Below are positions 1 to 64,000 of a DNA stretch of 64,000 nucleotides, one piece after another; the stretch's first letter is position 1; each line of letters starts with the position of its first letter. The stretch is from Trichoplax adhaerens (Eukaryota; Animalia; Placozoa), in contig NW_002060943.1 of the NCBI RefSeq assembly GCF_000150275.1, positions 11,098,878 through 11,162,877 on the forward strand. Reading direction: 5' to 3'. The notes beneath the pieces were generated by a model. That model searched no databases, was not told where the DNA came from, and saw nothing but the letters and a program-made list of their open reading frames with translations. Made by a program: the position numbers and the translations under genes.

Positions 1-130
1 ACGATGGCAACTACGGTACAGCCATTTTTAACTAGTACTTAAAGACATGATTACAAATGTGTATATTCTAGTGTTCTACTCTATTGAGAGTATTTCATAC
101 ATAAAGTTCTTCTTATGCAATTTCATCTAC

Positions 131-232
131 CTCTTTTAGCTCCAGTTCATTGACAGCTCTTTGAATATCTTCTACAGCTGTTAAAAGATCCACAGAAGAC
201 ATGTTGTCCTCCACCGAACTCAATATAGTAAG
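131..232 (-). CDS. Possible coding exon of an unidentified minus-strand gene (coiled-coil-like) running off the left edge
   Basis: Open frame tag|LTILSSVEDNMSSVDLLTAVEDIQRAVNELELKE|gt with phase-0 acceptor and donor; an ATG at 202 is an alternative start. Heptad-like composition; no family recognised. Confidence 0.35.
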
Positions 233-1100
233 CTACAGTAGTAGTTTAGTTGGACTGTCCAACCATAGTACAGTACTAAATGAAGTCTACAGTACCATAC
301 TAACTGTACCGTACTGTACTGTAGCAGATCCGGTGTACTGTACTGTAGGTGTACAGTACAGTAGTCCTACCACGGTCTTCACCGTCAGCAGTGTGTAACA
401 GCAGGTAATCAGGTTATGATGACATCATTTTTGCCAGAGTGTCAAACTTTACTCAATACGGGCAATAATGATTTATAGTGTTTAATCATACAGGAGGCAG
501 TGCTATCGTAAGCAAAACTAATGTCACTAGTGTCGTATTTTGATCGCACCTAACTTGAATCGCACTGTAACCTGCTTTGCAAGCCCCAACCCCCCCCACC
601 ACTATCAAGTTCAAACTACTGTCGTCATCATCGTATTTTCTGGTAGTAAATACTGTCCAAATAGAAATTCTCATGTTAGGAAATCCAATGATTGTAAAAT
701 TGAACTGCAGTAGTTCCAGCTCAATGCATCGTTGGAATTTGGATGCATTTGAACTGGAACTACATGACAGTTTACTACAGTTCGTGACTTGGAAGAGAAA
801 AACTCTTTTTAGAGAAGTTTTTCTCTTAGAAGTCCCCGCGCCCTGACCATTGACGGAATCGACGGTATGAATATTACAGTACAGTACTGTACGTAAATTG
901 AAATTCTTTTCTTTTTCTTCTTGTTGTAAAATTGTCAATACGATAGTCAGTAGTGCAGTGTACAGTACAGTACAACCGTCCACTGTCTGTACTGTAGGGG
1001 ACTGTACACTGTACAGTACTGTACTGTACGTGTCAACGTCTGCCGCCCTACTAATACAGTAGGGAGAAACGGGGCTGTAACGGTACCAAGGCAGAACGAT
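230..1100. promoter_or_regulatory. TACAGTA/TACTGTA-rich block between divergent genes (putative bidirectional promoter region)
   Basis: Dense gtacagtac/gtactgtac motifs at about 265-365 and 875-1035, upstream of the Par-6 start and of the minus-strand exon. Confidence 0.4.
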
Positions 1101-1545
1101 TCTCCATTCTTCGTCTTTACTGTTTTAGTATCAACGTGACGTTCCAAGTGATATAGTAACAAGTGTATGTGAGTCACTAGCGACAGTATTCTATTGTATG
1201 TTTGCTAATATTGCTTGGGTCAATTCGGCCAATATCGTCATTGCCAACGCCATTTTTAAGGAGGATTATCCATTTCAGTTTTTACTCCAATCGAAAGAGC
1301 ACAACTTCTTGATACAGAATAAGAACAATATCTACTTTTGATGACAACGCACTCATTTTAGTGTAGGTGTAGTGTTGTACCAATTTATTGGATGATACTG
1401 TACACAGTGGACAGTAGACAGTAGACTATACCGCAAGTAGAAGAAGGAATTCGGGCTGCCTGTATGGAGTTATTGATTCAGAATTTATTATAATACTAAG
1501 TTGGAACAACGCAGTGAGTGACGGTAATCTCGACTTGAAGACAGA

Positions 1546-4500
1546 ATGCCTCGAGCCACGACAGCAAACGAATCTACTTTAGTAGAAATTAAAAGTAAAG
1601 TAGGTCCAGCCTATTGATAATGATAAGTCATTCCAAGCTCATTAACTCACCAGCCTTGATGATGCGAAATATTATGTCAACTGATTTCTCTACTTGAGTA
1701 CAAGGATGAACGATTAGCTTTCTCTTATTGTTAATGGTGAACTTTATTCTAGACCAATTATGTGCTACTGGTAGTAAAATTGCATCAATTATATATTCTA
1801 AATTTGTACCGTTATTTAATGTAGTGAAGTACTAGTCAATTCAGTGCTGAATATCAAAAGCGTCGTGTATGTAAAAAAAGTCGATACTGTTGAAACTTTC
1901 AAACCATTATACTGTACGATTCGTAAAGTAATTATTACGCAGCCTGCCTAATCATTAAAACGCAATAGAGTATATAAAGTACTACTCTACCTTCCAAGTT
2001 AATAGATTTGATATGTACAGTACAGTATAGTACATTTTAGCGTGCTGTAGATAATCATTCCCTATCAATTTGATTGTAATGACATAGAATTTTGTCAAAC
2101 CTGTCTGTGTGTGGCCAGTATTAAAACAAACAAAACAAAACGATGTTATTAGACAATCATGGACTACACCCATACTGATTTTAGTTGTCCTTTTTTATTT
2201 GCATCATTTTAGTTCGATGCGGAATTCCGCCGGTTTTCTTTCGATAAAAAGCAAATTACCTCCTTCGATGATTTTTTCGACTTGATAATGCGTATGCATA
2301 GACTACGAGAAAATGATTACATTTTAGCCTACACCGATCCTGTTCATGGAGACTTTCTACCAATCAATAACAACGAAAATTTCGCTAGAGCGGTTTCCAC
2401 TGCAAAACCTCTGCTACGCCTATGTGTGCAAAGAAAAGGTATGACCAAAATTACCAGAGACGTACTTTATCGTGCTTAATGACAATCACTAATTTATATT
2501 ATGATGGCTCAATACAATATAAGCGCGTACAATATTATGCTCGTGTATGTCGATCCTATATTAGCTTTCTAAGTTCTACTTAATAAGAGATACTTCATTC
2601 CGGCTATTAGTCTAGTTTATTTATTTATTTATTCAACGGTCTTAACGTATACGAATGACTTAACTAAATTCGCGTCAATAGTGTCATCAAACTGAATTTT
2701 CAACTTTTGTATTGTTAAAATCCTTAGGGGATCAGATAAGAATCTTTGACTCTCATAATAAAGGAAACAAGAAATCTAAACTTAATTCATTACAGATTAG
2801 TTTACCATCAGATTTTAGAAAAGTATCTTCAATTGTTGATGCTGATGTTCTTCCGGTAACGCAGCGCCGTGTTAAATTGGTTAGAGGTAACAGTAGCAAA
2901 CCGTTAGGATTTTATATTCGTGACGGTATTAGCATCAGAGTAACTTCAAATGGCATCGAGAAAGTTCCTGGAATATTCATATCACGTCTTATATCTGGAG
3001 GACTGGCGGCTAGCACCGGACTACTTGCCGTTAATGATGAAGTGTTAGAAGTCAACGGTATTGAGGTCGCTGGCAAAGTAAGCGAGATACAGTTGTTTCT
3101 AAGTGTAATTTTAAATTATAATTTATGACACGATAAAATAAATGTATCGCCGAGGTTGTGAACTTAGGATTAGAAATGTCATGAATTCCCAGATTTACCT
3201 GAAGTAATCTTGATAACGAAAATCTAGAAAACCATACTTTAACTGTGTTAAAAATCTTTAGCTGAAACTGCCATTCTCAACTACTGTATAAATACTGCGC
3301 AATAAGTTATGATCATTCTATATGAAAATTTCGAGAAAATCTAATTCTATTGTTTTTACTAATAGTGCAATAAGCCTTAATACAAATGTCAGTAATATCG
3401 TGTTAATATTACTGTACAATCTATCTCTGTTTAATCTGAACTATGCAAATTTACCGAAATCTGTCATATTGCAGAGCTCAGTTGGTTTATTAGTAATGAT
3501 GATAAAGTAATTTGAGTATAGGATGTGTACCAGTATATTTAAGTCAAAGTTAATATAGGTGTGAGTCTTTCATGTATACCAATACTACTGTATGTACTTA
3601 CACTACTCTATGCGTCCGTGATATTATTCCCCTAACCATAAGCGATAAATTTGTTATGTTCTAATTGCTTATACAAGTCACATTTTCATAATTGTATATT
3701 CACAGAAAAGTATCGCAAAATCAGTACTTACACCTCTGAACCTTTCTCAGCCCCTCTAATCTTGCAAATTATCGCTAGTATGCTACGATAAAGTACCCTA
3801 GCAGATTAAATTAGTAAAATTTGGGGAATGATTTATAGATAATTACTTTTCGATCTGATTACGGCTGAATTTCACAGGGAAACTAAGCTGTATCGCCCTC
3901 TGTTTGTAAACGATTTTCATTTAATAATTATACTTTGCAGACTTATTACATTATTATTATTATTATTATTATTGTAAATTAATGCTACAATAATAGATAC
4001 ATTCACATCCAAATTACGTATTATACAGTATGTAGTAGCTGTATATGATCGTTTAGAGGTTATTAAATGATGAGTTATACGTTTATCGTATGTTTCTGCA
4101 GACACTAGATCAAGTAACTGATATGATGGTAGCCAACAGCCAAAACCTAATTATTACTGTAAGACCAGCAAACCAAGAAGTTGGAATAGCACTGCCGCAA
4201 GAGGAGCCGAATTATGGTTCAGTGCCAACATCTTCGAGATCTTCGGCACGATATTCTTCTACCCCCAGCATACAGCAGTCCATCGAAAACTTATCAATAG
4301 AAAATAACGGTACCTCTCAGGAAGCAGCTAACGCCAACATTAATGAAGATCTAGACAGAAATTTACCTCAACAGGACGAGAATATACCAGCCTATGAAAA
4401 CTATCAATCGCCATCAGAGAACTTTAATCACCAAAGTGACGATGTTCTACCAGAACGCAACGACAGTGACCAGTTGCAAGATCAAACTAATCACGTATCA

Positions 4501-4740
4501 CAACATGATGATATGAATCCCAATAACTATGATAGTCCCTATGAATCATCTATACCAAACAACATTGAGCACAATAATCGCTACGAAGATGACGAATCAG
4601 CAGAAAATTATTATGATGTCCAGGATAACGAAGAAAATGATCCTCACGAACAGCTACCTACTCAGAACCATCCTTCGCAGGCTACTGAACCGAATGATGA
4701 TCATATTGACTCTGATGACTATAGTGGTGATGAAGTATAA
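1546..4740 (+). CDS. PARD6: Partitioning defective 6 (Par-6) cell-polarity protein; exons 1546-1599, 2213-2438, 2728-3077, 4102-4740
   Basis: PB1 domain (VEIKSK|FDAEFRRF...[19 protein letters not shown]), semi-CRIB ([20 protein letters not shown]) and PDZ ([10 protein letters not shown]...[20 protein letters not shown]|[25 protein letters not shown]). All three introns are GT-AG and phase-compatible. Confidence 0.96.
3951..3973. repeat. (TTA)n microsatellite in Par-6 intron 3
   Basis: ttattattattattattattatt. Confidence 0.8.
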
Positions 4741-6400
4741 GTGAATTGTATAACTGCAGCCACTATTTACTGTACTGCGAAGATGTTTGAAATAATGAAA
4801 GTAAATTCGATAATTGGCTATCGCAATGCATAGGCCTGTTGCATTATTAATTAATTATCGACCTATTTTTAACAACCTGATGTAATGATTTAATATATGT
4901 GATTTCGGTCAAAATTTTGATTCTTACTTAACTAGATGAAAATTATGGTTTACTTAAAAAATTTTTGATATTCTACTAGCCAAATCCTGGAGATGTATTA
5001 TTCATTAGATATGATAATGACGAATGTTGTCACAGTAGTTATAAAATCCGCTGTGAATACGCGTGCTTGCTTGGTAGAATATCAAATACTTCTATGTTAT
5101 TTATGTTCTCCCATTTCATTATAATTAGAGTAGCATTTGGTATAAAATTCTAGTTTTACGTTTGGCAGATTTTATTGACTAATCATAATTTTCTTTCGGT
5201 GCTATATTATTTACGGGATACTGGTATTTGAATGAGATAGTTCTCCACAGTATATAATATTTGAAAGACTACTGACCACTTTGGTACAATTTTTACTTAA
5301 GGTTGTGGGCAGCGTTGTCTGCTTCTTCCTAAGGTACGGTGTAGCAATCTGTTTGTGATTTCATGCTATTGCCATTTAAATTCTCAGCACGTTGCAGAAC
5401 CATTATTAGAATGCTGATATTATGACTCTGTAAATTTTTGACCTCTAATTTTGTTGCATATTTAGGCTCAACTTCTTTTCTGTCATAATTTTTTTTAACC
5501 AATTCAGTATGACAATAATCTATGAATTATTACTACTGCGACCTATGAATTGAATATGTTTCTTAATGTAGCATGACCTACTCCCCAAGGAATGTTATGT
5601 AGTGCTGTGATGTACTAGCGGACCTGGCATAACTACCTGATCGGTTCTAGAACATATCTTTTTAAATCGAAAATAAAGTTTTCACGACATTTATTGTTTT
5701 AATTTTAATTTTAAATATTGATTACATAACTGGTAAGAAATGAATATGAAATAAAGGAACGGTAATAATCATCGTTGCAATTTTTGAATTAAACTTTCTC
5801 ACATTTTATAGCGACTGAGAAAGCGACTTGTGGACAACTGTAATGCGAAGTTCGCCATGCGTACAGTACCATAGTAGCATGTACTGTACCTGTACAGCTG
5901 TACTGTATTTGTAAAATATGGTCTATCGATCCATTTTTGATCAACCTACAGTACAGTATAACACGGGTTATCTACTGCACTTTTTTTCATCAATGTATTA
6001 TTATACAGAAGTGATGTGATGCTCGATTGCCAATGCTGTTCAGATGGCCAATTGACAGTACAGTAATCAATTAAGTAAAGCGATTCAACTGTATCAAATA
6101 ATTTTCTTCTCCATTGTGTGGCTGACAGGAAATATGGATCAATCAATACACAGTACAGTACAGCAATTACATGATTACAGTATAGGACAGTACTGTAGTG
6201 GTTACAATACAATACAATAGCGTATACTGTACTGTTAACTAGAGAAGAGACTGGATAACTGACAAGTGTCTCTTAATTAAAACTGTTGGTGCTAAAAATC
6301 TGCGTGGAAAAGGTACAGAGTTCATAGGGGCGTCAAAGCACTGGTAGTGGTAGGCACGTCCATACTGTAGGGCTGGAGGCACGCGGGCTCGTTCTTTGTC

Positions 6401-6529
6401 AGTTTTTTACCGTACTGTACACTGTACACTGTACAGTCTAGTACTGTAGTCAGGGACTTGTAAAAGACAAAAACTACAGTACAGTACAGTATTCTTTTAC
6501 AAGTCCCTACTGTACAGAACGGTAAAACT
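6401..6529. repeat. Long imperfect inverted repeat (hairpin / MITE-like)
   Basis: agggacttgtaaaaga (6452-6467) pairs perfectly with tcttttacaagtccct (6493-6508). ttttaccgtactgtac (6405-6420) pairs with gtacagaacggtaaaa (6512-6527) with one mismatch. Confidence 0.75.
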
Positions 6530-6544
6530 ACTGTAGTCTTCTGT

Positions 6545-6842
6545 ACTGTACAGTACAGTACAGTACAGTATTCAAAAGTTTTACAGTACTGTACTGTAAG
6601 GGAGTGTACTGTACACTGTAAAGACCATAAGGATACTGTACTGTACAGTGTACAGTACAGTATTCAAAAGTTTTACAGTACTGTACTGTAAGGGAGTGTA
6701 CTGTACACTGTACAGACCATAAGGATACAGTACTGTACAGTATTCAAAAGTTTTTACAGTACTGTACTGTAAGGGAGTGTACTGTACACTGTACAGACCA
6801 TAAGGATACACTGTTCAGTACAGTACGCTGTACAGTACTGTA
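6545..6842. repeat. Tandem repeat, about 3 copies of an 80-92 bp TACAG-rich unit
   Basis: gtattcaaaagttttacagtactgtactgtaagggagtgtactgtacactgta(a/c)agaccataaggatac recurs at about 6568, 6660 and 6740. Confidence 0.9.
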
Positions 6843-7110
6843 CTGAACACACACGCTCTCAGCGTGAAACTGTTCATAAAAAGTGAAACGTACGGTTCCT
6901 CTGCGTCGCCGTAGTAGCTGGTACGCGATTGATAGTTTTCCTACACTACACTACTGGTTCTAGCGTTACCCGCATTTCGTCAATTTCAACAGTCAAAACG
7001 GATTAGGGTGCTCGCAACTGGCACACTTTTCGCCTCTCAATCGAACGAACTGCTATCTTAGTTTTCTTAGCTTTACAACGATTCCGATATTTTGAGCTTT
7101 AAATAGAGTC

Positions 7111-7335
7111 ATGGATACTGGTGCACTCGTTGGCATTATTATAGGTTGTGTAATAGGAGCCATCCTTGTACTATATTTGTTTATCAGATGGCGTGGTACC
7201 ACTATCGGTGGTTATCAAACTGGGGAAGCAAATGAAATGACTAAGACTGAAATAAAGCTTGGTATGCAACAAAGTCCTGACGCTACTGGTGCTCAGCCAC
7301 CTCCAATTGATAGAAAGAAGGAGTGGTATGCCTAA
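7111..7335 (+). CDS. 74-aa single-pass membrane microprotein with glycophorin C/SMAGP/syndecan/neurexin-type cytoplasmic tail
   Basis: N-terminal TM helix (ALVGIIIGCVIGAILVLYLFI), basic stop-transfer RWR, juxtamembrane GGYQTGEA resembling the 4.1/FERM-binding GxY motif, and C-terminal KKEWYA PDZ ligand. An in-frame TGA lies at 7093 upstream of the ATG. Confidence 0.8.
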   Translation: MDTGALVGIIIGCVIGAILVLYLFIRWRGTTIGGYQTGEANEMTKTEIKLGMQQSPDATGAQPPPIDRKKEWYA

Positions 7336-10300
7336 GTCTCAGAAAGGATTGATTCAATGTAACAGAACTCTGGCAAATACCTAATTTTAACGTTGTTGGC
7401 TGCGTTCGCATTCTCTTGTTTTCTTATACTAGTTATTTAGCGCTTAGTTTGATGTTGCTTGGTTCAGGTGCCTCTTTACTCCATACATACTGGCCGTAAA
7501 TTGATCGGTTGATTGGAATTTAATTTTCAGTCTTGTCCACTTTTGCACCGTTCCAATTAGCATACTAATTATGATTATCTTTTATAATACTTAAAATGCT
7601 TGTCGCATCTATTTTGCTTGGTAATGCACTAATTTGTCAATTACCAACTTTTACTTGAAAGTGATAAACTATTAAATTAATCGGACTAAAACTTAGTTGC
7701 AGACTTGATTTGCAGCGAGAGATAGTGGATACTTAGAATTTTCGTGCTAAAACGTCGTCAATGTTTTATTTTATCGGTCAGTGACTTAATTTTACCTTTT
7801 AAAAAATGAATGTGATATGGTTTAATTTAATTTCTTAGGCTTGCCGTTACTTATGTTACTACTAACTTTGACGGAACCTTTCTGATAATAGCGTTTCAAA
7901 GCGTACAGAAAAATTATTGTACAGTACAGTAGATATTTTAAATTATTTGATTTCTTTTCTATCGGAGAAAGAGGCATCCTGTAGCGGTAGTGCTTACTTA
8001 TCGTATCATGTTTATTCATCTTAAATCGGTTAAATCGTAAGTTGTGATTGTTATTAAACGATATGTGTTTCCTCATGTAGTAAAGCCACTACTGTACGTA
8101 AACTGTACCCGGATAGAATGGGATTCAGACACCATCAGCTAAAATAAACTTACGTTTTATTATTACTATTGTACTGTCACTAATGATTTCATATATTAAA
8201 GCATGCCTGTATTTTGAGATAATTTGCTCAGCATTTTAGCCGATCAGTTCATTTTACGATATACCGTGCATGACTATATTTACTGTTGGCACTAGACTTT
8301 GTACTTACAGAACTATGGACTGAAACGTACAGTGCTGTGCTTTTATGGTATTTCTAGCAGATGAATCGGGCTGTTATTAAGTTCGCTTGAGCGATAATAA
8401 TAACAAACAGGAGTGGCAAGAAAGCATGAGGCAATGAGTACCTGATTTTGCAGATTAATTAGACTTTTTATACTAAACTGTGATACTGTACTATGAAAGC
8501 GTTGATGGATCTCGACTCTGGAGTCGGTAGATACTGACATCATACTGTACAATGTGCATACATACACGTGTATCCTTTTAATACCTTCGTCTTTATGAAC
8601 AGTCTCTACGGTGCGGCCTGATCATAATGATTACACATCCCGTCCAGCTAGCTAGACTTGTAGCTCACTTTGTTCTATAGTCTCTACAACAAGCAATCAT
8701 CGGTTGTAGCTTCGAAATCATGGATAGCGAGCCTCGAAATTAATCATTGATTAATTAATTAATCTTAAATAGTACTGTACGCTAAGGTACTATTAACCTT
8801 GCAATAACTGAGATGGGTGGATACCAAGGTACCTGTTACTATTGTGGGGTGTTCCAGAGATTAATGCTGTACACAGTTGAGTTCAAGCAATACAGTTGTA
8901 ATCTAACACCTACAGATTATATACCAGGATTATAAAATAGCTTATATCTTTAGTAACTTTTGCTAGCTGTGGACTTGGACTTTGACTAGTTGATAATGGT
9001 GGTGATTTTTGAGCTGGAGGCACGTGGACCTGTAGTTTTACCTAGTTTTACCCACATGCAGTACGGTACAGAAATGCTTACTGCACGGCCTGGCACATAC
9101 TGTACAGTACAGTGAACACTGCCATGCCACCACAAGGCAGAACGGTACTGAACGGTACGATAGTATTCCATTACGCTTACTACTGTATGAGGTAACGTAA
9201 AAAATCGTCGGACAATGAATTAGTGTACTGTATGGCTGACTTGAACTTCCAATTTCAAATTTATTGGCTGTAACTATAGCTTAATGTGTCATTGAAATTC
9301 GGCGTTTATCCATGATTAGGTTTAAGGATTGAAAATTGTGGGGTTTTGTGTATAACAGTAGATACTTTTGAACAAGAGAGATTTAAAGGTACGCGCTTAA
9401 ATGTATGATTTCAAAGAAAAAGGAAAAAGTTTCTGTGTACGTGCTTTCTATTTGTTTTTAACAGTCCCTGAGTACAGTACAGTACTCTACTCTACAGTGT
9501 ACAGTGTACAGTATTGTACTGTACTGTACCAACGGTAACAAATTAATTATGGACCAACCGCCCGAGACAGTACAGCTGTACCTCAGTAGGTGATCCAAAG
9601 TTTGGTTCGTCAAGACCGCTCACGCGTTTTGTAGTAAAGTACCAGTGTCCTGTAGCAGTAGCCGTATTTTATGGACATAACTATAAACAGCAGAGAATGA
9701 TCCGATACTGTTATGCTACCGGCAAAGTATGCACTGTAATATAGTGATTAAATGATGTAAATCTGCCTTCGAAAATCTCGGATACAGTGTCAACTTGGTG
9801 CTACAGACTACTGTACTAAAAGAGACACAGACGGTGTGATAGTCTGTATCGCTGCATGGATGAAAAGGATTTAGCATTTGTTCGTGTTGGACACCGTGTG
9901 AGCCGTGAGGTGTCGATCGTACCATGGACTTGACAACAAAAGTCGATAACTGCGGCATACCAACCATGATCCAATCAATGTTTTCTTGGCCATTTTTTTC
10001 TCAATGAGCGAAAAATTTTTCTCTCGATTGGCAGGGGACTTTTGTGAAAAAATCATCACCACATAGTTTGCATAGGTTCGCAATTGTGTTGTATATATGC
10101 AACAGTCGTTATTTTGAACAGAACCTCTCCTAGTCCAACAATAATACGAAAAACACATCTACTACGCACACGCTACTCACATCCTACGAGATTCTAAAGC
10201 CGAGAAATCAAATTGGCAAATCCTAAATCAGATACAGTAACTAATAGTAACCATTATGAATCGATCATTATTGCCTTTAAATTCAGGGACGTACAGTATA

Positions 10301-11680
10301 TCACACCGGTATTATAGGGAATATAGCTCATTAAAATGAATGAATAGTCTTAAATTTACAATCACTAGATGATAGAGACCATCAGATCCACAACAAGAGA
10401 TGATTACACACTACATGCGATTCAGTAAACTGGAAGAAAATAGTTATGAGTCGATCTTGCATGAGTATTTTAAATAAGTTCAATACATGAATTCAAACTC
10501 GCTATTTTCATGAGCCCTATACAGTATTGACAGAATATTGAACAATAACGTAATCGAACCATTTCCAATCTTGGTCATATTTTATCAATATCCCAAAACA
10601 TACTATTTAGGATTAGTTATAGATATTAAGGAAACATTCTTGTAAAAATAATAATAATAATAATAAATACTTGTCTATTTAATCGATTTACGACGTTAGG
10701 GAAAATTTTAACTAATAAGTATAGATACAGTTCAAGCAAAGTGAATCAAATCAGTTAACGCTAATTTAAGTATAATATGTAAGATATGCGTTACAAAAAT
10801 GCGAGTAGGTTTAATTGAACATGATTTACGAGAGATAGAACCGAAGATACCATTTAAAATTGGCAGACACTGCGACAGTAGCACTAACGATGCTAAAAGA
10901 GTAAAATATAGCGAATAATATTTACTCCCTACGAGTTTAGTAGATCACATTAATGATGCTTCAAAAGGTCCACTGATGGTGTTATTCTTCTTCAATTAAC
11001 AAATACAGTACCACATGTTTCGAATCCGTTTACTAAACTTACCGCAAATATACAAGGTAATAGACTCGCCTTTAATAGTCGTGAAAATTCAGCACGTAAA
11101 CCGTCTCGTAATTTTGACTGCACTACTCAATTACTCCATTAACCTACGATATTATTAAAAATATAGTATCCACACAGCGGTGAAATGCAATATCGTAGGC
11201 TAGTAAATCGAATCATGATAATAATTAAATATATAATTACGTAAAGTATTGATTATTTTCCACTCAAAAATTTCATTCAAAGAGCCGTCGTCATAAAATA
11301 AATAAACAAAGTTGGTATCCTCCCAGGCGAAATATTTTACACCCGTAATAATCCTACCGTATACGCGAATAAAGCTCAAACCATTACTAAGTCGCCACTG
11401 CATATCTACGTATCGCTTTACCATTACCAAGATTAGATTGAACCATTAGTAACCTTATTCGCATAATAACGCACAATAGTAAATTTGGTTCTTTAAATCT
11501 ACAAAAGGCCTCAATTTCAAGCGTACTTAATATCTTCAAGTTATTGTAATGACTACAAAAAATTGAAATATTCATTCTTACGGTTAAATATCGTACGTTT
11601 AAGATCATAACATAGACAAAAGAAAGCAGCACAATTTTTTATTTGCTTATAATATCGGTGATTTAGTGCGGCATTATAGC

Positions 11681-14600
11681 ATGGAAGAGACTCCGATCCA
11701 GAGGGTTTTTTATACCTTTGTTATCGCTATACAAGTGAGTAAAAATTAAACCATTAAATCCTTTCAGTATAATTCTAATTACTAATCATTTTATTGTAAT
11801 ACCTTATTGAATACGGCACTTGAAATTAATTATTTTACATAGTTTTATGAGAGTTTCATAAACAGAAGTATTTAATCGAAATTTATAACCTTCCGTTTGT
11901 ACTACTTATTCCAGCTATCTAATTTTTGCCAATATAGTACTAGTATACGCTTTTGACTATGAAAACTATTAGACCGTCTAAGCGTGATAGCTGCCTACTT
12001 GCGCATTAGCTTACGTGATTACTCTCGAATTACGATAATTCTAATAGCGAATTGAGCTCTGTACAAATGTCATATCAAACTCTAATTTGTTGTAAAAATA
12101 TCTTTACTTTGATATTTGATTCTTATCCAATAGTTGCTTCTTTTACTACATCATACTTCAACTGATGCTCAAACAACTCCAACTCCTAGCCCAACCATTC
12201 CAACTAGTAAGTGATTAATAAATTTACTTGTATTCAAACTTGGCTTAGACAATAACACATTTCCTTAACCTGGAAGATTACTTGTCTATCACGCTCCTTA
12301 GTAAACTATGTTAATACCTGCTATTCTCCTTTTAAAAATTCATGAAAAATTTCAGTGTGTGTGTTATCACATAAAATCTTTCAATCATATTTTAATTCAG
12401 AGCTTTCCTGCCCTACTAACTACTGTCCAGTGGGTCTTACATGCGAATCAGATCAGCAGTATAGATGGTGTTGCTACACTGACTTCACAGATGGAAAAAA
12501 ATACTGCGAATGTCCTAATCGATTTCCTCAGAATCCTTATACTTGCGAGGTTGCAAGAAACTTCGGTACATCACAATGATCAAAATCATAGCATAAAATT
12601 TTTAAGCTTCTGATCAAATCTTACTACCGTACTGAACAGTACATCAAACATAGTATTCGCTATTCAAGTACTCGATCTTGTAATAGTCCATCGCAATGAG
12701 ATAGTAATTACTGTCGAAGGTGCTAAACACTATTTAATTTATTTCATTCCATATCATATTAGATGTATGTGGCCAGTCAACAATAATTGCCAGTGATAGC
12801 AGCCAGTTTATCAATTACACAATGAATTCTGGTGTTAGTCAAACAGACTGTTTGTGGACTATTAAAATCCCTGATTCCCTAACGAATTCTAGCCTTTATA
12901 TGGAAACAGTCTCTATCAATTTAACAAGTTTTGACAGTTGTCGGGATGTCTGGCTGGCTTTGTATGCTGGAGATATCGGAAAAACTAAATTATTTTGCAG
13001 TTCAAATAATCCTATCATATTTCGAAACAATACGGTTCAAGTTTGGTTCCGCGGACTTAATCGTCGCACCTCCCAAGGGTTTAGTCTTAAATTTTCTGCA
13101 AGTACGTCAAATTTAAATTACACTCGCAGATAATAACCAGAGATTAATTATCAAAATTTAAAAACATTATTTTTACATTTGATATATAGTTACTGATTCA
13201 TGCCGAAGTTCTCCCTGCCTTAATTCCGTCACTTGTATTACTCTGGTAAATAATTCGTACAGGTGTGATTGCAATAGTGGCTATACAGGAGCACGTTGTG
13301 AAATAGGTACAGCAATAAATTCAACCTAGTATCTTATACCTACACCATAGCTAGATCAAGTTTCAGAACTCGATATTATTTTACAATTGATAATCTTCCG
13401 ATAAATCTATTTGATATGCCGTATAAATAGCTATAATTAGCGAATCTTAACAATTGTCGATTAGTATTAGCAAGGCGATATATAATATAATATCATTGCA
13501 AAACTTAAAGAATTATTCTTGAATTTATTACTTTCGATCCAGTTCTAAAATTAGATATACCTTTAAGAAGTGAAAGTATTCGTGTTACTATATCTAATAA
13601 TTTATACATTATAACATCATTTAAACTTAGAAATCAATATAACCAAGTAAATTACTGGCACCGATACCATTTTAAGTTAATCTTTATGCGATAATTAAGA
13701 AAATTCTTAGAAAATATCAACTTGAATAATCTCATTATGAATTAATTTTGATTCAATCATTTCTATTATGTACACCGGTAAATTCATATTGTACTAATAT
13801 ATATTTAAAATATTCATTCTACAATCGCTATACGAGATATGAACTCATGCCGTAGTTCTCCCTGCCTCAATCTTGCTGCTTGTACTAGTCACCAAAATAG
13901 ATCGTACACATGCACTTGCAGAGCCGGATACTCTGGAATAAATTGCGAATCAGGTAAAATGGTAAATTAAACTTAGCTCTTTGAATATAAATTACGATCG
14001 GATGAGGTCTCAAAATTCGCGGCTATTTATAATCAATAAAATATTATACTTAACAAATATATACATAAAACCTATGTTGCGGTTATCCTTTTCTAAGGCT
14101 TATACCAGCCTTAGTGAGATTGTAGACTGTATACTGCAGGCTACGATATATCTAAAATTATTTACATCTAAATATGTGATGTATTTCAAGCCTCTTTTAA
14201 TTTCTAAATAGATATCAATGAATGTGCCTCCAACCCTTGTCAACATTTAAATGCTACTTGCCATAACAATGTTGACTCTTATTCTTGCAATTGCCCCTCT
14301 GAATGGACTGGCACCAATTGTGAAGTCGGTAGGGTAAAACTGTGATTTAATAATTTAAAAGCAATTCTTCTACAGTACAAGCAAATGTAGAAGTATTAAA
14401 GTTATGAAACAACATGAAACAGATGGAAATTTATGTCGTACGAGTATACCATGTCTAAATGGAGGAAATTGCTCATTTGCTGGCATAAACGCATATAATT
14501 GTAGCTGCCAAAATGGTTTTACGGGATTGATTTGTAATCAAAGTAAGACTATCCAAATAACAGTAAATTTCGTCCTAGGATCGATTTACAAATACAGTAC

Positions 14601-17600
14601 TGTATTCATTTCTTTAATACCATAATTCGGCTTTATAAGATAAGATATAGCAATCGCAGTCATATTCACATCATCTGAGTAAGCTATAATGAATTTTCTG
14701 ATTCAGTTATTAACATATAGAAGTACACACACTATACATATATGTAGTACTTAAAACATACGCAACTTTTACATTAATGGGCTACCAAAAGAAAAGATCG
14801 GACTTTACATGTACAAGTTCGAAGTGATAAATCAAAATTTTATTCGCAGATATTAATTTATTAACAGTAAATAGCACTATACAGTACCTAGTCTGAATCA
14901 CTGGAGTACTGTAGCCAATATGTAATTGTTATATTCTATAAATTTATTTTCCTTCATTTACAGGTATTAACGAATGTGCATCGAGTCCTTGCCTTCATCC
15001 TAATTCCTCTTGCATCGATGGAGTAAATAGGTTTACATGTAATTGCCCCTCAGAGCGAACTGGCACATTATGTGATATTGGTAAGATTCACTATTAATCA
15101 GTTAAATTTGAAGTTACTAATAATTACACATTTGGGTTTTTACACATCAAGTAAATTACTCATACTAACTAATTCCTGATACTCTTTCTGAAACGTTATA
15201 ATGAGTAATTTCATTCTAAGCGCGAACTTCTGCCGTAATTGGCGGTACAAGCTCAATTGCTCATGCATTAGTGTGTGCATTTATTTATGTACTTGACCTT
15301 TGGCTTTACGGGTCAAAACCGCTAGCAAAATTATATTACTAGTGCACGACATTATTTCTAAATGAAGGAATTAATCGTTTAAAAACCAATAATAAATCAA
15401 CTCCTATCATATTATTATAATTGTAAACAATTACAAAATCATGTTGCAATGTCTTAAGAGCTATAAATATTCTACAATCGCTATAGATATCAATCCGTGC
15501 CGTAGTTCTCCTTGTCTCAACTCCGCTAGTTGTAATAACCGACCTGATGGATCGTATGTGTGTAGTTGTACAATAGGATATTCTGGAATACATTGTGAAT
15601 CAGGTAAAACGAGAAAGACGATAAATTAGACTTAGTATCTCAAATATAAATTATGATCGGATTAAGTTCTAATAAAAATTATTACAATTACACTTATCTA
15701 CAAACTTATATCGTACTAACCCATATGTCGTAAAATACTTAATCTATAATCGTTACAGATGTCGATCCGTGCCGTAGCTCTCCTTGTCTCAACTCCGCTA
15801 GTTGTAATAACCGACCTGATGGATTGTATGTGTGTAGTTGTACAATAGGATATTCTGGAATACATTGTGAATCAGGTAAAACGAGAAAGACGATAAATTA
15901 GACTTAGTATCTCAAATATAAATTATGATCGGATTAAGTTCTAATAAAAATTATTACAATTACACTTATCTACAAACTTATATCGTACTAACCCATATGT
16001 CGTAAAATACTTAATCTATAATCGTTACAGATGTCGATCCGTGCCGTAGTTCTCCTTGTCTCAACTCCGCTAGTTGTAATAACCGACCTGATGGATCGTA
16101 TGTGTGTAGTTGTACAATAGGATATTCTGGAATACATTGTGAATCAGGTAAAACGAGAAAAACGATAAATTAGACTTAGTATCTCAAATATAAATTATGA
16201 TCGGATTAAGTTCTAATAAAAATTTCCCATAAAAATTATTACAATTACACATATCTACAAACTTATATCGTACTAACCCATATGTCGTAAAATACTTAAT
16301 CTATAATCGTTACAGATGTCGATCCGTGCCGTAGTTCTCCTTGTCTCAACTCCGCTAGTTGTAGTAACCGACCTGATGGATCGTATGCGTGTAATTGTAG
16401 AGCAGGATATTCCGGATTACATTGTGAATCAGGTAAAACGAGAAAAACGATAAATTAGACTTAGTATCTCAAATATAAATTATGATCGGATTAAGCTCTA
16501 ACAGAAATTGTTACAATAAAGCACATCTACAAACTTATATCATACTAACTCACACGTTATAAAATATTCTATAATCGTTACAGATATCAATCCGTGCCGT
16601 AGTTCTCCTTGTCTCAATTCCGCTAATTGTAATAACCAACCTGATGGATCATACACGTGTAATTGCAGAGGCGGATATTCTGGATTGCATTGTGAAACAG
16701 GTATAACGAGAAAGACGATAAATCAGATTTAACGCTTCTATGTATTCTACACTTAGATTAAATTTCAGAGTTCTATGCTATATTATATAATTAACAAATT
16801 CATATACGCCGTACAAATACCCATATATATACCGTATGTGTATGCATTTCTTACCAGCAAATTTTAGCAAATAAGGATATAGATAAAGTCGAGTATAATT
16901 TAAGTAATTGATAAGTTACAATCTCTTACTAATGCAGAAATCAATGAGTGTTCATCAAATCCTTGCCGAAATGCAAATGCTACATGCATAGATAAATTAA
17001 ATTCCTATGAATGCTCTTGTCCATCAGATCGTACGGGTCTGGCCTGTGAAATAAGTAAATTCACTTGATTTAAAGTATTTCATATAGCGATTAAGATAAC
17101 TGATTATTTAAATTAATTTTTACCTCCTAGACATAAGTATATGCAGCCCAGTCAATCATCCATGCAAGAATGGGGGAACTTGCATAGTTTCATCTAAAGC
17201 TAATAACGCCTATAATTGTCGTTGTTTGACTCTCTATACTGGCAAAAACTGTGAAATAAGTAATCTGTTTTATGTTTTAATTTGAAAATATTTTTAATCA
17301 GTTATTAGTTGAAAATGATAATTATCTTTGCACTCCTTCTAAATCATTATTATTTAGAGTATGATCCGTGTTCATCAAATCCATGTAATAACAGTGGTAC
17401 ATGTTTGAGCTCATCAACCGGTATTACCTGTAAATGTTTGATTGGCTACACAGATCCAACATGCTCGACAGGTAAGTTAAAATAAATAATTGAACTTGTC
17501 AGGATAATTCGAAGATTGTAGTACATCCAAGCAGACAAGAATACTTTTAGATAAATTTTACAATTGCTACAACTAAAAAGTTTTGTAGAATTGATGATGT

Positions 17601-20600
17601 ACAGTAATCAACTATTATCCTATTAGAACTGAATAGATGCGATGATTATCCCTGCTTAAATTATGGCACGTGTCAACACCTCGGACGCAATAAATTTACG
17701 TGCCATTGCTCTGAAGAATATACTGGAACTCTATGCCAAATTAAAGGTGCCAAATATCTACTGAAGAAATCATAAAATATCAATTTATGTATAATCATTA
17801 CATGAGATATGAAATCTAGATGTAATTTATAATCTTAGTATCTTCTATCATGAACATATTGAAAACTTTGAAGATTCGTAGACTTATTTAAATAGCGCTG
17901 GTATATTTTGGACCAGATACTTCTTACATTTTTCTATCTTGCATTCCTAAAATGAATCATTATCCTAAAAATTTTGCAAATTTAATTTAATGATAGGTAA
18001 TCAAGGTACCATGGGTAAAAAATTTGCTTTTCCAGTTTCTAGTAAGAGTTTTTTCGAGATTATAATAACTTTCCACGAACCAGGCGTGGTAGATATTAAT
18101 GCGATCTATAAGCACTTTCTTCCATACCAGATAAAGTCCAAATCTGCTGCTACATTTACCGTGAGGGATATTAAAAGGAACTTTTCTAATAACATTAGCC
18201 AGCTAACACGTAGAATAGTTGAAATTGAAGATCAGTCTATATTTACAAGAAACTTTGACGAAGTTATCTATATCAATTCTACAAATCCAATCAGTGTATC
18301 TATTCATGACATGGGTACAGAAATATTCCGAAAAATTGTTTTAATGCTGCCTAAAGCAACTGCCGCGAAGCAATACATTATCCCATTAAATTCAATAATT
18401 AACAGCGGGTCTAACTTTTATTTGCTGACTCTGGAGGAAAATACTACTATCGATATTGACTATTTCGGCAATCGTGATCAAATGCAATCAGAATGGACTA
18501 CCCGACCTAATTCATATACACTGATTCCTGTTAATGCTACAAATTCGCTTAACAATACTGCTAGAATTACAACATCTAAACCTATCTTTGTATTCTTAGC
18601 AAGTACCAATCATAATCCAGATATGACATCAACTCCAAACTTTATGGCTGGTCCTACTATATCCTTGCAAATACCTCCTATATCATCACTTGGGCAAGAT
18701 TTCATCATGACAGAATTGCAAAATAATGATACGCACATCAATCTTGTTACGCCGTACAATGAAACTATCATTACTATTAATGGCAATCAATTCAATATAA
18801 GCAAGATTGGCGGCAATCTTCAATTTAAATTACTGCTTGCAAGAAAATTCGAGATAATTGATCAAGAGCATATTCTATTACCTGATACGCTTTATCTACA
18901 ATGTAGTAAACCGTGTTTACTTCTTTCTAGCCGTAATACGGATATAAGTTATGTAAATATGATGACAACAGTAACATCATTTGTTCAAGCTATTAAGCAC
19001 TTTTCTAACCGTTACTGGATTTCTAATGTTAACTCCTTTATAAGTGGCTTAACACTTATAGTACCAAGTAATGAAACTAATGGTTTACGATTAAGGCAAG
19101 CAAGATTAAACTCCAGTAATTGGACTGTCCTTAATGGAATTGACTATTCTATTATCAAGCTAGATAGAAAACTAGATCGTCTAACCGCAAATAGTGAAAT
19201 TTATCACGTTAATCGTAATGTAAAATTTAGCATGCTGCTTAGTCTAAGTACTGATTTCGTGTTTACATATTTGCCTCGCTTAAATCTATTGCCACATAAA
19301 ATTTATTGCGTCAAAGATAATCCTTTGCCAGGAGATAAGTTTGATAATGATTGTGATGGGAATATCGACGAAGAGATTTTTAATGGGGTAGATGATGATC
19401 AAGACGGAAAAATTGACGAAGATACCCAAAGTATACCGAGCATTAGTTTATCATCTTCAATTACCTCGTATTCATGTGCTGATATTGCTGAAAGCCTTAA
19501 AAGTATTTCTGACAAGCCAAAAATAATTACACCGCCATATTGCCCTCTATATATTCACAATCAAACAAATAATGTTAAAATTACTTACGTTGATTCTAGG
19601 CCAATCCTTAATGGATGTCAATACGAATTACGCAGGACGTGGTCATTTATAGATCACTGCAGGAACCAAATTATAAAAACCCAGACTATCAATATCTTAC
19701 TTGCAAATTATAATATTTCTTGGCCAGAAGATATTAGAAGTGATCGTTGTCCGTATAACAGCAGTAACGATGATGATAAACCGCAGGTTCGATTTTTAAC
19801 CAGAAATTGCAGACAAGATGTAATGAAGCTGGTAACCATAACCCACCGAAATATTACTCGTCTTTATTGTAACCCATCTATCATTAGAACTTGGACCCTT
19901 CGTCTTAACTTTTTTTGCAACATAACGAGAACGCACAATCAAACAATTAGTCTGTTAGCGGAAAAAGGTTAAAAAATTTAATCAGTTAATAAAAAATCTA
20001 CTGATGGATGATTATATTCTTAAATGTAAAATCTTAAAGAAATATTACCTTTTTCGTAAGAAAATTTAAACCATGAGGCAGCAAGTTATTGCTAACTATA
20101 CAAGTATTATTAATTAATTTCGTTGGTATGAATTGCAGAGAATTATTACATATTCTCTATTTTATTATCGGTACTTTCCAATTTAGATCCGTTGACTTGT
20201 AAGTCTCTCTGCTCTAACAATGGCACTTGTCAAAATATACGCAATAGTCATCGCTGTCTATGCCAACCAGGATATACTGGTTCATCCTGCGATGAAGGTG
20301 AAATGTAGCCAAAAATTCTTAGTCTTAACATGAAGATTCGATATAATTCAGAGCCATGATAAGTTGGATAACTATAGAACTAAAATAAATAACACAATAT
20401 CTCTAACCCTTGACGCTAACTACCAGTATCTTTCAAATAGAAATTAGCAAATGCGCCTTACTCAAACCATGCAAAAACTACGGCCGGTGTACGGATCTGT
20501 TTAACGATTACCGATGTAGTTGCAATCAATATTATACAGGAAAAGACTGTGAGGAAGGTAAATTTTATTTTTCAGTTCTAACCTATATTTTTAAATTCAC

Positions 20601-23600
20601 TTCGATAAACATAGTATATACCGCGTACTGTGGTAACTTCCTATAGTACTGTAGGTGCTATATAACCATAACGGTAATACCTTACTGAGTCAATTTTTTT
20701 TTTAAACTTGATATAATATTTATCATAGATATCAACGAATGTCGCCTTAATCCATGCCAAAATAATGGCCGATGCATTAATATTGAACGAGGATATCGAT
20801 GTACTTGTCCGCCTAAATTTGAAGGGCCAACATGCGAAAAAGGTAATTAGAATTAGAATTACGAGCCTAGTTTGATTATCGATGGTCCATTGCATTTGTT
20901 CGTCAAACATTCGCAGATTAGAAATATACCGATATTAAAAGTTTCTTCCTTGTCGGTATCTCATTTTCTAATAGAAATTATTGGAGAAATCACGACTTGC
21001 AAAGCAGAAAATTCTACCGTGTTCTGGAACGAAACTCTAGCTGGCCGCATCGCATATGCTAAATGTCCACCTGGTAGTGCAGGTATCATTTGGATAATCC
21101 TCCTTTAGTGTTCACATATAATGTATATGAGTATACCATAATTGTGGGACTCTATCTTAGCTAGACTTGATTTATTGCTTATAAAATATCGATCTTGGCG
21201 ATGAATAAGCAATAGCACTCTCCGTCTAAAATTAAAGTGCTCCCATAACTAATTCCTGTATACTCGTTATCATCATTTTCTTTATTAGCACATTTGATTC
21301 TAATGTGCAATGCGTACCCTTTTGCTCTGTTATCCTTTTACTTTACTATTGAATATGATTTGAATTATTTACAAATTGGTAAAACAAAGATTTAAGACCA
21401 GCTATATTTCTAAACAGATCTATCGATAAATCACCGTGCTTATTAATATATCTAAATCATTGCCTATACCTACCATTTCTATTAAATGGAATAGAATTTA
21501 TTGACTGATAGTGTGCAATAAGGTAGCCACTTAGTGCTTATCACGAGTAAATAGCACGATTTATCTAAAAACAAGATCATAATTTGCCCGCATATTCATC
21601 AGAAGTGAACAAATCTTGATTGTGTATCCGATCGATTCAGTATTAAATCTGTAGCCCCATCATACCTTTATATAACAAAGAATTGATTAATTAAATATAA
21701 ATTGTCTCTGCATCAATTTCATTAATTTTATGTTTCAGGTTTAGCAAGCAGATTGTGTAAAAATTCTTCAACACCTGCTTGGGATATTCCTGTTTTTACT
21801 GCCTGTACATCACCTAAATTTAATTCATTACAAGATAAAGCAAGTATCAAGCTAAATTGGAATTTATTAAAATTGCTTTAATATTTTTATCTAATTGATC
21901 ATTTATCTATTGCGACTAGATCGCGAACTTACAAAGTAACAAAAGCAATATTGGTGAAGTTACCCGAGAATTAGTTAACATTACAACAGTTTCTAAGGAT
22001 AAACCTTTATTGAGTGGTGATATTCTCGTAGCAACAAATATATTAGAAAACGTTCTAAATGCAACTACAAACGATAAGCAGCCGACAGATGATGAAGTTG
22101 AGGTTAATAAGCGATCATCATTGTTTTGTATCTTTAACCTCAATCTCTTCATAAGCTTAAATTACTATCCGATTGAGTAATTTTAAAAGTATATTGGATC
22201 AAATTTGATGCTGATACCCTTGAATTACTTCAAAATTTTCAAAATGTCATTTTTTCGTAGTCTTTTATTGAATCCTCAAGTAACATTGTTCATCAAGCCA
22301 ATAAAGAATCGTGGAAGGAAATTGACGATGTAAGGAGAGTAATTTAAAGTACTGGAAGGCGTTTATCGTAAATTTTATGTGCACAGTAACAATATTTTGT
22401 AAATATCTAACGTAAAAGGTATATATGATATTTATAGTTTTTCATCCTTTCTCGCTCCTTCTACAAACACGTTTCAATATTAAATGATTATCATAACATT
22501 TAACTCAGAAAAAACCCAGCCAAGGGATTATGAAAGTCACAGAAATAATTACAAGTTATGTAATGAAAAAAGAAATGAAAGAAAATGAAACCAGCTTTGT
22601 GGTTGTTTCTGAAAACATTGGTAATTATCAATTCATAACATTGTCCTTTTCAATTCGAAAGGATTCTTTGAGTTTAGCAAATAACTTTTGATCCAAATTT
22701 ATAGCTTTATTTTGTTATATAACAGCCTTGATTCGTAAATCTTGCCCGCTACGATAAATGTTTTCCAGCAATCAGTAAATTTCTTCGTTGCGGTCCATTA
22801 TTCTTTTAGTTGCTATGATATAAAATGAAATTGATTTTTATACCTTTTATTTACAGTTTATCTAAGTTTATGATAACTAATACCGCAATGACAGAGAAGA
22901 ATTTCTGTATTTATAGTATCGAAATAAAGGTAGCTACATTATTTTAATATCTGAGAAAATTGTTTTATTTTAGTTTTAGAATCTAAAGTAATACCTCCTA
23001 CGGCCAATCAAAGTTATCAGTTTCGGCCATCAGCTCTAGGTGGAACTGGAAAACAAAAGGATACTAGCAGTATTACGCTGCCAGGAGGAATTTTCCAACG
23101 AGAAGGTACTGTATATTTTAAAAATTTTAACATAGAAAGTATATTTTGATTACTTTGTAGCCTTAAATCATAATAATTAAAACCTAATTTGATCCTATTT
23201 CCAATTCTCTCCATTGCAATCTAATAGGTTATAATGGTTCCATCAAGGTTATTAGCTTACTGTTTACCTCTATCAGTGATATCTTGGATACTAAAAGCAG
23301 GTTTTTAAAAGCTTTTGAAATTGTACGGCATCAGATAAATGACTCGATTTAGCGCAGCTTATTACATATAGACATTTACGCACTTCACTTTTATGCAGTA
23401 TTTACTAGTAAATTGTCTATACATTCATTAAATTAATTGAGAAACAGAATAAAAAAGTATTAATCACGTTATTTTATTTCTAGCAATAAAACTCCAAAAG
23501 TCAATTCGGATATTATTTCGACTACTGTGGATCCAAAATTAGACAAAATATTGAAAAATCCAATCGTCATTGTTTTGCAACATGAAAATTATGTAAATTC

Positions 23601-26600
23601 GATTTTTATTAAATTATTGACTGAATTTGCTGAGTAGACTAATTTAATATAAACACAAAATTGATTCTTTTCATTATTTCCACTATAAAGACATCTTCCA
23701 AAGATAACACCTCTTGCGTGTTCTATAACTTTGATATCAGGTTATTTTAATTAAGCAACTGGAACTTAAAGCTTATTCTATACAATATCTTGACAATATT
23801 AATTAAACGAAGAAATATCTCTTCTGTCAAATTTTTTATGGCGACTAATTTATACTGAAGAAAGATCACAATGTCTACGGTCACGCTGAAATTAATGTCA
23901 GTTAATACACTTATTAATACTATTTAGCTCTTGGGATACCAGTGGATGCAAAGCTAATTTCACCAACGAAACACATACAATCTGTCACTGTGATCACTTG
24001 ACGAATTTCGCAGTCTTAGTTAGTCTCCGTGGAGTTTCCGTAAGTTGAAATACTAAATTAGGCAATTTTTTATTTATGTAGCAAAATTAATTTCATCTTA
24101 GGTCACTCTCCTAAAATCTAGCAATCAATGGCTATACTATACATCGTAGATTTATGGCTTATCGTCTAGCTGAAATCCTATAGTGCTGTCGCTTTACTTC
24201 TAATATTAATATTAAAAGTTTATGAAGCCTTTCTTCAGAATTAGATCATCATAGTATTGCTTGCCCTTCAATATTGAAATGATCGCTACGATTCATATCT
24301 TTGAATTATCGTTAGATAAAGTTCCTTTCAAGCATTATTAGTCGCAGCAGATATGCATAGATTTGCATGTTTGGTCTTCATATTTTTAAAACATAAAATC
24401 TATAAGTGTACACTACATATTTCTAGATCAAGTAGGAGCGATTAATATTTAAGGATGCGACAGGATAATTCTAATCACATTACTTTACGATACACGGCAT
24501 AAATGCATATAATTTATGCGTATAAACTGATTATCTCAAACGCTATATATTAAGGTTTATTAGTGGCCAAAATAGCACCTTTCGTTTCCAGCACAAAGTT
24601 ATTAATATGATAATGTCAGTAACAGCCACGGACAATTCGCAAACCCCACGTACTACTCTTTTTTCAAATACTCGCGCTATTTATTTACTGGTATATACTC
24701 TTGAGCGAATATCTAAAATCATGCTTGTGCTATCTTTAGATTATATTATGATAACTTAACCTTACATCATTAAGACAAACTGTAATGCGACAGAAGTGAT
24801 TTAGATTATGAGTTTCAATTACTGGCCCTACTTGCTATTCAAGTCAAACAATGTTTATACAGATCTTTTATCCTTTAGTTCATATATTATAGGCTATATC
24901 ACGATATAAGATTTCTAAAGTGTTTGTTGTCCTATTCAATTCACATTTTGTTCTGAACTGGATTGCTTCCTGCAGGAAAATCCGGAGATTCGATTATCAT
25001 TGGAAATTCTATCTTACATAGGCTGTGGGCTCTCTATCATTGGCCTCCTCATTACTATCTCCGTTTACACTTATTACAGAAGGTTAATTATTACAGGAAA
25101 TATCTTATTTGCCTAAATATTTATTTAGAACAACTCGAGTTTTTTCGAATTTTAGGTTTGCTAAATAGGTATTTTTTTCGTTTAATCTAGTCGCATAAAG
25201 TCCCCAAACACGGTAATCCATTTAAATTTATTTTCCTGCTTACTACTGGTCAATATTATTGTTGTTGCTGGTTTGCAAAGAACAGAAGTAACGGTAAGTA
25301 TAATGCTAAACATACTAATTGAAAGAAAAGGCATAAATCGGTTTCAGCTTATCATTTCGATATTCCCTAAACTAATCCTTAGACGTATCATTGCTACCTT
25401 AATTAATTAACACAAGCTCAGCTGCAGTAATGAAATCTTTTAGGATCTCTTCATTCATAATTAATTGCTATCCCTAATTATTTATTTAATTAGTCGAATA
25501 ACTTGCTTCATTAATACAAGCTTTACTGTAATTATGGAACCCTTTACGACCTCTCCGTTCTTGTCGTATTCTTAATAGGTTATCTGCATCATTATGGCTG
25601 CTTTACTGCATTATCTACTTCTTGCAGCCTTCATATGGATGCTAATAGAAGGCATCAACTTATATCTTATGCTAGTTAAAGTTTTTGGAGCCAAGATAAA
25701 ACTATACTTATGCTATGCGGCAGGCTACGGTAAATTATTTTTAGCATTAATACTTTAATTTATAAACGACTATTTCATCTAGACAACTTAATGAAAAGAT
25801 TAATTTCATATCTTAACAAAATTTTAGCTTTTGAAAGAGTAAATTGATATAAAGATATTACAAATTCCTCTTTCTTTGACTAGGAATTCCGGCAGTTATT
25901 GTTGCTGGCACGCTTCTTTCTAGTGGTTTGACTATCGGCTTGGAAAATTATACTATGAACTCCACGTCAGTAATATCTAATACATATTACGAATGTATTA
26001 TTGAATGTTACGGTCGATAATAGTCACTAACTAGTTACTGATCAATTTTAATACACGAATTCTATAATTTAGGCTTCGAATCAGTAGATTAAATGTCACT
26101 TTAATACAAGATTGCGTCCGTTAGTTACAGCAATCACACTTTCTTTAAAATTTAAGCGAGGTCAAATTAAAAAAATCTCACCCTTACAATAAAATGATAC
26201 TCAATAAGCGATAGTATTTCAATACCAAGCAAAAATTAAAATACTAGCAAGCTTTAAGATTTTATATTTTTAGGCAAACCTTTTCCAACTAGTATTATAA
26301 ATTCCCAATTTACTAGCGCAATTTTTTTATTTTGGACAAAGGGTAGATTAAAATGGTGTTAATATTTTATTATATTTCAGATGTTGGCTAAATAACGATC
26401 CACCTGTTATTCTGGGATTTATGGTTCCCGCTGCAGCAATTATTTTAGTAAGTATACTATATGCAGCAAATGTGTATGTGTATTTGTACTCGGTATTATA
26501 TATAAGAGGGTGATTACAACTAAATAAATTAAATGATTTTCTCTACTCTACTGATACGCAGTAGAATGATAGTGTATCTATTTCTGATTAAAGCAAACAA

Positions 26601-28538
26601 GATTCTATAAGTAATTAATTGTATTTATTTAGTACATAAGAGAAAAAGTTACATTATGAAAAAATAATTTACGTGTACATATCTTAATGCTAAATGAATC
26701 TTTTATTTTAGGCGAATTTTATCTTTTTCTTTTACGCACTAAAAGTAATGTTATCGCCGACAAAGATTAGTAAGAACCAACAAGATAGAAGTAAAATCAA
26801 GTGCGTTAATAAATTGCGCGTATGAATTGATAGTTGTTATTTCTATTTTACTAAAGCTTCATTTTTAGTATCTGAATTGTATTGCAAACTATATTTGGAT
26901 AATTATCTTGTGCGGCGAATTAAGTATGCTAATGTTAAAATAAATTAGAGTTGGCTTGAGAGGTTCTGCTGTACTATTACCCCTTCTTGGTGTGGGCTGG
27001 ATATTGGGATTTCTAGCTGCGAATGAACATTTAGAATTTTTCAAATATCCATTTGTGATTGCCAATTCGCTACAAGTAAATGAGATGCTTTATTCGTTAA
27101 CGTTTAATAAATATATAGATCTACGTGATTTATTAATTTTATTTACTTTAATCTAGGGCTTCTTCATTTTTTTATGCTATTGTATCTTCAATACACCGGT
27201 ATTTATGCTTTATATCTTTGTAGCATTAATAACTACTTAATTATGCCACTATCCGGTTTCACTTAACAAGATATCATGAAGTAATCCCGTGCTACTCTAA
27301 CTAGAAAATTTAAATCATACCAATAATTTTCTACTGTAGTACCCTTAACATTATAATCGAGACTGTTTATGATATTTACTATATAGAAAATACTAGAAAA
27401 TTATTAATTTACTTACCCAGTTAGTAATTTGAAAAGTTTACTAACTTCACTGCACAGATATGTCTTAATACGGTTTCTTAATGCGAAGGCATTGGCTACG
27501 AAGTGATGTAGCAATGTTCTACATTTTCTGTTCATTGGTATTTGTAAAATCCTATCTCAAGCAAATGCCACCAAATAATATTTAACAGTTATTTTAGCAT
27601 GTTCTTACCGCAGAAAATATCGACTGAATCTATAAAGTTACTGAAATATAACTGAGACTTGATACACTTAGTATATTCGTCATACTGTTTCTAATCTGCT
27701 TCTTTCTCATTTAGGTTAATATACTCGTAAATAGTTTCACCCATATCATGAACTTTCCATTCAAATAATGTCTACCCTACTATCTACAGAACTTCATTTC
27801 ATTATCATAAACCGATATGGATATTTTATGCTCAAAAATCTTGTAGCGACATACTGATATTTCGCAATTAATGATGCCATATAATAATATATATCTAATC
27901 AAAGTTTTCTAGGTTTACTTAAAAATAAATATATTGGTAGTTACCATACCTTAATCCTCAATTACTAAAATTTACCTTACTGTAGTCACATTTCAGTACT
28001 TTGATATACTTGAAAACGATCATAAATTATTTTCCTATCATTAGCAGCCTTTTCGATGACGCATTATCATTTTAATAATGCTACCACTATTTATACCTGA
28101 GATAGCTCAACTTGTGTAAATTATAAAATAACTTTTATCTTAACATTGATAGGTAAGGGAAGCAATAAAGAGCAGCTCGAAGGGATCTAAAGTAGATTCA
28201 CATTCTGGTGGAATGCGCTCGCGTTATGAAAAGTAAGTTATTAATTCGTAAGGTTTCTAAATGTTTCCTTATCTACGATGGCTGAATTATAATCTTCACC
28301 TATTAGATAGTCGTAGATTAGAGATAACCTAGAATATTACTTAAAATTTTCTTTTTGTCATATTGAAGCTACCATGTCACTTAACTATTTATTGAACCAT
28401 TTCTAAGATAATCTTTATTAATTTATTAGACAAACAAATGGGCTACCCTCAAGAATGACTAGTAGTTCGTCGCTATCTACATTCGGCAAAGACGTCATTA
28501 GCATGAACACAAAGCAAGCTTTAAATAAGAAACATTAA
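11681..28538 (+). CDS. Adhesion GPCR 1: signal peptide - Cys-rich - CUB - 14 EGF - IgGFc-binding/DNDCDG repeat/HYR-like - 3 EGF - HormR - GAIN/GPS - 7TM (secretin-like)
   Basis: Signal peptide across exons 11681-11734 and 12134-12206 ([30 protein letters not shown]). CUB exon about 12763-13101. Phase-1 EGF exons at about 13190, 13837, 14212, 14423, 14964, 15487, 15759, 16031, 16316, 16584, 16938, 17131, 17358, 17627, 20187, 20441, 20729. Large exon 17997-19967. HormR ([16 protein letters not shown]...[10 protein letters not shown]), GPS WDTSGC...CHCDHL|TNFAVL (23995-24018), TM motifs [16 protein letters not shown] and [12 protein letters not shown]; stop at 28536-28538. Confidence 0.9.
15480..16735 (+). 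repeat. Tandem duplication of an EGF exon + intron unit (about 272 bp, 5 copies)
   Basis: Exons encoding D(I/V)(N/D)[26 protein letters not shown] start at 15487, 15759, 16031, 16316 and 16584. The introns (gtaaaacgagaaagacgataaattagacttagtatctc...) are near-identical. Confidence 0.95.
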
Positions 28539-31500
28539 TTTTAACTTTCTATTTTTCTTCTAATATAACATAACTTCCAGTTTGGTACGGTTTATTACAT
28601 ATGCATGGAAACAAGTGAATTCGTAAATGAAAGTGTAAATCTTCGATTATTAGAATGTTATTGCAATATATTTGCGTAGCTAGTTGCAGTATTAGCTATA
28701 GTGTATTCATTGATTTCTAAGATAAAATGGAGCAGAGCTTTTCGATGGACTATTTTAGTTAAAAAAATTACGCCCTTGACCACATTTTTTTCTGTCATGT
28801 ATTCTATGCTTGTTGTGATGTTTCGAATTAATGATCAATTTTAAATTTATGGATTTTTGATTTCGCATGTCAGTAAAATGACGAATAGAATTTATAATGC
28901 ATAGGATTCATTATTTGCATACGTTATTCTACTTCATGCTACTTTATACATTATTATCTATAATGCATAAAATCATAGTGTAATTATTTATACTTGCATT
29001 TGAAATGAACCTACTTTAGAATTACTGCATGCTGTTATACCACCTGCTAAGTTTATTATTGTTTAATATTATCACGAACATAGTGAAGATAATATTATCT
29101 ATATGGACGCACATAAATTAGGCTAATAGCAGTGATTGTTTGATTCCGGAACTGTCGTAACTGTAGTAAGAAAATCATTTAGATGTGATTTATGATCATT
29201 AAAGGAACTGTCTGATCTTGATGGTATCTTTTAGCTAATGCTGGAATTGGCTCCTTTTTACATAAAAAATAAACTGTAATGTAAGCAATTTGTTATCAAA
29301 TCAGATCATCAACATGAACACAAATCTATAAGAATTTATTAATCAACAGAATCATTTTCATAATTAAAATTAAAACTACCTTCTCAGCTGATCTAAACTT
29401 AAGCTATTGTAATTTTATATGTTAATGTTATTGTCTTAGTAGTGTATTAAAATTAGATATTAATCTATAGTATAATGAAAATGACATTTACGTGGTTCAT
29501 GATGAATTTTACTAGCTCACAAATGTTTGAGCTGCTTAATTACTTTTTGAACCGCTCGATTTACTGATGTTGACTAAAAATGATTTTCGTAGACTGGCAC
29601 AAAATTTTATATTGCAAATTCACTACAAAGAGAAACATTATTGACATTGTCTGCAGTCGACAGAGAGAATGATCATCGAATTTAGTTATTTTATGATCAT
29701 AAACTCTAAGAGCTACCTTTGATGTGAAATATCAATGATGCTTATATTATTACTACATATACCCATGTACGATTACAACCTGTCATTTATATTTAGTTTC
29801 AAGATTATACAGTAAATGGCTGATTAATATAATAATATACTATTATAATATGGGATATGAATAACTACATTATGAAACGACAATGACTGTTTCAGTTCTT
29901 TCTCCATTTTAAGCTGGCATTGCAATCAACTCATTACGACCCATAGGTAGAAAATATTAATGATCATTAGCTTTTTATCTCTAATTCCTCTTACCCATTG
30001 ATAAAACAACTTTTAAAATGTTGTCAACACAAAAGCTGACAAAATATTACAGAATTTGTGCATAAGATCCAGAAATGTTAACGACTTAAGGCCATTAAAT
30101 ATATTTTAAATATTACGGCGACCTTTTCATTTCATACGGTATAAATGGTAATTAGTACAGTATACTACACAATTAATATTTCATATAAAGATACACAAAA
30201 TTGTTGTCTAAAATATCAGTAACGATGTGGTTAAGAAGCCATAGTAGCATTGTCAATTTATAGAAAAACTTTAATATACGCGTGTGCCTAACATAGCAAA
30301 TAACTAATATTGGATGTATTTTGGAAACATGGAGAGTTGCAGCACCCATGAGAAAATATCAAATTTTATAAAGTATGTAGCACCACATAATTCATCTTGA
30401 CCTTTATTAACACAATAAAGCCATTGGAAGAATTTCACATCAACTGTTGTATTGAATCTATTCGGCACGGTAAATAATTGTATCACCAGTGAGCCTCCCT
30501 TCCCACCAGGTATTCTTCCCGTTAATCATTATTGATTCTTACAGCATTTAACCGAGAGTGAAATACAAAGATTTAAAAGTAGTATATAGAGCGAGTCTAC
30601 CTAGTAAAGAAATTGGTTGATAATCTTAAACTACCTTAACCGTACTCCGTCAATATTAAATCATATTTTAGACCATATGAGCGAATGTAAATCTCCTACA
30701 ACTAGGATTGATAAGTTGATCGATATTGTACTGTTTTCAATGCATGTGATGAAGTCATCACAGCTCACAATTCAAATCCTTTAAATTATGAAACTATGAC
30801 GAATGTCTTGACTCAATTATCGTTTTAACTCAAATAACTGTGTGACCTTAACCAAGTATTCTATGCCGGTACATCATTCCATCTATGCCGGTATAATATT
30901 AGTTGGATTTTAATTAAATTACCCTGATAAAATGCTATATTTATTTACTTAACAGATAAATTAATAACGAGTGATAGAAATATTAAATTAGTATGAGCTG
31001 AAATTGGGAGGTGTCAAAATCTCATCACTTTGCTGCTCTAAATGGCTATCATTTAAATTATTTTTATTTGACGAAAACTTGTTTTTTATTGTAACTTGTC
31101 GTGTGCATTTGTACTATATCAATTTTATCGCCATAATATAATATTACATTAAAAGATAATGCAGAATTATGAATAATGAATGATTAGTGATGTTTGACAG
31201 ACATGAAACGAAAACTTGAGTGGTAAAACTCACTACGTTTTACTACTCTAAAGTTACTATTCTTTAAATTATTTTTGTTTCACTTGCACTCCCCTTTTTT
31301 TGCCTATTTGCTAGCCTAGTAGCCTACTATCCTATCCTATCAATTTTATCACGGTCATAAAATGTTGAGTTTACTTAACAGATCGAGAATTTCCGATAAT
31401 TAGTGACTGCAATATACTGTAAAGGCAAACATAAACTGAAGCTTTAAGCCATGTATAAGCAATATAGAGATATATAATTTCTTTCTTTTGCTACCTTATT

Positions 31501-31633
31501 AAAGTCACTATCATTACATGAAATTGTTTGATTTCTAACTCTACTTTTATTTGACTGCCAGCCTCCTCTTTTATCCCATTCATTTAATCGTGACGACATA
31601 ATTCTATGTTTACTAAAGAGATTACGTAATATA

Positions 31634-32130
31634 ACGAATGATTCTAGTAGATGGTGGCTATAAATGAATACCACTGCAAGCTTAAGCGGAAGAATTAATG
31701 ACTTGACGAATAGTTCTAGTAGATAGTGGCTATAAATGAATACCACTGCAAGCTTAAGTGAAAGAATTAATGACTTGACGAATAATTCTAGTAGATAGTA
31801 GCTATAAATGAATACCACTGCAAGCTTAAGCGGAAGAACTAATAACTTGACGAATAATTCTAGTAGATGGTGGCTATAAATGAATACCACTGCAAACTTA
31901 AGCGGAAGAATTAATGACTTGACGAATAATTCTAGTAGATGATGGCTATAAATGAATACCACTGCAAACTTAAGCAGAAGAATTAATGACTTAACGAATA
32001 ATTCTAGTAGATGATGGCTATAAATGAATACCACTGCAAGCTTAAGCGGAAGAACTTATTACTTGACGAATAATTCTAGTAGATGGTGGCTATAAATGAA
32101 TACCACTACAAACTTAAGCGGAAGAATGAA
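31634..32130. repeat. 72-bp minisatellite, about 7 copies
   Basis: Unit acgaataattctagtagatggtggctataaatgaataccactgcaagcttaagcggaagaattaatgacttg starts at 31634, 31706, 31778, 31850, 31922, 31994 and 32066. Confidence 0.95.
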
Positions 32131-32263
32131 TTACTTTCCCTAGTCTAAAGTATAGCAAGTTGCCATTACTAAATTATTTCCTTTAAGCTTGGAATTTATT
32201 TTGGCATAACTACCCTGACCTCCTACTATATGGATGAACTTCACTTGTGTCCTACCGATAAAG

Positions 32264-32342
32264 TGACGCGTATGACGGGTGACACTTTGGTGACGATATC
32301 ATGGACGTCAAATCTGCAAACATTGACTCAAGAAATGAGTCA
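32264..32342. promoter_or_regulatory. Cluster of bZIP (CRE half-site/AP-1) motifs
   Basis: TGACG at 32264, 32273 and 32291; GACGTCA at 32304; TGACTCA at 32324; TGAGTCA at 32336. All lie within 80 bp, about 240 bp upstream of a signal-peptide-like exon. Confidence 0.45.
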
Positions 32343-32576
32343 CATCCTTGTTGTAACACATCGCATTCTTAATTGAGCGTCATATCGCTGGAATGTCATC
32401 CTAAAGACGACAACCTGTAGGAGGTACCTCAATGGAAAACAATCATATCGCTATAGTTCATTATCACTTTAGAGTTACAACAATAGACGCTTTGTCTTGT
32501 ATTATATTCAGTAGACCAATCATAATATTAAATAATAACCATGCTGATAGGAATAACGAAGACAATATTGAGCTTA

Positions 32577-32699
32577 ATGGCTGGCCTTCTAAATCATCTC
32601 AATTGCCAAGCAATATCACGCAGACTGTCATTTATTTCGATATTTATTGGATATCTCTTAGCAATTTCAGAGTTAAAGGCACTATCAATAACAGCACTG
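32577..32699 (+). CDS. Candidate first (signal-peptide) exon of adhesion GPCR 2
   Basis: MAGLLNHLNCQAISRRLSFISIFIGYLLAISELKALSITAL followed by a phase-0 donor gtaggg, compatible with the phase-0 acceptor at 34837. The linkage is inferred. Confidence 0.45.
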
Positions 32700-34836
32700 G
32701 TAGGGGGAAATATTGAACGACAGGGCACATGGTAAATTAGTCCGGGCTTAATTTCTATCGGTAAGCAACTTGGTTGAACGTTTAGGATATAAATTTCAAT
32801 TTTCGAAATAACTAAACAAGAAGAATGTACAAGCAAGTTTATAGGTAATAAATGAGCCTACTCAGTGATAACTAAGACAACTTTTCTTTTTACTCAATCC
32901 AACAGCTTGGTTGCAAGGTGGAAAACAATCTGATTAGGGTGAGTATGAGCATCCTGAGATAAATTTTGCTGTCATTTATATTATAATAATGCAAATGAAA
33001 GGCTACTAGCATCGATGAAAACTAAATCTTTTATGTTAACAGGAAAAAACTACAAGAATAATCAAGCTGCAACATTCTTATAGTTGATCATTAGCTTATC
33101 GGGAAGGCAAAATAAGTAAATTAGGTAGGGATACAGTAAACTACTTTACCGTGTTTATTTAAATCGAGGTAATAGAAAATCTTCTACCGATGTATAATAG
33201 AAAAATTGAATTTGTTAATAAGAAATTAATTTGGCTAATAGAATCGTTCGTATAATATTCAACGCCAAGCAATTTAAACAAGCATGAATTTAATAATAAT
33301 CTTATTTGGTTCTATTTGATAAATGAACCTGTTTAAAGCTTAATCCAAACCAATTCTTGATAAATTCTTGCTACTACTAGATTCGTGAAGCAATTTCCTT
33401 ACCAATTAAAAGACAGATGGCGACGAGTAGTACTTCCTGTTTACTTTCATTCATTTTGGTGATTCTTTGTTGCGTAAGTACCGTATTAGACCAAAGAAGT
33501 TCAATTTTGGCTATATATTCATACAGTTTTACTAATACAAACAACGAAATGCTATAAGCTTGGATGTTAATGGCTATTACAAAGTCTAGAAATAACAGAA
33601 AATAGTCAATTGAATGAGTAAAAATTAAGTTATAATGCATCCCAGGTTTTTTTTCAAGGTTAGCAATAGCTAACGCCCACATACCATCTGGTATAGCCAT
33701 AGTAATATGAGATACCAGTCGTTAAAAAGCCAATAATCGTCGGCGAACAAATAATTTAATTTTAAGATACTTGATTTAAGTACTTCTTTTTGGAAAGATG
33801 CGATGCTACTTTAGCTAATACTACGCTTAGATCATACAGTATTTTATAATACAACAAACTATCATTAGTAGCAAATAAATTGAATACATCAGCAGAGTAA
33901 TTTTATTCAAAATTTACCTCTACAGTAGACGAACAGTAACGGATAGATCGCCGTGTAATATTTGGCTAAGCACTCTAGTCTACCTAAATTAAAGAAAAAA
34001 CCTTCTTTTATGGAAATATACAACCTTATCGATTACATAAATATCATGGCTATCACTCAATAGGCTCCATTCGTTTTCAATGGTACCTTAATGAACATAC
34101 TCTAACTGTTCAAATCAAGGAATCACTTAATATTAACAAAGCATTATAAAGTTAGGATATGATATGATTATAGTTCAATTTACAGTATTTTTCCTTATAA
34201 GCATTCAAGTGCAGTAGTTTTACGAACATACAGTATATTACTGAAAGATTACCTCAGCTATAGTCACGGAAAATACTGAAACTATACTACGCCTTTAGTG
34301 CTTTCCATTGATTTATACATATAATGTATTATTGCTATTTTGCACTTGAACAATTATTAAGAGTCCACATTAGTTAAGTCTATCCAAGTTTCAGCAATTT
34401 TCTCAGATGTATTAGATGATATACTTAAAAGTACTACTTTCGGCTATTAATTAAATCCAATCAGCCTTGTACACTAGTGTCTATCATTAAATTATGTAAA
34501 CTTCTTCATAGTCTTTGCACATTAATAACTAGAAATTAAAAAAACCGAGGCATAATGCATAGAAATTTCTTCTATTATTATTTAATCCTTTGCTCGTAAG
34601 AATGACAATTACATCACTACAGAGATTTCTAGAGCAAATCAATAAATGGTAGCATATTCTTGACATCCATTGTAAATAATGCATTCTACTACTAGTACTA
34701 GTTCATTTTTGTAACAGAATTTTAGTTCTATTCTCGCTAATGTACTACTATTCTCCTGTACAACAGTCAGTAATTTTCTATTATGAATTACTATCATGCT
34801 GTTAATTTGTTATCGCTATACTATCTTTAAAATCAG

Positions 34837-37800
34837 AATGGCATGATAACTGTATCTGTCGGCGCTGCATCTGATAATCCGTCAGGTAAGATAAGCAATA
34901 GCATATTAAATGACATGATCATAAAAATCATGTTGTGATTACCCAAAATTTCATTACAGTAAAACCTTAATTACCTTGCGTCTTATATGTCAAGATTTAG
35001 TTGCTAGAACCCGAGTTCATTCTAACTTTGATGATAGAACACTATAACATTAATTTCTAGATTCTGGTAACTGCTCAAAAACTTACCATCATTTCTCAAA
35101 TACCATTGCCTCACCGAACTTCCCGGATAAATATCCCGTTTTGTCTAATTGTTGCTGGAAGATTATACTAAACAACACGCAATCGATCTTTTTTCGGTTT
35201 TTGGCTTTCAATGTTGAATATCGTCTTCGATGCGCCTTTGATTATGTCATGATATCACCAGGTAGTACTGCAAATAAAACCTGTGATGACATCGCGGCAA
35301 CATCTAGCAGTTCAGCGATGTGCGGAAACAATATACCACCTCCGGTACAAATCAATAGTAATATCGTCTACATCAACTTTCATAGTGATTCTGTCAATGG
35401 AGATAATACTGGCTTTCAGTTAAAATATGAAGGAGGTAATCTTAAATTCTGTTATTGAATGCATTAAATAAGCTCAAATGTTTTAAATTAAAATTCAATC
35501 TGATATATCGAATCAATTTTTATAGAAGGATATTGTCTTATACATAAATCATGTAATTAGATGTTACCCTATTTATATAGAACAATTCAATTTGTGTATA
35601 TTGCTGCTCATGAAAAGCACAGTTACACTAAAGTGATATAAAGTTCATGATAGTGTTTTTTCACTTACCATAACCTTAATGAGCAATTTGATATTTTAAC
35701 TATCGAAAAATGATGCCTTACTAGGTAGATAATACGTAGTTACTATTTACTAAATCTTATGCTAAGTCGTTAACTTAATAATGAATAACTTTTTAGCATT
35801 TGGGCCAGATACAACTAAACTTTATGCAATTGGAGTGCCAAATCAAGTTGGAAATACTTATCAAGTAGTCGAGGGTAAAACTTTTAGTCTAGTATGTCAC
35901 TTTCAAGTTGCAGTTGAAGGAATTGATTTCCAATGGTATCATCGCAAGAATAATTCTTCATCAGTTTCAATTATGAACACACAATCGGATATTTCAATCT
36001 ATTCAAATAGTACAACTTCTATAATAACTATTCCCAGTATGCGGTCTGTTGACTCTGGAATTTATACCTGTAATGCATCAACAGCATTACAATCGATCAA
36101 GCTTAGCGCCAATTTGAATTTTACACCACAGCCAACCACTAAACCCCTATCAACAGCTCCGAGTATGGTTCCTACATCGTCTGTTGCGACTCAATTTACC
36201 GTAGAATCACTCTCTTGTCCAACAGAAGTGAAAGAGAAAATTTTGTGGCCTGCCACTACAGTGGGGAAAATTGCCAAAATAAAATGTATTCCACCATCTG
36301 AAGGTAAACAGACACTTCATTCTATTTTAGCAATGTCTATGTAAAAATAAAGAAAGAAAGCAATGAAAAACATAAGACATGATGTATAAATGACATCATA
36401 TTCCTATACCTTCTCGAGATGCTGACAATAATCTCGGTGTACTAGTCGATAATCATAAAATATTCGTACGTAGTCATAGATTTCAAGATTACCGTAATAT
36501 TTACTGCGTTTGCAGGTCTCGCTTTCCGTCAATGCTTACCGTTATCTAATGGCGCTGCAACATGGGACATTGTTGATACAACTCGATGCACGACTTTAGT
36601 ATTTGTGGAACTTAATGCTAAGGTATGTAGAAAGGATAAAACTCGATATTTGGCTGTGACTGGAAATAAAATATATGCAAAAATTGTGATAGTTATTAAT
36701 TATTATTCCATTTGTGGTACAGTACGCCACAGAATTATTTTTGCCTAAAAACCTTAAGAGGGTTGGCAGATTATTCGACATTACAGTATTCGCAAAATGA
36801 ACGAAATTGTATAGCAAATCTTTTATACAGTCCTCATTTAACAATCTCTCAGCATCCATTTTTAGTGATTAAAGTTATGAGAATCTTTCTTCTAACTTAG
36901 AAGAAGCAGAATTGATGTCGTAGATCGATAAACAGATGATACTTTTACTATACAAAAATTGATTGAATTTATACTTTATAGGCAAATACATCGTTAGGTG
37001 ATGAACAAGAAAAGTCACAAATACTACAAGAGCTATCGCAAATTACTGTCGCTAACAATTCGCAGCCGATCCAAGCTGGTGATATGATCATTACTAATAA
37101 TATCTTGGGTAAAATTGCTAGAGAATCGACTATCGTGACAGATATAGACCAACTTGAGGTAATACGTTGTATAATTTGTTTCATCCCATTTTTACGAATG
37201 AGAAATTCCGATAATAACTTTAGCTATAATTAAAATACTAATCGATATCTAATTTTTTTCTACATAAGGAATCTTTTTATTTTAAATATTATAGGAATAT
37301 CGTAGCTAACAGTAAACTAATTAGTATTGGATATATGTGCACTCTACTGTAGTTATCTAAGTTAATAACTCACGCCTTATCATATCCACCATACGTTTAA
37401 AAATTATCTAATTTCTATCAGTGCGCAAAAATACAGTTCTACTTTCGGCCATAATCGTCGTATAATGATTTAGATATAGTATGTCTCTAATACATAATTT
37501 ATTAACGTGATTATATCCGATTAACTTAGAATTTCCTTGTGACCAGCAATAACTTGCTTGATAATAGCAACAAAGAACAATGGAGAGCAATATCGGCTGT
37601 AAATACAACAATAACATACGCTTATTATTCATGCTTGATCAACTGATATGTTAGAAGCCTGTCAAAATCAATATTAGTCAGTAATTGATGTAGTTATGTA
37701 ACAAATATTAGAAACAACCTGGTGCAGCAGAAACCATTCAGAATCTAGATTTATTTGCTGGCAAATACGACTTGAGAGACACATATGAATTAACTCTGAC

Positions 37801-40800
37801 CCTACCCAACCTTGGTAAGCAATTTTCTTCAAATTTTCGATATTAGTGTTAATCCACGTAACCAAGAGTCTTACTAAAGTTTGCGTATATGTCGCAAATT
37901 TAACACTGTCCAAGCTCGTTACTTTTTATGACCATCCAGTAAATAATACATTCTATGGTATGCATTAAACTTTGTTTTCTAGTGTTAATGGGCACTCCTC
38001 TTTAATTTTATAGTCATGACGTTATTAGATGTACCGCCTGAAGACAAACGACCAATTACTTTTCCAGCTAATGTAACGGATACATCAGTACCTTGGTGGA
38101 ACGGAAACAAAATCACATTACCTGCGGCTTTATTTTCAGGTACTTAACGTAATGTAATTTCGATTCTTTTTCTAAATATATTGCATCAGAAGGAATTATC
38201 GGTGCTGATTCTAATTTAAGAATGTATTCAAAAATTATAGATCGTGAAAGTCTTTCCAGAGTCACCAACTTCATCTATAAGTCATTAAATGAATTCTTAC
38301 CTTATTCAACTGATGACGAAACCGGTGACATGTAGGCAAAATTATAAATATCACTAAATTTAACTATAATTGCCTATATAAAACTCTTTATTATACTGTA
38401 TATTTATTGCCGTATTAAAGTTACGAGGCAATGGTTTGAATGTTTATGTACGATTTAACTCAACTCATTTAAATCACCGGATAATATTTACTTATTCTCT
38501 CATACGATTTCTAATAGTAACAATGACCCTAGTGTCATAAACTCTCAAGTAATTTCAAGTACTATTCAGAATAGAACCGTAACTGGGTCAGATCAACCGG
38601 TGGAAATAGTTTTGAGGCACCTTAAGGTCAGAAAATTTGCTATCTATTCTTAAAACTTGTTTAATTAGACATTATTCACAAAGTCTGATATTTCTTATAT
38701 AGTATTAAAAATACTGTTAACGTGAAACTAACAGTTTATTGCGGTTAATATTAATCCTAAAATTTGTAGGATAAAAATACAGCGAATACAACGCATGAGT
38801 GTGTATTTTGGAATTTTGATAACAGGTTGTTACCCATTCATGCTTACATAGCTTTGCAAATGAGAGGAGTAGATACAAAGGTTGATTGTATCTCCTTTTA
38901 TCGTTGCGAATCTATCTAAGATAGGCAAAAAATATTTCTTAGTTAGTCTTTTTAAGATGATCTAGGCGATATCTTAAACTATAACATTTATTTCATTGCT
39001 AAAGTTATATAGCTGGTGGTGACTGGTCAAACTATGGTTGCCGGAAGAATTTCTCTAACGCTACTGTAACAGTCTGCCATTGCGATCATTTAACGCATTT
39101 TGCGGTATTGGTCCAAGTCAGAAATGCTACGGTAAGAGCTTTTATTAGTAATTACGAAAGAGCTATTTTAGGGCGACCCCCTTAAACTCTCAATAACATA
39201 AATTCTTTCAATCACAATAATTCTCGTCATCATTTTATTGACTTTTATTTACCTACAGATTAGTCCACCAGTATTGCTATCACTACAAATCATTACCTAT
39301 GTGGGCTGTGGAATTTCTATCTTATGCCTCTTAATAACTTTGATTCTGTATATCATCTTATGGAAGTATGAATTCATGATTTCATTTAATTTACAAGCAT
39401 TACTTCAGAATTAGTTCTTAATTCGACTTTAAAGACTGCCTAACAATTTGTCTGCTTTTATTAATGTAGATATTTTGAAGGGAGAGTGGTTATTTTTATT
39501 CACTTTAACCTCATGTTGTGCTTACTCATGTCCAATATACTAATAGTCTCCAGCCTTGGTTTAACAAAATATAAAGTAAGAGCCTTAGAAAATATAATAA
39601 TTCAAACTAGCGAAGTTTTTCTCTATCTAATAACTTTACGTAAAATATTTATCTTAATAATTATCAAAATATTCTTTATGTTGACGAAATTATGTTTTGT
39701 ATAGAATTTAAACTGAATTCGGGTTCTTCTTTTATAGTTAATATGTACGATGACAACAGCGACGCTCCATTTTGCATTGATAGCATCCTTTATGTGGATG
39801 CTTGTCGAAGGTTTACATGCTTACATTAAAATAGTTAGGGTATTTAGCTCTGGCATTAAACTTTGGCTATATTTTATAATTGCTTATGGTAAGTGATATA
39901 TACATTAGACTTTTTAATTCTACTTTTCAACAATAAAAATCACTACAACATTCGATATATGCTATGAGTGGCTACCTTGCATATTTATGAATGCGTAGAT
40001 AAATCTATCATACAGTGATATTATTGTCCATTTTCTTACTAAATTATAGGATCCGCTCTCGCTGTCGTAGGAGCTACTATTGGAATAGCTATCTTAGCTG
40101 CAGGTTTACCAGCTTACGTTGGTACTTTCGGGTATGTTATTTCATTTGCTGGCGTAACGGTTTTACTACTCTTCAAAATACTTAGAACCGGATTAATAGC
40201 TTTCTATCCCTGAATGATTTATATAAATGACTAAACAAGTTTAAAAAAACCTTTATTAAATATTTTTATACTATTTTTTAATACATTTATTACTGCACAA
40301 ATTGCAGGTGCTGGCTATCTATCGATCCACCAATTATTTTAGGTTTCCTTGTTCCGATTGGAGTGATTATTATGGTGCGTTTAATGCTAAACCACATAGT
40401 TTCCAAATGTGGACTGTTATAGCAACGGAATAATTAAAATTCTTTTATAATTCCATGATACCTTAGATTGGTAAACCTAAATTTGTAATCGTTTTATTAT
40501 CGTTTTTAATTTTTTTTATTCGATTGCAACATAATTTTGTGAACCCTGAAAGATCAATATCATTTTCTTGATATTGGTATTGAAAGAACATATTACGACC
40601 GTTAGTAAAGCTCCTAGAAAATCAGACGATAAACAAGTCAAGTTAACGAAGTAAGTAAAATATGAAACTATTTCAATACCTTTAAAAATATTAATCTTGA
40701 TGTATTTAGGTAGTAAAAATATACCAAACATTTTATCTGATTTTAAAATCTAATTCTCATAATTAATAGCCTTAGTAGAAATAGAAATTAATAAAAGATT

Positions 40801-43800
40801 TATATTATAAAGTTTTGGAATAGTGAGTAATAATTAACAGGTAACACAAATATAAAGTCAAGTACACTGAGCTCGAATTGAAGAGAAGAGTAGTTCAAAC
40901 TCCTACCTGCACTTCTTAAATATGCTTAAATCAATTTATTTACGGCAACAAAGTTGCTTGCAATTAGACTTGAGCCATCAAATAAAAGGCTTCTCTTCAA
41001 GTTGATAATCGATATATTTTACCGTGGGTATCCACTGGATTAAGATATTATTGCTTTTCTAATACTCTCCAATGTCGAACATCTTCACAATTTCAGTACA
41101 ATAATTATTATAGTCCTTGTACCATACTTATTTAACCGACTACTATTAGTATTTAACATTGCCTAATTATATTCTCATTAAAGGCGAATAAGTACAGTTA
41201 TAATAGATTTCTCATTTTAAAAAAATTTTTAGATTGGTTATTAAAGACCTATTGATTTTATTGCCGTTACTTGGCTCTGGATGGGTATTGGCATGTCTAG
41301 TCTTTATAACTAACAATGTTATAATGCAATATCCATTTGCAATAGTGAACTCTTTACAGGTAATCAGTAAACTATACAGACTATTAAATACGATCAGCGA
41401 ATGTGATCTTGCTTATTAATATCTGTGATATCGTCCGTGTCTAATGTGGGTTTTTAATGAAATTTAAAGCCTCTAACTATACTTTAACAAAAGCTATTTG
41501 GTTATCCTTAGGGATTCTTTATATTTATATTCCACTGCGTAAGAAGTGAAAAGGTTTGTAGGAAGTAGATTCGACAATAATAATTTATAATTTGAAATAA
41601 CATTCTACTTTATCGGGGATGATGTTAGTTACAAATAATTAAATTACTTAAATAATATCTATAGTATCGTTAGGATTAATAGCCTAATAGTATTCTGGTA
41701 GAAGATCTGTCGTAATATCCGTTGTAGTCTAGTTCTAGACTATCCCACATTATTAAGTGTATATATTCGAATAGTATGTTACTCCGGTACCGTAGCATTT
41801 TATGATTGGTTCAGTGATTGAATAAGTATAATATGAAAGCTGCTTTACTTACAAACATACTTGGAAATAAATTGTAAGGCACAAGTCGGCACATTTGATA
41901 GCAAACATATTTTAAGACCAGTTTTAATCTTCAATTCTATATTCTGCTATCGTACTATTTCCTATTATAATTGAGTATATACTACTCAATGATACTCTAA
42001 TAATTTTACATGGAGTTTATTTTGAGAGCTAGTAAAGGATGAAATAGCTTTATTCACACTTTCTGTTTTATACAATATACCAAGATACGAACAAAAATAA
42101 AACCACTCATTCTGTAGTGTCTTTGTTAAAGCACTTTGTAGTAAATGCATCTGTATAGCTAAATATTTATGGCAAAGTATTAATTCCAAGCTGACTCTTT
42201 CTATATACTCACTACTGCATAAATATGTGCTGTAATTGCAGATTAAAAAACTATAGTTTTAAATCATCAAGTACCGCATAGCACGCTGCAATTGCCCTCA
42301 TAGGCTATAATAACTTTATTATAATATCATGAACGAGTTTGGGTAAGGCCAGTTAGGACTCCTCCATTCCTAAATATCTAATTCACTTCTTTTTGTATAA
42401 AGGTAAAGAAAGCATGGACTACCAGGAAAGTTAAGCGAATGAGAATAAAAACTGATATTGCAAGGTACAATAGATAAAATTGATGTAATACACCGTATTG
42501 AGTTAGTAAATTACTAACGATGAAACGATTTTATCGACAGCTATAAATTCTAACACTTAAATAATAAGTATCAAAAAAGATGAATAGCTATGAATTGAAA
42601 TGCTACTTATGGTTAGTGTTAAGCTTATTCTTATTTTAAAACAAAATTTAGAAAGCATCAAGGGCTTAGCACGCCTCAAATGACCCCTAAATCGACAACC
42701 AAATCATCGTAAGTTACATATATATAATCAGTTACAAAGGATACCACAGTTACAATTTATCTTTATTAGCAATTAGATACGACATGGATTTCATAAATAT
42801 ACAAAATTAAAAATATCTACGTTAGAAGTTTTCATTATAGTTATTTCTAAAAGATTTTAAAAAAGTAATGCTGGCACTTTTAGTAAGAGTAGTGCTTATA
42901 TTCATGCAAATTAAAGCTAATACAGACGCAATAAAATATTTAATGTTTAATTAGATCAGTAGCAGCTTCTGAAGCTCGGAAATCGCATCTTCATGGAACA
43001 AAGTTTGTGCTTGAGATTGAAGATGCGGATGATGATTCCTTGCACAGTAATCCTCAAGTTGAGCTATCTAAAGAAACTACTAATCGGTACCTAACCACAG
43101 CTCCAGCCACTAAAAATAAGAGATTGGGCAGTACCGAAAGCCTTGACCAAAATTCTAATGACCATTTGTCTATTTCTCAATCACCTTTTCATCGGTCAGA
43201 AACTAGTTTAAGCCAACGATCACGAAATTCTATTAAAAGTGTCAATTCACCAAATGACGATGAAAATGAAGACACTGACAGATTGAGTCAGTCTAACAGT
43301 CATCAATCGCGACTTTCTATTAAAAGTACGCATTCGGATGATAGCGATAGATTGAATCGATCCAATAGTCAAAGCAGCTATAAAGCCAAGAATATTGATA
43401 TCGATCCAACTAATAACGCGAATGATGATGAAACTCCAGTTATTATTAGAAATCAAATGCTAACTTTAGACAAAAATACCAAAGATGGCCAACAAGCTAA
43501 CACCAATAATACCTATTCAATAGAAGTAACCAATTTAAATCCTGATATCAGTCGTCAAGATCTAGAAGATTACTTTCAAGCTTTCGGTGCAGTCATATCA
43601 GTAGGTCAAATTAATCGTAAAACAAATAATTTGGATGGTAGGGCTAGATTATTTACTACTGTTGTCCTTAAGCTTAGCGATACTATTGAAGCGTTATTAG
43701 AGCACAACCATATCATTAATGATTGCGTAATAGCAATCCACCATCATAGCAAGCCCAGTTCAGCTACTGATCAATATAGAGTTATTGTAACTGGTCTGAA

Positions 43801-44017
43801 TAAATCCATTTCCCGTGAAATGCTTCAAGCTAAATTCTCGGAATATGGCGAAATCAGTAATATTGAATTTGATAATATCTATTTTCCAACAAGTTGTTGT
43901 ATTACCTTTAATGATTTAAATTCTTATGAGCACGCTATTAGCAAGAGACATAGCCATATTGATGGGCGTCATCGAATATCTATTATGGCTTCAACAAGCG
44001 TTAATAGATTTTTCTAA
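34837..44017 (+). CDS. Adhesion GPCR 2: CUB - Ig - S/T stalk - HormR - GAIN/GPS - 7TM - Ser-rich tail - two RRM-like domains (5' start uncertain, possibly 32577)
   Basis: CUB exon 35061-35436 (IASPNFPDKYP...CAFDYV...FHSDSVN..TGFQLKY). Ig + HormR exon about 35798-36303 (LVC..FQWY...DSGIYTC). GPS WSNYGC...CHCDHL|THFAVL (39087-39110). 7TM motifs LHFALIASFMWMLVEG and LLPLLGSGWVL. TM7 exon 41512-41553, then 42403-42464, 42652-42708 and 42955-44017, all phase-compatible. Confidence 0.88.
43514..43995 (+). other. Tandem RRM-like domains within the terminal exon of adhesion GPCR 2
   Basis: RRM1: YSIEVTNLNPDISRQDLEDYFQAFGAVISV...HIINDCVIAI. RRM2: YRVIVTGLNKSISREMLQAKFSEYGEISNIEF...CCITFNDLNSYEHAISKRHSHIDGRHRISI. 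Confidence 0.8.
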
Positions 44018-46927
44018 ACAAGTTATTATTAAACTTCAGCAGGAGCTTATTTTTTATCTTACGTGCTATTTATCTAATTGGATTCACTTCATATCGATAA
44101 CAGGATTGATAAAATTGGTGTCTAATATCCAACTTGCATATAAAATTTTACGCTAGATCAATGCAAAATTTAATGTGATTTACGGTAAATGATTGATGTT
44201 AAACAGCTATGATAAAATAGCTATGATAAAATATGTTGATCATATTTTTTCCGATTCTATGTTGAGCAATGGTGGTAATTGAATCGATTACATTTTCGGC
44301 TTTTATAGGTAAAATAGTATCTTCACTAATCCAGTCCATATTATTGGTATTGTACTAATTCATTATTTTTTTAAGTACTACTTTTAAGATTCGGTATTAT
44401 GTGTACAGTAAATAGATTAATTAATGCTATCGTAGCTATCATATATTAGGAAACGTTATTTATCAAACATTTTGTTACAAGATTAAATAAAATATTGATC
44501 TGTTGGGATTGATATCATAGAAATCTTTCTCTATAACGCCTTTAAATACAGTAACCAATAATACATTGTTTTTTCGTTGATTATAAAACAACCAATTCAT
44601 CATTTATTGGAACTAAATTAAACAGTTCTAATACGCGTATTATTTTTAAAGCAAATTTTCCATCATTTTATCATTACTGAGTTATTACAAATTCGGGTTG
44701 ATACTTAGCATTATATAATCTACCGTAGTATGATATTAGTATTTATCGATAAAAATTAGAGCAGTGATGTACTGTACACTGCATTTATTTTGGTGTATTT
44801 GCACTCACTTGATAATTTGCCAGCAAGATATTCTTGTGGAATTATGTTTGCGTTATTACTGGAGTAAATACGATAGATTAATTTAATTCGGTAATCATGG
44901 TAGTAAGTATTGAGTCACCGTTTACTTGATTGTATCACATTATTGTATTGTGTAGTAGTATATTCTATATTTGTTATACACTGGCATTTTTGTTGTATCG
45001 GAGTTTACAAGGAAATATCTTTAAACTATTGCAATCTGTAGCTTACATTAATAATAAGTCGGTATTTTTCATGTTATTGAACTATGTACTAACTGTTAAT
45101 AATGCAATGATAAAATTGTCGTTATGCCTGTTATTTGTAATATTGCGTTTATTAATTTATTAAAAGGGTATTTATAGAAACTTTATCAATTCTATTAACT
45201 GACAGCAATTTAGTTAATGCGCAGAAAAAATACCTGTTTAGCAAAGTTGGCTGATAAGTTCATGATAGAAGCTTTCCTTCTGATTCCCTACGATTTTTTA
45301 TACAGTTTAAGTAAATAACAGTTTTTGACTAGCTTAAACTAATGTTAAGTTTGAAACAATTTAAGATGAGTTATTACCCTATGATTGAATGCTTCCTCCT
45401 AACCTGTTTATGCTATTTTGTTTTCAAGATCGTATATAAAGTACTTTAATAATGAAAAAAATTAATAGTAGAAAAAAGGTTTACGATTTCTATGTTCTGT
45501 GAGAGCGAATCATTCAATGAGCCATTCTAGAAGGGTAGTTTCGGAAGCGATGGTGACAGAAGAATACAATACTTTGTCACTTGCATAACTATGAAAGATA
45601 TACGTATATAAATATTTTGATAAAATGCGATTATTTCATTTCAGATACGGCATCTTTAAAAGGCAACATAAATTGATTTTATTATTATTTGTAAGATTCG
45701 GTAAAATTATTGATTCACTACCGGAAAACTATGATCTACTCATAATGTTTCTATTTTACGCGAATATAATAATCAAATCAATAAACACCTTTTTGCTATT
45801 TAACCTCTGAAATAGCAACCCAGAGGTTTATGCGAACAATTTTAATTCATAGCATTCATGAAGCAATTAATAAATCACCATAAGTATGAATTATTGGGTT
45901 TAGCTATTTATGGTATTTACGATCCCTCGTCATTGTCTATTAAATTTTTTTGCTACTTAGGACTATTATCGTGCATGCAATATTTAGCTATACAGATTTA
46001 ATCTTCATGCGAGTATATCCTATTCTGATATTATACTACACCATCATGCATGAATCTGATTAAGGCTGCAATATTTAGGTTAGCTTGAAACGTACTTTCA
46101 ATTTCTTCATCACGATCAAGTACACTAAATTTAATATGAATTTATTGATATGATAAATAAATCGGAATGATGGTAATCGGCTTAGTGCGGCATTGGCTTT
46201 ATACCAATAATTGATTCGATTTCATAGGTAATACAAATAAGGCGGTAAAAAAATAAATAGATATTACAATATTGTGGGAATAATTTATACAACAGATTTC
46301 GTGTATAGAATAACTGAAATTAGATGATGAATATTGATAATACTGTCCATGCTATGTCTGTTACTGATTGCAATACTAAAATGTCTATATAAACGGATTC
46401 AATTGCTAATCAAGCCAATATTAGTGAATCAAATTGTAATTTGTTATCATAATTAAAGATAATCGATGAATACTAATAGTGAGTGGGACATGTCGCTGGT
46501 CAACAAGTATACGATCTATTTAAACTCAAATCTGATTGAGCTTTCCAATTTAACCGATAGTTCTGCTGTAAGTTATAGAACCATATGTCATAAAGTTTAT
46601 CGTCAGTAATCTACCGTTTTTCATTAATTTCGTTTACTTTTAAACGTGGCTTAGTAACTCTACATAGAAAAATCGGTTTACTGATGATACTTAATATTAA
46701 ATTGCTGATATTATCATGGAAATTCTATCATAAGTTAAAGATAGAAAGATCTTTTGGTAAATATCAAGAGTATACGGGGTAGAAATTATTGAAATTCAGT
46801 CCTCATGAAATGCTATCAGGGACTATTGTAGCAATATAAAACTTCTCAATACTCTAGTAAAAACTATGTTAGTAAGCTATTAAAAGTATCATATTTCGTT
46901 ATATAAATTTTTATTATTACTGGTGTC

Positions 46928-49900
46928 CTATTTTCCCGCACTATGGATACTATTGACTTCTTCGATCATATTCATACTCTGTTGTAATAGATGAAAGATA
47001 TACAAATAAGAAAACAAATGAAAGCTAAAGGATAATTTCTACCTCTGTAATAGAAAGTTGATTCTTAAACTTACCCAAACGTAAAATGTCGCAGCTCCGG
47101 AGCTTAAGTCGCGAACTTTCTCAATATCTAGAGGCTAAGGGCAATACCATTAAATATTTTTAAAACAATACTCAAGAACATACTCGTATAATTTCAAGGA
47201 ACTACAGTACTGCCATGTGCTGCAATACCATACCTTTAATAACTGATATCCTCGATCAGCATTTTGTTCAGAGATGGTAACGGGATCAATTGTAGTTGTT
47301 TGCCTTTTGAGGCCTTCTTTTCCAGTTTTACCGATTAACGCTTGCAAATTTTTCCAATCTTGCAACCGTTTCTCTTTGTAACCAAGTAGGATATAGGTAG
47401 CAATCATGATATTATGGATATCGACATGCGGTTTTTGATAACTACGAATTTCAGCAACGGTACTCTATTGCAGAAGAGAGATAGAACAGTTCTTTCATAT
47501 CATATTCGTGTATTAACTAAACGCAATCGAAATTACGTGCAATTTCAAGTGCATTAGTCATGGCAATATTATCTCACTACACCGTATAGTTGATGGGGAG
47601 TGATTCTATTAACATATATTAGTTAGTGCCTTTGGATTTAAAGTACTCGTGTCACTGGGTTATACACGGAATGATATAGTCATGACGGAACTCTTTATTT
47701 TAACTATTTTTTATCGGATTGCTTGACAGTAATACTTTACCTGTTTTAAACTCAAAATTTCATGTCTCATCTTATCCAATCTTTTTAATCTTCCTAACAA
47801 ATCATTGGCTTGATTATATTCAGTTTGCAAGTCGGCAGTAAAGGTTGATTTCTTATACTTTTCAATCGCCGTCTCCAATTTAGGGATCTGCCTTTCATGT
47901 ACCGCCTGTTAATAATACGAGGATATGATAAAATATCACTTTTACTGTTATTGTAATACAATGTGAAGCATTAGAGCATCTTAAATTTGATACTAGAAAG
48001 AATGAACTATAGTAAATGCTAAAAGTTTTGTTCCGGTTAATATCGTGAAGCTTTATATTAGTTTTGTTACTGGAATGAATCTAGTAACATACTGTCACGG
48101 TGCGAACTACCGTGAAGAAATAGATATCTAAATTTGGTTAATATAATATAGTGATATTATATTACAACTAGTTACTTACAATAGGAATTACTCTAATTAT
48201 AAATGTGTTACAGTAAATTTATTGCTGTGCTGTAATGTGTGCTGAAATGATTCTGTGAATGGACATATTGTAGTCCGACTGTGAAAAACTAGTTAGTAGA
48301 TGTTCTCACTCAAGTATTTTTATAAGATGACTTGTGAATGTTAGCTGCTGTAGAAGGGTATATAAACCCGTCTGATAGTTGAATAAAGCAGTTCTCAATT
48401 GTATAGTTGTTTTAACGTAGAATCAAAGGCGTCTAAATTCTTGTGAGTAGGGATACTGAATCCCGGAGACTATAGAGATTTAGAGATTTGTTTTACGTTA
48501 TCCTTGTCACGAAGTTGGTTTGTGACATATACACATCAATTATTGGAATTAGATAGGCTTTTCTCAAACTAACATCGTAAGATTAGACACTTTTGGCAAT
48601 TTAATGCTATAGTAACAGTAGTTCAGTTAAATAAAATAAATAATCTGGTTATGATACCTTAAACTAATTATATAAAATATGTAGTAGCTAGTTTCCTAGT
48701 CTACTTACCAAATTTAGCTCGTTACGAAGCAGCCACATTTTTAACGTAGACTCAGCTTTTTGTATCAATTCGGAGCTATTTTCAATCTTCGCCTTTTTAA
48801 ATTCTTTTAAAGTAGTTCTCAATCGGTCGATATCATTCGATTTCATGGCAGACTTGAGTTGACTCGTTAATCTTTCTTCAGCTATTTTCCTAGCTTTCTC
48901 TAGAGCAATTCTTTCAGCCTCCAAAGCTGCTTTTTTAGCATCTTCGCTATCTGTATACAAAATGAAAGTAAATTTCAATTTTAGTAAGTTAAGGAATCAA
49001 TTTATGATGCAAATTCTCAATTTTCTTCAAATATGATAACTGATCTTAAACATCATTACCGGCTTTTAGTGCAGCTTCGGCAGCAATTTCAGCTTCTCTT
49101 TTGGCATCTGCTTCTGCATTTGCTGCTATCTCGGCTAACTTGTTCATTTCCTCAGTATCTAGTGTTTCCATGCTATTTAGGGATTCATTTTTCTGTTGCT
49201 CTTCAGCATTATACATTTCCTCTTCAAGTTGCTTCTGGGCCGCTTCTTCTTCTGCTTTCCTCTTTTCATCAGCAATACTTGCAGCTTCTTCTTGCTTTCT
49301 TTGTTCCTCAGCAATTCTTTCTGCTTCTTCTCTTTCTTTCTTTTGCTTTTCAGCAATTCTTTCTATTTCTTCTCTTTCTTTCCGTTGCTCTTCAGCAATC
49401 CTTTCTGCTTCTTCTCTTTCTTTCCGTTGCTCTTCAGCAATTCTTTCTGCTTCTTCTCTTTCTTTCCGTTGCTCTTCAGCAATTCTTTCCGCTTCTTCTC
49501 TTTCTTTCCTTTGCTCTTCAACAATTCTGTCGGCCTCTTCTTCTGCTTTCTTCTTTGCTTCAGCGATTCTTGCTACCTCTTGTGCCTCTTGTGCCTCTTT
49601 TCTTTTAAGTTCTTCTTCCTTAATTATAGATTCTAGTTCCCTAACCATGTTTTCACTCTCTGAATTGCTTTTTTTATCATTAACTGCTTCCTTAGTGCCA
49701 TTACTAGGTTGATTTTTCTCTCTCTCAGCGTTTTCATCAGATTCAATTTGCTTTAATTCTAACTCTAACACACTTTCCTTTTCTGGATAAATGATACAAT
49801 CAATTCGTTTGAGACGATAAATTAATGATAGATTTTGTGTTCTTTAGTCACTAATAGCTCTTTTGATTAGCTTAATCCTGATTTAGTTGTACTAACGAGA

Positions 49901-50985
49901 AAATTTCGATTACATTTGGAGTATCAATTTAAGATAGTAACATTCTAATGGCATCAATATATCAAATGAGAAAGAAATGAAAGAAAAGAAGCAATGTATA
50001 ACAATCACTTTAGTTCCAATAAGATGAGCTAGCTAAGAGTAACTCGAATTTCCTTTTACTTAACTCACTCTCACAGAATTAATAAACAGAATCTCGGAAC
50101 AGTGTCTAGAGAATGCATTTTTAGCTTACTGCCATATAGCTCGAGCATTACGATCATTTCAAGTGTCATTTATTTAACTAATAACTTGATACTACCGAAT
50201 TAATGAAAAATGAGATTCTTAAAACTAGGGCTACGGCACCCTTTTATCACCCGAGTATCGAAGAATCAACAAAATAATGATTCAAGCATGGTGAATAGAG
50301 TACCATTACTAACTTACTACCTTAGCACTCGTGTAACATTTACATCATAAATATACTTCGTTTAGTCTGACTAAAGCTAAACAGCTGCTTTCTTACAAAG
50401 AATGACGACTATAGTGTTTAGCTTATTTTTGTAGATAGAAACAATTTAGTAAACGCTCGTAAAGTTCATAGTAACGAGGAAAATTATACGAAAATCACTT
50501 TCATCAGTTCATAATTTACCTAAATTTTCTTGTATTTCTTCTTCAATATCTTGTTCTAATTGCTCTAGACTAGGTATATTGCACAAATCAACTTCGATTT
50601 CTTCAAATGCAATCATAGCTTCTGGCACTGGACGATTGGTTAAAAATTTTTTCCACTGCCTGTCATTAAAATAATCTTTATGGACAGCTTTCATTAAGAA
50701 TTGTGCTTCTGATATCTCGATTAAGCCCATTTTCCAATTGTCTAACAAAGTAAACTCCCAAACTAGATCTCGTCGTAGGTAGTAACGCCTATCCATCTCG
50801 TGTAAAACATCGAAGAAGGATAATTGACTACATGTATCTTCGCAAGTAATAGTGCGAATAGCTGCTTGAGTTTGACGAAGATTAAGCCCATCTAACCGAA
50901 TTCGTTGGTAAATATCTTGCATTTGTGTTGCAGTTATATCGTTATAGGATGTGATACCTAATTCCTTCCATTCTAGGCTATTCAT
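46928..50985 (-). CDS. EF-hand-like / charged coiled-coil protein with C-terminal dynein-stalk microtubule-binding-domain-like region; exons 50985-50520, 49782-49060, 48950-48709, 47905-47741, 47464-47234, 47134-47075, 46978-46928
   Basis: All junctions are GT-AG and phase-compatible. Degenerate EF-hand EFTLLDNWKMGLIEISEA; ERIAEEQRKEREEA repeats; C-terminus TVAEIRSYQKPHVDIHNIMIATYILLG...DWKNLQALI...DIEKVRDLSSGAATFYVWSMNMI. An acceptor at 50999 suggests a further 5' exon is possible. Confidence 0.8.
49285..49545 (-). repeat. Coding 42-bp tandem repeat (AERIAEEQRKEREE, about 6 copies)
   Basis: Repeated gcaattctttctgcttcttctctttctttccgttgctcttca on the + strand. Confidence 0.9.
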
Positions 50986-51299
50986 GATCAGTTCAGTTAC
51001 TATTTGGACAGTAAAAATATTACTTCATTAAAATTAATATCGAAAGGCTATAGACCAAGCCCAAATATCTAGAAATGATGATATTATTTTCTTGATTATT
51101 AACCTGTTAATATCTGGTAAGAAATTATTCCTATATAGTTAGCACGTTTATCATTGTTGTTGTTATATAACAGAATGTTTTAGTTGAAAGTGAAAGATTT
51201 AATGGTTGATTTAATGGTATCTTAACACGAATGGCTGTAGAAAACTTAAAGAATCCGATTGAATTTACTTTACTAGTACCAGGTAACTACGATATGACT

Positions 51300-52320
51300 A
51301 TATGATATAGAATCTGTAAAGGAATCCTCTTTAGAGATAATTTTAATTTTCATTGGATGCTTTAATAGTCAATTCCTGCTATTAAATGTATAACATGTAA
51401 ATACCCTGATTAAAGATGCTAGTGAACACTGCTGAATCTTCGTAACGTAAAACCTGGAATGGAATCTGCTACCGATTTTAAAGATTATGTCATGTCTTAT
51501 GAGATGATTTACTAGTGTATTCGCACTAAGGCCTGTATTACTTGTATAAAATCTGATTGAAGATGCTAGTAACTTTGATTAGACGATGTAAAATCTTAGA
51601 GAAACCATTTTAAGAGATATTTACTTGTTCTATTGGATGTTTTAATAGCGTATTCGCACTAATGATTGTATAACATGTACACGGCCTGATTGAAGTTACT
51701 TGTACCTAAAGGACGTATAACTAGATGAGGTTAAACCTAAAAAGAAATCGTTCTTAGGGATAAATTCATCTTTTATTGAACAATTTAAGAGTATATAAGC
51801 ACTATTGGCCGCATAACTCGTAAATGGCCTCGTTCAAGGTACTAATAAATACTGTATAGCTTTATATGGTTTTACGTAATAAAATTAGAAAGGGATCCAT
51901 TTTAGAGATAATCCCATCTTTCAAGGATCATTTAACAGTATACAGTATTTACACTAGTGGCTATGCAAATAGCCTGATTGAAAATATTAATAACTACTGT
52001 ATAACTCTATGTAGTAAAATTGGAAAGGATCCATTTAAGAGCTAGTTTTATCTTTTACTAAACGATTTAGCAGTATATCCACGCTAATAGCCGTATACCT
52101 AGCAAATAATGTGATCTAAAATACTAGTAACTACTATATAACTCCATAAATGGGTCGATTTTAAGAGATCATTTCATGTTTTATTGAATGATTTGTTAGT
52201 AGTGGCGATGATCGTATAACAAGCAAAAGAGCTTTATTGAAGATACTAGCAACTACTGAACGACTATGTGGTGCAAAATCCGAAGAGATATTTATTTTTA
52301 GAGACAAATTTTCGTTTCTG
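51300..52320. repeat. Degenerate tandem repeat, about 7 units of 125-147 bp
   Basis: A ctgattgaagatgctagt-like anchor recurs at about 51407, 51554, 51687, 51829, 51974, 52112 and 52234, with recurring ttttagagata and gtattcgcactaa-like segments. Confidence 0.7.
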
Positions 52321-55300
52321 TAACTAATTTTATAGCGGTCATGATAAATATTGTTGTTCCTTAGTTACTCCTAGTAATAGTACCTTATAAAGTGTCCGAT
52401 AATCTCTCAAGTAATATAATAAATAATAATGATCTTACCGTTCAATATCAGTTAAAAGAGCCGAATGTTTTCAATATATATCGATAGCTTATAGAAATAG
52501 AACAGCTTTAAGGTTAAGATTGACCAATGAGCCTATATTTTCTTCATCAAAAACCTGTATAAGTAGTAGTTATAGCGATATTAATCGTTCTTAAGTAGGA
52601 AAGAGCAAATAGAAAGGACAACTCAAATTTTTACCCGTATCCTGTATAAAGAAGTGCTTAGATTGAACGATATACAATAATAACTATTGATATTAGGGTG
52701 ATGATGATGAGACCGATATGATAATACAGATTGAAGATTATTGTTAGTTATACAACATCTCTTTTTCAAGTTCACCCTATAAAATGTATATGCGGACGGG
52801 AAAAAATATTATTCTAGTATTGTTTTAATGCTGTTGTTCTAGTTATTATTATCTGCTTCTTTTTATGTCAGTTGTCTCTACAACTGTAATCTTTTTCATC
52901 AGTTTCTATTCTTTGGTGTTAATGAATAGAATCTCCAACAATTTTGATGCTATTTGCATAACAAATAATATAGCATACTTTTGTATAGTTACCATGAAAT
53001 ACAGGATACCCACCGTGGAATTGTCTCCGCTTATTTTGACGTATAGGCTGAATTGAATGTCATTTGACTAGGATAATGACTCACTATATGAATGAATATC
53101 ATGTAAAAATAATCTCTCTAGATAAATTGTAAAGTTCCTTATATGAACACTATACTGCTATTGATAGCTTGGAGATAAATAATAGTATTGTAGAAATACT
53201 TCGTCTCTGTTGTTAGTGAAAGAAGATTCTATTTCAGGGCATTCAAGAAACTATATGTCTAGTAAAGTCGATCGTCAAATCAAATCAATATAGTTGATAG
53301 AATTGTAGAGGTGCCTGTATATTCGATTTTAGTACGGTATACTCTATATCTAGAAGTCGATCGTCATGGAAATGCCGCCGGTATAATAGTATTGAATAAG
53401 TGTTATATAGTTTGACTTTAGCGCCAATTCATAATCAAGGAAAATCGATCCTGAATTAACTTTCGCCTCCGAAATTGCATTGAAAAGAAATTTATATAAT
53501 GCAGTATATCTTTAGCGTACTAATACTCTACTATATAGAAATTAATGTAATTTAGCTATACATCTTGAAAATTTGAGCGTGAATATTGTAGTGTAATAGG
53601 ATTGAATACATGTTGAATAATGCTGATTTGGTAACAACACAGCCGTTATTCAGGAAAGCATAATATAACGTCAAAATAAAAATTTCTATAAGTAGTAGGC
53701 CACGATCTATAGAGTACAATACTGTAATAGATGTATTTTAAATACATTTTTTGAATTAAATTTAAGATTTACTAGTAAATCGTACCGTATATTACGAAAT
53801 GATCAAATCTCTATGTAAAGCTCTTTGACGATATTATTAGCAACAATGCAAAGAGTATAATCGTATGCGCTAGTGGATGAAGTATTACTGTATATCGAAT
53901 TCAAAGCTCATTTATCGAACAGTACATCAAAAGTGCTCCAGTTCCGATATAAAGTCGATTATAAATGTCTGAATGCAATGATTATATAAAGTACTAGAAG
54001 TAATAAAATTATACATTGATCAGAATAAATTTGAGAAAAGTAATCTATATGCACAATCACCTATACATGTCATAATCTATAGAACTCATGTTAACAAATG
54101 AAAGCTAAGATAGTACCCCGGCTAAACAAAACTTGACAAGCCTTCTTTGTTGCTGTATTATTGATTATTTATTCTGATTACATCTCATGCTGTTGAAGTT
54201 ATACTGTACAATGTACATATGAGTGCACCTATCTTTCAAAGCTAATGGTTATTAAATTCAGTCTTACTTATAAAAGCTATTAGGATTGAGTTAGCTTTGA
54301 GCTTTAATCAATGAATTGTTCTTTAGAACGTTAGAGTGATTTTGAAATATAGTCATATAAAATTAACTCTTAAATTTTAGTAATCGCATTGCTCTCCTCA
54401 TAATTAGAATACGGCAGCTTAGCGAATCATTTGACCAAACATAATTGAATAACTTGCGTAATAGATGAGAACGAATACTGAGCTGATGTGTTATATATAT
54501 TTTAATCAGACGTCAAATTATGTAGTAGGCATACAGAGTATAATCCTGTATTGTATGAAAATAACATTTCATGCAATGATTCAGCGACCCATTTCGTCTC
54601 CGAGCCCCACTACAGCATGCAATCATAAGGAAATATGAGAGCTAATGCCTTTTAGACAAATCGTTACCTCAGAGTTTGATTTTGACATTATATATTGCAA
54701 TGTATTAATGCCTATTTAAAACGCTCAACAAACAATAGGAAAACAAATGTAGTAAATGCGATAGTTCTTTCGCGTAAAGTACCAAACTAGCTATTTTTAG
54801 CACATACATACCGATAAAGTACTGTATCGCTTATTATATTGTACAAATTACTGATAATTGCTATCGAAGCGTGTAAAAGATTATAAAGCTATCTAAGGAT
54901 ATTGCAGGTAATTTTACATGAAATATCAGTATTACGATTATAAATTAGTGGTAATTAATGACTATTAACTTTATAATCAGTACATTAGAGGAACACCAAG
55001 TCTGAACTGTTTAAAATTACTTGCATTTAAAGATGCATATACCTGACAATCTTGTCAGTAATTACAACTTTATACGGTATTATATTTCATCCATGTAACT
55101 TTTATGAATTACTAATTGCGTAACAGACAACATACTAAGAAAGACTAGCCCTGAACTATTTACAGTCATTAAGAGCTGAGGCTAATAAATTATCAGCACC
55201 GATTTACAGATGTGTACACGGCTAACCTTAGATCGATAAGCATGTTGGCTCATATCGTCATTTATTTGCGTACACCTCCATTACTATAATTTCAATAATT

Positions 55301-55893
55301 AGACTGCTAAATAGAAAATAGTAGTTATATAACGAGATTTGATATCTTGTTATAATACAAGGTTTTGATTAGCTACACACGTATAACTTCGAGAAAAGAA
55401 ATCAGAGTCTATGGTAGTCCAAGAATTGTATTAGTGAAGAGGACATCATTCAAAGCTGAAGAATAAATCTGAAGGAGTCATTTTTGAGAGCTCATTCAAA
55501 TACTGAATGAAGAACTCACCGTAAATGCCACGTAGAGCAAAATAAGCTTTCGTAGTAAGCCTTTATAAGATTTACATATAAAACTGGCCGTCACAATATC
55601 AAATGATTTTAGTTAGATTCGAAGTATTTGTTAATAAAACTCAAATAGGTGAGAAGTGATGCTAGCATAATTTTTAATTTATAGCTTGAATTAATATATG
55701 TCAATCATTTTTAATATCAATTGAACCACCATTAGCGACGCTTAAATTTAAGCCAAATAACGATGCCTTGGTGTAATCATTGTGCTTTTAGCTAGCAATA
55801 GCATGCTATTACTTTACGAAGTACTATATATTTTATACATTAAATTCATATAATATATATTACCGATAACATCTATGTTATAATTCATCTTTT

Positions 55894-58800
55894 CTATGCC
55901 CAAACCTATTGAAATATTAATTTACATGGTAATAATATTTAATATCCGCTAGAAAATGTAAATTATGGCAAAACCTTTTAAATCAAGTACAAAAATCTTT
56001 AAACTTACTTTTACTGTCTGATCCCAACTTCCACTAGCTAAGCCGAAGCCATCTGGAGACATTTTAAGACAACTTACGCGACTTTCATGCCCATAAAGGG
56101 TAGAAACTCTTTCCATCTAATGAAAAAATATAAAAATATTAATAATTACTATCAAATTGAAACTACATTTAGTAATAATATGATATACTCGCATCTTACC
56201 TTTAGCGTATCCCAAGCATGTATATTAAAATCATAATATCCAGCAAGCAACAATCGGCCTATCCAAGACGCATGTAAAAATCAATAAGTTAGCTCTTAAT
56301 TATTCATTACTTCGCCATTTCCGAATCGCTTGTAAATATTATTTGTAATAATGATTTCTAAGATCAACTCAACTACCACAGATCATGATTGAATGCGTAA
56401 TGTTAAATCTATAATATTAAAATTTAGGTAATCATTGCTATCACTTAAAACCGTAGTAGACGATCACTACCTCAAAGTGAGTATGTTGGAGCTATTTTTG
56501 TTAGTAAAATCTCAAGCAGCATAAATTATTATGAAGCAATTGAATCTACCATATACAGTCTGTTTTTCACTATGATAGACTATCTATAGCGCATACTTCT
56601 TACCGCTTTTAGTAAAATCGAGACTAGATACACCAAAGATAATCGAATCTCTTTTGTAGATGCTTATTCCTTGCATAGCTCGTAAATCGAATAGACGACA
56701 CTTACGCAATACCGCAAATGATAATTATTTTAGTACCATATTCACTTTTCACAACATTATTTATTTTATAAAACCAATAAACTTACAGTGCCATCATCAG
56801 AAGCAGATCCGATTACATCTCCAGTAGGAAAAAATCTATGATTAAAGAGATTAGAGATTAAGTTATGACCTGATAATTGTTCATACTACGATCTATTGTC
56901 TACTAGGTAGGCATAGGAAGTAAATCAAAATTGATATGCAACTCTGCAATGTGAGAGCCCTATTAAACCTATTCTATAAATCTAAATAAATGCAACTTTA
57001 TGATACTACTATAGACATTCAGAATATTTAAGCATACATATGCCATCTGTAATATGTATGGCTCGGATTGATCTAATCATGACATCATAATACTGAAATG
57101 TATCCTTTAGCCTTACTTGACACAGTTAACGCTGGCTTTATGATCTTCAAAGGAATGAGTGCATTGACCTTGTCTTAAATCCCAAATTTTAACAATATTA
57201 TCGCATGATCCGGAAGCTATTAAGTTTGCTGGAAATGTTGGACATAAATCAAGACTAAGAACATCTGCTTTATGACCATGGAAGGTGTAAATCATTTGAG
57301 ATGTTTCCACATCCCATAAGGCACAAGTAGTATCTCCTGATGCTGTTAATAGCTGAGGAATCATTCAACAATAGATAGAATTAGATAGCTAACATTTTCA
57401 ATTTACAACTAGTTATTCTAACACTCCATCACAAACGTACTACTGAAAAAAATTAACGCAAAGATTGATGGAGAGCACGCAATTTCTGTAGCTCAAGACG
57501 TGATAAGATATACAGATCGATTTCTTACACATGAGTAACATACCTGACAATCGGAATAGATAAATTTACAATCGGAAATATAGCTTGTATGTGTTGCTAT
57601 AGTTCGTTTCGTACTAGCTATATCTTCAAGATCTTGTATATCGTAGATAGAGCATTTATTGTCCACCCCACTGTGATAGATTGGAATAAATTTAATATCA
57701 CTTCAATACAATATTTTTATCGTGATTATGACAGATTCAAACTATAATGGTAATGATTAATGACATGTATTGCCACACTCGTGAACATTTGCATTCATAC
57801 TGAGTTAAAAACTACCGGTAGTTATGTTTACTTAATCTTACGAAATAAAATAACGCATTATATTACCCGCAAGCGATATAGGAACCTACGGAGTCAATAC
57901 TACACGCCATCGTCCAAGGAGTACTTTGAGGAATAACGATGTCCTTGAATGTTAATTTATACTTTTAATCAATACGATAGTCACTTTCCATCAAGGTTAC
58001 TACAAGGCAATAATATAGGGTAACAATCCGCGGTGCAGGTATACGTTTGAAGTAAAATACATTTTGGATTGCATATACAATAATAGAATAAGACTTACGT
58101 ACTTTTTGTGATGAAAATGCATCCCACATTATTACTTCGCCATCCTATGATATCAATACAAATGACGTATTAAAAGCACTCTCAGTTTTATATATAGGTC
58201 AATTTCATAAATGAAATATAATAACAACTAAAAGTAACTGTTCCTACATCTATCAGGCAAAGTATAAAAATACTGAGAAATATTCCATGATAATTATGAA
58301 AATAAATTATTGAGGACGTTATCATCATATCTGTTATAGTGTATTGATTAGGAAATATAACATTATACAGTTCCAGCACGTTCGAGATCATAAATGTTTG
58401 TAAAAATATAGGAAACTAAACTTGTTACAAAAATTGTAGATTGCCCCATGTTCTATGATAAAATAGAGGCTGTCATATCCATGACTAATTTGCATGAGTG
58501 AAAAACTCAGTCATTTTTAAATATGTCTTTAAAGATATTGGCATAAGCTACAGATAAAGGAATAAAAGTTTATAATGCTGTCTGCTGTATGTATGTATTC
58601 TTCAATGACACCTGTAAGATTGCTATTTAAATCATATAAACTAATTACCTCGAATATTAAAAAGATTACTGCGAATTTTGTGTCTATTTCACCTGTGAAG
58701 AGCTTATAAGTTTCTGGCCATTCTTTGTCCAGTCTAAGCGTAATATTTTACCTTGGTGGCCTTTCAAGCTTCTTCTGATTTTATATGATAATTGATCAAA

Positions 58801-59055
58801 GTGTAATATTGTAGCGGAAGAATCTCGTACTGCCGATTTGATAAAAATAAAGATAATATTAACAATTTAACTTCATTTTATGACCATGCAACACTTATAA
58901 AATTCTACGATCGAAAATTTTAATCATTCAATCTGGTTACATGTAGCATCACAATTTTTTTCACGACGCTTCCGTAATTTTTTCTTTAAGCTCTCAACTT
59001 CTTTCTCTAATTCGGTTAAGCTTTTCTCTTTATCACCATTCGCAGCCATTTTCAT
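55894..59055 (-). CDS. GNB5: Guanine nucleotide-binding protein subunit beta-5 (WD40)
   Basis: N-terminal coiled coil, then [16 protein letters not shown]...ISSSQ|[123 protein letters not shown]. Beta-5-type residues include SSSQDG, FHGH.ADVL.LDL and IIFG. About 11 exons. Confidence 0.88.
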
Positions 59056-60654
59056 TCCTTAACTTGGGTGGAATCAGTTTTAATATTTTCATATAATAGC
59101 AGGTCTATGAAATTATCGACTATGACAAAGAATTAATGTTTTCGAACACCATCTGTTCTAATTAATTATTAGCATATTGCCACAATTTACTTAATCATTG
59201 TTTATACGGAATTCATTTAAATATATCACACTATGGAAATGCACACTGCTACTAAATAGTTTCTTAAATTTTTATTTTTACTTCGTATTTGAATGCTCTA
59301 GCAGAACCTTTTGTGTATGTATATTACTTTAATTAATAAATGTAGCATAATTATATGTGGCTAGTTTTAGTGATACAGTTAAGTCACGCCATCGGCTTAA
59401 ACAGAATCTTACATAAATGTACCGGTATGCTGTATGAAGACGCAATCATATTGTCTGTAAACGGGCAATATGGACGTTTAGCATATTACAATCAGATTTT
59501 ATATTTCGTTGAAGCAAGTTAGAATCCAACGTATCTATCTTTTTCTTACAGATTTTTGATTGGATAACAAACATGTTTAACTTCTATTCTCATTCATAAA
59601 TAGCTGTGATAGTAAAATATTCTATACTTCTAGATATACGAGCATTAAAATTGCATCATTGCAACAACGATATTATTATCGTAATTGGTGGTATTTCTAT
59701 AGCCAATAATGCCCAATGGCTAGATTTCTATTCTTACGATTTGTTATGACAGTTATTAGTGTTATTATAGCACTCATTTGAATCGATTTGGTACACCTTT
59801 GACATGCGGAAAAGTGACGGTATAATCAAATTAATATCGTGAGAACTATATTTACTTTTCTAAGTCCGGATTTATAGATAATACTGTTAAACTGTAGTGC
59901 AGGAACTGTCATTACTATCACTGCTAAAACTTAAAGCACTCGTATTATAACTTTATATTTACTTAATTATATTCACAATGAATTTTTCTGATTTAGGGTG
60001 CTAGTGTAATACAATAACAAGATTGCAAATACGTACACGGAATGATATACAAGGGTAGTCTTTCAACTTTGATATTGAATGTTGATTTATACTTTTATGA
60101 TTTATTATATATAATTAGTCGTTTTAACTTGCTAAAAATATGAGTTAAATAGTTATTATATGAGTTTTGAGTAGTTAAATGCGTTAAGTGATTTCGTAAT
60201 TCTTTTATAATAAAATGATTTTGATAGCTTAATATATGTAAAATTTCAGAAATAAATCCATAAATATAATTCTTTTCATCAGTCATTATTTATAGCAGCT
60301 AAGATTTAGATTATTAAAGCCGACATCCAGATATGATAGAATCTGAAGTTTAAGCTGTATTATGTTAGCCATTAAGCAAAAACGTATAATATCGGTTGAA
60401 CAGAAATAGTTTTTAAAAATCATTATGTAGATAAATTTTATAATCAGCTATATGCATACTTATTAATATACTGACTCTAGGAAAATATGAAATAGCGTGA
60501 ATCAAAGTACAGTAGCGAACATGTGATCATAGCATTGATTTTCGGGAAATAATCTGAATTTAATGTTCGTAATTATATAACGTTTGTCATATTCTTCTTC
60601 AAAATAAATTATGCATCTCTTGTAACTCTTTCGTTGAGTCGACTAAAAACAAGA

Positions 60655-62750
60655 TCATAAAATAACACAACTACGAGAATGATTGATATTTCTCGATTTC
60701 ATCAATGATTTGCGCGATTTATCATCATTAACAGTATTATTTCTAAGTAGCCTCTCTTGTGAATCGGTATGTTTGCTTTGATCCACTGCAATTTTTTCCG
60801 GTTTTAAATTTTGATATTGTGTACCCATAGCCAAATTCATTCTCTCAACTCTTGCTATGTGATGATGAATCTCTCTCGGTTGTAAATACGATCCTGACAT
60901 ATCTAGGTTAGCCACCTTTGCATTGCTTTCATTGTCAGGATTATTCATGTGTGCTTCACTAGATGATGAAGCTTTCGTCATTTGAAAGTGGCGTAAAGTT
61001 TGGTACGTATGATCGAGAGTTGCTGGTGACTGGCTTTGACTTGGAATGGACAATTCGGACATTACTTTACTTTCGTCAAGTTTCATGTTGGCCACGTTGT
61101 CTTTGTAAATTTTCCATGCAACTTTTCGTTCAATAGAATCCGTTAACTTATTTGTTATCCTTTCAAAGGTATCATTATTCCATCTTTTACATATCGTTAA
61201 CATTTTCATTGCTAATTTATAATGAAGTAAGGCCTCTTCGAATTTTCCTTGGCGATGAGCAATATCCCCAAGCCCTTCATTAGCTTCCATCTCACTGATG
61301 TTATCATGAGCGTTAGTAGCAGCGTGACATGCTTTAGCATAATACTGAGAGCTTAGTTCTGTTTTATCCAACATGCCATATGCATAAGCAATGTTGCAGA
61401 ATGCCTTAGATTGAGACGACTTGTCCTTAAGATCATCTAAAAAGTTAGCAAGATGTACAATCAACTCAATTGAAGATTTGTTAAGACAACTAAGATAGTC
61501 TTGTTATTGATAAAAGTACGATACGAAAACAAAAATACCGTTTACAACATTAGCCGATAATAACTTTATTTAGATCAGTAACAATTTATAAATACTTTAC
61601 CGAATAAATTTATAGCTTTATGATGATAAGCTATCGCTTCTGAGTATTTGCCCATTTGATTAAGTACTGCACCAAGCCCTTGATAAATAGATGCGCCAAG
61701 GAACTTTTCTTCCTTTTTATTAACTATGAGGTGTTCTATTGCTAGTTCAAAACAGTCGATGGCGTCGTTAAACATTGATATTTGGTTATAAATCAGACCC
61801 GCATTGTAATAGATTTGACCTATTTTTGTTTATAAAAAAAGGTAAATTTAAGAGTGTGATGGCATGACTAAAATCGCATTTGACAGATTTCCATCGATGT
61901 TACTGTATTTATAATATCAGTGCGGTAATTTTCGATAATATACTAGTTGATACTTGATGGCTAGCGTAAAAGGATATGTAGGGATTATATGTTTATTGTA
62001 TGGCTTAAAGCATTCAGTTTATCTAACTGCATATCTTAAACAAAACGCATTATCGTGCTACCAGCTGTTAAACTTACATAAAATATCTTCTTCTTGTATT
62101 TTTTGACAACGAGTTCGAATATCATTCAAAATTGCAAGACATTTCTTTAGTTGGCCTGAATTACCTAATAGAGATGCCATTTCGGCCAATATAAGAGTTT
62201 CATTCGATGGATCATCTATTCGTCTAAAAATATCACGAGAATTCTTATAACAAGTTAAAGCCTGATTAAAATTATCAGACTTTGTCCAGCAATATCCAAG
62301 TTTCGATAAAACAATCGCCTGCATATCGAGCTTTTTTATTTCTCTATATCCGCAAAGTGCTAGATCAAAATACATTATTGCTTCTGAAAATAAATTTAGG
62401 GAAAGTTTGCTTAAGCCAATATTATAGTAAATTTCGAAGGTCAGCTCATCTTCCGTAGCCTTTTCTTCTGGTATGGCTTCCTTAAAGCGTTTTAATGCCT
62501 CCTTATGTCGACCTTGCCTCGCATAACAAATTCCAGCTAAAAGTAAGCATTGATATTTTAATTTAATGTAAGTAACCTCTAGATTATCTGCCTTATCTAT
62601 TGCTTCTTCAAATATTTCGATCGCTTTTTCAATGTTATCTTTTTTTAAATATTTTGATGCTCTGCGATATAAATTTACTACTTCCTTACGCTGTACCAAT
62701 GCTGAATCGATTTTTATGTTCGCATTGCTAGTCTTGTTATCGAACTTCAT
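60655..62750 (-). CDS. TTC24: Tetratricopeptide repeat protein, TTC24-like, with C-terminal CAAX; exons 62750-62078, 61819-61601, 61436-60655
   Basis: Multiple TPRs. Segments resembling TTC24 from memory: AIPEEKA, LGAVLNQMGKYSEAIAYHHKA, EANEGLG..A.RQGKFEEALLHYK, ERITNKLTD. Ends SRSCVIL*. Introns are phase-1 compatible. Confidence 0.75.
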
Positions 62751-63074
62751 GATGTTATTGCTAATAATTTTATTACCCGCATTTAATGAAGAACTTCTTT
62801 GCTGACGATGTGTAAGTTAACCAGAAAATATGCGTATGATTATCGCCTGACCACTTCTGTAGATAACGTTTATGATGTTATACATTCCATTAATAAGCCG
62901 ATTATATGCTTGTAAGTTTAATGCGTATCGTTACTCACTATGGCTTCAATTGAGACTGTACTGTTCGAAATTCCATCGATTTACGCATACTGTATCAACT
63001 ATAATTTTATATTAGAACTATTTGCTCTGCCGGTGTATTTTCAGCCCATATTATATTTATAGACAAGTTTACTG

Positions 63075-63088
63075 GTTGCTACGGTAAC
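63075..63088. promoter_or_regulatory. RFX X-box-like motif upstream of the TTC24-like gene
   Basis: GTTGCTACGGTAAC, within the palindromic context ctggttgctacggtaaccag, about 330 bp upstream of the ATG. Confidence 0.55.
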
Positions 63089-64000
63089 CAGATAAATCGT
63101 ATGTGACAGTACGTACTTTTTGTAAGACTACCATTACAGGGCGTGGCGAGCCCTCTAAAATGGTTGAAAGATACTCAGCTATAGTGTTGCCATAAATTGT
63201 ATCTTTAAATTGTGAAGAAATGGACTTTCAATTTGGCTCCAATTCCATACAGACAGATCAGTACAACATTGAGCAATTGGCTCTTGATATTTTGATTACT
63301 TTCTATCGCAGTATTGAATAATCCTATTTCTTTCAAGTTTCTAATATAAACTATTAGTCGCTTTTACATACTCGGTCGCTCCAAGCATTTTACAACTCAC
63401 GTCGTAATACTGGTCTATACAGTAGGGTGCGTTTAGTATGGCTTGACGCTATTAGTGGCACTGATGGCTAATTACCGTACAGTGTACTGTAGTGTTGTGC
63501 AATAGAGTGAAAAGGCAACCCGAACCCGATCAAATGGTTGATTTTTCTAGCCCAAAATGAGTGCAATTGCTATACAAACACTGTATCACTATAGAAATTT
63601 TTAACCCGAATCCCGCCCTCGAGTCGGGTTTAAATGGGGTTTCGTAGTAAATACATGAAGATACTGAACTAATTGAGTGCATGTACAGTATGCAGAACGC
63701 GATATTGAGGGCTGTACGAGTTTACTGTAGAGTATGGTACAGTACTTAGGGTATTCGCAGAATCGCGTAAAATTGTGATGCCCAACCAAAATTCAATATC
63801 CTTTACTTCATAGAAACGATTCTAATAACTAACCACGCTGAAGCTTACATACTTCATATTGACCATTTTATTTTATTTTATTCTTTATCTATAAATGTTA
63901 TAAATAAAGCACAGAATATATTACAAATTACATATTTAGATTCTTAGGATAACGTACAGATGATTGCATTTTGTTAAAAAGCAATGCGATAATTTATAAT

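What the first reader, a model, noticed from the sequence alone, without database searches (positions are those of the whole stretch)
41512..44017. Adhesion GPCR whose cytoplasmic tail carries two RRM (RNA-binding-type) domains
Seen in sequence: TM7 exon 41512-41553 (GFFIFIFHCVRSEK, phase 0) joins 42403-42464 (VKKAWTTRK..., phase 2), then 42652-42708 (phase 2), then 42955-44017. Every junction is canonical GT-AG and keeps the frame, so the receptor reads through a Ser-rich linker into two tandem RRM folds (43514-43995). Established knowledge: DLEDYFQAFGAV, KFSEYGEI and AISKRHSHIDGR resemble hnRNP A/Musashi/TDP-43-type RRMs (TDP-43 has DLKEYFSTFGEV and SQRHMIDGR), and aGPCR tails are normally unstructured with at most a PDZ ligand. 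I know of no characterised GPCR-RRM fusion. Inference: this could be a receptor that couples adhesion or mechanical sensing (intact HL|T GPS and THFAVL Stachel) to membrane-localised RNA capture or local translation, or that releases an RRM fragment after cleavage. Caveat: RNP2/RNP1 aromatic residues are largely replaced (SIEVTNL, RLFTTVVL, VIVTGL, SCCITF), so these may be protein-binding pseudo-RRMs.
Basis: partly seen in the sequence, partly recalled or inferred. Interest (0 to 1): 0.92.

Follow-up and report, generated by a model that had tools for sequence, protein, structure and literature searches.

The report
Adhesion GPCR with RRM-pair tail
In the simple animal Trichoplax, an adhesion-type G-protein-coupled receptor gene continues past its last membrane helix, across three conserved introns, into a cytoplasmic tail that ends in two RNA-recognition-motif folds. 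The gene model is already in public databases, but I found no paper that describes or tests it.

Summary
The window is Trichoplax adhaerens DNA.

- **RRM domains.** The last exon has two RRM_1 domains above Pfam's threshold. They fold as two beta-alpha-beta-beta-alpha-beta units and match tandem-RRM structures. The nearest sequence kin is hnRNP D-like.
- **Conservation.** Two deeply diverged placozoan-like genomic contigs keep all four tail exons, splice sites and phases, while their introns are near random. dN/dS is 0.12-0.17 on the RRMs. No start codon is conserved in position, so a stand-alone RRM gene is unlikely.
- **Paralogs.** A second Trichoplax adhesion GPCR (H2 RDD41314.1) has the same layout. 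The closest paralog keeps the tail exons but stops before any RRM.
- **Distribution.** None of the 120 listed adhesion-GPCR relatives outside Placozoa lists an RRM, and no paper I could search describes one.

RNA reads could not be obtained, so splicing rests on comparative evidence and existing annotations. Most canonical RNA-stacking aromatic residues are replaced, so RNA binding is unproven. Verdict: a real, placozoan-specific new variant of an adhesion GPCR, already deposited but uncharacterised. The scan did not report it on other DNA.

The parts
33635..44017 (+). Whole gene TRIADDRAFT_52620 (XP_002108297.1): 23 exons as mapped from the public protein. Architecture: CUB, Ig, HRM, GAIN/GPS, 7TM, linker, RRM, RRM.
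   Evidence: Exact mapping of P0003 on the window; Pfam domains; names and accessions.
38770..39131 (+). Two exons that carry the GPS motif (HL|T followed by HFAVL), protein residues 557-617.
   Evidence: Pfam GPS 55 bits at residues 566-610; exon mapping; sequence.
39259..41553 (+). Exons of the seven-transmembrane domain (7tm_2, protein residues 624-867).
   Evidence: Pfam 7tm_2 136 bits; exon mapping.
41512..41553 (+). Exon for the end of TM7 (14 codons, phase 0 at both ends).
   Evidence: It is 100% identical at protein level in L003 and L004 although dS is saturated.
42403..42464 (+). Basic membrane-proximal exon (VKKAW...), probably helix 8. It is 62 nt long and ends in phase 2.
   Evidence: Same length, phase and GT/AG in L003, L004 and the paralog P0156.
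42652..42708 (+). 57-nt tail exon (…GLSTPQMTPKS…), phase 2 to phase 2.
   Evidence: 83% protein identity to L003 and L004 against near-random introns; dN/dS 0.06-0.19.
42955..44017 (+). Last exon: linker, two RRMs and the TAA stop at 44015-44017.
   Evidence: The acceptor AG is at the same codon position in three lineages. An in-frame TAA lies 4 codons upstream of the acceptor.
42956..43510 (+). Disordered Ser-rich linker of about 185 residues, with conserved short motifs (ASEAR, NKRL, ISIS.SPFH.S).
   Evidence: pLDDT below 50 for residues 1-183; invariant columns; dN/dS 0.23-0.35.
43511..43744 (+). RRM1. RNP2 position 2 is Glu. RNP1 keeps Arg at position 1 and Phe at position 3, with Thr at position 5. 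It ends in an invariant His triplet.
   Evidence: Pfam RRM_1 27.4 bits; fold; alignment to hnRNP D-like; dN/dS 0.06-0.19.
43778..43990 (+). RRM2. All three canonical aromatic positions are replaced (Ile, Ser, Cys), but it keeps the C-x-I-T-F pattern of hnRNP D-type RRM2.
   Evidence: Pfam RRM_1 28.4 bits; fold; alignment; dN/dS 0.12-0.18.

Best explanation
This is one real gene. It encodes a placozoan adhesion GPCR (CUB, Ig, HRM, GAIN/GPS, 7TM) whose cytoplasmic tail is a basic helix-8 segment, a disordered Ser-rich linker of about 200 residues, and a tandem RRM pair derived from an hnRNP D-like gene. The RRM pair is held at the inner face of the plasma membrane on a flexible, probably phosphorylatable tether, and most likely serves as a docking module for a partner. 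In this gene most RNA-stacking aromatic residues are replaced, and those replacements are themselves conserved. I therefore think a protein or RNP partner, or non-canonical RNA binding, is somewhat more likely than classical single-stranded RNA binding. Shown: the architecture, the fold, conservation and purifying selection, and a second paralog with the same layout. Inferred: membrane tethering, phospho-regulation of the linker, and the nature of the ligand.
For: - **Junctions and frame:**
- **Gene models:** identical to XP_002108297.1. The same tail is in the evidence-based MAKER model RDD41204.1 of Trichoplax sp. H2, which differs upstream by one extra exon.
- **RRM domains:** above the Pfam cut-off. 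The AlphaFold2 fold matches tandem RRMs in Foldseek.
- **Other lineages:** contigs L003 and L004 keep the four tail exons, GT/AG and phases. Intron identity is 46-54% and dS exceeds 1.
- **Selection:** dN/dS is 0.12-0.17 on the RRMs, 0.06-0.19 on the 57-nt exon and 0.23-0.35 on the linker.
- **No stand-alone start:** no ATG is conserved in position upstream of RRM1.
- **Paralog P0156:** it has the homologous TM7, helix-8 and 57-nt exons, and a last exon that starts at the same point but stops after 53 codons. The junction into the last exon therefore belongs to the receptor tail itself.
- **Second gene:** a second adhesion GPCR with an RRM-pair tail lies at G000:C1408, matching H2 RDD41314.1.
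- **Common origin of the two tails:** both share a 3-residue insertion and an F-T-T pattern in RNP1, relative to hnRNP D-like.
Against: - No RNA reads were obtained, so the splice junctions rest on gene models and comparative genomics.
- The H2 annotation was given T. adhaerens UniProt proteins as evidence, so it is not fully independent.
- The organisms behind L003 and L004 are unnamed. I call them placozoan-like by similarity only.
- Degenerate RNP motifs do not exclude RNA binding; from general knowledge, PTB and qRRM domains bind RNA without the canonical aromatic residues.
- Net charge and pI do not discriminate.
- Nothing here shows a ligand, a localisation or signalling.
Confidence: 0.75

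Rival explanations
1. Classical RNA capture. The tail RRMs bind single-stranded RNA directly, so the receptor tethers specific mRNAs or RNPs at the membrane and couples adhesion or mechanical signals to local RNA fate.
For: The domains derive from a true RNA-binding family, hnRNP D-like. RRM1 keeps Arg at RNP1 position 1 and Phe at position 3. The paralogous tail (RDD41314.1) keeps more canonical residues: Tyr in RNP2 of RRM1, Phe in RNP1 of RRM1, Tyr in RNP1 of RRM2, and an RRM1 pI of 9.7. Purifying selection acts on both RRMs.
Against: In this gene five of the six canonical aromatic positions are replaced, including a conserved Glu at the centre of the RRM1 sheet, and RRM2 lost all three aromatics plus the basic RNP1 residue. 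There are no binding data.
Confidence: 0.25
2. Gene-model artefact. The receptor ends before 42955, and the RRM exon belongs to a separate neighbouring transcript that gene predictors merged with it.
For: No RNA reads were seen here. The 2008 model is a prediction, and the H2 pipeline was given that prediction as evidence. The 57-nt exon contains a conserved Met that could start a soluble product from an internal promoter.
Against: No start codon is conserved in position for the RRM exon; T. adhaerens has a stop 4 codons before the acceptor and its first ATG at codon 168. About 150-185 linker codons stay open, from exactly the conserved acceptor, in three lineages. Phases are conserved. The RRM-less paralog uses the same junction. 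A second receptor gene has the same layout.
Confidence: 0.08
3. Released effector. After receptor activation the tail is cleaved, and the RRM fragment acts elsewhere, for example in the nucleus on RNA processing.
For: A long disordered linker would be accessible to proteases. The ancestral family, hnRNP D-like, is nuclear (general knowledge).
Against: I identified no cleavage motif or nuclear localisation signal, and nothing here bears on cleavage.
Confidence: 0.05

Closest known systems
Adhesion GPCRs (class B2) of the latrophilin / ADGRL-ADGRD-like group
   Same: 7tm_2 domain, GAIN/GPS with HL|T, adhesive ectodomain modules (CUB, Ig, HRM), and a basic helix-8 segment after TM7.
   Different: A folded tandem RRM at the end of the cytoplasmic tail. 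None of the 120 listed relatives outside Placozoa lists PF00076.
hnRNP D / hnRNP D-like (AUF1-type) tandem-RRM proteins
   Same: Two adjacent RRMs with the same spacing. Best PDB sequence match is 7zir, E 2.8e-8. The paralogous tail is about 33% identical to hnRNP D-like proteins. The C-x-I-T-F pattern of RRM2 is shared.
   Different: Fused to a membrane receptor rather than soluble. No Gly-rich C-terminal region. Most RNP aromatic residues are replaced. There is a 3-residue insertion after beta2 of RRM1.
GPCRs with a folded cytoplasmic domain fused to the tail, including the Trichoplax LRR-GPCR-pseudokinase genes noted by this scan and, from general knowledge, Dictyostelium RpkA and plant 7TM-RGS1
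   Same: A seven-helix receptor carries its own intracellular module in one polypeptide (scan notes s1-764952 and s1-739311, not checked here).
   Different: Those modules are kinase-like, lipid-kinase or RGS domains. Here it is an RRM pair, for which I found no precedent.
Pseudo-RRMs and protein-binding RRMs (general knowledge: UHM domains, Y14 in the exon junction complex)
   Same: RRM fold with degenerate RNP1/RNP2 aromatic residues.
   Different: By inspection of the alignment, I saw no R-x-F motif after helix 2 as in UHMs. No partner is known.

Membership tests
Adhesion GPCR (class B2) | Secretin-type seven-transmembrane domain (Pfam 7tm_2) | tested here: met
   136.3 bits at residues 624-867 of P0003.
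Adhesion GPCR (class B2) | GAIN domain with GPS motif (HL|T) directly before TM1 | tested here: met
   GPS 55 bits. GAIN scores 71.8 bits in the H2 model P0152, which includes one more exon. HLT followed by HFAVL is in the sequence.
Adhesion GPCR (class B2) | Autoproteolysis at the GPS and tethered-agonist activation | not testable with these tools
   Needs protein biochemistry.
RRM (Pfam PF00076) | Profile match above the curated cut-off | tested here: met
   27.4 and 28.4 bits for the two domains separately, against a cut-off of 20.7.
RRM (Pfam PF00076) | beta-alpha-beta-beta-alpha-beta fold | tested here: met
   AlphaFold2 secondary-structure order, with block-mean pLDDT mostly 65-89. Foldseek probability 1.00 to tandem RRMs.
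RRM (Pfam PF00076) | Canonical RNP2 and RNP1 aromatic residues on beta1 and beta3 | tested here: not met
   RRM1 has Glu, Phe, Thr. RRM2 has Ile, Ser, Cys at the three positions. Only one of the six is aromatic.
RRM (Pfam PF00076) | Binds RNA | not testable with these tools
   Needs EMSA, RBNS or CLIP.
hnRNP D-like (2xRBD-Gly) family | Soluble protein with two RRMs followed by a Gly-rich region | tested here: not met
   The protein ends 8 residues after RRM2 and sits on a 7TM receptor. I read it as derived from this family, not as a member.

The most novel reading that the evidence does not exclude
A small placozoan family of adhesion GPCRs carries a functional RNA-binding module on the receptor tail. 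Cell contact or mechanical activation would then directly control which mRNAs or RNPs are held, translated or released at the plasma membrane. This would be the first GPCR with an intrinsic RNA-binding domain.
Probability: 0.25. Interest if true: 0.85.

Novelty: new variant of a known kind. Interest (0 to 1): 0.62.

Why it matters
GPCR tails are usually disordered scaffolds for kinases, arrestins and PDZ proteins. A receptor that carries a conserved RRM pair would link surface sensing to RNA or RNP biology within one polypeptide, in an animal without neurons or muscles. The fusion is found in at least two paralogs. It is conserved across deep placozoan splits and under purifying selection, so it is not a one-off prediction error. 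It offers a defined test case: does a membrane-tethered, partly degenerate RRM pair bind RNA or protein? A natural RRM-less paralog is available as a control. It also adds to signs that placozoan GPCRs often acquired folded intracellular modules.

Tried and rejected
- **Metagenome scan:** a scan with the tail alignment found no relative, so no spliced environmental transcript and no further lineage.
- **Full-length orthologs:** a search scoring the tail within proteins of 698-2222 aa returned only the Trichoplax cluster.
- **Literature:** searches for the accessions, for adhesion GPCR plus RNA recognition motif, for 7tm_2 plus RRM_1, and for GPCR plus RRM domain found nothing relevant.
- **Single-cell atlas:** the stored (cut) supplement text of the 2023 placozoan cell atlas does not contain gene number 52620.
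- **Promoter/terminator scan:** the bacterial-type scan is irrelevant for an animal gene and showed nothing above shuffles.
- **Charge and pI:** the RRM values do not discriminate, because hnRNP D-like RRMs cut at the same boundaries are equally acidic.
- **PARP14-type RRM:** weak, with the single domains below the cut-off. I did not file it there.
- **Third receptor tail:** a single-sequence AlphaFold2 model of the third receptor's C-terminus had low confidence (pLDDT 49), so that RRM call stays tentative.
- **One mis-framed reference** was rejected by protein comparison.

Full report
**Source and setting.** The window lies in an assembly of 105.6 Mb in 1414 contigs. Its proteins are named Trichoplax adhaerens by NCBI and UniProt. 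GC content is about 31% throughout.

**The observation.**
- Each exon begins after AG and is followed by GT.
- Exon lengths of 42, 62 and 57 nt give end phases 0, 2, 2, so the frame runs into codon 42956 and stays open for 353 codons to the TAA at 44015-44017.
- A search of 1.84 billion representative proteins with the RRM region returned a 1270-residue protein that is 100% identical over its last 193 residues.
- That protein is XP_002108297.1 / TRIADDRAFT_52620 / UniProt B3RJG8. Its 90% cluster also holds RDD41204.1 of Trichoplax sp. H2, named "Adhesion G protein-coupled receptor B3".
It maps to the window as 23 exons from 33635 to 44017.
- I made no hand-joined model. Exons were searched by reference, and the only joined sequence used is this public protein.

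**Domains.**
- Pfam finds CUB, Ig, weak HRM, GPS, 7tm_2 and two RRM_1 stretches in the public protein.
- The two RRM halves each pass the curated cut-off when scanned alone: 27.4 and 28.4 bits against 20.7.
- AlphaFold2, run on the last exon with a five-sequence alignment, leaves residues 1-183 disordered. It builds two beta-alpha-beta-beta-alpha-beta units with block-mean pLDDT mostly 65-89.
- Foldseek matches tandem-RRM structures (hnRNP A2/B1, CUGBP1, HuR, TDP-43, PABP) at probability 1.00.
- The best PDB match by sequence is hnRNP D-like (E 2.8e-8), followed by PABP, hnRNP D0, Hrp1, hnRNP A/B, SRSF1 and TDP-43.

The case therefore rests on three kinds of evidence.

1. *Existing annotations.* The 2008 prediction and the evidence-based MAKER annotation of H2 both give the fusion. 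The H2 annotation was built with Trinity and Cufflinks transcripts, but also with T. adhaerens UniProt proteins as evidence. The H2 model differs upstream by an extra 23-codon exon, so it is not a plain copy.

2. *Two other genomic contigs.* L003 comes from Logan and L004 from ENA. Both are about 29% GC and carry the TM6-7 exon, the TM7 exon, the helix-8 exon, the 57-nt exon and the last exon, in the same order.
   - The GT and AG sites and the phases match the window's. The acceptor of the last exon is at the same codon position.
   - Against T. adhaerens, dS is above 1 and intron identity is 46-54%.
   - The TM7 exon is 100% identical in protein, the 57-nt exon 83% and the RRMs 66-67%.
   - dN/dS is 0.12-0.17 on the RRMs, 0.06-0.19 on the 57-nt exon and 0.23-0.35 on the linker.
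   - No start codon is conserved in position. T. adhaerens has a TAA four codons before the acceptor and its first ATG at codon 168. L003 has an ATG only inside the intron, and then none until RRM2. L004 has ATGs at codons 83 and 141.

3. *Paralogs.*
   - The own-genome search with the RRM pair found one other locus, on contig C1408.
   - Upstream of that RRM exon lie GPS and 7TM exons, and a consistent in-frame path of tail exons.
   - The H2 protein RDD41314.1 (1638 aa; CUB, weak Ig, HRM, GPS, 7tm_2, two RRM_1) maps there at 90-100% identity across exons, 98.5% on the last exon.
   - The closest paralog of the window's gene is RDD38518.1, 60% identical over the GPS-7TM region. It has homologous TM7, helix-8 and 57-nt exons, and a last exon that starts at the same point. 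That exon stops after 53 codons, and no RRM lies within 7.7 kb downstream, a stretch that includes an N gap. The junction into the last exon is therefore part of the receptor tail itself.

**Origin of the tail.**
- In a maximum-likelihood tree of the GPS-7TM region, seven placozoan receptors form a clade (support 100/99).
- The window's gene pairs with RDD38518.1 (100/100).
- These two group with the upstream neighbour RDD41205.1 and with the second RRM-tailed gene, with moderate support (87/87).
- Both RRM tails share a 3-residue insertion after beta2 of RRM1 and an F-T-T pattern in RNP1, relative to hnRNP D-like proteins. Both keep the C-x-[IL]-T-F pattern of hnRNP D-type RRM2.
- I read this as a single capture of an hnRNP D-like RRM pair, followed by losses. 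With sequences this short and divergent, that remains an inference.

**Distribution and literature.**
- Among the 120 listed relatives of the GPS-7TM region, only the two Trichoplax genes list PF00076.
- None of the 150 best RRM hits has a 7TM region, apart from the gene itself.
- A tail-scored search among long proteins returned only the Trichoplax cluster.
- A metagenome scan found no relative.
- Six literature searches and four papers read gave no description of a GPCR-RRM fusion.

**How it may work.**
- *Shown:* the fold, the tether and purifying selection.
- *RNP motifs:* aligned to hnRNP D-like, RRM1 has Glu at RNP2 position 2. In RNP1 it has Arg at position 1, Phe at position 3 and Thr at position 5. 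RRM2 has Ile, Ser and Cys at the three aromatic positions, and Pro at RNP1 position 1. These replacements are invariant in three lineages.
- *The paralogous tail* keeps more canonical residues.
- *Charge* does not discriminate.
- *Inference:* the RRM pair is a membrane-tethered docking module. For this gene a protein or RNP partner, or non-canonical RNA binding, is somewhat more likely than classical RNA stacking. The conserved Ser-rich motifs of the linker look like phospho-acceptor clusters, but I did not test this.

**Verdict.** It is already deposited as a predicted protein, but I found no description of it in the papers I could search. It is restricted to placozoans as far as these searches reach. 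Function is open.

Noticed in passing
L005:394-9998 (minus strand) = G000:C1408:1730393-1739997: A second adhesion GPCR with a long Ser/Lys-rich linker and two RRMs in its last exon. It matches H2 protein RDD41314.1 (1638 aa; CUB, Ig, HRM, GPS, 7tm_2, RRM x2). Its RRMs keep more canonical RNP residues than the window's gene.
   Followed up: yes
L005:3324/3323 (minus strand): The TM6-7 exon of that second gene appears to end at a GC donor (CAG|gcaagc). The H2 model instead uses a GT 42 nt upstream, which deletes 14 conserved TM7 residues (VALQYIFAITNSLQ). Consistent with that, its 7tm_2 match stops at profile position 239 of 250.
   Followed up: partly
L013:7742-9826 (minus strand) = G000:C1397: The closest paralog (H2 RDD38518.1) keeps the homologous tail exons, but its last exon stops after 53 codons. 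No RRM lies within 7.7 kb downstream, a stretch that includes an N gap. It is a natural RRM-less counterpart.
   Followed up: yes
L014:1501-2106 = G000:C1411:6585555-6586160: A third CUB-type adhesion GPCR (P0158, annotated 'Adhesion G protein-coupled receptor L3' in Trichoplax sp. H2, 1236 aa) ends in a single RRM-like segment. Pfam RRM_1 scores 17.3 bits, below the 20.7 cut-off. A single-sequence AlphaFold2 model has the right order of strands and helices but a pLDDT of only 49.
   Followed up: partly
window 11681-28535 (+): The upstream neighbour on the same strand is another adhesion GPCR with a large EGF array (H2 RDD41205.1, named Fibropellin-1). It belongs to the same placozoan clade and has a short tail without an RRM. 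It contains the stretch of scan note s1-772853.
   Followed up: partly
window 37530-37598 (+): The H2 model has a 23-codon exon that is 100% present in the window but missing from the T. adhaerens model. With it, the Pfam GAIN domain scores 71.8 bits. Without it, GAIN is not reported at E <= 0.001. The 2008 model probably skips a real exon.
   Followed up: partly
window 43736-43759 (+): A His triplet followed by S-K-P-S, at the end of RRM1, is invariant in all three lineages. Its role is unknown. Metal binding or pH sensing are only guesses.
   Followed up: no
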